Shown here: positions 1-64,000 of the stretch, one piece after another
Numbering within the stretch: position 1 is the first letter of the stretch
Layout: each line of letters starts with the position of its first letter
NCBI GenBank assembly: GCA_963850825.1
Contig: CAWKOQ010000015.1
Span: 406 to 64,405, forward strand
DNA: 64,000 nucleotides
Direction: 5' to 3'
Source of the DNA: an uncultured Gammaproteobacteria bacterium
GTDB lineage: Bacteria > Pseudomonadota > Gammaproteobacteria > Steroidobacterales > Woeseiaceae
Translations under genes and position numbers: made by a program
The notes under the pieces: generated by a model
The model's database searches: none
What the model saw: the letters and a program-made list of their open reading frames with translations, nothing else
Told to the model about the DNA's origin: nothing

Positions 1-950
1 GACCGCGTCATTGCTGGGCTGTGTGCAATCTTGATGCGCCCTACCCGCTTGTTACGATCAGCCATTGTCCTGAAGCCCTCCACGATTCTCAGTTTCCATC
101 GAGCATTGGTGAAACGTAAGTACCGCCTGCTGTTCACGCCGAAAAACCGTGGCAAGCCGGGTCCCACAGGACCTTCTCCAGAACTCATTTCAGCAATCGT
201 CGAGATGAAACGCAGAAACCCGAGCTTCGGCTACCAGCGCATTGCCGACCAGATCTCCCTGGTCTTCGATATCGAGATTGATAAGGATGTGGTACGGCGC
301 GTGCTGGCCAAGCACTACCGACCGGAGCCTGGATCTAACGGTCCGTCCTGGCTCACTTTCCTCGGCCACAGCAAAGACAGTTTATGGAGTGTGGACCTTT
401 TCCGATGTGAATCGCTGATCCTCAAGTCCCACTGGGTGATGGTCGTCATGGATCAATACACCCGGCGAATCATCGGATTCGCTGTCCATTCCGGCGTAGT
501 CGATGGACCCACAGTCTGCCGTATGTTCAACAGCATCATCGGGGATCTATAGGGCCCCAGATATCTGAGCTCGGACAATGACCCGCTATTCCAATTCCAC
601 CGATGGAACGCCAATCTCCGAATTCTCGACGTGACGGAGGTGAAGACTGTGCCTTACGTTCCTTTGTCGCATCCTTTTGTCGAAAGACTGATCGGCACAA
701 TACGACGAGAGTATCTCGATCAGGTACCGTTCTGGAGTGCTCGCGATCTGGAACGGAAATTGCTTCTGTTTAAAGAGTATTACAACAAGATCGTGTTCAC
801 CGAGGGCTCGACGGCGCTCCGCCCGACGAACAAGGCGGTATCACGGATCGAAGGTCGCTCGCCTGGACGATTACGTTGGCAAAAGCACTGCCGCGGTTTG
901 TATCAGCTGCCAGTAGCGGCTTGAATTCTAATTCGCACCCAACAGGTGCC
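1..950 (+). mobile_element. Insertion-sequence remnant carrying a disrupted DDE transposase; termini not resolved (left end may lie outside the window)
   Basis: The transposase frame 31-924 fills the segment. It ends 26 nt from the stop of the convergent peroxidase gene. I could not identify convincing terminal inverted repeats. Confidence 0.4.
31..924 (+). pseudogene. DDE (rve/integrase-core) transposase interrupted by an in-frame TAG at 550-552
   Basis: ORFs 31-552 and 631-924 are in the same frame. The joined translation reads ...HWVMVVMDQYTRRIIGF...IIGDL*GPRYLSSDNDPLFQFHRW...VPYVPLSHPFVERLIGTIRREYLD, a typical integrase-core layout. Confidence 0.7.
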
Positions 951-2306
951 CTACTCCGCCACCGGAATACCACTCGGCACCGATGCCGGCACGTCACTGC
1001 GAAGGTCGATGCTGCCCCGGTCCGTCAATGCGCGCAGGAAGTCGAGGAGATTCTCAAAGTCTTCGTCTGAGAGGTAACGCGGTGCAAGCTCGCTTGCCGC
1101 CGCGATACCCGATCGCAGCTGCACGTCCTGCATCACCTCGAAATCAAGCACGTCCAAATCGGCACGCGGCGCGAGCTTTGCCTGGCTTGGGTCATAGCTG
1201 TGCAGCGAGCCTGCGGTATCGAGATGATGGCGCACCATCGCCTCCAGCGTGTCGAAGGCGCCGGAATGGCCATAGGGCGCGGTGAGCTCAACGTTACGCA
1301 GGGTCGGCACGCGGAACTTGAAGCGATCCGCCGGGTTCAAAGTGACCCGTTCGCGACCAAAATCCTCACGGCCGCTCGGCCCGTCTCCTTTGCCGGGACC
1401 AATCTGCGGCATACCGATGGCATAAAAGGAATGATCGGTTTGGAAAGGTCCGCTGTGGCAGGACGCACAATCGCCACGGTTGCGCCGATAGAACACGCGC
1501 ATACCACGGCGCTGGCGGCCGCTCATTGCCTGCACATCGCCGCGCAGATATCGATCGAACGCACTATTGTCCGCGCGCCAGGCCGCCGCTTCGAACGCGG
1601 CAATGGCATTGGCAATATGCACATAGCTGATGTCCTCCGGGTCGGCCAGGCCGAACACGCTCGTAAATCGGTCAACGTAGTCGTCGATGCCGCGCAGGCG
1701 TTCCGCAAGCTGCGCCCAGACACCGTCAAGACCGGCTAGGTCACCCGCTGCTGCGGCATCCGCAATCGGGTTTTCGCCGGGCTGACCGGCCATCTCTGCC
1801 CCGGAGGTCACCGGGAACATCGCCTGCACGGCCAAAACATTGTCCAGCCCGTAGGGCAGGTCGTCACCTGCCGGTGAAAGGAAACCGGAAGGCTGCGAAG
1901 GATCGACCGCAATGCGCCCATCGTGAAACATCACGCGAAACTGCCGGGCGCCGAGGTTAAACACCGGTGGTGCGTTGCGTGGCACACGTTCGTGAACAGC
2001 GCTTGCGCCAGCACCGTTGTTGCGGGTCACGCCAAGCCCAATGCCGCCCTCACCTACCGGCAGCGACAGGCCGTCGCCAGTTCCTGCTAGCGAGTGATGA
2101 CAACTTGCACAGGAGATATTAAAATTGCCCGACAATATCTTGTCGAAGAACAAAAGCCTGCCAAGCTCCACTTTTTCTGCGTCAGGCTCACCGTTATCGT
2201 AGTAGTCGTGGTCGCTCGGCGGGTCCGGCAACCAGTGACCACCAGCCAGCGCCGGCGCAGCACAGATGAGAAGCAGCAATGAGAAGATGTTGGCGATTCT
2301 ATTCAT
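951..2306 (-). CDS. Di-haem cytochrome c peroxidase (CCP/MauG family), secreted
   Basis: 451 aa with signal peptide MNRIANIFSLLLLICAAPALA. Two haem-c motifs are present, CASCHH and CASCHSG. Confidence 0.85.
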   Translation of the reverse strand: MNRIANIFSLLLLICAAPALAGGHWLPDPPSDHDYYDNGEPDAEKVELGRLLFFDKILSGNFNISCASCHHSLAGTGDGLSLPVGEGGIGLGVTRNNGAGASAVHERVPRNAPPVFNLGARQFRVMFHDGRIAVDPSQPSGFLSPAGDDLPYGLDNVLAVQAMFPVTSGAEMAGQPGENPIADAAAAGDLAGLDGVWAQLAERLRGIDDYVDRFTSVFGLADPEDISYVHIANAIAAFEAAAWRADNSAFDRYLRGDVQAMSGRQRRGMRVFYRRNRGDCASCHSGPFQTDHSFYAIGMPQIGPGKGDGPSGREDFGRERVTLNPADRFKFRVPTLRNVELTAPYGHSGAFDTLEAMVRHHLDTAGSLHSYDPSQAKLAPRADLDVLDFEVMQDVQLRSGIAAASELAPRYLSDEDFENLLDFLRALTDRGSIDLRSDVPASVPSGIPVAE

Positions 2307-2315
2307 GATGTTTCC

Positions 2316-2332
2316 TCGTTCATAGTAAGACT
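2316..2332 (+). promoter_or_regulatory. Operator-like 17-mer, weak copy (13/17 to consensus)
   Basis: TCGTTCATAGTAAGACT lies 9 nt upstream of the peroxidase ATG (2306). Its reverse complement shares 13 contiguous nt with the site at 42070-42086. Confidence 0.4.
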
Positions 2333-2665
2333 TGGCGTTACTAACGCCTGCGTATTTTTCGGTGACCTACCGACCAGCCGTCACCGAGTTTCCGGGCAAG
2401 GTGGCAGGATTCGCCAAGCCGCATCGCACCCCGGGAAATATCTCACCTCACCTTCGTTAGCGTCTGCATGCTGCGAATCACCTCATCGGAGTCAACGGTC
2501 ATTCTGGACAATTCCCGGGCACATCATTCGCCTACCGAGAAAAGCCGGCGAATCACCTGCGTCAACACACTCTTTGCTGGCACGGCATTGAGAAAGCACG
2601 GCGTCGTCGGTCGCCACACCGCTTATTGCAAAGTTGTGCGTATACAGACAAAGGCAGATCACAGC

Positions 2666-2693
2666 ACGCAGGCGATAGTCATATCGCCTGCGT
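2666..2693. other. Perfect 12-bp stem / 4-nt loop hairpin in a non-coding gap
   Basis: ACGCAGGCGATA-GTCA-TATCGCCTGCGT, followed on the + strand by TTTG only, so it is not a canonical terminator. Confidence 0.5.
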
Positions 2694-2965
2694 TTGCTGC
2701 TGCGCCCCCGACTCTGGCGCAGCGTTCGGCTGCTGTGAAGCCGGTTTACGAATCCCATCGTCCGTCACCTTTGTCCGAATGCTTACCTGCACATACAGCA
2801 AGCAAAACAAAAAGGGGTCATCGGGCGGTCAAAAAAAGAATCAACGCTCAGATCAATGCAACTGAAAAGCGCGTACGCCTATCTCGCGCAGATTACGAGG
2901 GGTTTAACTCCACTACCACGGACGGCTGAGCTAGGTCTTGAATATGCTTCATGGGCAATATTCAC

Positions 2966-3235
2966 TCAGGCGACCCGCCTCGCCTTTGCCGCTTTATCCA
3001 AATCGTATGAAGCCTGAAGGTTCATCCACAGTTTCGGTGACGTACCCAAGGCGTCAGCCAGATCTAATGCCGCTGCCGCGGTGATACCCCGCTTCCCCTT
3101 GATGAGTTCGTTTAGGCGAGTTTTCGTCCAGCCAATTTTTTCTGCGAGAGCTGCCTGCGTAACACCCTTGGGCTCAAGAAACTCCTCAAGCAATATCTCA
3201 CCGGGATGGGACGGATTTTTGGGTTGTCTGGCCAT
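2966..3235 (-). CDS. higA: HigA-type XRE-family antitoxin / HTH regulator (orphan; no intact higB upstream)
   Basis: MARQPKNPSHPGEILLEEFLEP...GVTQAALAEKIGWTKTRLNELIKGKRGIT matches the HigA/VapI pattern. I prefer the ATG at 3235 over the TTG at 3256. Confidence 0.8.
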   Translation of the reverse strand: MARQPKNPSHPGEILLEEFLEPKGVTQAALAEKIGWTKTRLNELIKGKRGITAAAALDLADALGTSPKLWMNLQASYDLDKAAKARRVA

Positions 3236-3253
3236 TGCGTATCCGCCGGCTCT

Positions 3254-3283
3254 CAATATTGGCTTTGAGCTGCCACAATATTG
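3254..3283. promoter_or_regulatory. Two copies of the 8-bp palindrome CAATATTG, 22 bp centre to centre, just upstream of higA
   Basis: CAATATTG occurs at 3254-3261 and 3276-3283. HigA-type antitoxins typically autoregulate through palindromes in their own promoter. Confidence 0.45.
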
Positions 3284-3479
3284 CCACAGCGCGAACGTGA
3301 TCCAGCGTGATTTAGCGTGATTAAGATGTGAACGAAAAATACCGTATGTGATTGTTATTATTCGTGATATTCTCGTAAGCTATCGATAACAAACGAGTGT
3401 GAAATTGTTTTCGGGAGGAAGGGGCCCACTCAATAGAAACGTTGCGCCAACCGAACACGATTTCTTACTGACATGCTCG

Positions 3480-3502
3480 TTCAAATCTTCTCACCCCGAC
3501 CA
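3480..3502 (+). other. tRNA 3'-end-like fragment (possible integration/att scar)
   Basis: TTCAAAT-CTTCT-CACCCCG-A-CCA has the exact geometry of T-loop, T-stem 3' strand, acceptor 3' strand, discriminator and CCA. The 5' T-stem partner (GCTCG) is not complementary and there is no cloverleaf upstream. Confidence 0.3.
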
Positions 3503-3582
3503 TTTTGTTCGATTAAGTATCTAATGTCGTTTAACGCATCGTACTCGGCATTGCGTGTCCTATCTAACGAGTCGAACAATTA

Positions 3583-3603
3583 CAGAATCGCTAAGCGATT
3601 CTG
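3583..3603. other. Perfect 21-bp palindrome (9-bp arms, 3-nt centre)
   Basis: CAGAATCGC-TAA-GCGATTCTG in the AT-rich non-coding gap. Confidence 0.5.
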
Positions 3604-3958
3604 ACTACATGGCACCCCCGCAAATACCCGCGATATTTTTGTAACCGCTAGTTTTCGAAAACCAAGCCACTGTCTGAGTATGGCAGCTGTCTTTCCTGAG
3701 CACGTCGCAGGCCGTGCGCCTTGGCAATACCGCAAATCTCCGCTCTCATCATATTCGGCACTCCGGTGCCCTGCCTGAACTATTGACACATTTTGAGTTG
3801 TCACCGCTGCCCTGTTCCGTGGCACCATGACAGGTGTAAATCTTCACTTTTGCCGAAATGTTGGCCGTCCCGCATTACGCTACGTCGCGGCGCATAACGA
3901 CAGTGAATGACAAAACGTCAATTCGTCACCACTATGTTCCACCAATCGGGAGTTTGCG

Positions 3959-4294
3959 ATGAAATCAAACTGGTTTGCTGCAGGTGCCATCGCTGGTGCG
4001 GTCGGTGTAGCGCTCGGCGCTTTCGGTGCGCACGCGCTGAAATCCAGGGTGACCGAAGACCTCCTGGCCGTTTTTGAAATTGGCGTTCGCTATCAGATGT
4101 ACCATGCACTGGCTTTGTTCGCCGTCGCCTGGGCCGCGGAACGCTGGCCAGGTAACTGGATCAATGCGTCGGGATGGCTTTTCATGATTGGGATTCTTGT
4201 GTTCTCCGGCAGCCTGTATCTGATGACGCTCAGCGGTGTGCGCTGGTTGGGTGCGATTACGCCAATAGGCGGACTGTTTTTTATTTTCGGCTAG
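3959..4294 (+). CDS. DUF423 (YgdD-like) small membrane protein, ending at a premature TAG that replaces a conserved Trp codon
   Basis: GAFGAH motif, 4 TM pattern, and GGGAG Shine-Dalgarno before the ATG. The reading ...TPIGGLFFIFG*IALAVGALRGS* continues in frame to 4330. Confidence 0.8.
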   Translation: MKSNWFAAGAIAGAVGVALGAFGAHALKSRVTEDLLAVFEIGVRYQMYHALALFAVAWAAERWPGNWINASGWLFMIGILVFSGSLYLMTLSGVRWLGAITPIGGLFFIFG

Positions 4295-4344
4295 ATAGCA
4301 TTGGCCGTGGGTGCTTTGCGTGGCAGCTAGTTATCGTCGCGTGA

Positions 4345-4539
4345 TATTCGCCGGCTTTGCAGGTGCTGGCTACGTCGGCAGCTCCTTTAAACGACGTTCG
4401 GGAACGCGAAGCGATCCCCAGCTACGGTGTTGACCTTCGGTTCACGGTGCTGACGGCCAAACGTATCAATCTGCGGCTGGACTATGCCCGGTCGACAGAT
4501 AGTGACGCAATTCATGTCTCGGTCGGGGAGTCGTACTAG
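4345..4539 (+). pseudogene. C-terminal stub of an Omp85/surface-antigen-type beta-barrel protein
   Basis: ...GVDLRFTVLTAKRINLRLDYARSTDSDAIHVSVGESY* resembles the last strands of such barrels, including a C-terminal aromatic residue. No N-terminal part is present. Confidence 0.3.
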
Positions 4540-4753
4540 AAGCGCATGTGGGACTTTTGCGGGAGTCAGTCCTGCATCGTTCTGCACAATACTGCAATCT
4601 TGTCCGTGAACGCCTCCTGATCAGTCAATAAAACCCTGCCTTCGGAGTGCAACCCAGATAGGCGGTGTTAAAAGGGGTCAGTCGTAGAAGTGGGTCAAGA
4701 ACACTGCAGACCGCACAGGATATGGGCGCTATTCTACGCTTCTTCAGACCAGG

Positions 4754-5767
4754 TCACAGAAGCTCTGCCGCAAGTCTTGCCAGCCTGGGGGCGAGTGCAC
4801 CGTAGTCAAACGCCTTCCTGCTCGATGCATTGCCGTCGATGGCACGCTTCAGAACGCCCTGCAGAATTGCCGCCAGCCGAAAGAAACTGAAGACGATGTA
4901 GAAGTCCCAGTTCGGAATGCCAGCGAGGCCACGTCGGCGACAATACGCGGCAACATACTCTTCTTCGGTCGGAATGCCGAGCGGAGCTCGTTCGACCTCG
5001 CCGAGCCCCGCCACGGCCTCGTTCGATCCGATCCGCAGCTGCATGCACTGGTACGCCAGATCCGCGTAGGGGTGCCCCAGCGTCGATAATTCCCAATCGA
5101 GTAACGCCAGCGCGTCGGGACTATTCGGGTGGAAGATAATGTTGTCCATCCGGTAGTCCCCGTGAATCACGCTAACCTGCCCATCGTCGTCCGGCATGTT
5201 CGCGGGAAGCCACTCGATGAGACGATCCATGGCCTCGATCGTCTCCGTTTCTGACGCACGATATTGTTTGCTCCACCGTCCGACCTGGCGCTCGAAGTAA
5301 CTTCCCGGGCGACCGTAATCAGCAAGACCGACCGCGTCGATATTAACGTCATGGAGCGACGCCAGCACGCGATTCATCTCGTCATACAAGCGGCCACGTT
5401 CGTCCCGGTTAACCTCCGGCAACGCCGGGTTCCAGAAAATTCGGCCATCTTCGAAACTCATGACGTAGAACATGCTGCCGACAATTTCCGGGTCTTCGCA
5501 CAGATGGTAAGCGCGCGCCACCGGCACGTCCGAGTCCGCGAGGGCCCGGATCACCCGATACTCGCGATCCACCGCGTGGGCCGATTTCAACAGCACGCCG
5601 GGTGGCTGCTTGCGCAACACGTATTGCCCGGAATCAGCGCTCAACCGGAATGTGGGGTTCGACTGACCGCCGGCGAACTTCGTGGCGTTCCGAAGCCCTT
5701 TGAACCCTCCGATTCGTGCCTCGAGATAGGCCCCGAGCGATTGCAGATCGAGCGTATCGACGTTCAT
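4754..5767 (-). CDS. APH/choline-kinase-fold phosphotransferase (LvaA-like / ACAD10-11 kinase-domain-like)
   Basis: 337 aa with catalytic loop HGDYRMDNIIF and a following DWE. It sits immediately downstream of an ACAD10/11-type dehydrogenase. Confidence 0.85.
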   Translation of the reverse strand: MNVDTLDLQSLGAYLEARIGGFKGLRNATKFAGGQSNPTFRLSADSGQYVLRKQPPGVLLKSAHAVDREYRVIRALADSDVPVARAYHLCEDPEIVGSMFYVMSFEDGRIFWNPALPEVNRDERGRLYDEMNRVLASLHDVNIDAVGLADYGRPGSYFERQVGRWSKQYRASETETIEAMDRLIEWLPANMPDDDGQVSVIHGDYRMDNIIFHPNSPDALALLDWELSTLGHPYADLAYQCMQLRIGSNEAVAGLGEVERAPLGIPTEEEYVAAYCRRRGLAGIPNWDFYIVFSFFRLAAILQGVLKRAIDGNASSRKAFDYGALAPRLARLAAELL

Positions 5768-5773
5768 GACCGG

Positions 5774-6994
5774 TCAACCTGCATGGCGCTTAATGATCTG
5801 CTTGCCCAGCGCCATCATATGCACCTCGTCAGGCCCGTCAGCCAGGCGACACCATCGCGCGTAGTTGAACGCGTCGGCCATGAACCAGTCGCCAGTCAGG
5901 CCGCCGGCGCCATGCATCTGAATTGCGCGGTCAATGACAGTCTGCGCCATGACCGGCACCGTGATCTTGGTTGCGGCAATCAGATCTCTTGCCTCTTTGC
6001 TGCCCTCCCGATCCATCTTGTCGGCAGTCAATAGTGTCAACAATCTTGCCTGCTCGATTTCAGCAAAGGACTTCGCAATCCCCTCTCGCACGGACTGATG
6101 TTCGCCAATCTTGCGGCCGAATGTGCTGCGCGAGTCAACTCGCTGGCAAGCCAGTTCCATTGAACGCTGTGCGCAGCCGATCAGTCGCATGCAGTGGTGA
6201 ATGCGGCCCGGCCCCAGGCGCCCCTGGGCGATTTCGAAGCCGCGGCCTTCGCCAAGCAATATATTCGCGGCAGGCACCCGCACGTTGTCGAAACTGACCT
6301 CCGCGTGCCCCAATGGTGCGTCGTCGTATCCCAGCGTGCGCAGCGGCCTGACAACCGTCACGCCCGGCGTGTCACGTGGCACCAGGATTTGCGACTGCTG
6401 CACATGCCGGTTTGGGTTGTCCGGATCTGACTTGCCCATGACGATCATGATCCTGCAATTCTCGTGCATCGCGCCTGTAATGAACCACTTTCTGCCATTC
6501 ACGAGGTAATCATCACCGTCCCTGGTAATGGAACACTCGATATTGGTCGCGTCCGACGACGCGACGGCCGGCTCCGTCATTGCGTAGGCGGATCGTATTT
6601 GCCCCTCCAGCAGCGGCGTAAGCCATCGCGCCTGTTGTTCCGGGGTTGCGTACTTCATGAAGACTTCCATGTTTCCCGTATCCGGCGCACTGCAGTTGAA
6701 CGCTTCCGGTGCCCACAGGACGCGACCCATGGTTTCGGCGAGCGGTGCGTATTCGAGGTTGCTCAGGCCTTTGCCGCCGTATTCTTTGTGGTCTTTGTCA
6801 ATGAACAGGTTCCACAAGCCCGCAGCCTTCGCCTGCGCCTTAAGCTCCACCATGACCGGTGGCGTTGCCCAGCGACTGTAGGCGTTTTCGACTTGCTCGG
6901 TGTAGAGATGCTCGACTGGGTAAACGTGCTCCTGCATGAATGCCTGGAGCGCGTCTTTGAGCGCATTTACGTCATCACTGAATCTAAATAGCAT
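5774..6994 (-). CDS. Acyl-CoA dehydrogenase, ACAD10/11-(FadE2)-like
   Basis: 406 aa. Characteristic stretches are GLWNLF, CSAPDTGNMEV, AMTEPAVASSDATNI and GPGRIHHCMR. Confidence 0.9.
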   Translation of the reverse strand: MLFRFSDDVNALKDALQAFMQEHVYPVEHLYTEQVENAYSRWATPPVMVELKAQAKAAGLWNLFIDKDHKEYGGKGLSNLEYAPLAETMGRVLWAPEAFNCSAPDTGNMEVFMKYATPEQQARWLTPLLEGQIRSAYAMTEPAVASSDATNIECSITRDGDDYLVNGRKWFITGAMHENCRIMIVMGKSDPDNPNRHVQQSQILVPRDTPGVTVVRPLRTLGYDDAPLGHAEVSFDNVRVPAANILLGEGRGFEIAQGRLGPGRIHHCMRLIGCAQRSMELACQRVDSRSTFGRKIGEHQSVREGIAKSFAEIEQARLLTLLTADKMDREGSKEARDLIAATKITVPVMAQTVIDRAIQMHGAGGLTGDWFMADAFNYARWCRLADGPDEVHMMALGKQIIKRHAG

Positions 6995-7037
6995 CTGCTG
7001 TCACCTTATGAACTCCCGAATGTTTCTCTCTTGCAAC

Positions 7038-7235
7038 TTACATGTTGGCGATGCAGTGGCCACCGTCGACCGGCAAGGCCACACCATTGATGAACTTGCC
7101 TGCGTCGCTCGCAAGCAACATGAACGGCGCGCTGATTTCTTCCATCTTCCCAGGCCTTCGCGCCGGCGTACTTTGCAGATTCTCCTTACCTGCCTGCGTC
7201 ATCGGATATTTCTCCTCGTGTCCCGGGCTCGACAA
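7038..7235 (-). pseudogene. C-terminal ~55-aa stub of a short-chain dehydrogenase
   Basis: ...PARRPGKMEEISAPFMLLASDAGKFINGVALPVDGGH is the canonical SDR C-terminus. The Rossmann and catalytic parts are absent. Confidence 0.45.
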
Positions 7236-7236
7236 A

Positions 7237-7926
7237 CTAACTGTAGGTCAGTAACCATGATCGCTTTGGGCTGGCGAAATGAGGAACCGTATTGAACGTG
7301 GCCAGCTTGATGTTCTGATGATCACAGTAGAATCGGGTAATGCTCGTATTCAGCAACTGCATGTTCAGATCGAATACTCTTCCGGGCGAAAGACCTAGCA
7401 CAGATCCGACGAACATGCTGATCGCGCCGCCGGAAGTCATCACGATAATTCGTCGCGCGCCTGAAGACATGTCTTGCAGCTCGGCGCGCGCATCCGCCAC
7501 ACGTTGCTGAAACGCATTCCAGGATTCCGGCGCGCCGTCGAGTTCATTGACAGACCAACTGGTAAGCACGCGTCGTAACAGGCGAAAGAACGCCTTGCGG
7601 TCCTGCGGAGAAGTCTTTCTAGCCAACACCAATTCATCCTCGGCATGCAAGTCACAATAGATCTCAAGCATCGCGCGAAAATCGTACTCATTGAGCCCCT
7701 CATGAGTCTTTACAGGGCCGCCGGTCTGCACAACGTTCAATATTTCGTCGAGCGTCTGTCGGTGCCGCTGCATCGCACCGGACAGCGCACCGTCAAACCT
7801 GATGTCGTGCTCGGCAAGATATGCCCCCAGAATACGGGACTGTTCGACACCCAGCTCAGACAGCTCGTCGTAGTTATCAGCAGAAAACGACGCCTGAGCA
7901 TGCCGGATAAGAAAAATTTCGCTCAA
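7237..7926 (-). CDS. Histidine phosphatase (phosphoglycerate-mutase-like) family protein
   Basis: N-terminal LIRHAQASF contains the RHG-type motif. 229 aa with a TTG start. Confidence 0.8.
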   Translation of the reverse strand: MSEIFLIRHAQASFSADNYDELSELGVEQSRILGAYLAEHDIRFDGALSGAMQRHRQTLDEILNVVQTGGPVKTHEGLNEYDFRAMLEIYCDLHAEDELVLARKTSPQDRKAFFRLLRRVLTSWSVNELDGAPESWNAFQQRVADARAELQDMSSGARRIIVMTSGGAISMFVGSVLGLSPGRVFDLNMQLLNTSITRFYCDHQNIKLATFNTVPHFASPKRSWLLTYS

Positions 7927-7969
7927 TGATCCATCTTGTTGCGAGCAATATGAATTGCGATCATACTAT

Positions 7970-7986
7970 AATCTAATTATGCAAGT
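7970..7986 (-). promoter_or_regulatory. Operator-like 17-mer (16/17)
   Basis: + strand AATCTAATTATGCAAGT, reverse complement ACTTGCATAATTAGATT. It sits in the divergent gap between starts 7926 (-) and 8002 (+). Confidence 0.7.
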
Positions 7987-8001
7987 CACTAACGTGAACC
8001 G

Positions 8002-8337
8002 ATGGTGAAAACAGCTAACCACCCAGATTTTCCTGCGCAGCTCGCTGCGACAATCGAATGTCGCTGGGCGAACAAACTCTTCGAATATAAGCAGGACAAG
8101 AACACTTCGCATTGGGACGTGCATATCCCGAGCGTCACCTCCGACACGGCCGGCGGTGGCACCGGGCTACCATCACAGCGCGAATGCCTCGAGCTGATCG
8201 ACCGTTACGTCGCCAGAAAGATCGATAATTTCGTGGAGCTCTGCGCTATCGCCGTTCTTGCAAACGAGATTTCCTTCCGCGGCGCACTATGTGCACAGGA
8301 GTGGATCGATGCTCACGCGAGCCTGAAGTCCCGATAA
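8002..8337 (+). CDS. Hypothetical protein (no family recognised)
   Basis: 111-aa ORF whose TAA overlaps the ATG of the next gene (TAATG). No motif recognised. Confidence 0.4.
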   Translation: MVKTANHPDFPAQLAATIECRWANKLFEYKQDKNTSHWDVHIPSVTSDTAGGGTGLPSQRECLELIDRYVARKIDNFVELCAIAVLANEISFRGALCAQEWIDAHASLKSR

Positions 8338-8846
8338 TGCCCAGTCGACGGGACCACCCTGATGTCACCGCGGTTCGCGAACTCCCGTTACTGGCGAGTC
8401 AGGTCATTCCCGAAAAGTGGGAAGACCAGAACGGTCACATTAACGTGGGTTTTTACATGGCCCTATACAACGAGACCGGCTGGCCCATGTTAGACCTGAT
8501 TGGAATCGATAGACGATACTTTGCGGAACGGAAGATGGGACTCGTCGACCTGGACAACCACATTCGCTACCTGAGTGAACTGCATGTCGGTGATCGGGTT
8601 TCGGCGTACGGGCGGTTTCTCGCCTGTGACAGGAAACGAATTCAGGGCGTGTTGTTTGTAGTGAATGACGACAAGAACGTATTGGCCAGCACGATCGAAT
8701 TCCTATCGATCAATATTGACCTTCGGGAGCGGCGATCCACCAACATTCCTGCTGATATCGCCACGCGGCTAGCCGCTGTAATTAGTAAGCATCAGCGGCT
8801 CGATTGGGCGGCGGTCACCTGCATGTCACTCCCTGATTACGCATGA
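8337..8846 (+). CDS. Hotdog-fold (4HBT-type) acyl-CoA thioesterase
   Basis: WEDQNGHINVGFY...HIRYLSELHVGDRV. Clear paralog of 55925-56422. Confidence 0.75.
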   Translation: MPSRRDHPDVTAVRELPLLASQVIPEKWEDQNGHINVGFYMALYNETGWPMLDLIGIDRRYFAERKMGLVDLDNHIRYLSELHVGDRVSAYGRFLACDRKRIQGVLFVVNDDKNVLASTIEFLSINIDLRERRSTNIPADIATRLAAVISKHQRLDWAAVTCMSLPDYA

Positions 8847-8865
8847 CCCGGCATCGATATGACAT

Positions 8866-8882
8866 ACTTGCATTATTGGACT
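8866..8882 (+). promoter_or_regulatory. Operator-like 17-mer (16/17)
   Basis: ACTTGCATTATTGGACT, 50 nt upstream of the oxygenase ATG at 8933. Confidence 0.7.
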
Positions 8883-8932
8883 GACTGGATTAGCGTACTA
8901 CTATCAAACACGGTATTTGAGGTTTTATCACG

Positions 8933-10384
8933 ATGAACAGCCCCCTCATCAAACCTGACGCGCCCTTCGGCGAATCCCACGGATCGATGGTGACAGGGGT
9001 CCTTGCGCCTGTTTTCCAGGAGTACGTGCTCGACGACCTGGCGGTTGAGGGCGAGATTCCTGCTGACCTTAACGGCGTTTACCTGCGCAACGGACCCAAC
9101 CCGCGCTTCGAGCCGATGGGACAACATCACGTGTTCGACGGCGACGGTATGCTGCATTCCGCGCATTTCGATCGGGGTAAGGTTGTGTATCGCAACAAGT
9201 GGGTGCGTACCGACGCCTGGCTGGAAGAAGATGCTGCTGGCAAGTGTCTGCACGCGGGTATTTATGCAACGCGCAAGGGCCGTGAAGACAAGCGTCTCAG
9301 GGACAGCGCTAACACCGATGTGATTGGCCATGCCGGCCACGCGGTGGCCAGCTGGTACCTCGCCGGCGTGCCTTATCACCTGGATCCGATCACTCTGGAT
9401 ACCGTCGCCAAGGGAGACTATATCTTCGGTCCGGGCAACGGCTTCTCCGCGCACCCCAAGGTCGACGAAATAACAGGCGAGCTGCTGTTCTTCGATTATT
9501 ACAACGCGCACCCGCACATGAGCTATGGCGTCGTCGATGCCTCGGGCAATGCGACCCACCAGGTGCTCATCGAATTGCCGGGTTCGCGGCTACCGCACGA
9601 CATGGCGATCACCGAGAATTACTCGATCCTTCATGATCTACCGGTACTCAATGACCCTGACGCGTTCCGCGCCGGCCGTCACAAGATCCTGTTCGACTCG
9701 TCGTTGCCGGCGCGATTTGGCGTCATACTGCGCCATGGCGCAGGCGACTCGATTCGCTGGTTCGAGTTCTCGCCGTGCTTTCTCTACCATGTCATCAACG
9801 CCTGGGAAGAAGGCGATGAGGTAGTCATGGTGGCCTGCCGTTACATGCCGGTAAAAGACCTCAGAGGCGGCATCAACGAAATACGTACTGCCAAGAACAT
9901 TGGCAGCGGCATCATGGATGCCCGGCTGTGGCGCTACCGCATGAACCTGAAAACCGGCGAGGCGATCGAGGAATGCCTCGATCCTGTCCGCAACGTCGAA
10001 TTCCCGTCTTACAATGCTGCCCTGACAGGGAGAAAGACTCAGTGGGGATACTTCGTCGACCACGATCCCGCCGTCCTGCGCTGGACAGGTTTGCGTAAAT
10101 TCAATACCGACACCGGCGAGAGCGTCGGTGAGTGGAGTGACGGGCACGAAAGCTGTTGGTACAGCGAACCGTGGTTTGCGCCGGCGGACAACCCACGCAG
10201 CGAAGATCACGGCTACGTCGTTACTTTCGTCTGGAACGACAAAACCCGTGAACAGCAGCTACAGATTTTGGACGCTCAGGACATGAACAAGGGACCGGTC
10301 GCAAGAGTCCGAATACCGCACCAGATACCGTCAGGCTTTCACGCCTGCTGGATGAAGCCGAACCAGATAGCATCCTGGGGCTAG
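8933..10384 (+). CDS. Carotenoid-cleavage / lignostilbene-type dioxygenase (RPE65 family)
   Basis: 483 aa. Family stretches are HHVFDGDGMLH, SAHPKVDEITGELLFFDY, LPHDMAITENYSILHD and FLYHVINAWEE. Confidence 0.9.
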   Translation: MNSPLIKPDAPFGESHGSMVTGVLAPVFQEYVLDDLAVEGEIPADLNGVYLRNGPNPRFEPMGQHHVFDGDGMLHSAHFDRGKVVYRNKWVRTDAWLEEDAAGKCLHAGIYATRKGREDKRLRDSANTDVIGHAGHAVASWYLAGVPYHLDPITLDTVAKGDYIFGPGNGFSAHPKVDEITGELLFFDYYNAHPHMSYGVVDASGNATHQVLIELPGSRLPHDMAITENYSILHDLPVLNDPDAFRAGRHKILFDSSLPARFGVILRHGAGDSIRWFEFSPCFLYHVINAWEEGDEVVMVACRYMPVKDLRGGINEIRTAKNIGSGIMDARLWRYRMNLKTGEAIEECLDPVRNVEFPSYNAALTGRKTQWGYFVDHDPAVLRWTGLRKFNTDTGESVGEWSDGHESCWYSEPWFAPADNPRSEDHGYVVTFVWNDKTREQQLQILDAQDMNKGPVARVRIPHQIPSGFHACWMKPNQIASWG

Positions 10385-10393
10385 CGCCAGAGC

Positions 10394-11698
10394 TCAGGCA
10401 GTGATGTCCTCGAACGCGAGTCGCGCCGATTTGGCCGCGCCCATGGAACCATCGTAGCCTGACGGACAAGCAGCGTCGCCGACGTTGTAGAGATTCGCAA
10501 TCGGCGTGCGGTGATCGACGTGTTTGTCGGGCACGGTTCGAAAGCCAGGCCACTTGCCTCGGTAACAGGTCTTGGTCAGGATCGTGCAACGATCTTCGAA
10601 GTCAGGAAAGATGTCGTTGAGGTCCTTTATAACCTCACCAAGCTCCGCCTTGATGTCGCCCGGGTTCAGGCTGTCCCTGGGTGCTGCACCCACGGTATAC
10701 AGGTGCTTGCCAGGTGGCGCGACTCCGTCGGCCTCCAGAGAAGGCACGTCGATCATATTGACCCGTCGGCTGCAGCCGACGCTGATGGCGGAGTAGTCCA
10801 TCAGCAATTCATCGCTGGCAAAATGAAGCCACATGATTGCGGTCGGCGTCATGTCCTTGTTGATGCGCTCGACATAGGAAGGATCCAGACAACCGTCCGA
10901 GACCAATGCCACCGTGCCGGCTGGTCCGATGTTGCTGATCACTACCGGCGCACGGACATCCATCGACTCGCGGTCCTTGCGGATGCGCACACCTTCCACT
11001 CTGCCCTCGGCCACATGAATGCTCTCGGCGGTAGCGCCGGCCCACACCTCACCTCCGGACTCCCGAACCAGATCAGCCATGCGATTCCATAGAGCGATAC
11101 TGCCGCCCTCGATAAATCCGAATTTCAGCGGCGCTATGACCTTGATGAACTTGAAATACTGGGCCGCCGGTAACTCGTAACTATTTACGGTCAACAGCGA
11201 CGAAATGGTGGCCTGGAATATGCCATGAATCTTCGGGTTCTCTGTGTACTGGTTGAGCCAGCTCCGGAAGCTGATCTCTGCAGACGGCGACTCCTCTTTC
11301 ATTGCCTTGTTGAGCGCATCTTTCATTGCCTTGTTGAGCGCATCGATAACTCGCTGTGCTTCGTCCTGGTCGCTCGCGACATCACGGATAATAGTTCGCG
11401 TGGCACCTTTAGCGAGATCATAGACCTGGCCGTCAAGCCACATTCCTACGCGCGTGCTCGGCTTTACCCCGGAGGGAATGCCAACAAGCTCGCAGACCTT
11501 TTCCATGTCGCGCCCAACGGGGACAGCCAGTCCGCCCGTGGCGCACATGTAACCATCGTGGTTGACCGTCGAAAAGCGACCGCCAAGGTAGCGGCGTTTT
11601 TCCGCCAACAGCACGCGTTGACCGGCATGGGCCAGCAGCGCCGCGGCACACATACCGCCGACGCCAGAACCTAATACGATGGCGTCAAATCGTTCCAT
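10394..11698 (-). CDS. CrtI/phytoene-desaturase-like (RetSat-like) FAD-dependent oxidoreductase
   Basis: MERFDAIVLGSGVGGMCAAALLA...LLAEKRRYLGGR dinucleotide-binding N-terminus. Start trimmed to the ATG at 11698. Paralog of 16146-17462. Confidence 0.85.
   Translation of the reverse strand: MERFDAIVLGSGVGGMCAAALLAHAGQRVLLAEKRRYLGGRFSTVNHDGYMCATGGLAVPVGRDMEKVCELVGIPSGVKPSTRVGMWLDGQVYDLAKGATRTIIRDVASDQDEAQRVIDALNKAMKDALNKAMKEESPSAEISFRSWLNQYTENPKIHGIFQATISSLLTVNSYELPAAQYFKFIKVIAPLKFGFIEGGSIALWNRMADLVRESGGEVWAGATAESIHVAEGRVEGVRIRKDRESMDVRAPVVISNIGPAGTVALVSDGCLDPSYVERINKDMTPTAIMWLHFASDELLMDYSAISVGCSRRVNMIDVPSLEADGVAPPGKHLYTVGAAPRDSLNPGDIKAELGEVIKDLNDIFPDFEDRCTILTKTCYRGKWPGFRTVPDKHVDHRTPIANLYNVGDAACPSGYDGSMGAAKSARLAFEDITA
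11296..11343. repeat. Perfect 24-bp tandem duplication, in frame inside the FAD oxidoreductase gene
   Basis: CTTTCATTGCCTTGTTGAGCGCAT x2, which encodes DALNKAMK-DALNKAMK. Confidence 0.95.
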
Positions 11699-12447
11699 AA
11701 CCACTCCCTTAGAAATCCACAGACTTCCGCCGGTCTTTCGAGCGGCAGCAAATGTCCGGTGTCCTCGAGTACCTGCAACGATGCGCAAGGAATGTGGTCC
11801 GCTATATACCGATTTCCGCTCACCGGTGTCACCCGGTCCTCTGCACCACAAAGAACCCTTACCGGGAGTTGGATCGATGAGAGTTGCTCCCGAGAATCCG
11901 GCCGCCGCATCGCCGCACGTTGCTGGCGGCAGAACTCTTCGACGCCTAGTTCCTTTCCCATGACCGTGACGGCCTCCCGCGTCTCGCGGGCAAACGGTCC
12001 CTTCGGACATACGATAAATTTGCCTATATCCTCGAGCACCGAGTCGTAGTCCTCTTGCGCTTGCTCGATCAGGAATTCCCGTTGTTCGATGACTTGATCG
12101 GAATCGGCACATGGCGATGCACTGATAAATGCCAGCCGATCAACGCGTACTGCATCGCGACCGATCAGGTTCAGCGCGATGTATCCGCCGAGCGAAAAGC
12201 CGACAGGCGAAAACGATCGAGCCGCCACCTGAGCCAGCACTCGATCAGCCATTTCGTCGATCGACGCCGCGCCGGTGTAGTCGGCGACGATGACCTCGCA
12301 ATCGTCAGACAAGTCTCTAACCTGCGCCGACCAGAGTCGGGCGTTATTGCCCATGCCGGGTATCAGGACGACTACGGGTTTGGCACTTGAAGTCAATTGG
12401 CGGCTCTCTTTATGTGCCGATAACAAAGCTGACGGTCGTAGTCGCAC
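11671..12447 (-). CDS. Alpha/beta hydrolase
   Basis: Nucleophile elbow GFSLGG with VVLIPGMGNN upstream. Start uncertain because the ORF overlaps the upstream thiolase stop. Confidence 0.75.
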   Translation of the reverse strand: MRLRPSALLSAHKESRQLTSSAKPVVVLIPGMGNNARLWSAQVRDLSDDCEVIVADYTGAASIDEMADRVLAQVAARSFSPVGFSLGGYIALNLIGRDAVRVDRLAFISASPCADSDQVIEQREFLIEQAQEDYDSVLEDIGKFIVCPKGPFARETREAVTVMGKELGVEEFCRQQRAAMRRPDSREQLSSIQLPVRVLCGAEDRVTPVSGNRYIADHIPCASLQVLEDTGHLLPLERPAEVCGFLREWLWNDLTPSY

Positions 12448-13642
12448 TGCCTCCGATGTTCAGCGTCGCAACGTTTGACGCGCCCTCGATCTGGTAGTCG
12501 CCGGCGGTACCCGTCACTTGTTTATGACTGTCCAGGATCATGCGAACGCCGGTCGCACCAACCGGGTGGCCAAGACCGATCAGGCCACCACTCGCATTGA
12601 CCGGAATGCGGCCGCCGATCTCGATGTCGCCTTCCTCGACGGCCTTCCAGCTCTCGCCCGGCGGTGTGATGCCGAAATGGTCGATGGCCATATATTCGGT
12701 GCTTGTGAAACAGTCGTGCGTCTCGATGCCATCCAGATCATCGACTCCGCCGATACCTGCGCGGGCAAACGCATCGGTGATCGTGCCGCGCACATGTGGA
12801 AAGACGTAGTCGCCACTCCGGCCTTCTTCGATCTTCTGGGCGTAGCTGATTGGCGCCGTCCGATGCCCCCAGCCCTTGATGTAGGGAATTTCGGCGATGT
12901 CGAGGCCACGCGATTTGGCGTACTCGGCCGCTTTTGCCGAACTGGCCAAAAACACACAAGCCGCGCCGTCGGTGATCTGGCCGCAATCCTGCTTGCGAAT
13001 GCGCCCTTCGATGACCGGGTTCGCATCATCGTCCTCGAGAAAACTCTCTTCTGTGAAAACCCACTTGCGCGTCTGCGAATTCGGGTTACGCTTCGCATTG
13101 GCGAAATTGGTTTTGGCGATGCCGGCGAGGTGCTCCTGCTTGATGCCAAAGCGATTGTCGTACTCGATCGCGACCTCACTGAACATGTGTGGCCAGGGAT
13201 AGGTTACGTCGGTTGCCTCATGTCCGCTCCACATCGCGGGACCGCCGATGTATTCCGCTGCTTGCTGCCCCGACACGTTGCGCATCTGCTCGATGCCGAT
13301 CACGGCCGCAAGGCCGTATCGCCCGGCTTCTATATCGGCTGCAGCCGATAAGGCGGCTATGCTCCCCGACGCGCAGGCTGCCTCGTGCCGCGAGGCCGGC
13401 AAGCCGGAGAACGCGGGATGCAGCGCTGCAAAGAATCCGCCCAGATGCCCCTGCCGGCAAAAAAGCTCAGCGGCAAAGTTACCGACGTGCGCAACCTCGA
13501 CCGCTTCAGGCTCGAGAGCAACGGCATCGAATGCCGCTTGCACGGTACCGCCGAAAGCATCGAAAAGTTCGATACCGTTTCTGGCCCAATTTTGTGAGAA
13601 GTCGGTCTGGTAACCGCCAAGAATGTAAACGCGTTCTGTCAT
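12410..13642 (-). CDS. Thiolase-fold protein, SCP-x/nonspecific-lipid-transfer type
   Basis: MTERVYILGGYQTDF..., active-site region HEAACASGS, and GHPVGATG near the C-terminus. Start trimmed to 13642. Confidence 0.85.
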   Translation of the reverse strand: MTERVYILGGYQTDFSQNWARNGIELFDAFGGTVQAAFDAVALEPEAVEVAHVGNFAAELFCRQGHLGGFFAALHPAFSGLPASRHEAACASGSIAALSAAADIEAGRYGLAAVIGIEQMRNVSGQQAAEYIGGPAMWSGHEATDVTYPWPHMFSEVAIEYDNRFGIKQEHLAGIAKTNFANAKRNPNSQTRKWVFTEESFLEDDDANPVIEGRIRKQDCGQITDGAACVFLASSAKAAEYAKSRGLDIAEIPYIKGWGHRTAPISYAQKIEEGRSGDYVFPHVRGTITDAFARAGIGGVDDLDGIETHDCFTSTEYMAIDHFGITPPGESWKAVEEGDIEIGGRIPVNASGGLIGLGHPVGATGVRMILDSHKQVTGTAGDYQIEGASNVATLNIGGSATTTVSFVIGT

Positions 13643-13664
13643 TGTGTCCGCCGCTTTTGATTGA

Positions 13665-14264
13665 TTAGGATTTGTCGAGATATCGCTCAAGGTGCGCCAG
13701 CCGGTCGCCGCCCCAGAATATCTCGCCGTCGCAAAAGAAAGTGGGCGCGCCGAATACGCCGCGGTCCATCGCCTCACCGGTCACTTCCTTCAACCTGGCC
13801 TTGACGGAATCATCTGACACCGCCTTGAGCAGTTGTTCTGCGTCGTGCCCTAGAGTCGTGGCGATACCGGCCAGTACCTCCGGGTCGGAACAGTCGCGCC
13901 CGTCGGCGAAAGTCGCAGCAAAGACTGCCTGTGCCCACTCGACGGCCTTTGCCGCGTCGCCGTTGTGAAGGTGCCAGAAAGCCCGCGAGGCTGTAATGCT
14001 GTTAAACGGGAATGACGCTGGAAATACGAAGGGTGGCAGTCCGGCTGCTTCAGCGCAGCGCGTGAGGTCGCGATGCGCATAACGCATCTTGGGGTGTTCG
14101 GCGGCAGGCGGCGCATGATTCAGCGACTTGAAGACGGCGCCCAGCACAATCGGCTTCCAGTCGATCGTGACGTCGCGCTCATTCGCAAATTGTATGACTC
14201 GTGGCACTGCCACATACGAATAAGCTGACGAAAAATCGAGATAAAAGTCGATTCTAGCCGGCAT
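13665..14264 (-). CDS. 2-hydroxychromene-2-carboxylate isomerase / DsbA-like (GST-kappa) family protein
   Basis: N-terminal IDFYLDFSSAYSY and overall 199-aa DsbA-like pattern. Confidence 0.8.
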   Translation of the reverse strand: MPARIDFYLDFSSAYSYVAVPRVIQFANERDVTIDWKPIVLGAVFKSLNHAPPAAEHPKMRYAHRDLTRCAEAAGLPPFVFPASFPFNSITASRAFWHLHNGDAAKAVEWAQAVFAATFADGRDCSDPEVLAGIATTLGHDAEQLLKAVSDDSVKARLKEVTGEAMDRGVFGAPTFFCDGEIFWGGDRLAHLERYLDKS

Positions 14265-14289
14265 GCCTCAATTCCTGTTGATTTGACTA

Positions 14290-14306
14290 ACTTTCATAAA
14301 TAGACT
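14290..14306 (+). promoter_or_regulatory. Operator-like 17-mer (16/17)
   Basis: ACTTTCATAAATAGACT in the divergent gap, 25 nt from start 14264 (-) and 51 nt from start 14358 (+). It is preceded by TTGACTA, as at 61647 and 52653. Confidence 0.7.
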
Positions 14307-14357
14307 TGAGAGAGGATACTAGCCTGCCGTTCGATATTCAATCGTAGTGAGGACAAC

Positions 14358-16064
14358 ATGCGCACAACACCGACTGAGAGGATCGAAGACCTGACGCAAC
14401 GCGGCTGGTGGTGCGACCAGACACTCGATGGCCTGTTCCGGGAAGCGGTTCAATCCCACCCAGACCACGCGGCACTGGTCGATCAGTACAATCGCAGCGA
14501 CTTCACGGACGGCGAGGCGCAACGATTCACCTTTGCCGAACTTGCGAACGTGGCCGAGAATCTCGCTGCCCGGTTTTATGAGACCGGGTTGCGGCGCGAC
14601 GACATTGTTGTCGTGCAACTGCCGAATATCGTCGAACTCGCGGCCCTCTACCTGGCACTCGGCAAACTGGGCGTCATCATCAGCCCGGTACCCATGCAAT
14701 ACGGTTCGTTTGAACTCGAGAAGGCAAAAAAAGTCGTCGACCCAGCCGCCTATATTTCGCTGACGAACTTTAAGGGCAAGAACTTCGCCAGTGAGCTTGG
14801 TGCCGTGTTCAAAGATGGCTGCAAGGTTTTCTGTTTTGGCAGCGACGTGCCTGATGGCGCAATCTCCCTGGAATTATCGTCGGATAAACCGGACGATAAT
14901 CCTAACTACACCGCATACGTCGACAGTCTTGATATTACTGCGAACGACATCTTCACGATCTGCTGGACCTCCGGAACGACCGGCCAACCCAAAGGCGTAC
15001 CGCGCAGCCACAACATGTGGATGGCCTCGGCGATCGGTTCGCATGATGCGGCATTGTTACAGGACAACGAGATTCTCCTCAACCCCTTCCCGCTCGTTAA
15101 CATGGCGGCCCTCGGTGGCTTCTTGTATTGCTGGATGATGCGCGCCTGCACTTTGGTGCTGCATCATCCGTTCGACATGCAGGTGTTCCTAAAGCAAATA
15201 CAGGACGAGAAGGTCGCGTACACGATTGCACCGCCTGCGGTCCTGACGATGTTGCTGAAGAAGCGCGAGATCCTCGATTCGATAGACATTTCCAGCTTGC
15301 GCTGCATCGGCTCCGGCAGTGCGCCGCTATCCGAGTTCATGGTGGCCGGTTTCGGCAAGGATTTCGGCATCGAAATCCTCAACATATTCGGGTCCAATGA
15401 GGGTATCTGCCTCGCATCGGGACCGAAGGAACTGCCGGACTACGCCGAGCGCGCTCAGTTCTTCCCGCGTTTCGGCGTCGAAGGCCTCGAGTGGGCCAAC
15501 CGCACTGCCAACAACATGAAGACACGTCTCATCTCGCTGGAATCAGGTGAAGAAGTCACCGAAGTCGGGCAGCAAGGCGAACTCGAGATCTGGGGCTCCA
15601 CTGTGTTCGACGGTTATTACAAGTCGCCCGAGGCAAATGCCGAAGTGTTTTCGGAGGATGGCTACTTCCGTACCGGCGACGTATTCGAGATCACGGGCGA
15701 AGGCGAACAGCCACAGTTCTACAAGTTTGTCGGACGCTGCAAGGACATCATCGTGCGTGGTGGCGTCAACATCTCCCCCGACGAGATCGACAATGAATTG
15801 GCCGCGCACCCGAAGGTTGCCCAGGTCTGCGTAGTCGGTATCGACGATGAAATCATGGGCGAGCGCATCGGCGCTGCTGTGGTTGCCAAGCCCGGCGAGA
15901 CTATCGTTCTGGAAGATCTGACGAGCTTTCTGAAGGAACGAGGTGTAGCTGTATTCAAGCTTCCTGAGAAGCTGGTGTGTGCGGAGAGCCTGCCGTACAA
16001 CGCGACAGGTAAAATTCAGCGCCGGGACGTGAAGCACCTGTTCGATCAGGCATCGCCCGAATGA
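14358..16064 (+). CDS. Adenylate-forming acyl-CoA synthetase (AMP-binding)
   Basis: CWTSGTTGQPKGVPRSH P-loop. 568 aa. Close paralog of 36201-37967. Confidence 0.9.
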   Translation: MRTTPTERIEDLTQRGWWCDQTLDGLFREAVQSHPDHAALVDQYNRSDFTDGEAQRFTFAELANVAENLAARFYETGLRRDDIVVVQLPNIVELAALYLALGKLGVIISPVPMQYGSFELEKAKKVVDPAAYISLTNFKGKNFASELGAVFKDGCKVFCFGSDVPDGAISLELSSDKPDDNPNYTAYVDSLDITANDIFTICWTSGTTGQPKGVPRSHNMWMASAIGSHDAALLQDNEILLNPFPLVNMAALGGFLYCWMMRACTLVLHHPFDMQVFLKQIQDEKVAYTIAPPAVLTMLLKKREILDSIDISSLRCIGSGSAPLSEFMVAGFGKDFGIEILNIFGSNEGICLASGPKELPDYAERAQFFPRFGVEGLEWANRTANNMKTRLISLESGEEVTEVGQQGELEIWGSTVFDGYYKSPEANAEVFSEDGYFRTGDVFEITGEGEQPQFYKFVGRCKDIIVRGGVNISPDEIDNELAAHPKVAQVCVVGIDDEIMGERIGAAVVAKPGETIVLEDLTSFLKERGVAVFKLPEKLVCAESLPYNATGKIQRRDVKHLFDQASPE

Positions 16065-16141
16065 GGGACGCATTCATCTACGATGCAGTCCGCACGCCGC
16101 GAGGCAATCATTATCGAGAGAGTTTAACCTGCAGGAGTTAA
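16061..16141 (+). pseudogene. 26-codon scar of a thiolase gene (first ~14 residues only)
   Basis: ATGA overlap with the ligase stop. MRDAFIYDAVRTPRG then diverges (NHYRESLTCRS*). Compare the intact paralog start MTEAYVYDAIRTPRGKGK at 36208. Confidence 0.45.
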
Positions 16142-16145
16142 TGGA

Positions 16146-17462
16146 GTGACCGAGCGATTTGATTCGATTATTGTCGGCGCGGGCATGGGTGGCATGTGCG
16201 CGGCAGCGCGGCTCACGGCGGCGGGGCAGCGCGTTCTCGTCCTGGAGAAGTCACCGCACCTCGGCGGACGATGTTCACATCGTATGAGAAACGGATGCCG
16301 GGTAACCACGGGTGCAATCATGATCCCAATGGCGGAGACGAGTGCCATCCGTCAAGCATTCGACCTGCTCAATGTACCGATGAACATGATAGAGCTGACG
16401 GGTCGCATGCGTTACCGACTGCCGCACGGCGACTACGACCAGCAGGAATCCGGCGGCGGGCTGCGCGGCATCATCAAGTTCGCATTTGAAGATGATGAGG
16501 ACAGCACCGAGCAGCTGTTCCAGCATTTCCTGTCCGCGATGAAAGATATGCCAGACGATTCGAAGACGTTTCGTGACTGGCTCGAGCAACACACCGATAA
16601 TGAAAACGTCATCAAACTGTTCCAGGGTTTTTGCGCGGCGTTGATGGGTACGAACCTGCATGAAATACCGGCCGGCGAGTTTTTTCGATTTCTTGCCTAC
16701 AGCAGCCGCGGCAGTCGCTTCGGCATGGCCGTCAACGGCAACGGCGAATTGATGGATGCCCTTGCCGAGGCAATCGAGATGCGCGGCTCGCGGATATTGC
16801 GGCGAACGACCTGCCGCGAAATCCGGATCGAGGATGGCAAGGCGACCGGCGTCCTCGCAAAATCCAGAGATCGCGGGGAAGAATTCTTTGAAGGCGACTA
16901 TATCCTGTCCAACACAGGACCGGACCGGACCGTGGTCCTCTCGGGTGGCAGAGACAAGTTCGACGCAGATTATCTGGCCAAACTCGACGAGTCTCCTCAT
17001 GAAGCCCCCATATTTCATATTTCCTTCGTAACGGATGCGCCGCTGATCGAGGACTTCGATGGCTGTCTCGTGTTTGGCAACAACAAGAACCTGATCTACC
17101 TTGAAATTCCATCGCTGATTTCGCCAGACATATCACCGCCTGGACGCTACCTGCATACAGCTTTTGGCGCACCGACCGATGCTGCGACTGCAAATCTGAA
17201 AGAGGAACTCGAGAACACGTTGCACGAACTCGAAGAAAATTTCCCGGGAAGACTGGATGGCGGCGAATTCCTCGTCAAAGCCAAGCACTCCGGACAGGGT
17301 CCGGGTATGCACCGCTGGGCCGGTCACATGCTGCCGGTCACCACTTCCATCGAGAACCTGTACAACGTCGGGGACGGCAGCACGACGCCTGGCACTATAG
17401 GTACCGAGGGGGCGGCCTCATCAGCCAGGGAAGCGGTAGAGCGAATCCTCGACTCTCACTAG
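16146..17462 (+). CDS. CrtI/phytoene-desaturase-like (RetSat-like) FAD-dependent oxidoreductase
   Basis: (GTG) TERFDSIIVGAGMGGMCAAARL...VLEKSPHLGGR. Paralog of 10394-11698. Confidence 0.85.
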   Translation: MTERFDSIIVGAGMGGMCAAARLTAAGQRVLVLEKSPHLGGRCSHRMRNGCRVTTGAIMIPMAETSAIRQAFDLLNVPMNMIELTGRMRYRLPHGDYDQQESGGGLRGIIKFAFEDDEDSTEQLFQHFLSAMKDMPDDSKTFRDWLEQHTDNENVIKLFQGFCAALMGTNLHEIPAGEFFRFLAYSSRGSRFGMAVNGNGELMDALAEAIEMRGSRILRRTTCREIRIEDGKATGVLAKSRDRGEEFFEGDYILSNTGPDRTVVLSGGRDKFDADYLAKLDESPHEAPIFHISFVTDAPLIEDFDGCLVFGNNKNLIYLEIPSLISPDISPPGRYLHTAFGAPTDAATANLKEELENTLHELEENFPGRLDGGEFLVKAKHSGQGPGMHRWAGHMLPVTTSIENLYNVGDGSTTPGTIGTEGAASSAREAVERILDSH

Positions 17463-17468
17463 TCGCAG

Positions 17469-18416
17469 CTAGTCACGATCGTAGCTGACGTCATGCGGGT
17501 TCAATATCTGTTCACATTCATTGCAGACCGCTTCGCCGTGAAACAGTTTGTCACAGGGCAGATGCGTCAATTCTAGAGGCTCTTTGCCGGGCTTGATCAG
17601 CCAGCGGTTGGCCCAGTCGTGCAGCGCGATGGTATGCGCATACAGGTCTCTGCCCTTTTCCGACAGATGGTACTCGTGCCTGACGGGCCGTTCGCGATAG
17701 GGCACACGATCCAGAACGCCGGTCTGGACGAGCAGCCGCAGGCGATCCGCCAGAATGTTCGTCGCAATGCCGATTGCCGACGCAATATCGTCGAACCGCT
17801 GAAGTCCGAAGAAACCCGCGGCCAGAACCAGCGACGTCCAACGATCGCCGACGCAATCGAGCACCGAAACGTCTTCCTTGCCAAAATCGCCGCTCTTCTC
17901 TTGCTTCGATTTGGAGCGGCGTTGATACCTCGGCGGCAATTTCTTTACAGCAGCGAAGTTCTTTCCGGGCGAAAACCTGACGTCCTGCGGGAGCACTTTT
18001 TGTTTGCACTCGCCGCACCGGTAGATCGGCACCATCGGCTTTCCGCATGACTTGTGGATCAGTGATTCGGGCAGGTAACGGCGCTGTCCCCAATTGTGCT
18101 CCCAAGCCCACATCAATAGCACGACGGGATACAGGTCGAGGCCTTTGTCGGTCAGTCGATACTCATAGCGCATCGGGCTCGTCTGATAAGGGTTCTTGTA
18201 GAGGATGCCTTTCCCGACCAGCGACTTCAGTCGCGACGCCAGCGTACCGCGCGCCGCACTGGTGGACTTCCTGAGATCTTCGAAACGTCGTACGCCGAGA
18301 TAGATGTCCCTCATGATCAGGAAAGCCCAGCTGTCGCCGATAACCGCCAGGGCCTGCGCCACCTGACTGCTGAGGATAAGATCCGAATCGACTTGTGGTT
18401 TCGGCTTGTCGTTCAC
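17469..18416 (-). CDS. Tandem double HxlR-type winged-helix regulator with two H/Cys3 Zn-ribbon-like inserts
   Basis: Two HxlR repeats (…RFEDLRKSTSAARGTLASRLKSLVGKGIL…RYEYRLTDKG and …RFDDIASAIGIATNILADRLRLLVQTGVL…RHEYHLSEKG). The repeats are followed by HKSCGKPMVPIYRCGECKQ and HLPCDKLFHGEAVCNECEQ respectively. The GTG start overlaps the upstream stop (GTGA). Confidence 0.8.
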   Translation of the reverse strand: MNDKPKPQVDSDLILSSQVAQALAVIGDSWAFLIMRDIYLGVRRFEDLRKSTSAARGTLASRLKSLVGKGILYKNPYQTSPMRYEYRLTDKGLDLYPVVLLMWAWEHNWGQRRYLPESLIHKSCGKPMVPIYRCGECKQKVLPQDVRFSPGKNFAAVKKLPPRYQRRSKSKQEKSGDFGKEDVSVLDCVGDRWTSLVLAAGFFGLQRFDDIASAIGIATNILADRLRLLVQTGVLDRVPYRERPVRHEYHLSEKGRDLYAHTIALHDWANRWLIKPGKEPLELTHLPCDKLFHGEAVCNECEQILNPHDVSYDRD

Positions 18417-18880
18417 GGGTGAGGCCGATTCTTCCCTGGTGGCATAGGGATCATGCCGCTTGTGGATTCCATGTATTCCTTATAACCGGGCCGTTCTCTG
18501 GCGAGTTTCTTGTCGAGCGTCGCCTGCCCCGTGACGTTGACTATCAGGTAAGTATACAGAACCGGTCCGATGATCGTTAAAAGGCCCGGCGGAACGTCGC
18601 AGGCGATGAGAAACAGTCCCCACCAGACGCACAGTTCACCGAAGTAGTTCGGATGCCGCGAGTATCGCCACAATCCGCTGCGCAGTATTGTGCCCTTACT
18701 CGCAGGTTCGGCACGAAAGCGCGTCAGCTGTAAGTCCGCGACTGTTTCAAAAACGAAGCCGATCAACCAGACGGACACGCCGACATAGGTCGGCCATCCG
18801 AGTTCCGAAGGAAACGTAAACATCTGACCGAGTTGTACTGGCACGGAAACGAACCAGATCACCTGCCCGATTGACTCCAC
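18413..18880 (-). CDS. Short DUF1295 / ICMT-steroid-reductase-fold membrane protein (C-terminal half only relative to paralogs)
   Basis: GLWRYSRHPNYFGELCVWWGLF and the tail align with 47731-48540 and 52725-53543, but ~115 N-terminal residues are missing. GTG start with GGAG 9 nt upstream. Confidence 0.7.
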   Translation of the reverse strand: MESIGQVIWFVSVPVQLGQMFTFPSELGWPTYVGVSVWLIGFVFETVADLQLTRFRAEPASKGTILRSGLWRYSRHPNYFGELCVWWGLFLIACDVPPGLLTIIGPVLYTYLIVNVTGQATLDKKLARERPGYKEYMESTSGMIPMPPGKNRPHP

Positions 18881-18914
18881 TTATGCGTCTCCACCCCACT
18901 TATGCGTCTCCACC
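18877..18914. repeat. Perfect 19-bp tandem duplication spanning the SD and GTG start of the short DUF1295 gene
   Basis: CCACTTATGCGTCTCCACC x2 (gene strand: GGTGGAGACGCATAAGTGG x2). Confidence 0.95.
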
Positions 18915-18949
18915 CCGCTGGTTCGTTGCTGGCTAAAGCGGTTTTTATT

Positions 18950-18966
18950 AGTCTAATAATGAAAGT
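18950..18966 (-). promoter_or_regulatory. Operator-like 17-mer (17/17)
   Basis: + strand AGTCTAATAATGAAAGT, reverse complement ACTTTCATTATTAGACT. It lies 69 nt upstream of GTG 18880, or 50 nt if the 19-bp duplication is removed. Confidence 0.75.
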
Positions 18967-19081
18967 CAGTATTCGCAAGTCGGGGACGCCATCAGGCAGG
19001 GTGCGACAGACGTGTGGGCGCAAAAATCCTGTCGTGGATCGCCTTGTGACAGAGTACGACGCCGAAAAGCATCTTCCCTGA

Positions 19082-19948
19082 TCAGTTGCCGAGGCTGGCG
19101 AGAAATTTCTCGTAGTTGTCGTACCCACTATCGAACTCGAGATCCAGCCCGTCAGAGGCCAGTTTCTGCCAGTCACGATTGTCGAATCCTGATGCCAGCG
19201 TGGTTGCAGTCGTCTTCATTTTTGCTCTCGCGACGCCGCCACCGCCGGCAATCAGAATCTCGCCGGTGACAGTCCCGGTCGTGAGCCACGCGACGACCGG
19301 TGCAACATGCTCGGGAGCGAGTCGTCCGAACGCCTCATCTGTAACAAGCCCATCAATCATCTGCGTCGCTCCATACGGCGAGATCGCGTTGACAGCAACG
19401 TTTCTCGATGCGCCTTCGAGACTCAGCGAGCGCATCAGGCCGGTAAGTGCGGCTTTCGATGTCGAGTATGCCGGCAGCCCCAATTGGCCGAAAAGGCCAG
19501 CCGAAGAGATGGTAACGACGATGCTGCCACGTCGCTGCTCGCACATATGACGAAATACAGGGTGTGCAACATTCAGCGTTCCCATCAGGTTAACGTCCAG
19601 ATTGCGTCGCAGTTCCGGCAAACTTTGCTTGCGAAACGTAGCGTTCTCTGTAACACCTGCATTGGCGACGAGCGAATCGAGACGGCCGAAGTTCTGCAGT
19701 GCCGTGGCAAGAAGCGAATCGCCCGCGCAGGGTTCCTCGACAGAACTGTGCTCTGCGACGGCTTCCCCCCCTGCCGCGACGATCTCGTCGACGACTCGAT
19801 CTGCCGATGACTCCTCCTCTCCTTCGTGGCTGCGGTTATTGACAACAACACTCGCACCGCGCGCCGCAAAAAACAGGGCGTAGGCACGGCCGAGCCCTTT
19901 CCCTGCACCGGTAATCGCAACGACCTTGCCCTTGAACTCAGTTGTCAT
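19082..19948 (-). CDS. SDR, MFE-2/17beta-HSD4-type (probable 3-hydroxyacyl-CoA dehydrogenase)
   Basis: KGKVVAITGAGKGLGRAYALFFAARGASVVVNN and YSTSKAAL. Start trimmed to 19948. Confidence 0.85.
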   Translation of the reverse strand: MTTEFKGKVVAITGAGKGLGRAYALFFAARGASVVVNNRSHEGEEESSADRVVDEIVAAGGEAVAEHSSVEEPCAGDSLLATALQNFGRLDSLVANAGVTENATFRKQSLPELRRNLDVNLMGTLNVAHPVFRHMCEQRRGSIVVTISSAGLFGQLGLPAYSTSKAALTGLMRSLSLEGASRNVAVNAISPYGATQMIDGLVTDEAFGRLAPEHVAPVVAWLTTGTVTGEILIAGGGGVARAKMKTTATTLASGFDNRDWQKLASDGLDLEFDSGYDNYEKFLASLGN

Positions 19949-19956
19949 ACTCTTCC

Positions 19957-21438
19957 TCACTCCTGCGCCCCGGGGCGCTTCAATGCGAACAGTTCTGCAA
20001 GGTCCCGGCGAACGACTTTGCCAACGGCGTTTCTTGGCAAGTCGTCGACGAAATGCACAGCCTTGGGTGTTCTGACCGAACCGAGCTCCTGTTTTACAAT
20101 TTCGATTACCGACTTTTCGTCGGTGTGACCGTTCGCGACCACCGCAACCTCGATGCGCTCGCCCCAGTAGTCGTCCGGGATGCCAAAGACACAGCACTCC
20201 CTTACACCGGGTACCGTGGCGAGTACGTTCTCAATCTCTGCCGGATAGACGTTAAAACCGCCTGTAATTATCACGTCACTAATTCGACCTGCCAGTGCCA
20301 GGTAACCCTCGGCATCGAGTGAGCCGAGGTCACCGGTAGCCAACCAGCCGTCGCGAATCGTGGCCTTGGTCATTTCGGGCTCGTCGAGGTAGCCCTGCAT
20401 TACGATTGGGCCCTTCGCCTCGATACGGCCAATTGTGCCTGCCGTGACTTCGACACCGCCCTCGTCAACAACGCGCACGTGGCTGTTGACACACACCTTG
20501 CCGACGGTGCCGCGCAGCTTCGGATCCCGCATATCTTCTGTGCCGAGGCCGCAGATCGTAACCGGCGCCTCGGTCAGGCCGTACAGCGCCGAGATGCGCG
20601 GGCCAATTGCCCGCTGCGCCTCGACGATGCGTTCGGGCGGCATCGGTGCCGCACTATAGGTCAGGTGCCGCAGCATCGGAAACTGCCCGGGCGACAGACC
20701 GTCCGTCTGCATTAGCTTGTATATGAGTGTCGGCGGCATAAACGTGACGGTCGTATTGTCGCGCATCGCTGCCAGAATCGAATCCGGCGAACGGTCGGGA
20801 AGAAAACGATGTCGCCCGCCCGCCGCCAGGACCGGAAACAGGTAATGCGAAGACCCGTGAGTCAGCGGTGCGACGGCCAGGTTACAGTCACCGGGGCCGA
20901 ACTCGTAGAAAGCCTGCATGTTTTCGATCACGGCGAGCATGTTGCCGTGTGTCTGCACGACGCCTTTCGGCTCGCCCGACGTTCCGCCCGTAAACTTGAT
21001 CGCGGCGATTTCACTAGTCGCCGGGTGCCGCGGTTCGAATGTGTCGTTCTCAGCCGGAAACTGGTCCAGCCTGTATAGCTGATCCGTCTCAGGCACGTGG
21101 TCGACGGATTCGCGACCGACACACAGCAGATCGGGTTTCGCCTTGTTTACTAGGGTCGAGTTCAGTTCGCGCCCGTTGGCCGGATTGAGCGGCACCCAGA
21201 CGAAACCCGATATGAGGATCGCAAGGTACGTAACGAGATGATCAGTATGATTCGCGGCACAGAGCGCAATGCGACCGCCGTTCGGAACCAGACTTTGCAG
21301 CGCGGCACTCGTTGATTCGACTCGTCGTATCAGGTCCTCGTACGAGACTGCATCGTCACCGTCTTCTACCGCCGTTGCCTCGGGGTCCAACTCGGCACCC
21401 CGATACAGCAAACGACTGAGACTTTCGGCGACGGCCAT
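19957..21438 (-). CDS. Adenylate-forming acyl-CoA synthetase
   Basis: FTGGTSGEPKGVVQTH P-loop. 493 aa. Confidence 0.9.
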   Translation of the reverse strand: MAVAESLSRLLYRGAELDPEATAVEDGDDAVSYEDLIRRVESTSAALQSLVPNGGRIALCAANHTDHLVTYLAILISGFVWVPLNPANGRELNSTLVNKAKPDLLCVGRESVDHVPETDQLYRLDQFPAENDTFEPRHPATSEIAAIKFTGGTSGEPKGVVQTHGNMLAVIENMQAFYEFGPGDCNLAVAPLTHGSSHYLFPVLAAGGRHRFLPDRSPDSILAAMRDNTTVTFMPPTLIYKLMQTDGLSPGQFPMLRHLTYSAAPMPPERIVEAQRAIGPRISALYGLTEAPVTICGLGTEDMRDPKLRGTVGKVCVNSHVRVVDEGGVEVTAGTIGRIEAKGPIVMQGYLDEPEMTKATIRDGWLATGDLGSLDAEGYLALAGRISDVIITGGFNVYPAEIENVLATVPGVRECCVFGIPDDYWGERIEVAVVANGHTDEKSVIEIVKQELGSVRTPKAVHFVDDLPRNAVGKVVRRDLAELFALKRPGAQE

Positions 21439-21439
21439 C

Positions 21440-22678
21440 TTAGTGCGCCAGCACGGTTACGGCCGTCGCGGCTTCCTCGACGTCGTAGAAGCCGCCACCG
21501 TTCTCTGCCACGGCGACATGCGCATCGGCGACTTGTCGATCATCCGCCTCGCCACGCAATTGCGTAACGAGTTCGAAGACCTGTGCGATCCCGGTTGCGC
21601 CGACCGGGTGACCTTTGGAGACAAGGCCGCCCGATGGATTGACCGGCACCTGCCCCCCAATACTCGTGGCACCCGATTCACTAAAAGGGCCGCCCTCGCC
21701 TTGCGCGCAAAGCCCAAGATTCTCGATCTGCAGGATCTCGGCAAACGAGGTCGCATCGTGCACCTCGGCAACATCGACGTCCGCAGCCGATATTCCCGCC
21801 TGTGCGTAGGCCTGCAGTGCCGCGTGCCGCCCGATATGGTTCTCGTAATCGCCAATATCACGCCGCGTGCCGCTGGCCAGGCTCAGGCCGCGGATCTCGA
21901 TCGCGCGCGATCGGTCGAATTCCGCGAGGGAGGACTCCGTGCAAACGATCGCAGCCGCCGCCCCGTCCGAGATCGGCGCACACATCGAGCGCGTAAACGG
22001 CCAGCAGATCGGCTTGTCCGCGAGCACCTCGTCGACGGTCATGTCGACCCGGTACTGCGACAACGGATTCATCGTCGAATGATGGTGGTTCTTGGCCGCA
22101 ACCGCAGCCAGCTGTCGCACCGTCGTGGCGAATGTCTTCATATGCTGGCGCGCGAACGCGGCATAGACGTCCATGAAAAAACTGCGCTGGGCTGTGTCAC
22201 TCGCCTCAGCCGGGGCAACCTCGGCCGCCAGTGTATTGACCCAAGCCTGAGTCGCGGCAACGGCATGAATGTCTGTGCCACCTTTGAATGCGGCCAACAT
22301 CGCCTCAGGCTTGTCAGGAAAGAACATCTTTTCCGCGCCGACAACCAGGGCGACTTCGGCCAGGCCGGCCTTGAGATATGCCACCGACTGCAACAACGCC
22401 GTGCTGCCGCTGGCGCAGGCGTTCTCGATGTTTGCGATCGGGATACCGTCAAAACCAAGCGGCCGCAGCGCGATCTGCCCCCTTACGGTGTTTTGCCCTT
22501 CGAGCATTGGCTGTCGCGTGTTGGCGAACCAGGCCGCCTGAACCCGGTCCACGTCAATGCCGGCATCGGAAAGCGCCAGGCCCACGGACTCACGGGTCAG
22601 GTCCTTGACTGATCGATCCGGCATCTTGCCTAGCTGCGTCATCCCGATGCCGACGACAAAGATTCTAGCGGCTCCCAT
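21440..22678 (-). CDS. Thiolase-fold protein, SCP-x type
   Basis: MGAARIFVVGIGMTQLGK..., NACASGSTAL and GHPVGATG. Start trimmed to 22678. Confidence 0.85.
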   Translation of the reverse strand: MGAARIFVVGIGMTQLGKMPDRSVKDLTRESVGLALSDAGIDVDRVQAAWFANTRQPMLEGQNTVRGQIALRPLGFDGIPIANIENACASGSTALLQSVAYLKAGLAEVALVVGAEKMFFPDKPEAMLAAFKGGTDIHAVAATQAWVNTLAAEVAPAEASDTAQRSFFMDVYAAFARQHMKTFATTVRQLAAVAAKNHHHSTMNPLSQYRVDMTVDEVLADKPICWPFTRSMCAPISDGAAAAIVCTESSLAEFDRSRAIEIRGLSLASGTRRDIGDYENHIGRHAALQAYAQAGISAADVDVAEVHDATSFAEILQIENLGLCAQGEGGPFSESGATSIGGQVPVNPSGGLVSKGHPVGATGIAQVFELVTQLRGEADDRQVADAHVAVAENGGGFYDVEEAATAVTVLAH

Positions 22679-22683
22679 GATCC

Positions 22684-24372
22684 TCAGCCTGTTTCTGCAG
22701 CGGCGGGAAACTTCGTCTGTACGATGCGAAAACGACTCGTCACAAACGCGAGATCGGACAGGCATGCATTGCCGGCCGGGTTCAAACCCGTGACATGAAA
22801 GTCAGAATAGGCAGCGGCAAAGTTGATAGGCATGCCGATCAGATTACATGCCAGTGACGCGCCTGCCATGTGATACGCGTTTTCCGCAAGCTCGAGGAAA
22901 TGCGCATCGGTCGAATAGACGTGTGACGTAATTGCACCGTGATCGCGCACGTCTTCGGTCGCGCGCTGCAGCGCATGGTCGGCATTATCGCAGCCGATAA
23001 CGAACGATATCGGCCCGAAATGTTCTTTGCCGTACAGCGCTCTGTCGCCGGCGTCGACCTTGAGCATCAACGGCGTCGCGGTCCGCGCTTTGTCGTACTC
23101 GGGATGCTCGTACGGGCCCGATTCGCGCAGCACGCTCACACCGGCGGCGGCAGCCATGGACTTGATCGCGCCATAGATATTCTCGTCAACGAGCGTACCG
23201 CAAAGATATGCGGCCTGTTTGGGATTTGCGATCAGCTTGTCGACCGCAGCAACAAGAGCATGGCAGATATCGTCGAAAGACTTGTGCCCTGCATCTGTAG
23301 CAATCCCGTCCCGCGGCACGAAAATGTTCTGCACGCTGGTGCACATCTGCGCTGATGCCTGACAAAGGGAATGCGCGATCGCATCGCACATGCCCTGGAA
23401 GTCGTCGCTCGATTCGATGACGACCGAATTGCATCCCGCCGTCTCGGTATAGACGAGCGCATTCGGACAATTGTCTTCGATCCACTTGCCGAACTGTGGC
23501 CCTCCCGTGAAATCGATGATTGCCGTGTCGGGGTGATGCAAAAGTTCGATCGTAACTGGCGTGTCCCCTGTATCCGCTGCCATTGTCACGAGATTCGGGT
23601 CGTGGCCGTTTTTGGCGAGTACCTCACGCATCGCGCGTACGAACAGCGCTACTGGCAGCGTCGTTTTCGGATGCGGTTTGACGACGACCGGGTTGCCAGT
23701 CGCGAGACTTGCGAGGATGGCAGGATAGCCGTTCCACTGCGGGAACGTCGCACATGTAATCACAACCGAAGTGCCGCGAGGAATCAGGCGATAACGTTTC
23801 TCGAGACGAGTTTCCGCGGCGGCGCCGAAACGACGCTCCCAACTCGCCGTTGCAGGCACATCCTTCATCGCCTTGTACGCATACGCGAGTGCCTCGAGAC
23901 CGCGATCCAGTGCGTTGGCACCGCAGCCGGCGAACGCCATGATGAAGCTCTGCCCCGCCGTGTGCACGGTGGCATGCGCATTGACGAACAGCGAATCGGG
24001 TTGGCCCAACCGGTCGAGAATTTCGAGACACACGCCGACACGTTCTTCCGTATCCAGTGCACACCATTCCCGTTGCGCGACCCTGGCCGCCTCGAACAGC
24101 GTGTGGACATCGACTTTCGGATAGGTGATGCCGAGTGGCGATTCCGTAAATGGCGATACTTCTTCACCGACGCGATCGATCGTGCCCGGCATGTCCATCG
24201 CAAACGGTCGGCCCAGCAACGCGTCGAACGCCGCCTTGCCCTGCGCAGGAATCTCCTTGCCGTGTATCTTGCTGCTTGGAGATTCGGGATACGCGGTCCA
24301 CGAATAGCGCTTTTTGCAGGCATCGATTGCCTTGTCCAGCAAAGCGCGATGCTGCTCGAATAACTTGCTCAT
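22684..24372 (-). CDS. Aldehyde dehydrogenase, PaaN-like (long ~560-aa subtype)
   Basis: 562 aa in the ALDH superfamily. The N-terminus MSKLFEQHRALLDKAIDACKKRYSWTAYPESPS resembles PaaN-type enzymes. Confidence 0.7.
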   Translation of the reverse strand: MSKLFEQHRALLDKAIDACKKRYSWTAYPESPSSKIHGKEIPAQGKAAFDALLGRPFAMDMPGTIDRVGEEVSPFTESPLGITYPKVDVHTLFEAARVAQREWCALDTEERVGVCLEILDRLGQPDSLFVNAHATVHTAGQSFIMAFAGCGANALDRGLEALAYAYKAMKDVPATASWERRFGAAAETRLEKRYRLIPRGTSVVITCATFPQWNGYPAILASLATGNPVVVKPHPKTTLPVALFVRAMREVLAKNGHDPNLVTMAADTGDTPVTIELLHHPDTAIIDFTGGPQFGKWIEDNCPNALVYTETAGCNSVVIESSDDFQGMCDAIAHSLCQASAQMCTSVQNIFVPRDGIATDAGHKSFDDICHALVAAVDKLIANPKQAAYLCGTLVDENIYGAIKSMAAAAGVSVLRESGPYEHPEYDKARTATPLMLKVDAGDRALYGKEHFGPISFVIGCDNADHALQRATEDVRDHGAITSHVYSTDAHFLELAENAYHMAGASLACNLIGMPINFAAAYSDFHVTGLNPAGNACLSDLAFVTSRFRIVQTKFPAAAETG

Positions 24373-24593
24373 GCCTGCCCCGTCAAATGATCAATGCCGC
24401 AGATGTTGCTGTCACGTACAACTTGTCATCGGTATCAACGATGCGACCATCGGCGCCGCTCGAGAAGCGCGGTACACGCTCCATGCCGGTCAAATGTGCC
24501 AAATCCTTATTGTAGTTGGAAGCCATGGGATTATTGTCTTATAGAGCCAACGTCGCAGATGGCGCCAGATCCAGGCAAGAGTGATGACTAGTT

Positions 24594-24610
24594 ACTTGTA
24601 TAATTAGACT
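24594..24610 (+). promoter_or_regulatory. Operator-like 17-mer (16/17)
   Basis: ACTTGTATAATTAGACT, 61 nt upstream of GTG 24672. It lies in the 300-bp divergent gap. Confidence 0.7.
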
Positions 24611-24671
24611 TATAGACGATATCATGCCAAATCCGGGATTCGCAAGCTGACAGGCTGGGAGCGCAGAGAAC

Positions 24672-25562
24672 GTGCTAAATGATTTCCTGAAGCTGCAGGC
24701 CGACATGCTCGCCGCCAGGGCCGAACTCGGACTGGCCCTGTCCGGCGGCTGGTTACTGGACAAGGCGGCTCCGTGCGCTGACGGCAACCGCCCCGTCGTG
24801 ACAATCCCGGGATTCCTGGCATCAGAGACCACGCTTTCGCGGCTCGGGCGATTCCTGAACAGGCATGGATTCGCGGCACAAAGCTGGGGCATGGGACGCA
24901 ATCTCGGGCCGCAAGGCCGAAGCTGGAGCGACGTTCTCGATCAGATGACGCACCAGGTCGGCGAAACTATTCGCCGCCTCGCCGACGAGCATTCGGCGCC
25001 TGTGGCATTGATTGGACAGAGTCTCGGCGGCGTATACGCGCGCGAGTTGGCGGCGCACATGCCGGACGAGATCGATCGCGTCATCATGCTTGGTTCGCCA
25101 ACACTGCACCCCTATATGCAGACGCACGACAATCGCGTGATTGCGCAAATGGGCTACTGGGTGAGCCGTCAGTCACACGCCGAGATGGCTGGTCGCCGCG
25201 GCTTGTTACACCTCGGTCCCGATCGTCCACCGCTGCCGTGCATATCGATTCACAGCCCGTGCGACGGAGTCGTTGACGAGTCATCAGCAGTAATACCGCA
25301 GTACATCGTCGATCAAAGCGATAACGCCGCGCCGAGAGAAAATCTCCGTGTACTCTCCTCGCACGTCGGCATGTCCGTCAATCCCTGGGTAATGCTCGCC
25401 ATCGCCGACAGACTTGTCCAGGATCGCGACGACTGGGAGCCATTCGACCCCTATCGTTACTTTCCGGAAAATCTCGAAGCTGTCGTCTCAAGACTCTACC
25501 CTGCTCAGGATGAAGATGCAGTCGCAGCCGACATCACGGCGCTCGCGGAGAGCGGACCGTGA
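24672..25562 (+). CDS. Alpha/beta hydrolase (lipase/esterase-like)
   Basis: GQSLGG nucleophile elbow. 296 aa. First gene of a 4-gene, translationally coupled operon. Confidence 0.75.
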   Translation: MLNDFLKLQADMLAARAELGLALSGGWLLDKAAPCADGNRPVVTIPGFLASETTLSRLGRFLNRHGFAAQSWGMGRNLGPQGRSWSDVLDQMTHQVGETIRRLADEHSAPVALIGQSLGGVYARELAAHMPDEIDRVIMLGSPTLHPYMQTHDNRVIAQMGYWVSRQSHAEMAGRRGLLHLGPDRPPLPCISIHSPCDGVVDESSAVIPQYIVDQSDNAAPRENLRVLSSHVGMSVNPWVMLAIADRLVQDRDDWEPFDPYRYFPENLEAVVSRLYPAQDEDAVAADITALAESGP

Positions 25563-26443
25563 ACCAGCCGGCGATCAGACTTCCTGCACCGATCGTCACG
25601 CTGTCCGACGAACATCGTTACATGAACCTGTTGGTCGAAACGCTGGATGAGCACCTCGAGAGCATGAATGAGCCCGCCATGGGCGACTATTTCCTGATGC
25701 AGGACATCGTGCGCTACATGCACGACTATTCCGACAAAGTGCACCACCCAACCGAAGACCTGATGTTCGACAAACTGGTGCGGCGAAACCCCGCTCGTGA
25801 GAAGGACGTGGCACGCCTGCGGCGGGAACATGGCTTCCTGGACAACAATACGAGCGAGCTCATGGACTTGCTCGAGGTTGCCGCCGAACGCCAAACAGCC
25901 GCAGATGCGAAGGCTGTGCGCGACGCTGTTGGCGCTTACATCCACAGACTCCGGCAACACATGCAGTTTGAGGAAAGCGAACTTTTCCCAAGTGCAACCC
26001 GATGCCTGGCGAGCAAGGACTGGCATGACATCGAGGCGCGCCTCGAGGCGGCGGAAGATCCACTCTTCGGCGAGACCGTCCAGCGCGAATACCGGGTCCT
26101 TTACGAGTACTTCGCCAATCGTTCCGGACAGATTTCGCGCAAGGTGACAAACTTCGGGTTCCTGCAACTCGACAATATGATTGTCAGTGCTGACGCTATC
26201 GAGACAGGCATCTCGGAAATGTGGCAGATGCTGCAGGAGCACGCATCCTCGCTCGAACGGGAGTTCCGAGACGTCACCGAAAAAGCGGCTGATAGCGGTG
26301 GCATCGCTGCCAGGATTGCGCAGCAAGCAGAATATGCCGGGGTCGTCGGAAAAACGGCGTTGTCAGCGGGCAGCGGAGCAGCCGGCATCTATTTCAGGAC
26401 ATTGAAGAACGCCGCCGTATCATTTTTCAAGGGCGCGCAGTGA
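25559..26443 (+). CDS. Hemerythrin (HHE cation-binding) domain protein with Ala/Gly-rich C-terminal tail
   Basis: LSDEHRYM, HHPTEDLMFDKL and HMQFEESELF are His/Glu ligand-like motifs. GTGA overlaps occur at both ends. Confidence 0.75.
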   Translation: MNQPAIRLPAPIVTLSDEHRYMNLLVETLDEHLESMNEPAMGDYFLMQDIVRYMHDYSDKVHHPTEDLMFDKLVRRNPAREKDVARLRREHGFLDNNTSELMDLLEVAAERQTAADAKAVRDAVGAYIHRLRQHMQFEESELFPSATRCLASKDWHDIEARLEAAEDPLFGETVQREYRVLYEYFANRSGQISRKVTNFGFLQLDNMIVSADAIETGISEMWQMLQEHASSLEREFRDVTEKAADSGGIAARIAQQAEYAGVVGKTALSAGSGAAGIYFRTLKNAAVSFFKGAQ

Positions 26444-27897
26444 AACACTATTCCCAGGTCACTGCTGAGGTCGATCAGTCGAGAGGCGGACGCACCACGG
26501 CCGCATTCTTCGATTTCGACGGGACGCTGATTGCGGGCTTTTCGGTGGCATCGTTCGTGCAACGCCGACTGCTGGGCGGCAACATGCCGCCGCGGGAAAT
26601 GTTCGCGCAATTCGTAGCGGCCTGGGAATACGGCATTGGCACGGCCGACTTTGCACGCGTCCTGGCCCGATCGGCCGAGAGCCTGCGCGGCAGATCGGAA
26701 ACTGAGCTGGCGGAAACCGCAAGGGAAGTCTATGAGAAGGACCTCTCAGGCAGTATCTACCCTGAGTCGCGCGCCCTCATAGAGGCCCACCGCGCCAAAG
26801 GACATACGATTGTTATCGTATCGTCGGCGACGCAATACCAGGTACAACATGTCGCGGACGAGCTCGGCATCGAGCATGTTCTGTGCACCGAACTCGAGGT
26901 CGAAGACGGCGCCCTTACGGGCGAGATTATCCCGCCAATCTGTTACGGCGAGGGCAAGCTGCATGCGGCACAGCGCTTCGCCAACGAGCATGGCGTCAAA
27001 CTCGACAAGAGCTATTTCTATTCCGACGGTGGTGAGGACATTCCGCTGCTTGAAGCTGTCGGATTCCCGCGGCCGATCAATCCGGATCGTAGACTGGCCC
27101 GCAAGTCCCGACGCGAAGGCTGGCCTGTGCAACGGTTTACCAGCCGCGGACTGCCCGGACTTACCGATGTCGTGAGGACCAGCCTGGTTTACAGTAGCCT
27201 GGTCGGCTCGTTCATGACTGGCCTTCCGGCGTTATTACTCAACCAGTCGAAGCGTGACCTCGTCAATGTCGCGATACCCACGTGGGGTGATTTCGGCAGC
27301 GCGGTTGCCGGACTGGACATCGAGACTGAGGGCGAAGAGCACCTCTGGTCGCATCGTCCAGCCGTCTTCATTTTCAACCATCAGAGTCAGACTGACGCAC
27401 TGATTATCTCGCGGCTTCTGCGGCGGGACTTCACAGGTGTGGCCAAGAAAGAGATGAAATTGAATCCGTTGGTCGGCACGGTTCTCGATGCAGTGGGTAC
27501 AGTGTTCATCGATCGTGACGATCATGACAAGGCGATCGAGGCATTGAAGCCCGCTGTCGACAGCCTCAGGAACGGGACGTCGTTCGCGATTGCGCCCGAA
27601 GGACAGCGCAGCCGGGGGTACAAACTCGGCCGGTTCAAGATGGGCGCGTTTCACATCGCGATGCAGGCCGGCGTCGCTATCGTGCCGATCGTGATCGCAA
27701 ACTCGTCAGACTCGATGCCCAAGAGTGGCATATTCATTCGTCCGGCCAGGATCAGCGTCAAGGTATTGCCTCCCGTCGCTACCGTCGACTGGACGACCGA
27801 TAACATCCATCATCGCGTCGATGAAATTCGTCGCATGTTCCTCAGGGAACTCGGGCAGACCCGCGATGAGGATGTAAAATTGCGGCGAGTGAAATAA
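26440..27897 (+). CDS. Fusion protein: HAD-IB phosphatase domain + PlsC-type 1-acylglycerol-3-phosphate acyltransferase domain
   Basis: HAD motifs FFDFDGTLI, SSAT and YSDGGEDIPLL. Acyltransferase motifs FIFNHQSQTD (HX4D) and IAPEGQRSRG. Confidence 0.85.
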   Translation: MKHYSQVTAEVDQSRGGRTTAAFFDFDGTLIAGFSVASFVQRRLLGGNMPPREMFAQFVAAWEYGIGTADFARVLARSAESLRGRSETELAETAREVYEKDLSGSIYPESRALIEAHRAKGHTIVIVSSATQYQVQHVADELGIEHVLCTELEVEDGALTGEIIPPICYGEGKLHAAQRFANEHGVKLDKSYFYSDGGEDIPLLEAVGFPRPINPDRRLARKSRREGWPVQRFTSRGLPGLTDVVRTSLVYSSLVGSFMTGLPALLLNQSKRDLVNVAIPTWGDFGSAVAGLDIETEGEEHLWSHRPAVFIFNHQSQTDALIISRLLRRDFTGVAKKEMKLNPLVGTVLDAVGTVFIDRDDHDKAIEALKPAVDSLRNGTSFAIAPEGQRSRGYKLGRFKMGAFHIAMQAGVAIVPIVIANSSDSMPKSGIFIRPARISVKVLPPVATVDWTTDNIHHRVDEIRRMFLRELGQTRDEDVKLRRVK

Positions 27898-27913
27898 AGT
27901 TTCAAGCCAGCTG

Positions 27914-29668
27914 ATGCCACGCATACTCGACAACCCGGCGTTTCAGGAAGAACTGGAAGCCATCGCGCAGCAATCGGGGCAATCGATCAAAGCCGTCCGC
28001 TCCGAAGCGAATGCAAACCTCGAGGAAATGCGTAGCAAGCGCAGCGGCCCATGGGTCGCCGTGTTCGCCTGGCTCAGTCGCTACATCTGCCGCCGCGGTT
28101 ATCATCCCGAATATCACTTTGACACGGCGGAACTTGACCGCGTGCGTAATCTAGCGGCGGGCAAGTCCGTCGTATATCTCGTGACGCACAAGACCTACCT
28201 GGATTTCTTCGTCCTGTATGACTTCTTCTACCGAAATGGCATCGCGCCGCCCTACATTTTTGGCGGTATCAACATGGCTTTCTCGGGCTTCGGTTCGCTG
28301 GCACGTCGGGCCGGCGGAATATTCATCCGGCGCACGTTCACCGACAAGCCAATCTACAAAGCCGTCTTGCACCGCTACATCCGATACCTGGTCGACAGGG
28401 GCTGCTCATTCAGCTGGGCAATAGAAGGTACGCGCTCACGCACCGGCAAGCTCGTCCTGCCGAAGATCGGGCTCCTGAAATATGTAGTCGATGCGGCACG
28501 GCCGCTCGGCGAAGACGTTGTCGCCTACATCCCCGTATCCGTATCCTACGACCAGATTCCGGACGTTACCGATATGACAGCACAGGAATCCGGCGCATCC
28601 AAGAAGCCCGAGAGCCTGGGCTGGTTCATTCGCTATATCCGGCGACTCGGCAACCACTACGGCAACATCTACATTCGATTCGGTGAAGATGTCACCATGC
28701 ATGAAACGCCGGACGCGCCCGATCTGAGCGAGACCCAACAGCTGGTCTCTCCCGAAATCATCGATGTGCAAAAGCTGGCGTTCGAAGTCTGCTATCTGAT
28801 CAACGAGGTCACGCCGGCAACCGTCACCTCACTGATCCTGATGTCGCTGCTGTGCCGCACGGCGGCCAGGCCGGAAAGTATTCATGCCGACGTCGAAGCG
28901 CTGGAGAAGTACCTGGCAAGTCGCCAGTCCGCATCGATCTTCGCCACACCGAACCGACCTGTCCCGAACGACGTGGGAGCCGCCCTCGCCGCGTTGATCA
29001 CCAACGGTATTGTGCAGAAAGATCCCGACGGCAAATATTGCAGCATCGTCCCCGAACGCTACCTCGTTGCCTTGTACTACAGCAATATGGCCGTGCACCA
29101 TTTCGTCATCGCCGCGTTCACCGAGCTCGGCCTGCTCAATATTGCGCACGCCGAATCGGATTCCGGCGAGCAGGCATTCCAGGCAGAAATCCGTCGTTTG
29201 AGAGACCTGTTCAAGTACGAGTTCTTCTTTGCGCGCTCGGAAGCGTTCCGACAACAACTCACCGATGAACTCAGCTACCTGGACGCACCGATGGAGAAGA
29301 TTCTCCATCAGGACAGGGAGGACGCGGTAGCTCTGCTTCGTCGCCAACCGCTGCTCGTCGCCTACGGCGCATTTTCACCGTTTATCAACGCATACCAGGT
29401 CGTCGCAGACTGCCTGCTGCAGGACGGTGCGGCGGCGGCCGACGACCAGGTGGCGTACGTCGCAAGGTGCCAGGCCGAAAGTCGCAAGACCGGTGCCGGC
29501 TACCCGGGGTTTGCCTCGAGGGCACTACTGACCAATGGCTACCTGCTGGCTGAGAATCGCGGACTCCTCGGGGCCGGCGAAGAGGTCGCAAACAATCGCA
29601 AGCACTTTGCGAATGATCTCCGCTTCATATCGGAGCAACTCCACGAGATTCGGGGTATGACCGACTAG
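27914..29668 (+). CDS. PlsB-like glycerol-3-phosphate acyltransferase (short form)
   Basis: YLVTHKTYLDFFVL (HX4D) and WAIEGTRSRTGKLVLPKIGLL match PlsB blocks I and III. Confidence 0.8.
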   Translation: MPRILDNPAFQEELEAIAQQSGQSIKAVRSEANANLEEMRSKRSGPWVAVFAWLSRYICRRGYHPEYHFDTAELDRVRNLAAGKSVVYLVTHKTYLDFFVLYDFFYRNGIAPPYIFGGINMAFSGFGSLARRAGGIFIRRTFTDKPIYKAVLHRYIRYLVDRGCSFSWAIEGTRSRTGKLVLPKIGLLKYVVDAARPLGEDVVAYIPVSVSYDQIPDVTDMTAQESGASKKPESLGWFIRYIRRLGNHYGNIYIRFGEDVTMHETPDAPDLSETQQLVSPEIIDVQKLAFEVCYLINEVTPATVTSLILMSLLCRTAARPESIHADVEALEKYLASRQSASIFATPNRPVPNDVGAALAALITNGIVQKDPDGKYCSIVPERYLVALYYSNMAVHHFVIAAFTELGLLNIAHAESDSGEQAFQAEIRRLRDLFKYEFFFARSEAFRQQLTDELSYLDAPMEKILHQDREDAVALLRRQPLLVAYGAFSPFINAYQVVADCLLQDGAAAADDQVAYVARCQAESRKTGAGYPGFASRALLTNGYLLAENRGLLGAGEEVANNRKHFANDLRFISEQLHEIRGMTD

Positions 29669-31140
29669 CCGGCCTTTTTGCGTGCCTTCGTCTTTTTCAT
29701 TGCCGCTCGCGGACTGCTTCTTTTTGCCTCAGCTTCAGCCGCTTTTTTCAGCGCCTGGAACGAGCGCCTGGCGCAGGCCACAAAAAATTCCGGATCCGGT
29801 GTGATCTCGCGGCAACCGGTAATCGACAGAACGATCTCGCCGTTGTAGCTGATCGCCGTCAGGATCAGGCCCATGCCGTCGAGAACGGGTGCGCAGCCCG
29901 TCGACTTGAGCAGCTTGGCCCCGTTGAGATAAAGCGGGTGCTGAGGCCCGGGAACGTTGGTCACCGTGCAATTCGCCAGTCGGACAGCCCGGTGCCCCAG
30001 ACCGAGACCCGTGACAAGCCGGCCTGCAAGTGCGGTGGTCGCAGACGGGATATGCCGCGAAATGTCGGTCATCTGGCGTGCCCCGATCGCGCGGTCGGTC
30101 GCCTTGGCGCCGGCCGTCGCCTCTCGTACCGCCCGCAGCCGCGCCAGCGGATCGGCCACATCTGTATGCACGGGCACGGTCATCGTTGCGAGCACGTTGC
30201 CGGCAACATCGGACTCTTCGGCCGTACGCGTGTTGATTGGCGCCATGACGATCAGCGACTCTTCCGGGAGCTCGTCCTTGCTCAGCAGGTATTCGCGTAG
30301 CGCTCCACCACACAGTGTCAGGATGACATCATTGACAGTTGCCCCGGCCACGGCCTTCCTGATGTCGCTCAGCTGCTTGAGCTTGAACGTTATACCGTCG
30401 AATACGCGGTGCGCGGATACCGAAGCATTGAATATCGTATCGGGAACCTCGTAATTCTGGCTGATGTCGGGCAACTGGCCCTTGAGAAGCGACTGACTGA
30501 CACCGGGCAGAACCGATGCTACAGCCCTCGCCAGCTGGAACGGCTGGCGGATGTTATTGACAGCGGCGCGAGCCATGAGGCCAAGCCAGGACGGTTCGGA
30601 TTGCGGCTCCCACGGCTCGGCCTCCGGATCCGATTCGAACTCAGGTGTCGTGCTATGCAGCCCGGCAACGATCTCCGTGCCCGTCGCACCATCGATGGCC
30701 GCATGGTGATACTTGGCGATGATCGCGAACGCGCCTTTGGGAATGCCCTTGATGTTATCGAGCCCTTCGACGAGGTACATCTCCCAAGGGGGGCGGCTGA
30801 GGTCCAGGCGGCGCGAGTGAATGCGTGCAACCAGGATGCACAGCTGCCGCCAGTCGCGTGGCTCGGGCAATGCGATGTGACGAATATGAAATTCCAGATC
30901 GAACTGCTCGTCATCAACCCAGTAGGGATAGTCGACGCTGAGCGGCAGCGACACGAGTTTTTGCCTGAAAACGGGCGAAGTGTGCAACCGGCTTTCGACG
31001 TACCTGAGAACATCCTTGTGGCGCACCACGCCACCGGGTGCGGTCGACTGGTCATAGATATACAAAGCCGTCAGATGCAAATGCGCCCCCTGGCTCTCCA
31101 GGTACAGAAACGCAGCATCCTGGGCGGTGAGTTGCCTCAT
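29665..31140 (-). CDS. Wax ester synthase / diacylglycerol acyltransferase (WS/DGAT)
   Basis: HHAAIDGATG (HHxxxDG) active site. Start trimmed to 31140. ATGA overlap with the upstream hydrolase. Confidence 0.9.
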   Translation of the reverse strand: MRQLTAQDAAFLYLESQGAHLHLTALYIYDQSTAPGGVVRHKDVLRYVESRLHTSPVFRQKLVSLPLSVDYPYWVDDEQFDLEFHIRHIALPEPRDWRQLCILVARIHSRRLDLSRPPWEMYLVEGLDNIKGIPKGAFAIIAKYHHAAIDGATGTEIVAGLHSTTPEFESDPEAEPWEPQSEPSWLGLMARAAVNNIRQPFQLARAVASVLPGVSQSLLKGQLPDISQNYEVPDTIFNASVSAHRVFDGITFKLKQLSDIRKAVAGATVNDVILTLCGGALREYLLSKDELPEESLIVMAPINTRTAEESDVAGNVLATMTVPVHTDVADPLARLRAVREATAGAKATDRAIGARQMTDISRHIPSATTALAGRLVTGLGLGHRAVRLANCTVTNVPGPQHPLYLNGAKLLKSTGCAPVLDGMGLILTAISYNGEIVLSITGCREITPDPEFFVACARRSFQALKKAAEAEAKRSSPRAAMKKTKARKKAG

Positions 31141-32069
31141 GCGAACTCGGCAACCTCCGCCCCGACATTCGCGTTGCCATCGCCGGCAACGGCGCAATGA
31201 GACGCGATTAACCTCGCGAACTCCGGTATCAGCTGCTCAGGTAAATCATGGCCCATGCCGGGAATTACATGCAGTTTTGCGTTAGCAACGCACTGCGCCG
31301 TGTGCCGGCCAGCATCGACCGGTATCAGCGGATCGTCCTCGCCATGGATAACGAGCGTCGGCCGCTCGATCGTGTCCAGCAGCTTCGTGCGGTCGCCGCT
31401 TGTCGCCATCGCTGCGAACTGCCTGATATCGGCAGCCGGGTCAAAATTGCGGTCGACCCACGATGTGACACGCTGGCGCCTTTCTTCGGCAGGCATTGGG
31501 TAGGCGGGACTTGCATTCAATTGCCAGAAATCGACGAGATACTTGATCATCTGCTCCCGATCGAAGTTCTTACTGTGCTTGAACAAGGCATGCCTGAGGA
31601 CCTTAGGACGCGGGCCCGGAAGCTTACGACTGCCGCTCGTCGACATGATGGATGTCAGGCTCCTCACACGATCAGCGTGCTTCGCCGCGATAATCTGCGC
31701 GATCATGCCGCCCATCGATGCGCCGACCATGTGAGCCTGGCGAATGTCCAGCGCGTCGAGTAGCCCGATCGTGTCCAACGCCATGTCGTCGAGTGAATAT
31801 GGAACTTTGAACTTGATGCCCAGAAGACTGCCGATCATGGACCGCACCATACCCGGTGCCTTAACGCCATCCAGGTGCGTTGACAGCCCCACATCGCGAT
31901 TATCAAAGCGAATTACGCGAAGTGATTGCTCCGCCAGCACTCGGCAAAAGGCCTCGGGCCAAACCACCATCTGCCCGGCGAATCCCATGATCAGTACAAC
32001 CGCAGGATCACCGGGATCACCGAATTCCTCGAACTCGATCCGGATTCCGTTTGCAGTTACTGATGCCAT
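31137..32069 (-). CDS. Alpha/beta hydrolase (lipase/esterase-like)
   Basis: MASVTANGIRIEFEEFGDPGDPAVVLIMGF... and GASMGG. Start trimmed to 32069. Confidence 0.85.
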   Translation of the reverse strand: MASVTANGIRIEFEEFGDPGDPAVVLIMGFAGQMVVWPEAFCRVLAEQSLRVIRFDNRDVGLSTHLDGVKAPGMVRSMIGSLLGIKFKVPYSLDDMALDTIGLLDALDIRQAHMVGASMGGMIAQIIAAKHADRVRSLTSIMSTSGSRKLPGPRPKVLRHALFKHSKNFDREQMIKYLVDFWQLNASPAYPMPAEERRQRVTSWVDRNFDPAADIRQFAAMATSGDRTKLLDTIERPTLVIHGEDDPLIPVDAGRHTAQCVANAKLHVIPGMGHDLPEQLIPEFARLIASHCAVAGDGNANVGAEVAEFA

Positions 32070-32281
32070 GGATCTTTGTCGATATAGCGGCCGATGGCTT
32101 CGTGGATCTGATTTTCGGTGTTGCGCACATAGACACCGTCGATGTCTTTCGGGATCTCCACGATCACCTCCATATCGGTCGCGCTGTACTCTGAATAACT
32201 CGGCGTCCACACACGTTGCAGGTACGGATGGTCCCAGTTTTCAATGTTTGGCTCGATACGATTTACAAGTTCCACACTCAT
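32057..32281 (-). pseudogene. N-terminal ~65-codon stub of a carotenoid-oxygenase paralog
   Basis: MSVELVNRIEPNIENWDHPYLQRVWTPSYSEYSATDMEVIVEIPKDIDGVYVRNTENQIHEAIGRY aligns with the N-terminus of 43514-44986. It diverges at 32087/32088 (IDKDPWHQ*). Confidence 0.65.
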
Positions 32282-32339
32282 AACAGCCTCTTCAAAACAC
32301 TCAATAGGGTTGGCGCCGATCTGGCCCCTTGACAGACTC

Positions 32340-32356
32340 AGTCTAATAATGAAAGC
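32340..32356 (-). promoter_or_regulatory. Operator-like 17-mer (16/17)
   Basis: + strand AGTCTAATAATGAAAGC. It is 58 nt from start 32281 (-) and 85 nt from start 32442 (+). Confidence 0.7.
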
Positions 32357-32441
32357 TACCAGTGCATCTCGCTGCTGGCAAGTGAGTCGGCGACTGCCAG
32401 GCCAACTATTTTTCGAGAATAATTCTCATTGAGGTCTTCCG

Positions 32442-33998
32442 ATGGCTACCGACCCCACAGCCCCACAGGGCCACGATTCTCCACCGCCCATCGCCACGGG
32501 CAAGGAGTACATTGACAGCCTGCGTGGTCGAAAACTCAAGGTCTACCTGTTCGGCGAACGAGTTGACGAACCTGTCGATCACCCGATTATCCGCCCGTCA
32601 ATTAACGCCGTCGCCGCGACTTACGACCTGGCAAAAAACCATCCTGAGCTGGCCACTGCCATGTCGCCACTGACCGGCCAAAGCGTCAATCGCTTTACCC
32701 ACATCGCCGGAAGCCCGGAAGAACTCGTCATGCAGAACAAAATGCAGCGACGGCTGGGACAACTCACGGGCACCTGCTTCCAGCGCTGCGTAGGCATGGA
32801 TGCGATCAACGCACTGCACTCAGTGACCTACGAGATTGATGAAGCGAACGAAACGCAGTACCACCAGCGCTTCAAACGCTTTGTCACGATGGTGCAACAT
32901 TCCGGATTCGTGATCGGTGGTGCAATGACCGACGTCAAGGGCGACCGCAGCAAGGCCCCGCATGAACAGGATGATCCGGATCTGTTCGTGCATGTGTCGA
33001 AGCGCAACGAGGACGGTGTATGGATTCGCGGTGCCAAGGCACACCAGACCGGCTGCATCAACTCACACTGGCTATTGGTGATGCCGACCATGCGGCTTGG
33101 CCCGGACGATAAAGACTACGCCATTGTCGGTGCTATCCCGGTCGATGCGGAGGGGATCACTTATATTTACGGCAGGCAGTCCTGCGACTCCCGAGCGATG
33201 GAAGGCGGCGACATTGATGCCGGCAATGCAAAGTTCAGCGGCCAGGAAGCCATGGTCATTTTCGATGACGTGTTCATCCCATGGGAAAACGTGTTTATGG
33301 ATGGTGAGTACGATTTCGCCGCCATGCTCGTTGAGCGATTCACCTGCTATCACCGACGATCTTATGTCTGCAAGTCTGGCGTCGGCGATGTCCTGATTGG
33401 CGCCGCCGCTACTGCAGCCGATTACAACGGCGTTGAGAACGTCTCTCACATCAAAGACAAACTCGTCGAAATGACACACTTGAATGAGACAATCTACAGC
33501 ACGGGTATTGCATCGAGTTACCAGGCATCCGAGATGAAATCGGGTGTCTATCTCAACGACGATATGATCGCGAACGTCTGCAAGCATCATGTGACCAAGA
33601 TGCCGTATGAGATCGGTCGCCTCGCGCAGGATATCGCAGGCGGACTAATGGTAACTGCGCCTTCGCAGCAGGATTTCGACAGCCCGGAGATCGGCCATGT
33701 CATCCGGAAATACCTCAAGGGACGCAAGGGGATCGATGTCGAGGACCGAATTCGTATCCTGCGCCTGATCGAGAATATGACACTTGGACGCAACGCAGTC
33801 GGCTACCTGACGGAGTCCATGCACGGTGCCGGGTCACCGCAGGCGCAACGGATTCAGATCGCTCGGCAAATGCAGAAAGAATTCAAGAAACAACTCGCCA
33901 AGACGCTTGCCGGCGTCGAGCCGGGACTCGCCGAAGAAGTGCAGGATGATCTGTCCGGGTACATGGCCAGGGTGTTTGAACCGACAGAGACCGATTAA
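32442..33998 (+). CDS. 4-hydroxybutyryl-CoA dehydratase / vinylacetyl-CoA isomerase (AbfD)-like, HpaB superfamily
   Basis: YIDSLRGRKLKVYLFGERVDEPVDHPIIRPSINAVAATYDLA and the Cys pair in TGTCFQRCVGMD are typical of AbfD rather than HpaB. Confidence 0.8.
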   Translation: MATDPTAPQGHDSPPPIATGKEYIDSLRGRKLKVYLFGERVDEPVDHPIIRPSINAVAATYDLAKNHPELATAMSPLTGQSVNRFTHIAGSPEELVMQNKMQRRLGQLTGTCFQRCVGMDAINALHSVTYEIDEANETQYHQRFKRFVTMVQHSGFVIGGAMTDVKGDRSKAPHEQDDPDLFVHVSKRNEDGVWIRGAKAHQTGCINSHWLLVMPTMRLGPDDKDYAIVGAIPVDAEGITYIYGRQSCDSRAMEGGDIDAGNAKFSGQEAMVIFDDVFIPWENVFMDGEYDFAAMLVERFTCYHRRSYVCKSGVGDVLIGAAATAADYNGVENVSHIKDKLVEMTHLNETIYSTGIASSYQASEMKSGVYLNDDMIANVCKHHVTKMPYEIGRLAQDIAGGLMVTAPSQQDFDSPEIGHVIRKYLKGRKGIDVEDRIRILRLIENMTLGRNAVGYLTESMHGAGSPQAQRIQIARQMQKEFKKQLAKTLAGVEPGLAEEVQDDLSGYMARVFEPTETD

Positions 33999-34066
33999 TG
34001 TCCAGACTACGCTCGCTACCGGACGAGCACCTCGAGTCCCAAAAAGTAACGGACGGCAATCACCCA

Positions 34067-35002
34067 CTAGGCCGCGCGGTACTCCGCCGCGATTTTGCTC
34101 GCGAGTGATCCGACGGACTGAATCTCATGCACTACTTGTGCGGTCGGCCCAGCTGACCAAATATCCTTCCATGCTTTAACTTCGTTTTCCGGTCCACCGA
34201 GATTCATACCGTTGCCGGGCTGCAAGTTGTCCGGATCGAGCCCGGCCCGAATGATGCTATCCCTCAAGTAGTACGCTGGCGCACCACTGAACGAGTCGGT
34301 CAGCACAAGGTCTTTGGGACCGGCGTCGACAACCATCTGTTTGTATTCCTGCACAGCAAGGCTTTCGTCCGTCGCGATAAATCGTGTTCCCATGTAAGCA
34401 AGATCCGCGCCCAGAATTTCCGCGGCGCGAACACCCTGGCCGTTGCAGATACCGCCCGCGGCAATGACGATACCGTCGAAGAAGCTTCTCACGGCAGGAA
34501 TAAATGTAAAGCCGGTTACGTGTCCTGTATGCCCGCCCGCGCCTGCACTGACCAACGCAAGGCCATCAACCCCGACGGCAGCGGCTTTGCGCGCATACTC
34601 AACACTGTTGACGTCCGCTATCACCATTCCACCATACCCGTGCACTCGCTCGACGATCGCTTTCGGACTGCCAAGCGCTGTGATTACCAGTGGCGGCTGG
34701 TATTTTTCGAGCAGAGCAACCTCCTCGTCTAATCGCGGATAGGTACTGTGTACGACCAAGTTGACCGCCCAACTGCCTTTGAACTGACGTCCGTCGTCCG
34801 CATTCGCGGCGTTGCTGACGCGCTGCAACCAGTCTTCAAAAATAGTAATGTCACGCGCGTTGGGAGCCGGAAACGCGCCGATCATCCCTGCCTTTATTGC
34901 AGCAATTACCATATCCGGCCCGGAAACCAGGAACATCGGCGCGACCACAGCCGGTACCGCTAACTGAGACTTGATTTCGGCAATTCTTTCACGCGGATGC
35001 AT
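34067..35002 (-). CDS. Nitronate monooxygenase / FMN-dependent enoyl-reductase-like protein
   Basis: 311-aa NMO-type TIM-barrel pattern with SAGAGGHTGHV. Confidence 0.85.
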   Translation of the reverse strand: MHPRERIAEIKSQLAVPAVVAPMFLVSGPDMVIAAIKAGMIGAFPAPNARDITIFEDWLQRVSNAANADDGRQFKGSWAVNLVVHSTYPRLDEEVALLEKYQPPLVITALGSPKAIVERVHGYGGMVIADVNSVEYARKAAAVGVDGLALVSAGAGGHTGHVTGFTFIPAVRSFFDGIVIAAGGICNGQGVRAAEILGADLAYMGTRFIATDESLAVQEYKQMVVDAGPKDLVLTDSFSGAPAYYLRDSIIRAGLDPDNLQPGNGMNLGGPENEVKAWKDIWSAGPTAQVVHEIQSVGSLASKIAAEYRAA

Positions 35003-35005
35003 ACG

Positions 35006-36208
35006 TCAGACCCTTTCAATAATGGCAGCGGCCCCGATGCCGGCCGCCCCTGAAATTGCGATCAGCCCCGTCGAAAGATCACTCTGTTCCAGCTCATCGA
35101 GCACTGTTCCGAGTAGTGAAGCGCCGGTCGCTCCCATCGCGTGACCCAGCGATATTGCGCCGCCATTCACATTAACGATCTCGGGATCGATGTCTAGCTC
35201 GCGCGGAAATTTGATACTCGTCGAGGCGAACGCCTCGTTGAATTCGTAAAGATCAATATCACTCGCCTGCATGTTGGAAGCTGCGAGCGCGGCTTGAGCT
35301 GCATCAATTCCGCCGGTCAAACCAAGCCACTCACTTGCACTGGCATTCTTCATCGTTCGAATGCGGGCTCGCGGCGTGAGGTCAAACTTTCTTCCTGCTT
35401 CACGACTGCCGATAAGCACCATCGACGCACCATCGACAATGCCGGGCGAGTTTCCTTTGTGGTGAACGAATTGCAGGGTTTCCAATTCGGGAAACGCCTT
35501 CTTGAAAGGTGTTTCGTAGTGTACGGCAAAGCTCGGAAAACTAGGCTCAAAACTCGCAAGAAGCTCCGCTGTGACGTTGCCGCGAATAATTTCATCTTTG
35601 TCGAGTGCGACGCTTCCATCGTCATTGGTTATAGCGATCAATGAGCGAGCGAAACGCCCCTGGTCGCTCGCCTTCGCGGCGCGCTGTTGCGATTGCACTG
35701 CGTAAGCGTCACAGTCCTCGCGCGATATGCCATCGAGACTTGCTATCAGATCTGCCGCAAGCCCCATCGGTACAAAGCGCGCGGCTTTAATGGTTGCAGG
35801 ATCGCTGTAAAAGCTCGCGTTATCGGACAGCATTGCAACACGCGACATACACTCGACACCGCCGGCGATGACTAGATCATCGACGCCACTAATCACCTTC
35901 ATTGCGGCAAAGTTACAAGCATCGAGCCCGGAACTGCAGTAGCGGTTGATCGTAATTCCGGATACCCGACTCGCCAGTCCGGCATACAAAGCGGCAACCT
36001 TGGCTATATTGCCGCCCTGCTCTTCTACCTGTGTGACACAACCGAGAACGACATCATCGAACGCGTCGCCTGGCAATTCTTGACGTGACTGCAACGCGGC
36101 GAACAACTGTGACAATAGCTGTACCGGTTTTTGCTCGTGCAACCCACCGCCTTGCTTACCTTTCCCTCGCGGCGTGCGAATGGCGTCGTAAACGTAAGCC
36201 TCAGTCAT
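35006..36208 (-). CDS. Acetyl-CoA C-acyltransferase (degradative thiolase)
   Basis: MTEAYVYDAIRTPRGKGK, NRYCSSGLDA and GHAMGATG. Start trimmed to 36208, overlapping the ligase stop by 8 nt. Confidence 0.9.
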   Translation of the reverse strand: MTEAYVYDAIRTPRGKGKQGGGLHEQKPVQLLSQLFAALQSRQELPGDAFDDVVLGCVTQVEEQGGNIAKVAALYAGLASRVSGITINRYCSSGLDACNFAAMKVISGVDDLVIAGGVECMSRVAMLSDNASFYSDPATIKAARFVPMGLAADLIASLDGISREDCDAYAVQSQQRAAKASDQGRFARSLIAITNDDGSVALDKDEIIRGNVTAELLASFEPSFPSFAVHYETPFKKAFPELETLQFVHHKGNSPGIVDGASMVLIGSREAGRKFDLTPRARIRTMKNASASEWLGLTGGIDAAQAALAASNMQASDIDLYEFNEAFASTSIKFPRELDIDPEIVNVNGGAISLGHAMGATGASLLGTVLDELEQSDLSTGLIAISGAAGIGAAAIIERV

Positions 36209-37967
36209 TCGTGCAGCTCCTTTGTGCATCAAAAACAGGAATCAACTCATGCCGCAAAACCTTACCCAGCGGGTTTCGGGGCAACGTGTCCAGGACGCAT
36301 ATCATCTCCGGGAGCTTGAATACCGCGATATCCTCCGCCTTCAGGAAAGCAATAATCTCGTCCAAAGTCACAGACTCACCCGGTTTCGGAACCACCGCGA
36401 CCCCAATGCGCTCGCCGAGAATCTGGTCGGCAACGCCTACGACCGCAGCGTCCGCGATTCTGTCGTACCCGGCCAGAAGATTGTCCAATTCTGCCGGCGA
36501 AATTTTCATGCCCCCGCGAGAAATAATATCTTTGTGGCGGCCAACGAACCGATAGTATTTTTGCTCCTCACGATCGCCTGCGATTTCGAACAGGTCGCCG
36601 GTACGGAAGTAGCCGTCTGCTGAAAACACATCCGCATTTTCCTCGGGCGAGTTCCAATAGCCGTCGAATACCGTCGGCCCCTTAATCAACATTTCAGCCG
36701 CAACGCCAGGTACAACAACTTCTGCACCAGTATCGGTATCGACCAATTTACTAACAAACATGTCGGCGATGCGATTGTTCCAGGAATAGCCTTCTATGCC
36801 AAAACGTGGAAATAATTCGCCTCTCAGTGCAGGATCGGGAACCTCTTTGGGACCCGATACCAGGCACATTCCTTCGTTCGAACCGAAATTGTTCATGATG
36901 GCTATGCCATAGTCCTTCTCATAGCCTTCAACCATCCACGGCGACAACGGTGCGCTGCCACTGCCAATCGAGCGCAGCGCGGTCAGGTCAAGACTGTCGA
37001 GCAATTGCCTGTTCTGCAGCAACGTGTTCAGCAGTGCGGGCGGCGCAATCGTATAGTTAACGCTTTCATCACTGATTTGCCCAAGAAACACGGGCAAATC
37101 CATCGGATGATGTAGCACGAGAGTTCCGTGGCACTTAAGCCAGTTATACAAGAACCCGCCTATCCCACCCATATTGACAAGCGGAAATGGGTTTAGAAGT
37201 ACATCGGCGTCACGCAATTCCGCGAGGTCGCCACTGCCGATACTGGTCGCCCACCAATGATTGTGGCTACGCGGTACACCTTTCGGTGTGCCAGTCGTAC
37301 CGGACGTCCAGCAGATTGTGAATATGTCATTGGCGTCGGGCACGAAGTCGCCGCAATACGCATCGTAGGCGGCCTGTTCAGCGGTACCAAGATTGCGGCG
37401 CTCCAGATCAACGACGTCCGATTCCGGGTCGGGATCGGAGGCAACACTAAACAATTTGCAGCCATTAAACACGTCGGCATGATCGGCCAGTAGATATTGC
37501 TCCTTGAAACGGGATACAGAAATATACGCTGCCGCGTTTAGTGATTTCTTAATCTCTGAAAGCTCGTGGCCACCGTACTGAACCGGTACGGGACTTGCGA
37601 TCGCTCCGATTCGGGCAAGCGCGAGATATAAAATGGGTAGCTCGACGATATTCGGCAGCTGCACAACAACGATGTCATTTGCGCGAATCCCGCTGGCATG
37701 AAGCGCTGCGCCAATGGCTCCGGCTCGTTCCTCGACGTCTCTGTAGGTTAATCGTGCAGGGGCGCCTGCAACCAGTGACGATCTGTTGGGTGCGTCAAGC
37801 AGCGCGAGACGCTCAGGCTGTTGGTCAAGCGCGTTATCGAACAGTGAACAAAGCGTGTCGTGCCCCCACCAACCCGCTTGGACATGCTTGTCAATTAGTT
37901 CTTGCGGTGTCGTTCGCACAGTGCAGTCGCGGTCAGGCCGCTGATCCTTGTGCAACTTCAGCATCAA
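36201..37967 (-). CDS. Adenylate-forming acyl-CoA synthetase (paralog of 14358-16064)
   Basis: CWTSGTTGTPKGVPRSH. By alignment with the paralog N-terminus (MRTTP...), the real start may be the GTG at 37919. Confidence 0.9.
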   Translation of the reverse strand: MMLKLHKDQRPDRDCTVRTTPQELIDKHVQAGWWGHDTLCSLFDNALDQQPERLALLDAPNRSSLVAGAPARLTYRDVEERAGAIGAALHASGIRANDIVVVQLPNIVELPILYLALARIGAIASPVPVQYGGHELSEIKKSLNAAAYISVSRFKEQYLLADHADVFNGCKLFSVASDPDPESDVVDLERRNLGTAEQAAYDAYCGDFVPDANDIFTICWTSGTTGTPKGVPRSHNHWWATSIGSGDLAELRDADVLLNPFPLVNMGGIGGFLYNWLKCHGTLVLHHPMDLPVFLGQISDESVNYTIAPPALLNTLLQNRQLLDSLDLTALRSIGSGSAPLSPWMVEGYEKDYGIAIMNNFGSNEGMCLVSGPKEVPDPALRGELFPRFGIEGYSWNNRIADMFVSKLVDTDTGAEVVVPGVAAEMLIKGPTVFDGYWNSPEENADVFSADGYFRTGDLFEIAGDREEQKYYRFVGRHKDIISRGGMKISPAELDNLLAGYDRIADAAVVGVADQILGERIGVAVVPKPGESVTLDEIIAFLKAEDIAVFKLPEMICVLDTLPRNPLGKVLRHELIPVFDAQRSCTND

Positions 37968-38901
37968 GGAAGGCTATGAATTCATCAACCGTGCATTGCG
38001 GTGTCTTCGTAAAATCGAACATGTGCGCCGGCCGCAAGCGGCGATCAAGCCAGACCCCTCCATCAGGATCATCGCTGCTTGGTGGCCGCGTAGACGCCAG
38101 CCAAAGTGCCGTTTCACCGCCCTGGTACGGCGTACGAAGGATGATATTTTGCACTTTATAAAAAACCGGTAATGCACTTTTGACGCCGGGAGTCTTTGTC
38201 CAGCCAGGATGCATGACATACGATTGAATGCCTCTATCCTTGAACTTCGCATTCCAGTAGCCCGTCAATACTGCTTGACCACGCTTATGGGCTGCGTAGA
38301 CAACTTTGCCGTTGTATTTCGACGCGTCCGTCACATTCAGTTTACGAGTACCGATGGGCATGTTGTACATACCGCCGGATGTCATATTGATAATCGTACC
38401 GCCCGAGACGATCTTATCGTTCGCTACCAATCCTTCTGTCAGTATGTAATGACTCAGGATATTGGTGACAAATGTCGCTTCGCGACCTTCGCTAGTGATG
38501 GCCAGTTCCGGAAATAGGACACCAACGTTGTTGAGCAGCACATCGAATGCTTCTCCTTCAATAAGCCGATCACGCAAGCGCTCCGTATCGCTCTGCAACG
38601 ACATATCGGCGACTTCGTAACTAACACGAGCTTTGGCGTCGGTCGGCAAATCATCAAGCAGCTGCTGCAACTTCGCTTCGCTGCGGGCGACCGCGACCAC
38701 TTCGGCGCCGGACTCGGCCGCAGCGATAACCATTGCGCGGCCTATGCCGCCCGACGCGCCGGTAATCAGCCAGCGCTGACCAGCATAGTCTTTTGTATAT
38801 CGCCTCAGGAACAGTCCGCGCGCGAAGTAACCGATCTTGGTATAGCTCGGCGTAAATCGACCATAGAAATTGAGTATCTTGATAAAAGTACGTGTATCCA
38901 T
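37933..38901 (-). CDS. SDR-family oxidoreductase (DHRS12-like, with N-terminal extension)
   Basis: WLITGASGGIGRAMV and YAAHK. Confidence 0.85.
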   Translation of the reverse strand: MDTRTFIKILNFYGRFTPSYTKIGYFARGLFLRRYTKDYAGQRWLITGASGGIGRAMVIAAAESGAEVVAVARSEAKLQQLLDDLPTDAKARVSYEVADMSLQSDTERLRDRLIEGEAFDVLLNNVGVLFPELAITSEGREATFVTNILSHYILTEGLVANDKIVSGGTIINMTSGGMYNMPIGTRKLNVTDASKYNGKVVYAAHKRGQAVLTGYWNAKFKDRGIQSYVMHPGWTKTPGVKSALPVFYKVQNIILRTPYQGGETALWLASTRPPSSDDPDGGVWLDRRLRPAHMFDFTKTPQCTVDEFIAFLDAEVAQGSAA

Positions 38902-38939
38902 CGATTTCCCGCCGTGCCTATTGTTGTAATTGTTGAGTT

Positions 38940-38956
38940 ACTTGTACTAATGAACT
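38940..38956 (+). promoter_or_regulatory. Operator-like 17-mer (12/17, weakest of the divergent-gap copies)
   Basis: ACTTGTACTAATGAACT, 38 nt from start 38901 (-) and 53 nt from ATG 39010 (+). Confidence 0.5.
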
Positions 38957-39009
38957 TAAGATACTCGTGAGACCTGATTCGGTCAAATTCAGTGATAGGG
39001 AGACCCAAT

Positions 39010-39375
39010 ATGACGAACAAAGATATCGTGGATCAATTTTTTGCGTGCTGGAGTCAGGGCGATCTTGACGGCTCGATGGCCCTTTGCACAGAGGACGCGG
39101 TCTGGGACAACGTTCCAATGAAACCGGTTGTTGGCAAAGCGGCGATTAGCGCATTTCTCGGCAAGTTCGCGAAAGGCATGTCCGACATTCACTACGAGGT
39201 CAAAGGTGTGTTGGAAAATGCTGACAGCCTGATGTTGGAAGGTACTGAAAACTACACCAAGAACGGCAAGAAAGTGTCGGTACCGTATATGGCGTCTTTC
39301 AAGTTTCGCGACGGAAAAATCTGTTCCTGGAGCGACTATTTTGACCTTGCGACAGTTGAACGCCAGCTTGCCTGA
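39010..39375 (+). CDS. NTF2-fold protein, limonene-1,2-epoxide-hydrolase/SnoaL-like
   Basis: MTNKDIVDQFFACWSQGDLDGSMALCTEDAVWDNVP...FKFRDGKICSWSDYFD. 121 aa. Confidence 0.7.
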   Translation: MTNKDIVDQFFACWSQGDLDGSMALCTEDAVWDNVPMKPVVGKAAISAFLGKFAKGMSDIHYEVKGVLENADSLMLEGTENYTKNGKKVSVPYMASFKFRDGKICSWSDYFDLATVERQLA

Positions 39376-39392
39376 CAGAACATCGCAAACAC

Positions 39393-40313
39393 TTACTGAT
39401 TGAGACCATTCAGTGCTAGACCCGGTCGTGGCCAGCGCATCTTCACCAACTGGCCAGTCCCGGATAGAGTAATGTAGGCGGTGCACATGTCGTCGCCTCC
39501 GAAGCAGATATTGGTAACCAACGGGTCGGGAAATTCGTAGAAATCGACGAGCTCGCCGCGCGGCGAAACAACGCTGACACCTCCCGTGAAAACGGTCGCC
39601 TGACACACATTGCCGTCGCTATCGACCGCCATAGAGTCAAAACCCAGATGACCGCCCGGCGCATACAACAAATTTCGCGGATCGCCTGTTGCTGCGCCTT
39701 CCTCCAGGGTGCCGGTAGCCGTGATATCGAAATGCCACAAGCGGCCATTAAGAGTTTCACAGAAGTACAGTGTCTTCTCGTCCGGCGACAACGCAATGCC
39801 GTTGGCGTATTCCGCCGGATGTAGTTCTTCGCTGATGTGGCCACCATCTGTTGTCGCATAGTAGATGCCACCGCGCGTTGCCTTGCGGTGATATATCTTG
39901 CCGGTGTCGCTAAACCAAAAACCACCTTGTTTATCGAACACGATGTCATTGGGCCCTTCGAGAGCATTGCCGTCACAAGAATCATACACGCGCTCAAATT
40001 TGCCTGTCGCCAGGTCGACACGCTCTATACGGCCACCGGCGTAGTCGTCGGCGACACCATGGGGATACAGCAAGCCGTCTACGTCGATCCAGCCGAAGCC
40101 GCCGCTGTTGCAGATATAGCAATAGCCGTCGGGACCGATAGCGGCGCCGTTGGGACCACCACCGAGGTCTGCTACGACTTCTACTTTGCCGTCTGGATGA
40201 ACGCGACTCAACGTGCCCCTCGCGATCTCGACCAATAACACACTGCCATCCGGCATCGCAATCGGCCCTTCGGGAAACCGCAAGTCTGTCGCCACCACTT
40301 CGAATTCAGTCAT
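39393..40313 (-). CDS. SMP-30/gluconolactonase/LRE-family lactonase (beta-propeller)
   Basis: 306 aa. FPEGPIAMPDGSVLLVE and repeated propeller-blade pattern. Confidence 0.85.
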   Translation of the reverse strand: MTEFEVVATDLRFPEGPIAMPDGSVLLVEIARGTLSRVHPDGKVEVVADLGGGPNGAAIGPDGYCYICNSGGFGWIDVDGLLYPHGVADDYAGGRIERVDLATGKFERVYDSCDGNALEGPNDIVFDKQGGFWFSDTGKIYHRKATRGGIYYATTDGGHISEELHPAEYANGIALSPDEKTLYFCETLNGRLWHFDITATGTLEEGAATGDPRNLLYAPGGHLGFDSMAVDSDGNVCQATVFTGGVSVVSPRGELVDFYEFPDPLVTNICFGGDDMCTAYITLSGTGQLVKMRWPRPGLALNGLNQ

Positions 40314-42037
40314 TTCAATACAACCTCCGGATTTTGATAGACGGACCGGCCTCGAGAGAACGTCTCGACGATCTGTATATCTTTGAGTTCTGCCGGGTTA
40401 ATCCGCAAAGGATTAGCGTCCAAAATAACCAGGTCCGCCTGCTTGCCGACGCGCAACGAGCCCTTACGGTCTTCTTCAAAAAACTGGTAGGCGCCACCCA
40501 AGGTCATGGCCTGCAACGCTTCGTTCACGGTGAGTCGCTGATCCGGGCCCAGAATGTAGCCGCTGCGCGTCGTACGATTTACGGTCGCCCACAACAATCG
40601 CATCATATCCGGCGGCACGATCGGCGCATCATTGTGCAGCGTAAAACTGACACCGTTGTCAATCGCCCAGCGAGTTGGGCTGATGTTTTGCGCGCGTCCT
40701 TCGCCAAAACTTACGCGATGCCAGTCACCCCAAAAAAACGGGTGCGCAGAAAAAAACGAGGTCACGATACCCAGTTCAGCAGCCCTTCTTAACTGGTCAT
40801 TACGCATCAGCTGCGCGTGAATAATTACCGAACGATGATTTGATTTTGGCGAGTCCTCGACCGCCGCGGCAACGCCGTCGATCATCAGGTCAATTGCCGC
40901 ATCCCCGTTCGCATGTACCAATACCGGGATGTCGCGCTGGATCAGATCCGCCACGCGTGTCACGTAGTATTCGGCATCCGTCGTAGGGTACGCGACATAG
41001 CTGGCCTTGGCGCCCGGCGGACCTTCCACGTAGGGTTCAGTCATCCAAGCGGTTCGCCCTTGCGGCGACCCGTCCAGACTGAATTTGACGCCAATTTGTC
41101 GAACCCCGCCGGCGTATTCGACTTCTGAAACGAAATCACGGTAGTCATCTTCCGACAGCGCGGTCATGTAGGTGTAGGTGCCGATATCGACAACATACGG
41201 CTCAGTCGTAGCAGCATCCCTGAGTATCCGAAGGTCCGCGGGAATGATCGCCCCATCCTGCACCGTTGTTATTCCATAGCTAGCGTACTGAGTAGCTGCG
41301 TCCCGCGTAAGCTCAACGAAACGATCCCCGGTCAGCTGATTGAGTCGGCCGAACAACACTGTTGACGCAGCCGACTCCTCGAAAATGCCATTTGGTTCGC
41401 GACTGCCCTCGCGGCGACGTATCACACCCCCTTTCGGATTCGGCGTGTCAGCGTTAATCTCGAGTTTTCGTAGTGCCAGCGAATTTGTCGCCGCTAAATG
41501 CCCCGACACGTGCATCAATAAGATCGGGTGTTCTGTAGAAACGGCATCGAGATCGTCGCGCGTCGGGTGACGTTTTTCGGCAAGTAGCGAATCGTCGTAA
41601 CCGTAGCCTACGACCCAGCCGCCAGCGGGCGCCTCGACGGCGGCTATTCGCTGTTGCAACAGCCTGACAATATCGTCGATATTTTCGGCCGCGCCTACCG
41701 GCGGTGACGACAGATTGACGAAATCGCTCAGACGTGCGGTGGCCGAGAAATGACCGTGCGAGTCGACGAACCCAGGTAACAAAGCCCTGTCGCCAAGTTC
41801 TACAATTCGGGTTCGATCACCGCGATAACGTAAGACCCGGTCAGCATCCCCGACGGCAACGATCTCTTCACCGCGAACGGCCACACCGCTAACCGGAGTG
41901 AGGTCATCCTCCATCGTTATGATGTTGTCGCCGACGAAAATCGTGTCGGCCGGAATGACATTTGTGACGGAGGCGTCTGTACCCTGCCCGCACGCAGACA
42001 ATGAGAAAATATACAGATAGAAAAGCTTGCGATGCAC
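40310..42037 (-). CDS. Amidohydrolase-3 family metallo-hydrolase, lipoprotein
   Basis: Lipobox ...FSLSACGQ, FVDSHGHFS metal site and VHANGDAAID. Confidence 0.85.
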   Translation of the reverse strand: MHRKLFYLYIFSLSACGQGTDASVTNVIPADTIFVGDNIITMEDDLTPVSGVAVRGEEIVAVGDADRVLRYRGDRTRIVELGDRALLPGFVDSHGHFSATARLSDFVNLSSPPVGAAENIDDIVRLLQQRIAAVEAPAGGWVVGYGYDDSLLAEKRHPTRDDLDAVSTEHPILLMHVSGHLAATNSLALRKLEINADTPNPKGGVIRRREGSREPNGIFEESAASTVLFGRLNQLTGDRFVELTRDAATQYASYGITTVQDGAIIPADLRILRDAATTEPYVVDIGTYTYMTALSEDDYRDFVSEVEYAGGVRQIGVKFSLDGSPQGRTAWMTEPYVEGPPGAKASYVAYPTTDAEYYVTRVADLIQRDIPVLVHANGDAAIDLMIDGVAAAVEDSPKSNHRSVIIHAQLMRNDQLRRAAELGIVTSFFSAHPFFWGDWHRVSFGEGRAQNISPTRWAIDNGVSFTLHNDAPIVPPDMMRLLWATVNRTTRSGYILGPDQRLTVNEALQAMTLGGAYQFFEEDRKGSLRVGKQADLVILDANPLRINPAELKDIQIVETFSRGRSVYQNPEVVLK

Positions 42038-42069
42038 TTTAGGCGTCCTTTTCGTGCCATTATACTCGC

Positions 42070-42086
42070 AGTCTTACTATGCAAGC
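42070..42086 (-). promoter_or_regulatory. Operator-like 17-mer (14/17)
   Basis: + strand AGTCTTACTATGCAAGC. It is 32 nt from start 42037 (-) and 42 nt from start 42129 (+). Confidence 0.6.
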
Positions 42087-42128
42087 TAACTAAACTATCA
42101 TGCAGATCAGGCAGTTGAGGACCACGAT

Positions 42129-43508
42129 TTGACCGAAAAGCAAGAATCACCCCTGCCAAATTCAGCGTTGGCGCATGACGAGCCACCTTGGCCGAATCCC
42201 ATCTATGCGTGGTACGTGGTCGGCGTGCTGATGCTTGCCTATACGAATTCGTTTATCGATCGGCAGATACTGAGCCTGCTGGTCGAACCGATTCGCAATG
42301 ACCTTGGAGTATCAGATACGCAGATCAGCTTGTTGGCTGGACTCGCGTTTTCTGTTTTCTACACGGTCATGGGAATACCGTTGGCCCGTCTCGCCGATCA
42401 GTCGAATCGTCGCAACATCATTACGGCCGGCGTTGCTGGCTGGAGTTTAATGACTGCGCTATGCGGCGCGGCGCAGAACTTCTGGCAGTTGTTCCTGGCA
42501 AGAATCGGTGTTGGAGTTGGTGAAGCGACGCTGTCGCCTGCCGCGTTTTCGATAATATCGGACTACTTCCCTAAGAATCGTATTGCACGAGCATTTAGCG
42601 TCTATTCCATGGGCGTGTACTTCGGCGCCGGATTGGCACTGATGATCGGCGGATTAGTGATCAAGATCGTGTCGGCCGCACCGCCTGTGGAGCTGCCGCT
42701 TATCGGCACCGTGCGTTCCTGGCAATTGACATTTTTCGTTGTCGGTCTCCTGGGCCTGCCTATCCTCTTGTTGCTGTTCACTATCAAGGAACCGTTGCGC
42801 CGCGGCACGTCAGCGGCCGCTAAGAGTAGTGACGGCGCAACTTTCAAAGACCTCAAGAAGTTTCTCAGTGAGAATCGATTTACCGTCATTTGGCACTTTG
42901 CGGCGTTTTCGTTGATAGGCATCGGCATTGTCACCTACCTGATTTGGACACCAACCTGGTTCATTCGTACTTACCAGTGGGACGCGCCAAGAATTGGCCT
43001 CGTCTACGGTGGGATGACATTTGTGCTGGGTACCGCAGGTGTCTATGCCGGTGGCTTCGTCGCTGACTGGTTCCATCAGCGCGGACGCGAGGACGCGATC
43101 CTTCGGGCGACGATGTACGGCGGCATTATCGCGATTCCGTTTGCTATCGCGACACCGCTAATGCCGAATGAGACGCTGGCCGTAATCAGTTTGGGTGTAA
43201 CTACCTTTCTACTTGCCTTTCCGCAAGGCCTGCCAGCAGCGGCATTACAAGTCATCGCCCCGAATCGTCTACGCGCCCAAATGACAGCCTTGTACTTCCT
43301 GGTCGGCAACCTGATAGCACTTGGCATTGGGCCGACGATGGTGGCCTTGGTCACTGACTATGGATTCGGGGACCCGAACATGTTGCGCTACTCAATGGCA
43401 CTTGTCTGCGCTATCGTCATTCCGTTGGGTGTCGTAGCGGTGTGGCTGAGTTTGAAGCCGTACCGGGCCAGTGTGGAACGCGCAAAACAGATTGCTGCCG
43501 AAGGCTAA
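42129..43508 (+). CDS. MFS transporter
   Basis: 12-TM pattern and motif A GIPLARLADQSNRRNII. TTG start. Paralog of 60274-61599. Confidence 0.85.
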   Translation: MTEKQESPLPNSALAHDEPPWPNPIYAWYVVGVLMLAYTNSFIDRQILSLLVEPIRNDLGVSDTQISLLAGLAFSVFYTVMGIPLARLADQSNRRNIITAGVAGWSLMTALCGAAQNFWQLFLARIGVGVGEATLSPAAFSIISDYFPKNRIARAFSVYSMGVYFGAGLALMIGGLVIKIVSAAPPVELPLIGTVRSWQLTFFVVGLLGLPILLLLFTIKEPLRRGTSAAAKSSDGATFKDLKKFLSENRFTVIWHFAAFSLIGIGIVTYLIWTPTWFIRTYQWDAPRIGLVYGGMTFVLGTAGVYAGGFVADWFHQRGREDAILRATMYGGIIAIPFAIATPLMPNETLAVISLGVTTFLLAFPQGLPAAALQVIAPNRLRAQMTALYFLVGNLIALGIGPTMVALVTDYGFGDPNMLRYSMALVCAIVIPLGVVAVWLSLKPYRASVERAKQIAAEG

Positions 43509-43513
43509 AGTCG

Positions 43514-44986
43514 CTACGACGCCTGCGCAGTTCGGATGTCGTCGCCGTTGGCCCAGGTCGCATGCGTGCCTGCACAAATACGATGCGGCAGTATTATTCG
43601 GCAGATCGCGCCGCCCTCAATGTCTTGCGCATCGACAATGACGCATTCTGAGGCATCCTCTGCCATGTCGGTGACAAACGTAATCAAGTAGCCGTCGTCC
43701 TCATCTTTTGCTCCCACGCGTGGCGCAAAAGCCGCCTCACTGCAGGTACGGTGTTCGCCCATATCGATTGACCACGACTGACCGGTTTGGAGGTCGTGCT
43801 TCGTCAGGCCGGTAAAAAGGAACCAACCCGGTAACGGATTTGCGCTGTACCCGTAGCGATTCTTGACACCGCCAAAGCGCGAGTTGATGACGCCAAATTC
43901 CAGCGTGCGATCATCGAGCCTTTCTTCTATTGTCTCTCCGCTGCGCATGTTAAATCGCCACTTGTGCAGCCGTGGCTGAATGGCCCACTGATCCAGGTAC
44001 GCCATCATGCGTTCGTAGCCCGGCGGAGCATCTTCCCGACTCGGTGGGACTGGTCTGTCCTGGAAGTATCCCAGGAGTACGATCTCGTCTCCTTCTTCCC
44101 ACGCGTTCAGCCAATGCAGAACATAGGTCGGAGCCGCTTCAAACCACTTGATATCTTCGGGCTGGCCGAAACGCGGAATGATGCCGAATCGAGTCGGTAT
44201 ATCTTTATGGAAGCGTACGACGTGATTGCCCTGTTTGAGCTGCTCCGCGTCCCAGAAGACAGGCAGATCGTTCAGAATTGAGTAGTTCGTTGTAAACGCC
44301 ATATCGTGCGGCAGGCGCGGTCCAGGTACCGGTATCGGCACATAATGCTTCAGTTTGTTGTCCGCGCCGACGACGCCGTAGTGCATGAACGGCGCCTTCT
44401 TTGAGTAATTGAAAAACAGCAGTTCACCCGTCGCTTCATCCACCTTCGGATGTGCGGAAATGCCGTCATCGGGAACCCAGCTCTCCGTACCGAATTGATC
44501 CAGGGAGTAAGGATCGAGCCGATATCCTTCCCCGCATTGATAGAATGTTGATAACGCCTGGCCCGCATGCACAATGACATCCGTTGACGACGAGTCTTTC
44601 AATCCTTCCTGTGCACAGATTCCCGGCCGTAGCGAACGCGACGGGTGCTCCATCAGACCCGCCCACAACGAGTGACCCGCCTCCTGCTCAGCCCTGAAGC
44701 CTGCTGTCTCAACAAATCGATTGCAGTATGTCGCCCTTCCGTCGGCGAAACTCATGGAGTGAATCATTCCGTCGCCATCAAACGGGTGGTAACGGCCGAT
44801 GGCTTCATGGATCTGATTTTCGGTGTTGCGCAGATAGACACCATCAAGGTCGCTTGGCACGTCACCAATGACCTCTAAGCCGGTCGCATTGTATTCGTCG
44901 TAATTTGGCGTCCATGCACCGGAAAGATACGGATGCTCCCAGTTTTCTATGGTTGATTGTATTCGGCGGACACGCTCAGTGGGCAT
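43514..44986 (-). CDS. Carotenoid-cleavage / lignostilbene-type dioxygenase (RPE65 family)
   Basis: 490 aa. HPFDGDGMIHS, SAHPKVDEATGELLFFNY, LPHDMAFTTNYSILND and YVLHWLNAWEE. Confidence 0.9.
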   Translation of the reverse strand: MPTERVRRIQSTIENWEHPYLSGAWTPNYDEYNATGLEVIGDVPSDLDGVYLRNTENQIHEAIGRYHPFDGDGMIHSMSFADGRATYCNRFVETAGFRAEQEAGHSLWAGLMEHPSRSLRPGICAQEGLKDSSSTDVIVHAGQALSTFYQCGEGYRLDPYSLDQFGTESWVPDDGISAHPKVDEATGELLFFNYSKKAPFMHYGVVGADNKLKHYVPIPVPGPRLPHDMAFTTNYSILNDLPVFWDAEQLKQGNHVVRFHKDIPTRFGIIPRFGQPEDIKWFEAAPTYVLHWLNAWEEGDEIVLLGYFQDRPVPPSREDAPPGYERMMAYLDQWAIQPRLHKWRFNMRSGETIEERLDDRTLEFGVINSRFGGVKNRYGYSANPLPGWFLFTGLTKHDLQTGQSWSIDMGEHRTCSEAAFAPRVGAKDEDDGYLITFVTDMAEDASECVIVDAQDIEGGAICRIILPHRICAGTHATWANGDDIRTAQAS

Positions 44987-45039
44987 CTCTAATACCTTGA
45001 GAAAATGGTGAAAAACGTGGAAGTATCGATCGTGGCCAA

Positions 45040-45065
45040 TGAAAGTCTGCTAAAGCAGGCTTTCA
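45040..45065. other. Imperfect 11-bp-arm inverted repeat built from the operator half-site TGAAAGTC
   Basis: TGAAAGTCTGC-TAAA-GCAGGCTTTCA, between the TonB-receptor stop (45100) and the oxygenase start (44986). No T-tract follows on either strand. Confidence 0.4.
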
Positions 45066-45099
45066 GAGGCCACGCCGATAAGCACGTACGGCAATTCAA

Positions 45100-47424
45100 T
45101 TATTCAAACGTATAGCTGAATTCAACGCCGTATGTTGCGGGGGGGCCAAACTGACTGACTTCTTCACCAAAGAACGGAATGACGTTGGTCCGATACAGTT
45201 CATCGCTGATGTTCTTACCCCAAACAGACGCCGACCATTGTGCATCCGCCGGTGCGTAGGTAACCCGGGCATCGAGCAGACCGTAAGAATCCTCAAAGTT
45301 CAGATTGGCCGGCTGCCACGGCAACTTGTCTTGCCACGCGTAGTTGATGAAGACGTTTACCGAATCCCCGATAGTCCAGTCAACGTTGGCGCCATACTGC
45401 GTTTCCGGCGTCCGTTGCAATGGGTTGCCAGAGCTAATAACACCGCTCGCTTCTCTGAATTCAACGTATTCCGTATCAAGGAACGTGGCGGACAAATTGA
45501 TCAGAACGTTCTCAGTTGCCGCGAACGTAAATTCTGTTTCAATACCACTGATTTCGGCATCAGACGCGTTTTCCGTCAGATTGCAGAGGCAGTCCTGGTT
45601 GGTTTGCTCAACCTGCAAATCCGTGTAATCCATCATAAATACCGCCGCGTTGAGGCGAGCCCGACCACCGGCAAAATCACTCTTGACGCCTATCTCGTAG
45701 TTCGTCACTTCCTCTGGCCGCGTCGCGAAAGAAGCGGCAAATGCGTTGGGTGCCGTATCCTGAAAATAGCCGCCCTTGAATCCGGTGGAAATCGTTCCGT
45801 AGATGAACAGGTCGTCATTCGGCTGCCATTCCAACGTCGCTTGTGGCGTCGTTTTCTTCCAGGTATTGCCGTATGCCGTACTGTATTCCACGCTCAGCGG
45901 TGTCAATGGCGTAGTGTCCGCCGGATTGAAACGGTCACCCAATGCGACGGCTATGCCCTGCATATTCCCTTCTTTCTTGTCACTCGTCCAGCGCGCACCC
46001 ACGTTAAGCTTCAGGGTGTCAGTAAAGCGCCATCCGATCTGGCCGAACACACCGATGTTCGTGTTCTCACCGTTATTGATCCAATGGCTCTCACCGCTAA
46101 GCGTTGGCAGTGCACCGGAATTTCCTTCACCGACGAAGCGATCAAACTTATCGATATCATCTTTCTTGAAGAAGGCGCCGGCGATCCAGTCAATCCGTCC
46201 GTCCGAAGTTGACGTCAGGCGAATCTCTTGGCTGAAGGCGGAAATATCGGCATTTTCCCCAACGGGTTCAGAAAACAGGAAAGTGGCTGCGGTTGGGTCA
46301 AACGCCAGAAAATCGTCGAAGTCGACGCCGAACGTTTCGGTCTCATCCAGGACATCGGGTCCACCGCCTGTTTGGTCGTACAGGTTATTCGCACGTCCAG
46401 TGCGATAGCCGGTGATCAGGTTCAGGGTAAACGAATCATAGGCACCCTCCAGATTGAATGAAAGGCCGCCCGACTCGCGACTCAGAAACTGTTGGGTGGG
46501 CGATGAATCACCGGCAAAAACATTTTCTTCCGGGATGCTTACACGCGGATCGGTTATGCCAAGGAACGCTCGCAGCTGGCTCCAGGGACGTGGTCGAAAT
46601 CCGCCAGTTTGGCCGTCACTGATCGCGACAGAATTCAGGCCATCCATATGGTCTTTGCTGTAATCTACAACCAAGCGAGCATTCCACTTGCTATCCGCGG
46701 GCTGATAAAGCAACTGAGCACGAACCTGTTTGGACTCCCAATTGTCGATTTCGCGATCGTGCAAAGCATCGTAAGCGTAACCATCATGTCTGCGAGTCTG
46801 GAATGACAAACGACCCGCCCAGGCGTCGTTGAACCCACCGGTAACGTGCCCGGACATCAGTTGCGAATCGTAGTTGCCGAGAGCAACCGTAATCGCGCCG
46901 GAGTTTTCAAACTCGGGCTTGTTGGTAATGATGCTAAGCGCTCCACCAACAACACTTTTTCCAAGCAACACACCTTGCGGCCCGCGAATGACCTCAATAC
47001 GTTCGATATCGTAGTAGTCGGTATTCATGCCGCCGTTGCGGCCGATATAAATATCATCGACAAACGTGCCTACGGCGGACTCACCTGATGGCGAATCCAG
47101 TCGAGTGTTCGTTATACCGCGAATATTGACTTCAAGGTCGACTGGCGAACTGCCCTGCGTCAACGACAATCCCGGCGCTGACGATGCGAGATCGCTGACG
47201 GAAAAGATTCGATTACGCTCTAGGCTCTCGCCTGTAAATGCGGTCACAGCAACCGGTGCCGATTGCAAACCGACCTCTCGTTGTTGTGCTGTAACAACGA
47301 TTTCTTCCAGCTCCTGAGCGTGCAAGCCCGATGCGGCCATCAATAAAGTTACAGAAGAAATAATTACCGGTGGTGAAACGATGCGTCTGATAGAGACTTT
47401 CTCGGTAGCGCCCATAAGATCCAT
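45100..47424 (-). CDS. TonB-dependent outer-membrane receptor
   Basis: 774 aa with signal peptide, TonB-box/plug ELEEIVVTAQQRE and a long beta-barrel repeat pattern. Confidence 0.9.
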   Translation of the reverse strand: MDLMGATEKVSIRRIVSPPVIISSVTLLMAASGLHAQELEEIVVTAQQREVGLQSAPVAVTAFTGESLERNRIFSVSDLASSAPGLSLTQGSSPVDLEVNIRGITNTRLDSPSGESAVGTFVDDIYIGRNGGMNTDYYDIERIEVIRGPQGVLLGKSVVGGALSIITNKPEFENSGAITVALGNYDSQLMSGHVTGGFNDAWAGRLSFQTRRHDGYAYDALHDREIDNWESKQVRAQLLYQPADSKWNARLVVDYSKDHMDGLNSVAISDGQTGGFRPRPWSQLRAFLGITDPRVSIPEENVFAGDSSPTQQFLSRESGGLSFNLEGAYDSFTLNLITGYRTGRANNLYDQTGGGPDVLDETETFGVDFDDFLAFDPTAATFLFSEPVGENADISAFSQEIRLTSTSDGRIDWIAGAFFKKDDIDKFDRFVGEGNSGALPTLSGESHWINNGENTNIGVFGQIGWRFTDTLKLNVGARWTSDKKEGNMQGIAVALGDRFNPADTTPLTPLSVEYSTAYGNTWKKTTPQATLEWQPNDDLFIYGTISTGFKGGYFQDTAPNAFAASFATRPEEVTNYEIGVKSDFAGGRARLNAAVFMMDYTDLQVEQTNQDCLCNLTENASDAEISGIETEFTFAATENVLINLSATFLDTEYVEFREASGVISSGNPLQRTPETQYGANVDWTIGDSVNVFINYAWQDKLPWQPANLNFEDSYGLLDARVTYAPADAQWSASVWGKNISDELYRTNVIPFFGEEVSQFGPPATYGVEFSYTFE

Positions 47425-47579
47425 ACCCCCTGGTTAAGGCTGCCTGCTTCGCTCACTTCAACGCGTTCGCGAGGCATTTTGACAAAAGAGACGATTTGTC
47501 GCCGTGTCGCCAAATCTGGACAACATGGAATTCCGACAAAGCAGATTCTTAATGATCCCGACTACCGTCCCCAAAAATT

Positions 47580-47596
47580 ACTTGCGTAATTAGACT
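47580..47596 (+). promoter_or_regulatory. Operator-like 17-mer (16/17)
   Basis: ACTTGCGTAATTAGACT in the 306-bp divergent gap between TBDR start 47424 (-) and DUF1295 start 47731 (+). Confidence 0.7.
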
Positions 47597-47730
47597 CTCG
47601 AAGCCTATCCTTTCTTTCGCTCGCGCGCAATTGCCAGATTGGTGCCGCGAAATGAACACGCAGGTTCCGACGGAAATGCCACGAAAGGTACATTTTTCCC
47701 AAAGTTAACAGAGCTATCGACCGCGACAAT

Positions 47731-48540
47731 ATGGATTGGCCCGGACAACACGACGTAACGATTTTGCTGCTCAACCTGGCTATTATTATGGGATCTGTCC
47801 TGATTTTGTGGCTAATCAGCATCCCCCTCCGGGACGTCAGCATTATCGACATGTCCTTCGCCTTGATTTTGCTTGCCGTCACCTATTGCGGTTACCAGCT
47901 TGGGCCCGGTGTCGTCGCGCGCAAGCAGCTTATCCTGGTTTTGGTCACCCTATGGGCCGTCCGGATTACCTGGCACCTGGTGCGGCGAAATTGGGGGCAC
48001 GGCGAAGACGCCCGCTATTCCAAACTTCGATCTTGGGTCGACGACAATCGTGCCTTTGTCTGGCTGAGCCTGCGTAAGGTATTCTTACTGCAAGGTGCGG
48101 TCCTGTGGCTTGTCTCGCTACCGGTTCAGGTGGCAATGATTTATCGCTCGCCGCTCGAGCTCGGCTGGATTGCGTATACGGGCGGCCTCATCTGCGTTGC
48201 TGGAATTATTGTCGAGACCATCGCAGATGCACAACTGACCGGGTTTCGAGCGAATCCGGTGAACGCAGGTACAGTACTCAATACCGGACTTTGGCGCTAT
48301 TCACGACACCCAAACTATTTCGGCGAGCTGTGCGTTTGGTGGGGTCTGTTTGTCATTGCCTGCGAAAACGCTTTGGGCCTTATCACTATCATTGGACCGC
48401 TGGCCTACACTTACCTGATCGTCAATGTGACAGGGCAGCGCACACTGGATAAGAAATTGGCCCGTGAAAAGCCCGACTATGCGGCGTATATGCAGTCAAC
48501 CAATGGCCTGATTCCCGGACCGCCACGAGACAAACAATGA
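47731..48540 (+). CDS. DUF1295 / steroid-5-alpha-reductase-fold membrane protein
   Basis: GLWRYSRHPNYFGELCVWWGLF. 269 aa with multiple TM segments. Confidence 0.85.
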   Translation: MDWPGQHDVTILLLNLAIIMGSVLILWLISIPLRDVSIIDMSFALILLAVTYCGYQLGPGVVARKQLILVLVTLWAVRITWHLVRRNWGHGEDARYSKLRSWVDDNRAFVWLSLRKVFLLQGAVLWLVSLPVQVAMIYRSPLELGWIAYTGGLICVAGIIVETIADAQLTGFRANPVNAGTVLNTGLWRYSRHPNYFGELCVWWGLFVIACENALGLITIIGPLAYTYLIVNVTGQRTLDKKLAREKPDYAAYMQSTNGLIPGPPRDKQ

Positions 48541-50699
48541 CCGTCGACGTTCAAAAAGGAATTTGTCGATTTTGCCACGCGTTTTGTGCGATGGACGTGC
48601 ACATTGACGATGGCAAAGTCACGCACCTTATCGGCGACAAAAACAACCCTGTCTATCATGGCTACAGTTGCATCAAGGGTCGTAACTTTCACGAATGGCA
48701 TTACAGTGAATCGCGCATTACCGCACCGTTGAAGCGCAACGCGTCCGGTCAGTTTGAGACTATCGAGCTCGATAGTGCATTGGACGACGTTGCAGAAAAA
48801 CTGCGGTCGATAGTGGCGGCAAACGGTCCGCGTTCAGTAGCCATGTACTCTGGCACTTTTAGTCATTTTTGCGTCGCCGGCGTCATGACGCGTCATGCGT
48901 TCATGGATGCGATCGATTCACCCATGCGCTTTAGCAACGCCACGATCGATCAGCCGGGAAAACCTATTTCGATGGCGCTGCATGGACGCTGGGGTGCTGG
49001 TCCGCAGGCTTTCGCTGACTCCGATGTGTGCATGCTGGTTGGCGCGAATCCACTCGTATCGATGTGGGGTGGTATTCCTGCATTCAACCCTGCACGTCGC
49101 CTGCACCAGGCACGTAAGCACGGCATGAAGCTAATTGTTGTCGACCCGCGTCGCACGGAGTCTGCGGGTAAAGCCGACATTCATTTGCAATGCCTGCCGG
49201 GATTTGATGCCGAGATCATTGCCGCGATGATTCGCACCATCATTCACGAACAGCTCTATGACAAGTCATTCGTCGCTGCAGAAGCAGAGGGTCTGGACGA
49301 ACTCGCACGGCAGGTTGAGCCCTTCACACCCGCTATCGTCGCCAAGCTCGCTGGCATCAGTGACGACGACCTTATTGCCGCCGCCCGAATGTTTGCGACG
49401 GCCAAAGGTGGCAACGCAACCGGCGGAACCGGTTCGAATATGTCACCGAACGGCACGTTGCTCGAGTACCTTTTGTTATGCCTCAACACGCTTTGCGGTC
49501 GCTGGGTAAAAGCAGGTGAACCGGTTCGCAACCTTGGTGTCCTGTTTCGAATGTTCTCCGGAAACGCACGCGCAGAAAAACCCAGGGCCGGATTCGGATT
49601 TGGCGAAAAACTCCGGGTGCGTAACCTGCAAGATACCGCTGCTGGATTGCCGACGGCGGCGTTACCCGACGAAATTCTGACACCGGGCCCAAAACAGGTG
49701 AAGGCGCTGTTTGTCGTTGGTGGTAATCCACTAACCGCATTCCCGAACCGCGAAAAGGTCCAACGCGCGTTTGAGTCACTGGAGTTGCTGGTTGTTATCG
49801 ACCCGCAAATGTCGGCGACCGCGCAAATGGCCGACTACGTGTTCGGGCCGAAGTTCGGTTTCGAAATGCCTGCCATCTCCTTTGCCAATGAAGGCATGGT
49901 CACCTACGGTCTGTCCATCGGGTTTCAGGAGCCCTATGCGCAATATCAGCCTGCACTGGTTGACGTTGCGAAGGACTCGCAGCTTGTCGAAGATTGGCGA
50001 GTTTTCTACGAGATCGCACGACGCATGGAACTCCCGTTGAGTTATCGTGGCACACCCTATGATATGGAAACTGCCCCAACAACCGACGAACTTATTGCCG
50101 CATTTGTGCGCCGTAGCCCGGTGCCGCTGGATGAGATAAAGGCGCACCCGGGCGGTCATATTTTCGAACATCGTTCAGCGCCCGCGGTCCCAAAAGACGC
50201 CGACTGGCCACACCGACTGCAAATCGGCGACGTCGACATGATGGCGGAACTTGCTCGTCTTGCTGAAGTGCGGGATGGCGAGATCGAAGCAAAGAGTGAT
50301 CAGGCGATCGACCTACTGCTAGTGAGTCGTCGGGAACACGAGGTCTACAACTCCGTCGGCCATTTGTTGCCGGCGCTCAAAAAGAAACGGCCGTACAATC
50401 CGGTCCACATGAATCCGTCCGATGCTGGGCGGCTCAACATTGATCATGGCGACACTGTTGAAATTCGTAGCCCAAAAGGCAGTGCAGTCGGCATCGTACA
50501 CTTGGCAGACGACGTCAGGCCCGGCGTGGTTTCCGTGAGCCATGGGTTTCCAAACGCGAATGCATCAACGCAACAATCAACGTTCACAGGCACCAGTGTT
50601 TCAGCATTGATCGACGATGAGTGCCACTACGACCCATTTAGCGGCATGCCGCGTATGAGCGCGATTCCGGTTTCGGTCAGGCGCTCAAGCGGAGCGTAG
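48537..50699 (+). CDS. Molybdopterin (bis-MGD) oxidoreductase family protein, cytoplasmic, single subunit
   Basis: N-terminal C-x2-C-x3-C-x27-C (CRFCHAFCAMD...GYSCIKG). No Tat signal. ATGA overlap with the upstream DUF1295 gene. Confidence 0.85.
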   Translation: MTVDVQKGICRFCHAFCAMDVHIDDGKVTHLIGDKNNPVYHGYSCIKGRNFHEWHYSESRITAPLKRNASGQFETIELDSALDDVAEKLRSIVAANGPRSVAMYSGTFSHFCVAGVMTRHAFMDAIDSPMRFSNATIDQPGKPISMALHGRWGAGPQAFADSDVCMLVGANPLVSMWGGIPAFNPARRLHQARKHGMKLIVVDPRRTESAGKADIHLQCLPGFDAEIIAAMIRTIIHEQLYDKSFVAAEAEGLDELARQVEPFTPAIVAKLAGISDDDLIAAARMFATAKGGNATGGTGSNMSPNGTLLEYLLLCLNTLCGRWVKAGEPVRNLGVLFRMFSGNARAEKPRAGFGFGEKLRVRNLQDTAAGLPTAALPDEILTPGPKQVKALFVVGGNPLTAFPNREKVQRAFESLELLVVIDPQMSATAQMADYVFGPKFGFEMPAISFANEGMVTYGLSIGFQEPYAQYQPALVDVAKDSQLVEDWRVFYEIARRMELPLSYRGTPYDMETAPTTDELIAAFVRRSPVPLDEIKAHPGGHIFEHRSAPAVPKDADWPHRLQIGDVDMMAELARLAEVRDGEIEAKSDQAIDLLLVSRREHEVYNSVGHLLPALKKKRPYNPVHMNPSDAGRLNIDHGDTVEIRSPKGSAVGIVHLADDVRPGVVSVSHGFPNANASTQQSTFTGTSVSALIDDECHYDPFSGMPRMSAIPVSVRRSSGA

Positions 50700-51074
50700 C
50701 GGCTTGGTGTGACCGGCGTCCAGATACTCATCAAGCGAAACGATCTTGCCATCCTCAACCTTGATGATTGCGCACGCCGGCATCGCGAATGACTCACCGG
50801 ACTTCAGTGTTCCACGCAAGATATGCTGCTGAAAGTAGCCGCCGGGGATCAGATCCCGGCGTACTATGTGGTACTCGACATCCTTAAGCCTGGCGTGCAA
50901 CCACTCCAGTGTTTTGATGTTCTCCTCCACGCTTTGCAACTTCTGATCAAAGTTGTGCCAAAGCTTCGCGTCACTCGCGTAGATCGCCCTGACTGCGTCC
51001 ACATCGCAACGCTCCAACGCATCCATGAAACTATCTGCCAGCTGCAATACGGATTGTTCGACAGCCGGCATCAA
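50685..51074 (-). CDS. NTF2-fold (SnoaL/ketosteroid-isomerase-like) protein
   Basis: 129-aa alpha+beta-cone-type pattern (…AIIKVEDGKIVSLDEYLD). Confidence 0.65.
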   Translation of the reverse strand: MMPAVEQSVLQLADSFMDALERCDVDAVRAIYASDAKLWHNFDQKLQSVEENIKTLEWLHARLKDVEYHIVRRDLIPGGYFQQHILRGTLKSGESFAMPACAIIKVEDGKIVSLDEYLDAGHTKPLRSA

Positions 51075-51445
51075 GTCCCCTCTTTCACGTGATTCATTTC
51101 GAAATAGTCACGCCATTTGACGACCTTGTCGCCGTCAAATTCGAAAACTCCCATATAGGGATGCGCAATCCTCTCGTCGGTCCGCAGATCGGTGTATTCC
51201 TCGTACCCCTCCAGCAGCAGGCAGTTATCAACCTCTGCGTACCGGTCGATGCGCCAAACCACGTCCGCAGTGATGGAGTCATATTTATTCAGAAATTTCT
51301 GCACCCACTCTTTGCCGATTAACGGCCGTGATCCCATATGGTAGTGATACTCGATATCATCAGCTAGGTGGCGTAGGAAACCCTCATGGTCTTTTTCCAG
51401 GCTGGCTTTTCTTATTTGCTTGATGATCTGCATTTTATCGGTCAT
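51071..51445 (-). CDS. NTF2-fold (SnoaL / limonene-epoxide-hydrolase-like) protein
   Basis: 124 aa. …LLLEGYEEYTDLRTDERIAHPYMGVFEFDGDKVVKWRDYFE parallels 39010-39375. Confidence 0.7.
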   Translation of the reverse strand: MTDKMQIIKQIRKASLEKDHEGFLRHLADDIEYHYHMGSRPLIGKEWVQKFLNKYDSITADVVWRIDRYAEVDNCLLLEGYEEYTDLRTDERIAHPYMGVFEFDGDKVVKWRDYFEMNHVKEGT

Positions 51446-51467
51446 TTGGCTACCTCCCAGGTTGAAT

Positions 51468-52640
51468 TCAGAATTTCATTTGCCGCGCCGCAAGGTCGCT
51501 AAGGACTTCCTCAGTGCCCCCGCCCAGCGTGAATATTTGTGCCTCTCGATGGATTCTCTGTACGCGCCAGTTGCCGCGGTAGGCTTCACCAGCCAGTACA
51601 TGCATCGCTCCCTGCGCGCAACGCTCCAGAACGCCCGTCGCATGAATCTTCAACATACACAGATCGGCTATAGGCAGTTCCCCACTCTCAAATCGCCACA
51701 CACAATGATCAAGATAGGCGTACGCGGCGTGGACCTCCCGGACCATCGAAACCAAACGATGTCGAAGGCTCTGATGCTCGACAAGACGCTTGTTGAACGC
51801 CTTACGTTCCTGTGCCCACGCAATCGCGTCGGCGGTCGCCACGCGCGCCAACGCCAAGGTAGAGGCGACGCCGCTGAAGCGCTCAATATTGAATTGCTTC
51901 GTCAGGCCGCGAAAAGCCTGCCCTACCTCACCAATACGCATCGTCGCTGGTACCCGAACGTTGTCCAGCTCAATAGTGCCGTTGCTTGCGCTGTACCAGC
52001 TAAGGCCGGGCACGGGTGACATGGAAACGCCTGCGGCCGCTGCGTCGACAATGAACAAGGTCAATCCGCCCTTATCGTCGCCAGGTACTCTCGCAACGAC
52101 AAGCAACCAGTTGGCCCGCAGTGCCCCGGAGATCAAGGTCTTGGCACCGGAAAGTATATAGTCACTTCCATCCGGCGTGGCCTTCGTCGTGAAAGCCGAT
52201 ACATCAGATCCGCCACCCGGTTCCGTCACGGCAAATGCGATTCGCTGGCGTCCCGCGAGGATCGGTTTGACAACGGTTTCCCACAGTTCGGCGGCACCGT
52301 GGTCAACGACCGGCGGCAGACCAATCCAATGCGTTGCCAGGTCCGCGAACACCACACCAGAACCGAGGCGATGAAGTTCCTCCGCAAAAATTATGCGGTG
52401 ATAGAGGTCAACGTCCTTGCTCCAGCCGCCCAATTCCTGTGGAAAGCCGAAACCCAGCAATCCGCTCTTCGCCGCGTCTTCGTACAGCGAGTCGGGAAAC
52501 GTACCGGCATCACTCCAGGCCTCAATGTGGGGAGCGATGTGCTTGTCGACAAAATCACGCAGCGTCTGTCGCCAATGGTCGTGGTCGTCGCGCAATCCTG
52601 AGGTACGCGGGCGCAGACCGTCAAAATCATTTAACTCCAT
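51468..52640 (-). CDS. Acyl-CoA dehydrogenase
   Basis: FAVTEPGGGSDV and the C-terminal …GGGTEEVLSDLAARQ pattern. Start trimmed to 52640. Confidence 0.85.
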   Translation of the reverse strand: MELNDFDGLRPRTSGLRDDHDHWRQTLRDFVDKHIAPHIEAWSDAGTFPDSLYEDAAKSGLLGFGFPQELGGWSKDVDLYHRIIFAEELHRLGSGVVFADLATHWIGLPPVVDHGAAELWETVVKPILAGRQRIAFAVTEPGGGSDVSAFTTKATPDGSDYILSGAKTLISGALRANWLLVVARVPGDDKGGLTLFIVDAAAAGVSMSPVPGLSWYSASNGTIELDNVRVPATMRIGEVGQAFRGLTKQFNIERFSGVASTLALARVATADAIAWAQERKAFNKRLVEHQSLRHRLVSMVREVHAAYAYLDHCVWRFESGELPIADLCMLKIHATGVLERCAQGAMHVLAGEAYRGNWRVQRIHREAQIFTLGGGTEEVLSDLAARQMKF

Positions 52641-52652
52641 TCCGATTGACTC

Positions 52653-52669
52653 ACTTGCTTTACCAGACT
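52653..52669 (+). promoter_or_regulatory. Operator-like 17-mer (14/17)
   Basis: ACTTGCTTTACCAGACT preceded by TTGACTC. It is 12 nt from ACAD start 52640 (-) and 55 nt from ATG 52725 (+). Confidence 0.6.
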
Positions 52670-52724
52670 GATGCATGTTAACACAGTACCGAGCTTTCGG
52701 ATTCGGCGTGCCAACACGTCGACA

Positions 52725-53543
52725 ATGACAAGAAGAGAGAACGCAATGACAGGCGAATTCTTACGCGTGGCATCAATGAATGCCGGACTCGTACTAGCAA
52801 TGATGGTGGCACTTTGGGCGCTAAGTGTCGTCATTCGGGATTCAAGTATCGCCGACATATTCTGGGGTGTCGGATTCGTCGTCATCGTATGGTTCACCGC
52901 GACCGTTTCCGACGGCAGCGAAGAGCGCCGCAATCTTGTGACTGTCCTGACTGCCGTATGGGGCATCCGCTTAGCCGTTTATATAGGCTGGCGCAATTGG
53001 GGTGCAGAAGACCCGCGTTATGCGCGCTTTCGGCAACATGTCGAGTCGCAGGGCAAGAGTTACACGCTGCACAGCCTCATTCATATTTACTTGTTGCAAG
53101 GGCTGTTCATGTGGCTGGTTTCGCTGGTACTGATCTTCGCGATGACGATGGACACGCCGGCAGAACTCGGCTTGCTGGCCTACATCGGCATAGCGCTGTG
53201 GCTTGTCGGAATGGTCTTTGAGACGGTCGGCGACTGGCAATTGTCGAGATTTCTTGGCAATCCAGACAACGCCAAAAAGGTGATGGACAGAGGGCTGTGG
53301 CGATATACCCGTCACCCAAACTACTTTGGCGAAGCCTGCGTTTGGCTGGGTTTTTTCCTCATTGCAATCGAGAATACCTGGGGCCTGGTGACCGTCATCA
53401 GTCTGGCAACGATTTACTACGCTTTGCTCGGCCCAACCGGAAAAGGACTACTGGAACGACGCATGAGCAGGAAGCGTCCGGACTTCGAAGCGTACAAGCA
53501 ACGAACCAGCGCCTTTTTCCCACTACCCCCGAAATCCTCATGA
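52725..53543 (+). CDS. DUF1295 / steroid-5-alpha-reductase-fold membrane protein
   Basis: GLWRYTRHPNYFGEACVWLGFF. Start ambiguous (ATG 52725 or 52746). Confidence 0.8.
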   Translation: MTRRENAMTGEFLRVASMNAGLVLAMMVALWALSVVIRDSSIADIFWGVGFVVIVWFTATVSDGSEERRNLVTVLTAVWGIRLAVYIGWRNWGAEDPRYARFRQHVESQGKSYTLHSLIHIYLLQGLFMWLVSLVLIFAMTMDTPAELGLLAYIGIALWLVGMVFETVGDWQLSRFLGNPDNAKKVMDRGLWRYTRHPNYFGEACVWLGFFLIAIENTWGLVTVISLATIYYALLGPTGKGLLERRMSRKRPDFEAYKQRTSAFFPLPPKSS

Positions 53544-54076
53544 GCGAGATCATTATGACAGAGACCAAACAGCAACAACTCATGGCGAGAGTCGAAATCC
53601 TGGACGTGCTAGCCCGCTATGCCCGCGGCTGTGATCGAGGCGATGGCCAGTTGCTCAAGTCCTGCTATCACAATGACGCCATTGAGGAGCATGCAGGCAA
53701 CTTCACCGGCAATGCTCACGAGTATGTTGACGTCGCAATACCGCGCATCCTCAAAATGGATGCGATGCAGCACCTGCTCGGCAGTTCGCACATAGACTTC
53801 GAGGACGATGGCGCGCGGGTAGAGACCAACGTGTGGACGTTTCTACGAATAAGCGTTAACGGAGTGACTACTGATACGTTAACCGGCGGGCGCCTGTACG
53901 ACCGCTTCGAATTCCGTGACAATCACTGGAAAATTGCTCACCGCAGGACAATCCTTGACTGGAACCGCGACGCACCCAGTGTCGAAGGTTGGGTCAACGG
54001 ATTGATCAACTTCGATAATCCGGGTGCGCTACTCGGCAGCAAAGGCGAGAATGACCCGTCCTATGAACCGTTTTAG
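53540..54076 (+). CDS. NTF2-fold protein (SnoaL_4-like)
   Basis: MSEIIMTETKQQQLMARVEILDVLARYARGCDRGD... ATGA overlap with the upstream gene. Confidence 0.75.
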   Translation: MSEIIMTETKQQQLMARVEILDVLARYARGCDRGDGQLLKSCYHNDAIEEHAGNFTGNAHEYVDVAIPRILKMDAMQHLLGSSHIDFEDDGARVETNVWTFLRISVNGVTTDTLTGGRLYDRFEFRDNHWKIAHRRTILDWNRDAPSVEGWVNGLINFDNPGALLGSKGENDPSYEPF

Positions 54077-54082
54077 CCGCGT

Positions 54083-55921
54083 ATGAATCTGAACGAAATC
54101 CCTTTTCGCGATGTGTCTTTCCCGTCAGCCGAGATGGATGTATCCAAGAGAGCTGATGGCACCCTAATCATACGGCCGACAGCCGAACTTGGGGACTACG
54201 TTCCAAACCTTCCGAAGATTTTGGCTGATCAGGCTGAGAAACGTGCCTCACAGCCGTACCTCAAGCAAAGAGATGCCGAGGACAATTGGGCTGAGGCAAG
54301 TTATGCCGACACCTTTCGTGACAGCAGCGCTGTCGCGGCATGGTTGATTGAACAAGGCTTCGATCACGATAGAACGCTGCTGATACTGTCGGGAAATTCG
54401 ATAATGCACGCAGTGTTCAAATACGGCGCCATGGCCGCACAGGTCCCCGTTTGTCCCGTCAGTATTAACTACGCATTGATGGGTGGCGATTACGCGCGAC
54501 TCAATCATGTCATCAATTTGTTGCGCCCGGCTGTCGTTTTCGCCGAGCAAACAGACGCGTTCAAGACTGCGCTGGAAGCCGTCGATTTCGGCGACGCCAT
54601 CATCGTCACGGCCGCACCGTCAGAGCTGAATCGCCCGGCTATCGCAATCGAGACAGTGCTGCAAACCACGGTCAGTGCCGCTGTAAAAGAATCCATTGAG
54701 TCGATCGACCCTGACGCGCCGTCCGTTCTAATGCTGACTTCCGGGTCAACCAGCTTGCCCAAAGCCGTCATCCAGACGCAACGCATGATAACCGCGAATC
54801 TTGCGCAAGGCTGCCAGGTCCTCGGTGAAACGGCGGGTTGGGATGACGTTATGCTGGATTGGCTGCCGTGGAACCACGTCTCCGGGGCGTTCACCAAGAT
54901 GGGGGTAATGATCAGCGGCGGCACCTTGTACATCGACGGCGGTCGACCGATTCCCGGTGAATTCGAGACAACGGTAAAGAATCTCAAAGATGTACCGGTT
55001 CGTTTCTTCACCAACGTGCCGGCCGGCTACGCGATGCTGGCTGACGCAATGGATACCGATCCCGAACTACGGCGTACATTTTTCAGCAAGCTGCGGCTCG
55101 CGCTGTATGGCGGCGCCGGTCTCCCTCAAAGCCTCTATGACCGCTTGCAGTCTATGGCCGTTGAGGAGACAGGTAAGCGAGTCTTTTTTACCACGGGTTA
55201 TGGCGCTACCGAAACATCATCCGGATGCATGGCAATCTATTTCGATAGCGAAGAAGTGGGTGTCGGCCTGCCTATGCCCGGACTAACAATCAAACTCATA
55301 CCGGCCGACGATCGCTACGAAATTCGCATGCAAGGCGCGATGACGACGCCCGGCTACGTCGGGCAGTCGGCTGACGACCTGTACGACGAAGACGGTTTTC
55401 TGCGCATCGGAGATTACGTAGATTTTATTGTGCCCGGTGACATCAGTCGGGGCCTTAAATTTGCGGGTCGAATCGCGGAGGAGTTCAAGTTAGCCAGCGG
55501 TACCTGGGTTTCGGGTGGACGCTTGCGTGCTCAACTAGTCCAGTCCTTGTCGCCGCTTGTCAGCGACGCGCTTATCTGCGGCATTAATGATGACTATGTT
55601 GGCGCATTAATGTGGCTCAATCGCGCGGTGGCCGAACGCACACTTGAAAGAGAGTTGCCGACGACGGCGGAAGGCCTCGCCAGCGACGCAGATCTGCGGG
55701 ACACCGTTCGACAAAAACTGTCCGATCACAATCGAGAAAACCCAGGCACCAGCACACGGCTCAAGCGTGTCGCATTTCTTATCGAATCGCCGAGTATTGA
55801 TGGCCAGGAAATATCCGACAAAGGCACCGTCAATCAATCGATTGCGCTGCGAAGGCGCGCCGCTGATGTTGCACGACTGTATGCAAAAGATCCGGACGAC
55901 TCAGTAATTATCCTGGAATAG
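54083..55921 (+). CDS. Adenylate-forming acyl-CoA synthetase (long, ~610-aa subtype)
   Basis: LTSGSTSLPKAVIQT and YGATE. Confidence 0.85.
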   Translation: MNLNEIPFRDVSFPSAEMDVSKRADGTLIIRPTAELGDYVPNLPKILADQAEKRASQPYLKQRDAEDNWAEASYADTFRDSSAVAAWLIEQGFDHDRTLLILSGNSIMHAVFKYGAMAAQVPVCPVSINYALMGGDYARLNHVINLLRPAVVFAEQTDAFKTALEAVDFGDAIIVTAAPSELNRPAIAIETVLQTTVSAAVKESIESIDPDAPSVLMLTSGSTSLPKAVIQTQRMITANLAQGCQVLGETAGWDDVMLDWLPWNHVSGAFTKMGVMISGGTLYIDGGRPIPGEFETTVKNLKDVPVRFFTNVPAGYAMLADAMDTDPELRRTFFSKLRLALYGGAGLPQSLYDRLQSMAVEETGKRVFFTTGYGATETSSGCMAIYFDSEEVGVGLPMPGLTIKLIPADDRYEIRMQGAMTTPGYVGQSADDLYDEDGFLRIGDYVDFIVPGDISRGLKFAGRIAEEFKLASGTWVSGGRLRAQLVQSLSPLVSDALICGINDDYVGALMWLNRAVAERTLERELPTTAEGLASDADLRDTVRQKLSDHNRENPGTSTRLKRVAFLIESPSIDGQEISDKGTVNQSIALRRRAADVARLYAKDPDDSVIILE

Positions 55922-55924
55922 AGC

Positions 55925-56422
55925 ATGCCCAGAACTTTTCCCAGCGCTGAACAAGTACGTGAACTCGACGAATTGGCCGAACATACCATCCCGCCAGACT
56001 GGCAGGATCAAAACGGACACGTGAATATCCAGTATTACCAAACTCTCTACGAAATTGGCGGCTGGCCGATGTTGGGGCGAGCCGGCGTTGACCTTGAATA
56101 TTTTGAAAACCGGCGCCTGGGCATCTTTGACCTGGAACATCACATCTACTACTTAAGCGAGCTGCACGTCGGCGAGCGCGTGACAATACACGGTCGGTTT
56201 CTAGCCAGGAATCGAAAGCGTATTCACGGCATGATATTTATCGTCAACGCCGACCGGGACGAGCTTGCCTGCACGCTCGAGTTTGTGGCAACCAGCACAA
56301 GTCTCAGCACTCGCCGCACGAACGAGTTCCCAGACGACATATTGGCTGGTCTTGATGAGCTGATGAGTGCGGAGAAAAACATTGAGTGGCCTGCTCCGGT
56401 ATGCGGAGCAATGGCAATCTAG
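55925..56422 (+). CDS. Hotdog-fold (4HBT-type) acyl-CoA thioesterase
   Basis: WQDQNGHVNIQYY...HIYYLSELHVGERV. Paralog of 8337-8846. Confidence 0.8.
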   Translation: MPRTFPSAEQVRELDELAEHTIPPDWQDQNGHVNIQYYQTLYEIGGWPMLGRAGVDLEYFENRRLGIFDLEHHIYYLSELHVGERVTIHGRFLARNRKRIHGMIFIVNADRDELACTLEFVATSTSLSTRRTNEFPDDILAGLDELMSAEKNIEWPAPVCGAMAI

Positions 56423-56438
56423 AGCAGCTCTGTTCGAG

Positions 56439-58058
56439 CTAGGATGAAAGCCGGGTTTTCTTGAGAAAAATACCCGCCGCTTCCGCATCCCAGGTATCGC
56501 TGGTGATGCCGTCATCGCGAATCGCATACTTCATTAGTTTGTTCGTTGCCGTCTTTGGCAGGGCGTCCATGATTCGGACGAAACGCGGCACCATGTAGTG
56601 CGGCATTAACGGAATGAGGTACTCGATCAGCTTTTGCGGATCGATGCTTTGGTCCGGTTTCGCAACCACGGCAACCAAAATGTCCTCATCACCCAACTCG
56701 CTGGGCATGCCGACAACTGCGGCCTCGGCAACTGCGTCGTAGCCGAGAACCTCGCTCTCTACCTCGAGCGACGAGACGTTTTCACCGCGCCGCCGAACTG
56801 CGTCCTTTAGCCGGTCGACAAAAAAGAAATTCCCGTCAGTGTCCTTGCGGACCAGATCACCGGTATGAAACCACCCGTTTCGCCACGCCGCGGCTGTCGC
56901 ATCGGGGCGATTCAAATAACCGAGACTGGTCTCCCACGGTTGATCTGTACGAACGACAAGCTCACCAATTTCGTCAGGTGCACATTCGTAGTCGTGCTCA
57001 TCGACAACGCGGCATTCGCAGCCGGTGCGCGGCTTGCCGCAGCTCCCTGCAATACCGCAATCCACTTCCGTTACCAACGGCACGGACAGCTCGCTCATGT
57101 TAAAACCGGAACAGAGGCTGAAGTCGTAACGTTTTGCAACCTGAATCGCCTGCTCATTGAGCATGCAGGTCAGCATACGCAGTGGATTATCCTTTTCATT
57201 CGGCTGTTCCGGCGCCTTGGCTAAGAATGCCGCCATGGACCCGATCAGACCCGACGTCGTGGTCGCGTTACTGTCTTTTATGCGCTTCCAAAAATCTCGT
57301 GTACTAAATCCGTCATACAACGCCATCGTTGCGCAATTCGTAATCGCCGCCATTGCTGGAGAGACTCCGCCGACATGAAACATTGGGAGGTCGATCAGAA
57401 TGCAATCGTCTTCAGTCATATAGCCGTAGGAGCCCTTGCCTACCGTCACCATTTGCAGGTACGGACAAAGCACGCCCTTTGATGGCCCGGTCGTACCAGA
57501 CGTAAAAATAACCATCTGCGGGTCCCAGACGTTGACGTCTGCCGGCTCAGCCATTTCGTTATCGAATGCCAATTGCGTTCCGCTTACCTCGATGTTGTCG
57601 CCAATACGCCCATCATTGCCACCAACGGCAAGCACCGTTTTCAGTTCAGACGTGTCAATTTCGTCGAGGCGCTCGATGAGTTGCGGATGTGCGAGCATTG
57701 TCCGGCTTTGAGTTTCGCGAATCACGTGCTCGAGGATTCGTCCGCGATAGTCGAGATTTAGCGGAACGAACACCGCGCCAATGTAATTCAGCGCGAACCA
57801 TGTACGCAAAATGTCGGGCCCATTCGGCAACCATGCGAGGACAAGGTCATTACGCTTTACACCAACGCTGGAAAGATAAGCTGCTGTCTGCTTCGTCAGA
57901 GTTAGTGCTTCTTCGTAGCTCCAACTCGTGCCATCCGCAAATTTGCAGCACACTCGAGACGGGGCAAGCCGAGCATTTCGCTCCAACATAAACGGCAACA
58001 CGGCGTTTTGCTGCGTCGGTCGTGACGTGTCAAACCAATACGGATGCGCTTCAGACAT
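56439..58058 (-). CDS. Adenylate-forming acyl-CoA synthetase (CaiC-like)
   Basis: FTSGTTGPSKGV. 539 aa. Confidence 0.9.
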   Translation of the reverse strand: MSEAHPYWFDTSRPTQQNAVLPFMLERNARLAPSRVCCKFADGTSWSYEEALTLTKQTAAYLSSVGVKRNDLVLAWLPNGPDILRTWFALNYIGAVFVPLNLDYRGRILEHVIRETQSRTMLAHPQLIERLDEIDTSELKTVLAVGGNDGRIGDNIEVSGTQLAFDNEMAEPADVNVWDPQMVIFTSGTTGPSKGVLCPYLQMVTVGKGSYGYMTEDDCILIDLPMFHVGGVSPAMAAITNCATMALYDGFSTRDFWKRIKDSNATTTSGLIGSMAAFLAKAPEQPNEKDNPLRMLTCMLNEQAIQVAKRYDFSLCSGFNMSELSVPLVTEVDCGIAGSCGKPRTGCECRVVDEHDYECAPDEIGELVVRTDQPWETSLGYLNRPDATAAAWRNGWFHTGDLVRKDTDGNFFFVDRLKDAVRRRGENVSSLEVESEVLGYDAVAEAAVVGMPSELGDEDILVAVVAKPDQSIDPQKLIEYLIPLMPHYMVPRFVRIMDALPKTATNKLMKYAIRDDGITSDTWDAEAAGIFLKKTRLSS

Positions 58059-58070
58059 GGTAGTCCCTAC

Positions 58071-58835
58071 TCAACGACCGGTCGACAATGACTCGGCATG
58101 TAGAAGCGCAGCCATCTTTTTTTCCAGGTTATGCGGATCGCGCGCAAGAGATGCACGCATTCCGACCGCCATTGCGTCGGTGTCCATTTCAGAGATCCTG
58201 GCTCTAATTGCCTTCATCCCTGCTTTGGCAACAACTGACGACGGCTCTTTTTGGCCAGCGACGTGTGCCGACATTCGAGTTTCAACGGAGCCCACGATGA
58301 GGGCGCCGACGTGTGTCCCCTGGCCTGCCAGTTCGGCACGAACGTTTGTCGTTAGCGCGCGCGCCGCAAACTTTGACGGGCTATAGCCGCCCATGTTCGG
58401 CACCGCGACGATTCCGGCTGCCGACAAGATATTGATGATCGACCCGCCACCGTTGCGTTTCAGAACTGGAGCGAACGCGCGACACATGGACAAGACGCCG
58501 AAATAGTTAACATCCATCTCCGAGCGGGCTGCCGACATGTCTTCCGCGCCAATAAGCGTTCGATCACCGTAAACACCGGCATTGTTGATCACAATACTGA
58601 CTTCATCGCACTGAGCCGCGGCGGCTTGAACATCTGCCTCATTGGTCACATCAAGTTGTACAGCAACTGCGCGCTCACCCAGTTCACTGCATAAGGATTC
58701 CGCTGCTTCGAGAGATCGAGAACCGATGAAAACCCGGCGGGCACCACAGTGCAACAATTCACGGACAAAGGCCTCGCCAATTCCACGATTGCCACCCGAT
58801 ACGATTGCTACGCTGTCCTCAATATCCATGTCCAA
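58071..58835 (-). CDS. SDR-family oxidoreductase
   Basis: VSGGNRGIGEAF and YSPSK. Confidence 0.9.
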   Translation of the reverse strand: MDMDIEDSVAIVSGGNRGIGEAFVRELLHCGARRVFIGSRSLEAAESLCSELGERAVAVQLDVTNEADVQAAAAQCDEVSIVINNAGVYGDRTLIGAEDMSAARSEMDVNYFGVLSMCRAFAPVLKRNGGGSIINILSAAGIVAVPNMGGYSPSKFAARALTTNVRAELAGQGTHVGALIVGSVETRMSAHVAGQKEPSSVVAKAGMKAIRARISEMDTDAMAVGMRASLARDPHNLEKKMAALLHAESLSTGR

Positions 58836-58847
58836 GTATCCTCTGTT

Positions 58848-58864
58848 AGTCTTGTTGTGAAAGT
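58848..58864 (-). promoter_or_regulatory. Operator-like 17-mer (14/17)
   Basis: + strand AGTCTTGTTGTGAAAGT, 12 nt upstream of SDR start 58835. Confidence 0.5.
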
Positions 58865-58969
58865 AACAGCCGGCCGTGCGCCGCGCAAGATTGTTTGACG
58901 CTAGTGGCGTTCGGAGGGATCAGCTGCTGTCGGGGCCCTCCCTCGTAGCCTGATTAGGCGAACCCTGAC

Positions 58970-59263
58970 TCAGGACAAACCGTCAACGAGCGATAGCTCG
59001 ACGTCTGCATTCGCCTTGCGCAACGCCTTCAATGGTTGGTACTCGGCATCTTCATACCATGCCATCGCGCTTTCCATGTCCGGGAACTCAATGACAACCA
59101 GTGCGGCCGGAAGTGGTTCGTCACCTTCCAAAGCCACCGCTTTCCCCCCTTGCGCAAGATAGCGACCGCCGTGTTTTTCGATTAGCGATTTTGTTGCAGC
59201 GCCATACTCTTTGAGCCAACTCCATTCTGTTGCATTAACGCGACTGACAACGTACGCGGACAT
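58970..59263 (-). CDS. DUF1330 domain protein
   Basis: 97 aa. …HGGRYLAQGG…VVIEFPDMESAMAWYEDAEYQ. Confidence 0.8.
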   Translation of the reverse strand: MSAYVVSRVNATEWSWLKEYGAATKSLIEKHGGRYLAQGGKAVALEGDEPLPAALVVIEFPDMESAMAWYEDAEYQPLKALRKANADVELSLVDGLS

Positions 59264-59287
59264 ACCATTCTCCTTCTAGTCTCACTG

Positions 59288-60277
59288 TTACTGAATTTCG
59301 TCCCGGATACGCAGGATAACCTTGCCTGTCGCGCGACGTTCGGACAAGGATGCGAATGCGCCGCGAAAATCCCCGAGCACGAAAGATTCGCTGACTACGG
59401 GATGCAATAAACCCTCGCCGTACAGAGCGAAAAGTTCGTCGAAATTACTGCTGTAGGTGTCCGCATATCGCTGCGCCCAGGCACCGAAGAACACGCCACA
59501 AATACTGCAGTTCTTGAGCAGCGGCAGATTCAAAGGCACACGCGGAATTTCTCCAGCTGCAAATCCAACCACCAGAAAGCGTCCATTCCATGCGATCGCA
59601 CGTAATGCCTGCTCGGAGGCGTCACCACCGACAGGATCGAACACCACGTCGGCACCCTTGCCATCGGTGAGCAACTTGGTCCGTTCTTTCAGCGAATCGC
59701 GATCGTATCGAATACTGTCATGGGCACCAACAGACTTTGCAACTGCAAGCTTACTGTCATCGGATGCGGCAGCAATAACCCTCGCACCCAATGCTCGTGA
59801 AATATCCACCGCCGCAAGGCCGACGCCTCCTGCCGCGCCCAATACGAGAACGGTTTCTCCCCTCCGAACGTCCCCACACTGCTTCAAGGCGTAGTATGCC
59901 GTGCCATAGGCGACACAAAATCCCGCCGCGACATCAAAACTCATACTATCCGGAATACGAATTAGCTCGGTTTCCTTCTTGAGTATTTTTTCGGCGAACG
60001 CACCAACGGAGCCAACCACCGCGACCCGATCACCTGGCTTGAAACCAGTGACATCCCGCCCGACCTCGCTGACGAACCCGGCCCCTTCACCGCCCGCCAC
60101 GAACGGTAAGTCTGGCTTAATCTGATACTTGCCGGCGACTATCAAAATGTCGGGGAAATTGAGTGCCGCGGCGACGACGTCGACCAGCACCTCGTCGTCA
60201 CCGGGAGCTGGGTCGGCGACTCCCTCTACCGACAAATTGTCGAATGAACCGAGTGAAGAGCAAACCAGTGCCCTCAT
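59288..60277 (-). CDS. NADPH:quinone-oxidoreductase-type medium-chain dehydrogenase/reductase
   Basis: MDR fold with LGAAGGVGLAAV. Confidence 0.9.
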   Translation of the reverse strand: MRALVCSSLGSFDNLSVEGVADPAPGDDEVLVDVVAAALNFPDILIVAGKYQIKPDLPFVAGGEGAGFVSEVGRDVTGFKPGDRVAVVGSVGAFAEKILKKETELIRIPDSMSFDVAAGFCVAYGTAYYALKQCGDVRRGETVLVLGAAGGVGLAAVDISRALGARVIAAASDDSKLAVAKSVGAHDSIRYDRDSLKERTKLLTDGKGADVVFDPVGGDASEQALRAIAWNGRFLVVGFAAGEIPRVPLNLPLLKNCSICGVFFGAWAQRYADTYSSNFDELFALYGEGLLHPVVSESFVLGDFRGAFASLSERRATGKVILRIRDEIQ

Positions 60278-61599
60278 TGCGAAGTCTCCCCTGAGGGGCG
60301 ATCTTCTTCATGAAGCATGAAAATGGCCGTTGCTCTTGATAGCAAGAATGCGGACAACGGCAAAAAAATGACGCCTAAAACAAGCATCGAATAATGAACA
60401 AGCAATTCGTTGCGGAATACGTGATCGGTCATCGCGCCCACCAACAGCGGCCCCATACCCAAACCGATAAGGTTGATGACAAACAAGTACAACGCAATTA
60501 TCTGTCCCCGATATTGGTTCGGCGTGACCTCGTGTAATGCCGCCGGAGCAACGCCGAATGGCAACGATATGAAGAACTGCGTGACCCCAATCAAGAGCAA
60601 CACCACCATTGGATTCGTGGCAATGGGATAGAGAATGGCCGGGAGTACTGCTGCAATAGCGGCAACCATGCCAACGCGAAGAACGGAAGCCCGACCAAAC
60701 GTTTGGCGCAGCCGCTGTGTCAATACGCTGCCGCACATGACGCCGGCAGGGGCCGCCAACAGGATTACGACGCCTAACTTCAGACTTGCCTCTGCGGCGG
60801 TCATCCCATGAACCCTCGCCAATAACGTTGGCGTCCAGGCGGACAGCGAGTAGCCGTACATGACAAGAAAGGAAAAGCCGATAAAGTGACTAAGATAGAG
60901 CCTGTTCCGAGCGCGGAAATACGCTCGAAACGCCGCGAACGTCGGCGCCGCATTGCCGAGTTCACGTCGCTTCGGCTCGCGCACGAATAACAACACGAAC
61001 ACACACAGCACGAGCCCCGGTAGCCCCACAGCAATAAACACCAGGCGCCAGGGGGCGGCCTCGCCAAACATTGGAATGTGGATTGCGCCTTCTCCACTCA
61101 CGAGGCCGATGACTATGCTCCCGAATATGAGCGCGGCGCCAACGCCGAAGTAGATTCCCGACGTATAAACGCTCATCGCGCGACCACGCTGCTCCGGTCG
61201 GAAATAGTCGGAAATCATCGAATAAGCAGCTGGAGAAAGTGTCGCCTCACCCAAGCCAACAATGACCCGAGCAAAAAATAACGTCATGAAGCCACCGGCC
61301 AGTCCGGACGCGGCAGTCGCCAGCCCCCATATGAAAACGCCGATGGCAATGAGTTTGGTGCGATTCCAGGAGTCTGCAAGACGCGCCAGAAACACACCGA
61401 CAAAGGTGTAGAAAACAGCGAAAGCCAATCCATGCAGGACGCCTATGGCCGTATCCGACAGATTGAGGTCTTCTTTTATGGGCGCAACGAGGAGCGCGAT
61501 GATCATGCGATCCACGAACGAAAAAATATAGAGAACCATCAAGACGACGACGACGAACCACGCGTAGCGCGTACCCGGCCAGTTGTCAGTTTGATTCAT
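60274..61599 (-). CDS. MFS transporter
   Basis: Motif A GVFLARLADSWNRTKLI and 12 TM segments. Start trimmed to 61599. Confidence 0.85.
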   Translation of the reverse strand: MNQTDNWPGTRYAWFVVVVLMVLYIFSFVDRMIIALLVAPIKEDLNLSDTAIGVLHGLAFAVFYTFVGVFLARLADSWNRTKLIAIGVFIWGLATAASGLAGGFMTLFFARVIVGLGEATLSPAAYSMISDYFRPEQRGRAMSVYTSGIYFGVGAALIFGSIVIGLVSGEGAIHIPMFGEAAPWRLVFIAVGLPGLVLCVFVLLFVREPKRRELGNAAPTFAAFRAYFRARNRLYLSHFIGFSFLVMYGYSLSAWTPTLLARVHGMTAAEASLKLGVVILLAAPAGVMCGSVLTQRLRQTFGRASVLRVGMVAAIAAVLPAILYPIATNPMVVLLLIGVTQFFISLPFGVAPAALHEVTPNQYRGQIIALYLFVINLIGLGMGPLLVGAMTDHVFRNELLVHYSMLVLGVIFLPLSAFLLSRATAIFMLHEEDRPSGETSQ

Positions 61600-61646
61600 T
61601 CGATCGCCTGATGGGTCGTCTTCCGGCCGAAACGTCAATTTGACTC

Positions 61647-61663
61647 ACTTTCGTAAATAGACC
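61647..61663 (+). promoter_or_regulatory. Operator-like 17-mer (14/17)
   Basis: ACTTTCGTAAATAGACC preceded by TTGACTC, 47 nt upstream of MFS start 61599. Confidence 0.6.
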
Positions 61664-61750
61664 CTCAAGACTACCCTCGTACCCCGCCAGTCGCAATTTG
61701 TCCAAACCATAGAGGCTAAATACATCAACACAATCGACGCAGAGTACCTT

Positions 61751-62545
61751 CTATTTCCAGGAACGAAATAGCGGAAAAAACAGCTGCCGCATAAAGGTCG
61801 CGCGCCGATCGCCGGCAATCCCGAACTCCGATGGATAACGCCGAGTTATCCGTGCAGTACCAAACATCACATCCCATAAGAACAAAAGATTGCCGTAATT
61901 GCCTTTGTAATTGGTAACGCCGTCCGCCGGGTCCATGCCGTGATGGGCATAGTGGGTTGATGGCGTTGAAATAACGCGCTCAACCACCCATGCAACTGGC
62001 GACAAGAATCGATGACGATAGAGGAAAGCATCCCAGGGAACTGCGCAGTGAGCACCGAAAATGACGAGCGCCTTTACTAACGAATAGACGACGAAGACGG
62101 CGCCAAATCCAAGGTAGATCAAAATTGCTGAGATCCAGATCGTCGGCATGAATATGAAATACAAGAGGCTGTTTCGATAGGCAATGCGCACACTAATGTA
62201 GCGAGGCTCGTGATGTGCACGATGAAAATTGAAAAGAAAAGGAACGGAGTGCGACAGACGGTGCCACCAGTATTGCGTCATGTCGTCACCAATCAGGAGT
62301 ATGAGCACCATCGCCCAAACAGGGAGGTGGCCCCACGCCCCTTGCAAGTCGGGCACTAGCCAGCCCATTAATGCGTAGGTTACCAAGACTATTGTTGGAA
62401 CAACCAGAAGCGGAACGCTTAACGTAGTGAAAATCTCGACGACACGGTCGTCGACCGTTGCCGTCATCTTTTTGAAGCGCCCGCGAAAAAATTCCAGTGA
62501 CATCAGGCCAACAAACATCAGGGCGACGATTACTGTGCTGTTCAT
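61751..62545 (-). CDS. Fatty-acid hydroxylase / sterol desaturase family membrane di-iron enzyme
   Basis: His boxes HRLSH, HRAHH and HYAHHG. Confidence 0.85.
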   Translation of the reverse strand: MNSTVIVALMFVGLMSLEFFRGRFKKMTATVDDRVVEIFTTLSVPLLVVPTIVLVTYALMGWLVPDLQGAWGHLPVWAMVLILLIGDDMTQYWWHRLSHSVPFLFNFHRAHHEPRYISVRIAYRNSLLYFIFMPTIWISAILIYLGFGAVFVVYSLVKALVIFGAHCAVPWDAFLYRHRFLSPVAWVVERVISTPSTHYAHHGMDPADGVTNYKGNYGNLLFLWDVMFGTARITRRYPSEFGIAGDRRATFMRQLFFPLFRSWK

Positions 62546-62554
62546 CGAAGCAGG

Positions 62555-63397
62555 CTATTCGTCCGGGCCGCGGGAGGTATGTTCGTGAATAATCTTCCAG
62601 GTCCCCGCATTCGTTTTTTGCCAGACATGAGTGAATGCTCCGCGAACTGTCTCGCTCGGAAATCGGTGCTCGAACAAGCCACGCGAGATAGCGGTACCCG
62701 GCGCGATCTGACGGATGCCCACCTGGTCAGTTTCGAAGTCTCCCATCGCTTCTTCCGTCGTCCACGACGACGTAAAAAAATCGATGAGTTCCTGCTTGCT
62801 GGCGACGATTTGATTCTGAAACAGCAATGACATCTCGACGTCTCCGCTGTAAGCATCCAGGTACAGGGCCATCTCGCCAGCGTTCCAGTCCGTCGACAGT
62901 TTTTTTGTCAACTCAAGAATCTCGTTACCGACAGTGGACGCCGCTTCGGGTGGGCTTAGCGCGGCGGCCAACGATGCCTTGTCATAGTACTCACGCCACT
63001 CGTTGATCTTTCCGTTTGATATTTCCATCACACCAACGACTGGAACCCGCGAGTGTCTGCCCTTGTAGACGAAATCATCGACCCGCTCGAACATGACAAC
63101 GTCGTTAACGATCCCCTTGTTGCGGATCTGTAATTCGATGCGATCGAGATTCTGCACCAACGGCAGCAGCCTGTCCCGAATCGCCTGCTTACCAACAACC
63201 GGCTCGATCATCACACTGTGCAGGACGCCGTCGTCTGCGAACAAATCAAACGCGCGATCCCATTCCATCGTGTTCCAGGCATTGATCATGTCGTCGGCAA
63301 CTGCAAGACGTTCCGCGTCCTCCTGTGCCGTCTCTTTCGAGCAGGCAATCATTCCGCTGCAAATTACCAACAATAATATGATCGCAATTCTCATCAC
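62555..63397 (-). CDS. Lipoprotein with two NTF2-like (SnoaL/DUF4440-type) domains
   Basis: Lipobox …CSGMIACSKE. There are two ~120-aa halves, each with an NTF2-like pattern. Confidence 0.65.
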   Translation of the reverse strand: MMRIAIILLLVICSGMIACSKETAQEDAERLAVADDMINAWNTMEWDRAFDLFADDGVLHSVMIEPVVGKQAIRDRLLPLVQNLDRIELQIRNKGIVNDVVMFERVDDFVYKGRHSRVPVVGVMEISNGKINEWREYYDKASLAAALSPPEAASTVGNEILELTKKLSTDWNAGEMALYLDAYSGDVEMSLLFQNQIVASKQELIDFFTSSWTTEEAMGDFETDQVGIRQIAPGTAISRGLFEHRFPSETVRGAFTHVWQKTNAGTWKIIHEHTSRGPDE

Positions 63398-63442
63398 TCA
63401 CCCCTCGCATCGAAGCAACGTCGGCGGGCAGCCTATCGTTTG

Positions 63443-63459
63443 ACTTGTATTAGAAGACT
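63443..63459 (+). promoter_or_regulatory. Operator-like 17-mer (14/17)
   Basis: ACTTGTATTAGAAGACT, 45 nt upstream of lipoprotein start 63397. Confidence 0.6.
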
Positions 63460-64000
63460 AACTGGAGACTGTAAAAATAACCACCACCATTCTGCCGCCG
63501 ACATCAAAACAGGATCCCTGCTATCAATTTTTCTGCGTGAAACCCGTCGATTAGCTCGATTGCTTGGCAGCGAGTTTCGGTGCCAATGCGCCATTGTCGA
63601 ATGCGCTGGAAGTGCCGAGCTACTGCCTGTCTACCCCGCCAGGTCCAGAGACGATTTCGTCCTGGCCTGTTTTCATTTGCGGATATTGGTATGCAAGGTC
63701 CGCGCAAGGTGTCATGAACCTCTTTCAATGATGCCGATATGATACCGGCAAGCGCTCTGCAATCGGCGTCGGGCAACGACTGCGGCAATCTGCGATTACA
63801 CAACTTGGACAGCATCCCCAGCGTGTTCTCGACATTCGTTGCTTGACGAATGTAGTGCCGATGCGCTGGTGTACTTGTAGAACCGGTCGGTTCGCTGGCA
63901 CCGAACCATTTAATGTCAACGCCCTTACCGTCGCAGATCGAGACAAACCGGCTAATGCTGATTCCAGATAGCGTTGGTAATGAAAATCGTAACGACGAGT

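What the first reader, a model, noticed from the sequence alone, without database searches (positions are those of the whole stretch)
24594..32356. Compact neutral-lipid (TAG/wax ester) synthesis cluster with a HAD-phosphatase::PlsC fusion, placed under the catabolic operator
Two convergent operons, each behind an operator copy (24594 and 32340), make up the cluster. One encodes lipase-like hydrolase, hemerythrin-domain protein, HAD-IB::PlsC fusion and PlsB-like GPAT, with three gene junctions showing GTGA overlap, GTGA overlap and a 16-nt gap. The other encodes the oxygenase stub, a lipase-like hydrolase and WS/DGAT (ATGA overlap).

On paper this is a full Kennedy-type route. G3P goes to LPA (PlsB-like, HX4D THKTYLD), then to PA (PlsC domain, NHQSQTD). 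PA goes to DAG if the fused HAD domain (DxDGT FFDFDGTLI) acts as a phosphatidate phosphatase. DAG goes to TAG or wax ester (WS/DGAT, HHAAIDG). Eukaryotic lipin/Pah1 phosphatidate phosphatases are HAD-type DxDxT enzymes. A bacterial HAD phosphatase fused to the preceding acyltransferase would be a neat analogue, and I am not aware of one being characterised.

The hemerythrin protein has an Ala/Gly-rich amphipathic-looking tail. It could be an O2, iron or redox sensor or a lipid-body-associated protein. Sharing the operator with the catabolic genes implies that storage-lipid synthesis is switched on together with substrate degradation.
Basis: partly seen in the sequence, partly recalled or inferred. 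Interest (0 to 1): 0.65.

Follow-up and report, generated by a model that had tools for sequence, protein, structure and literature searches.

The report
Storage-fat synthesis genes with fused phosphatase-acyltransferase
This is a real, conserved cluster of genes for making storage fats (triacylglycerol or wax esters) in an uncultured marine gammaproteobacterium, but both the cluster and the idea that its fused phosphatase supplies the missing pathway step were already published, and the idea has not been tested.

Summary
The 17-bp motif is strongly enriched (13 sites against 1.6 expected by chance) and sits at the same positions in relatives. The four-gene and WS/DGAT arrangement recurs in all four long related contigs (67-79% identity). 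The core trio of HAD::PlsC fusion, short PlsB-like GPAT and WS/DGAT recurs across several phyla, including a Mycobacterium plasmid.

- Amara et al. 2016 proposed that the actinobacterial HAD::AGPAT "PlsC" (Rv2483c type) is the missing phosphatidate phosphatase.
- Galván et al. 2023 described this gene organisation, with a "PAP/AGPAT", in Gammaproteobacteria including Woeseiaceae. They noted that its function remains to be shown.
- The HAD domain is a capped, phosphoserine-phosphatase-like IB type, not lipin-like.
- The closest characterised enzymes with this architecture are the plant GPAT4/6 acyltransferase/phosphatases.
- The fusion also occurs alone in housekeeping contexts.

New here: a clade-specific hemerythrin-like partner, a regulatory motif shared with a large catabolic island, and three deletion-truncated first genes. 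Verdict: a new member of a known but biochemically untested kind, of moderate-low interest.

The parts
24594..24610 (+). Copy of the island-wide 17-bp promoter/operator motif (ACTTGTATAATTAGACT), 61 nt upstream of the first gene of the plus-strand operon
   Evidence: An identical 17-mer lies at the orthologous position in L001, L002 and L086, and a variant in L085.
24672..25562 (+). Alpha/beta hydrolase, 296 aa, with a GQSLG nucleophile elbow; a distant esterase/cutinase-like protein ('lipase-like')
   Evidence: Weak Pfam hits to Hydrolase_4 and Palm_thioest. The best solved structure is carboxylesterase Est30, E 6e-5. Homologues of 29-33% identity lie next to WS/DGAT in Saprospiraceae and Parvularculaceae loci.
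25559..26443 (+). Hemerythrin-like HHE protein, 294 aa, with a conserved second half and an Ala/Gly-rich tail; start overlaps the upstream stop (GTGA)
   Evidence: PF01814, 60.4 bits. Candidate metal ligands H19, H55, H62/H63, E66, H134 and E138 are invariant. The family is narrow: 147 hits, nearly all about 290-297 aa. The tail is 40% Ala+Gly.
26440..27897 (+). HAD-IB phosphatase domain (about residues 20-235) fused through a two-helix segment (241-290) to a PlsC-type acyltransferase domain (about 291-470)
   Evidence: AlphaFold2 model with pLDDT 85.9 and pTM 0.83. Fold matches to 3FVV and 5KYM.
27914..29668 (+). PlsB-family glycerol-phosphate acyltransferase, 584 aa, lacking the N-terminal ~190-220 residues of PlsB; HX4D motif HKTYLD
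   Evidence: PF01553 plus PF19277. The best NCBIfam model is the PRK03355 glycerol-3-phosphate acyltransferase model, positions 187-772 of 787, 483.6 bits, below its cut-off of 721. Solved-structure matches 9VUQ and 8E4Y.
29665..31140 (-). WS/DGAT (wax ester synthase/diacylglycerol acyltransferase), 491 aa, HHAAIDG motif, Lys-rich C-terminal tail; its stop codon shares CTAG with the convergent GPAT stop
   Evidence: TIGR02946, 419 bits against a cut-off of 310. Solved-structure matches 7NXG (E 8e-54) and 6CHJ (E 5e-50). Codons checked.
31137..32069 (-). Alpha/beta hydrolase, 310 aa, close to a metagenomic lipase; ATGA overlap with the WS/DGAT start
   Evidence: Abhydrolase_1, 88.7 bits. PDB 8PZG 'ORF17', E 4.8e-63, which is called a lipase in bioRxiv 10.64898/2026.03.24.713787.
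32057..32281 (-). 74-aa remnant of an RPE65-family (carotenoid/stilbene-cleaving type) oxygenase, now the first ORF of the minus-strand operon; about 1.28 kb deleted
   Evidence: Translation. 76% DNA identity to the paralogue at 44790-44955. The gene is full length (493 aa) in L001, L084 and L086. Deletion mapped.
32340..32356 (-). Second copy of the 17-bp motif (GCTTTCATTATTAGACT), 58 nt upstream of the stub start
   Evidence: Conserved block in all five relatives aligned.

Best explanation
The region is a conserved neutral-lipid (triacylglycerol and/or wax ester) assembly module of an uncultured Woeseiaceae-like gammaproteobacterium. It is transcribed as two convergent operons.

Shown by homology: a short PlsB-family acyltransferase and a PlsC-type acyltransferase can build phosphatidate from glycerol-3-phosphate and acyl thioesters. 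A WS/DGAT then acylates diacylglycerol or fatty alcohols.

Inferred: the HAD-IB domain fused to the N-terminus of the PlsC domain sits on the membrane-anchoring two-helix segment. It removes the phosphate from the glycerolipid phosphate made by its own acyltransferase domain (PA to DAG; possibly LPA to MAG). The product is therefore committed to neutral lipid rather than phospholipid.

Also inferred: the two alpha/beta hydrolases (one close to a known lipase) and the clade-specific di-iron hemerythrin-like protein are accessory turnover or sensing components. Both operons start behind the same 17-bp promoter/operator motif that heads at least ten other transcription units of the surrounding catabolic island (RPE65 oxygenases, CoA ligases, thiolases, DUF1295 proteins). 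Lipid assembly is therefore probably co-regulated with breakdown of a hydrophobic substrate. The regulator may be the nearby tandem-HxlR protein.
For: - Domain assignments and curated cut-offs.
- Both catalytic centres are conserved: invariant in 63 close homologues, except that the nucleophile Asp25 is only nearly invariant (at least 90%). They are also conserved in all 82 fusion-bearing loci from several phyla.
- The model is confident, with a defined inter-domain arrangement and PlsC-like membrane helices. Fold matches are 3FVV (TM 0.86-0.89) and T. maritima PlsC 5KYM (TM 0.76).
- The hydrolase-hemerythrin-fusion-GPAT / WS/DGAT arrangement is conserved in four long relatives at 67-79% fusion identity, although their flanks vary.
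- The core trio recurs in Alpha- and Gammaproteobacteria, Saprospiraceae, Binatia/Myxococcota and Nitrospinota: GPAT in 34 of 80 loci and WS/DGAT in 21 of 80, within 10 kb.
- It also occurs on a Mycobacterium paragordonae plasmid: fusion 39% identical over 97% of the query, GPAT 30%, WS/DGAT 25%.
- The Rv2483c and Rv2484c proteins appear in a table of proteins shared between actinobacterial lipid-inclusion proteomes (PMC10699116).
- The same hypothesis was reached independently in PMC4850399 and PMC10351704.
- The domain fails the SerB and histidinol-phosphatase equivalog cut-offs (49 against 144; 124 against 280).
- Motif enrichment and phylogenetic footprinting.
Against: - No biochemical evidence for any HAD::PlsC fusion was found in the literature searched. 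PMC10351704 says the function 'remains to be elucidated'.
- The fusion is not restricted to storage-lipid loci. 46 of 80 genome loci have no GPAT within 10 kb at my thresholds, and 40 of 80 have neither GPAT nor WS/DGAT.
- The nearest Woeseiaceae orthogroup stands alone beside bipA, with smpB nearby in one of the two loci.
- One Woeseiaceae cluster (P0038, 18 members) has Tyr in place of the nucleophile Asp25.
- Known bacterial PA phosphatases for TAG synthesis are said to be PAP2-type (PMC4850399).
- A simple sigma-70 scan finds no canonical promoter at the motif, and no terminators above chance.
- The regulator and the inducer are unknown.
- TAG and wax ester output cannot be told apart from sequence.
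Confidence: 0.55

Rival explanations
1. The fusion works like the plant GPAT4/6 enzymes. The acyltransferase domain acylates glycerol-3-phosphate itself (possibly at sn-2) and the HAD domain dephosphorylates the resulting lysophosphatidate to monoacylglycerol. The PlsB-like enzyme and/or the WS/DGAT then acylate MAG to DAG and TAG, bypassing phosphatidate.
For: - The order of domain types, as I recall it for the plant enzymes, is the same: an N-terminal HAD-like phosphatase followed by a PF01553 acyltransferase. Plant GPAT4/6 have demonstrated GPAT plus phosphatase activity giving sn-2 MAG (Yang et al. 2010, as cited in PMC3327653).
- In mycobacteria a PlsC homologue (PlsM) acylates sn-2 of G3P, and PlsB2 acylates sn-1 of G3P and of 2-acyl-LPA (PMC10593935).
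- The GPAT here scores best against the PRK03355 glycerol-3-phosphate acyltransferase model, which I take, from memory, to be the mycobacterial PlsB2 type.
- From my own knowledge, WS/DGATs such as AtfA can acylate monoacylglycerol.
Against: - The acyltransferase domain passes the AGPAT subfamily-domain model TIGR00530, and its closest solved structure is an LPA acyltransferase.
- No plant GPAT sequence was available, so direct homology of the HAD domains could not be tested.
- With three acyltransferases present, the classical order is the simpler reading.
Confidence: 0.15
2. The HAD domain does not act on the lipid product. It hydrolyses a soluble phosphoester or has a regulatory or structural role, and the fusion is simply one of several PlsC paralogues for membrane phospholipid synthesis. 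The DAG for the WS/DGAT would then come from an unlinked PAP2-type phosphatase or from phospholipid turnover.
For: - The closest annotated relatives of the domain are soluble phosphatases: histidinol-phosphatase models at 124 and 101 bits, and SerB, and SerB2/PSP structures.
- Public annotation calls it 'putative phosphoserine phosphatase'.
- Many fusions sit in housekeeping or unrelated contexts.
- PAP2 enzymes are the bacterial PA phosphatases cited for the Kennedy pathway (PMC4850399).
Against: - It fails every soluble-phosphatase equivalog cut-off.
- The cap region does not align with PSP at sequence level; only residues 114-211 align to 1F5S.
- The position of the PSP amino-binding Glu (nucleophile +9) is Phe or Tyr in this family (the PSP residue role is from my memory).
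- The fusion is stable across many phyla with both active sites intact, and it is repeatedly adjacent to GPAT and WS/DGAT. That is hard to explain for an unrelated soluble activity.
- There is no serine or histidine biosynthesis context.
Confidence: 0.15
3. The module is not mainly a de novo storage pathway. It is part of handling the island's hydrophobic substrate. The lipase-like hydrolases release acyl or alcohol moieties from an ester substrate. The WS/DGAT (co-transcribed with an RPE65 oxygenase in relatives) re-esterifies alcohol intermediates, such as isoprenoid or apocarotenoid alcohols, into wax-type esters. The glycerolipid acyltransferases remodel membranes during growth on that substrate.
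For: - RPE65 - hydrolase - WS/DGAT form one operon in L001 and L084, and RPE65 - WS/DGAT in L086.
- Both operons carry the island motif.
- The island encodes two further RPE65 oxygenases, phytoene-desaturase-like flavoenzymes, three DUF1295 proteins, a limonene-epoxide-hydrolase-like protein, many CoA ligases and thiolases, and a TonB receptor.
- Two hydrolases sit inside 'biosynthetic' operons.
- From my own knowledge, Marinobacter WS enzymes make isoprenoid wax esters.
Against: - The RPE65 gene is dispensable for the cluster. It is deleted to a stub here and absent in L085.
- The fusion-GPAT-WS/DGAT trio occurs in many lineages without any such island.
- The substrate of the island is not identified.
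Confidence: 0.12

Closest known systems
Actinobacterial TAG cluster: Rhodococcus jostii RHA1 atf9-plsB-plsC and M. tuberculosis Rv2482c (plsB2) - Rv2483c (plsC, HAD::AGPAT) - Rv2484c (tgs) - Rv2485c (lipQ) - Rv2486
   Same: - Same Pfam architecture for the fusion (PF12710 plus PF01553), next to a PlsB-family GPAT, a WS/DGAT and an esterase/lipase.
- A mycobacterial plasmid copy is 39% identical over 97% of the fusion, with a GPAT at 30% and a WS/DGAT at 25%.
- The same 'HAD domain = missing PAP' hypothesis was made for it (PMC4850399).
- The Rv2483c and Rv2484c proteins are listed among proteins shared between actinobacterial lipid-inclusion proteomes.
   Different: - Here there are two convergent operons instead of one operon.
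- The GPAT lacks the N-terminal domain of PlsB2.
- There is an extra hemerythrin-like gene and a second hydrolase.
- The alpha/beta hydrolases are not detectably homologous to the one in the mycobacterial plasmid cluster.
- The phylum is different.
- The cluster is embedded in a catabolic island and shares its regulatory motif.
Gammaproteobacterial 'complete Kennedy pathway next to ws/dgat' scaffolds of Galván et al. 2023 (S1-7808 / Woeseiaceae bin JSS_woes1 / Woeseia sp. StnF)
   Same: The paper's text lists the same gene families: WS/DGAT, alpha/beta hydrolase, GPAT, putative lipase, hypothetical protein(s) and a PAP/AGPAT. The taxonomic neighbourhood is also the same (PMC10351704). Homologues of the window's proteins are named Woeseiaceae.
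   Different: I could not fetch those scaffolds, so identity of order and orientation is not verified. The paper does not describe the hemerythrin, the shared operator motif or the link to a catabolic island.
Land-plant bifunctional sn-2 GPAT/phosphatases (Arabidopsis GPAT4, GPAT6)
   Same: The only characterised enzymes I know with an N-terminal HAD-like phosphatase fused to a PF01553 acyltransferase, in which the phosphatase dephosphorylates the acyltransferase's own product (the architecture is from my own knowledge).
   Different: They are eukaryotic and act in cutin synthesis. The product is MAG from LPA, not DAG from PA. Direct sequence homology of the HAD domains was not tested here.
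Lipin/Pah1 Mg2+-dependent phosphatidate phosphatases
   Same: Catalysis through a DxDxT HAD-superfamily active site.
   Different: They belong to a different HAD branch. The window's domain has a four-helix C1 cap and matches HAD-IB/PSP structures. There was no Lipin_N or LNS2 Pfam hit even at E up to 10, and no lipin structure among the top 50 fold matches.
Thermotoga maritima PlsC (PDB 5KYM)
   Same: HX4D and the downstream acyltransferase blocks are present. The N-terminal two-helix membrane motif is reproduced in the model (helices 241-268 and 271-290). Profile E 3.5e-30; TM 0.76.
   Different: It has no fused phosphatase. The window's protein is not an E. coli PlsC equivalog (77.7 bits against a cut-off of 501).

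Membership tests
HAD superfamily, subfamily IB (TIGR01490 HAD-SF-IB-hyp1) | Score above the curated cut-off | tested here: met
   177.5 bits against a cut-off of 98.3. PF12710, 132.7 bits.
HAD superfamily, subfamily IB (TIGR01490 HAD-SF-IB-hyp1) | Four catalytic motifs: I DxDxT, II S/T, III K, IV (D/E)xxxD | tested here: met
   D25-F-D27-G-T29, S128/S129, K173 and D196...D200. D27, T29, S129, K173, D196 and D200 are invariant in 63 homologues; D25 is at least 90% conserved. Motifs I and IV are kept in all 82 loci.
HAD superfamily, subfamily IB (TIGR01490 HAD-SF-IB-hyp1) | Helical C1 cap inserted between motifs I and II | tested here: met
   The model has helices at 35-45, 51-66, 71-81 and 87-105 between strand 21-24 and strand 123-131. 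The best fold match is the HAD-IB protein 3FVV, TM 0.86-0.89.
Phosphoserine phosphatase SerB | Equivalog score cut-off (TIGR00338; NF008350) | tested here: not met
   49.1 bits against 144.15, and 41.8 against 413. Only the core (residues 114-211) aligns to M. jannaschii PSP.
HAD-IB histidinol-phosphatase (NF052360 / NF052359) | Equivalog score cut-off | tested here: not met
   124.2 bits against 280, and 100.8 against 400.
Lipin/Pah1 phosphatidate phosphatase | DxDxT catalytic motif | tested here: met
   DFDGT at residues 25-29.
Lipin/Pah1 phosphatidate phosphatase | N-LIP/C-LIP (LNS2) domain architecture and lipin-type fold | tested here: not met
   No lipin Pfam family at E up to 10. No lipin or Pah structure among the 50 best fold matches.
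Lipin/Pah1 phosphatidate phosphatase | Mg2+-dependent hydrolysis of phosphatidate | not testable with these tools
   Needs an enzyme assay.
PlsC / AGPAT (lysophospholipid acyltransferase, PF01553) | HX4D catalytic block plus the downstream conserved blocks (FxDR, PEGxRS) | tested here: met
   NHQSQTD (H314, D319), F356-I-D358-R359 and P386-E-G-x-R390-S are invariant or nearly so. HQSxxD is present in all 82 loci.
PlsC / AGPAT (lysophospholipid acyltransferase, PF01553) | Curated subfamily-domain cut-off (TIGR00530) and similarity to a solved PlsC, including the two-helix membrane motif | tested here: met
   107.8 bits against 102.95. 5KYM at E 3.5e-30 and TM 0.76 over 244 columns.
PlsC / AGPAT (lysophospholipid acyltransferase, PF01553) | Equivalog of E. 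coli PlsC (NF011593) | tested here: not met
   77.7 bits against a cut-off of 501. The acyl acceptor (LPA or G3P) is therefore not assigned.
Plant bifunctional sn-2 GPAT/phosphatase (GPAT4/6) | N-terminal HAD-like phosphatase followed by a PF01553 acyltransferase in one polypeptide | tested here: met
   Domain order. The plant architecture is from my own knowledge and from PMC3327653.
Plant bifunctional sn-2 GPAT/phosphatase (GPAT4/6) | Sequence homology to the plant enzymes; sn-2 G3P acylation and LPA phosphatase activity | not tested
   No plant GPAT sequence could be obtained. Yang et al. 2010 is not held. The activities need assays.
PlsB-type glycerol-3-phosphate acyltransferase | Acyltransferase domain with HX4D, plus the GPAT C-terminal region | tested here: met
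   PF01553 at 55.3 bits and PF19277 at 164.1 bits. HKTYLD motif.
PlsB-type glycerol-3-phosphate acyltransferase | Equivalog cut-offs and the full-length architecture with the N-terminal ~200-residue domain | tested here: not met
   483.6 bits against 721 (PRK03355, matching model positions 187-772 only), 196.6 against 610 (PlsB), and 285.6 against 698. Only 16 nt separate the start codon from the upstream stop.
WS/DGAT (bacterial wax ester synthase/diacylglycerol acyltransferase) | HHxxxDG active site, catalytic plus C-terminal domains, curated cut-off | tested here: met
   HHAAIDG motif. PF03007 at 213.8 bits and PF06974 at 107.7 bits. TIGR02946 at 419.3 bits against 309.95. Solved-structure matches 7NXG and 6CHJ.
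Hemerythrin HHE cation-binding domain | Pfam cut-off and conserved His/Glu metal ligands | tested here: met
   60.4 bits against 25.3. H19, H55, H62, H63, E66, H134 and E138 are invariant in 13 family members. Metal or O2 binding itself was not tested.
Actinobacterial Kennedy-pathway TAG cluster (Rv2482c-Rv2485c / atf9-plsB-plsC) | HAD::AGPAT fusion adjacent to a PlsB-family GPAT and a WS/DGAT | tested here: met
   Window gene order. A homologous trio lies on M. paragordonae plasmid NZ_CP025547.
Actinobacterial Kennedy-pathway TAG cluster (Rv2482c-Rv2485c / atf9-plsB-plsC) | All three acyltransferases transcribed as a single operon | tested here: not met
   Here WS/DGAT is on the opposite strand, in a convergent operon whose stop codon overlaps that of the GPAT.

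The most novel reading that the evidence does not exclude
The HAD::PlsC fusion is a bacterial counterpart of the plant GPAT4/6 design. It is a membrane-anchored acyltransferase whose fused phosphatase strips the phosphate from its own product, so glycerolipid is channelled straight to DAG or MAG and on to TAG or wax ester without passing through the phospholipid PA pool. In this lineage the whole module, together with a clade-specific di-iron hemerythrin-like partner, belongs to a regulon governed by one asymmetric 17-bp promoter/operator, possibly read by a tandem-HxlR pseudo-dimer. Storage-lipid assembly would then be transcriptionally slaved to catabolism of a hydrophobic (isoprenoid or carotenoid-like) substrate.
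Probability: 0.3. Interest if true: 0.55.

Novelty: new member of a known kind. Interest (0 to 1): 0.35.

Why it matters
The enzyme that makes diacylglycerol for bacterial storage-lipid synthesis is still poorly defined outside a few PAP2-type examples. A self-contained fusion + GPAT + WS/DGAT module that needs no separate phosphatase would be a compact, portable route for engineering TAG or wax ester production. It would also explain how widespread sediment bacteria (Woeseiaceae, Saprospiraceae, Myxococcota, Binatia) commit carbon to storage.

This window does not raise that question for the first time, because it was posed in 2016 and 2023. It does add a well-conserved example, evidence that both active sites are under constraint across phyla, and a candidate regulatory link between hydrophobic-substrate catabolism and lipid storage that could be tested directly.

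Tried and rejected
- Looking up the window's own fusion protein for its source contig returned nothing. The organism is therefore inferred only from the names of homologues: Woeseiaceae and Gammaproteobacteria MAGs.
- Three literature searches for an experimental characterisation of a bacterial HAD::PlsC/AGPAT fusion found none, only the two hypothesis papers. A fourth query failed on syntax.
- Yang et al. 2010 on plant GPAT4/6 is not held. It is cited only through PMC3327653.
- A simple sigma-70 promoter and terminator scan of 24300-32500 gave nothing above the shuffle expectation and nothing at the motif. My reading of the motif as a TTGnnn-17-TAGACT promoter with a conserved spacer remains an unverified interpretation.
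- PF23270 appears in the precomputed domain list for two homologues but was not reproduced for P0108 or for the window's protein at E up to 10. I dropped it.
- Lipin-like membership was considered and rejected. SerB and histidinol-phosphatase membership was also rejected.
The distance and orientation between the HAD and PlsC active sites, which was the main reason for modelling, could not be measured.
- The hemerythrin is not part of the pan-phylum core. There was no hit in the 80 genome loci, and the family is narrow.

Full report

Yes.

Plus strand:
- 24672-25562: a 296-aa alpha/beta hydrolase with only weak family hits.
- 25559-26443: a 294-aa hemerythrin HHE protein.
- 26440-27897: a 485-aa protein with an N-terminal HAD-IB domain (TIGR01490, 177.5 bits against a cut-off of 98.3) and a C-terminal PlsC/AGPAT domain (TIGR00530, 107.8 against 102.95).
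- 27914-29668: a 584-aa PlsB-family acyltransferase (PF01553 plus GPAT_C).

Minus strand:
- 29665-31140: a 491-aa WS/DGAT (TIGR02946, 419 against 310).
- 31137-32069: a 310-aa alpha/beta hydrolase.
- 32057-32281: a 74-aa ORF.

The quoted motifs (FFDFDGTLI, NHQSQTD, THKTYLD, HHAAIDG) are in the translations. The junctions are GTGA, GTGA, a 16-nt gap and ATGA. The last 55 residues of the hemerythrin protein are 40% Ala+Gly.

The two 'operator' copies are at 24594-24610(+) and 32340-32356(-). Each points into its operon, 61 and 58 nt from the first start codon. The pattern ACTTNNNTAATTAGACT has 13 matches with at most 3 mismatches in the window, against 1.59 expected (0 of 100 shuffles reach 13). 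Almost all lie just upstream of genes, in the direction of transcription.

**2. Is it more than a chance juxtaposition?**

Four long metagenomic contigs were examined whose fusion protein is 67-79% identical to the window's (a fifth, short contig, L002, is cut off after the GPAT). All four keep the order hydrolase - hemerythrin - fusion - GPAT, converging on WS/DGAT. An alpha/beta hydrolase and/or a full-length 493-aa RPE65-family oxygenase lies upstream of the WS/DGAT. The flanking genes differ between contigs.

The 17-bp motif is a conserved block at the head of both operons in these relatives, while the surrounding intergenic DNA has diverged.

A pattern scan of one genome per GTDB species found 547 relatives of the fusion. 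Among the best 80 loci (48-54% identity), a GPAT homologue lies within 10 kb in 34, a WS/DGAT in 21 and a homologue of the first hydrolase in 7. In a quick NJ tree, the linked copies fall in several separate clades: Parvularculaceae/Marinicaulis, Halieaceae and other Gammaproteobacteria, Saprospiraceae, Binatia/Myxococcota and Nitrospinota.

A 305-kb Mycobacterium paragordonae plasmid carries WS/DGAT <- alpha/beta hydrolase <- ADH, divergent from fusion -> GPAT-like -> enoyl-CoA hydratase. The fusion there is 39% identical over 97% of the query, the GPAT 30% and the WS/DGAT 25%. The trio of fusion, short GPAT and WS/DGAT is therefore an old, widely distributed module.

**3. What the fusion protein looks like**

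In 63 homologues the HAD residues D27, T29, S129, K173, D196 and D200 are invariant, and the nucleophile D25 is at least 90% conserved. The acyltransferase residues H314, K336, E338, F356, D358, R359, E387, G388 and R390 are invariant, and D319 is at least 90% conserved. In all 82 fusion-bearing loci from several phyla, DxDxT, motif IV and HQSxxD are retained. Both domains are therefore under catalytic constraint.

An AlphaFold2 model is confident (pLDDT 85.9, pTM 0.83). It shows a Rossmann-like HAD core with a four-helix cap (residues 35-105), then two long helices (241-268 and 271-290), then the acyltransferase fold.

Foldseek places the N-terminal half on the HAD-IB protein 3FVV (unknown function, TM 0.86-0.89) and on SerB/PSP structures. 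It places the C-terminal half, including the two helices, on Thermotoga PlsC 5KYM (TM 0.76). No lipin or Pah structure appears among the top 50.

The HAD domain fails the curated cut-offs for SerB (49 against 144) and for the HAD-IB histidinol phosphatases (124 against 280). Its cap does not align to PSP at sequence level. So it is a PSP-type fold with an unassigned substrate.

**4. The other genes**

- **GPAT.** It matches the PRK03355 glycerol-3-phosphate acyltransferase model from position 187 onward and lacks the PlsB N-terminal domain. It passes no equivalog cut-off, so G3P versus acyl-G3P as acceptor is open. This matters because mycobacterial PlsB2 acylates sn-1 of both G3P and 2-acyl-LPA, and a PlsC homologue (PlsM) acylates sn-2 of G3P (PMC10593935).
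- **Second hydrolase.** It is close to PDB 8PZG (E 4.8e-63), which is referred to as 'lipase ORF17' from a metagenomic library.
- **First hydrolase.** It is only remotely esterase/cutinase-like.
- **WS/DGAT.** It resembles the solved WS/DGAT chains 7NXG (O-acyltransferase WSD) and 6CHJ (diacylglycerol O-acyltransferase).
- **Hemerythrin-like protein.** It belongs to a narrow family: 147 hits, nearly all about 290-297 aa, with named members from Woeseiaceae or Gammaproteobacteria. The candidate metal ligands are invariant, and there is a conserved second half (DPLFG, YRVLYEYF, GFLQLD..SADA) before the variable Ala/Gly-rich tail. It is absent from the 80 more distant loci. It is therefore a clade-specific accessory, not part of the core.

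**5. Most likely mechanism**

Shown by homology: the module has two glycerol-phosphate-level acyltransferases and a terminal WS/DGAT.

Inferred: the fused HAD domain is held at the membrane by the PlsC two-helix motif. It dephosphorylates the lipid phosphate produced by the adjacent active site (PA to DAG, or LPA to MAG) and so feeds the WS/DGAT.

I give about 0.5 to the lipid-phosphatase role and about 0.7 to the module being a neutral-lipid assembly unit.

Support:
- The stability of the fusion across phyla.
- Its repeated adjacency to GPAT and WS/DGAT.
- Its failure to qualify as any known soluble phosphatase.
- The listing of Rv2483c and Rv2484c among proteins shared between actinobacterial lipid-inclusion proteomes (PMC10699116).

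Against:
- No biochemistry exists for any member of the family.
- 40 of the 80 loci have neither a GPAT nor a WS/DGAT nearby.
- The sister Woeseiaceae orthogroup sits alone beside bipA, with smpB nearby in one of the two loci. The architecture therefore also serves some general role.
- One Woeseiaceae cluster has Tyr at the nucleophile position (P0038).

**6. Regulation**

The surrounding 64 kb is a catabolic island. It encodes:
- two full RPE65 oxygenases plus the stub;
- five CoA ligases and four thiolases;
- an acyl-CoA dehydrogenase and several SDRs;
- a PaaN-type aldehyde dehydrogenase and an HpaB-like oxygenase;
- phytoene-desaturase-like flavoenzymes;
- three DUF1295 proteins;
- a limonene-epoxide-hydrolase-like protein and a fatty-acid hydroxylase;
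- a molybdopterin oxidoreductase;
- a TonB receptor and MFS transporters.

The same motif heads many of these units. A 315-aa protein with two HxlR domains (17469-18416) lies in the window, and homologues lie next to the cluster in L084, L085 (two copies) and L086. A single-chain pseudo-dimer would fit a non-palindromic site, but this is my inference only. The simple promoter scan found nothing at the motif.

The claim that lipid assembly and catabolism share a cis-element is well supported. The claim that they are switched on together is a reasonable but untested inference.

**7. Comparison with what is known**

- Amara et al. [quoted passage not shown] - Galván et al. 2023 (PMC10351704) found the AGPAT-HAD gene next to ws/dgat in Actinomycetota, Alpha- and Gammaproteobacteria. 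They described scaffolds sharing WS/DGAT, alpha/beta hydrolase, GPAT, putative lipase, hypothetical proteins and 'PAP/AGPAT' with Woeseiaceae genomes, and stated that the function 'remains to be elucidated'.
- JGI annotates the family as 'putative phosphoserine phosphatase/1-acylglycerol-3-phosphate O-acyltransferase'.

The lipin analogy is superficial, since lipins belong to a different HAD branch. The better functional precedent is plant GPAT4/6, in which a fused phosphatase acts on the acyltransferase's own product.

**8. Verdict**

- The enzymology is still open.
- Genuinely new details are the hemerythrin-like partner, the shared motif and the link to a catabolic island, and the deletions noted below.
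- Interest is 0.35, and the novelty class is 'new member of a known kind'.

Noticed in passing
window 32057-32281(-), 24383-24526(-), 18413-18880(-): Three genes that each sit first after a motif-bearing promoter are deletion remnants compared with relatives. The RPE65 oxygenase is cut to 74 aa (about 1.28 kb lost). The 4HBT thioesterase is cut to 47 aa by an in-frame internal deletion of about 101 codons. A DUF1295 gene lacks its first ~121 codons. The downstream genes look intact. It is unclear whether this reflects real gene decay, selection or a metagenome-assembly effect.
   Followed up: partly
window 18879-18916: A perfect 19-bp tandem duplication (GGGGTGGAGACGCATAAGT x2, minus-strand reading) lies exactly at the junction where the 5' part of the DUF1295 gene is missing.
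   Followed up: no
window 7970, 8866, 14290, 18950, 24594, 32340, 42070, 47580, 52653, 58848, 61647, 63443 (motif starts): A regulon-like set of about 12 gene-proximal copies of ACTTkyATwATTAGACT, all pointing into the downstream gene. In several copies TTGnnn lies 6 nt upstream, giving a TTGnnn-17-TAGACT layout. In front of the first hydrolase, a second conserved box (ACGATATCATG) follows the motif.
   Followed up: partly
window 17469-18416(-); L084 6174-7088, L085 6364-7311 and 17163-18137, L086 1-472: A protein with two HxlR winged-helix domains in one chain is always near the cluster or island. It is a candidate reader of the asymmetric motif. In the window it is co-oriented just downstream of a motif-headed DUF1295 gene, so it may be autoregulated.
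   Followed up: no
window 29665-29668: The convergent GPAT and WS/DGAT genes end on the same four bases (CTAG serves as a stop codon on both strands). There is no intergenic space and no terminator-like hairpin. The same overlap occurs in L084, L085 and L086, but not in L001.
   Followed up: partly
L087 6001-7458, L088 6001-7482 (also L004-L013): Woeseiaceae genomes carry a second orthogroup of the same HAD::PlsC fusion, about 53% identical. It stands alone next to bipA/typA, with smpB nearby in L087. It may be the housekeeping LPA acyltransferase of these organisms.
   Followed up: partly
protein P0038 (Woeseiaceae MAG cluster, 18 member sequences): This 71%-identical homologue has FFYFDGT instead of FFDFDGT. 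The HAD nucleophile Asp is replaced by Tyr, while the rest of the protein is conserved. This could be a natural phosphatase-dead variant or a sequencing error.
   Followed up: no
window 25559-26443(+), residues ~160-235: The hemerythrin-like protein has a strongly conserved second region (DPLFG, YRVLYEYF, GFLQLDxxIVSADA) with no Pfam match. This may be an undescribed domain specific to this clade's lipid cluster.
   Followed up: partly
L089 (Mycobacterium paragordonae plasmid NZ_CP025547.1, 119878-133293): A plasmid-borne copy of the actinobacterial TAG cluster (WS/DGAT, alpha/beta hydrolase, ADH, HAD::PlsC fusion, short GPAT, enoyl-CoA hydratase, MaoC dehydratase). It sits beside a P450 and an aldehyde dehydrogenase, so here too the module is next to catabolic-type genes.
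   Followed up: partly
window 1-64000: The island's gene content (RPE65 oxygenases, phytoene-desaturase-like flavoenzymes, three DUF1295/steroid-reductase-like proteins, a limonene-epoxide-hydrolase-like protein, a fatty-acid hydroxylase, many CoA ligases and SCP2-type thiolases, a TonB receptor) suggests degradation of an isoprenoid, carotenoid or other hydrophobic substrate. The substrate was not identified.
   Followed up: no
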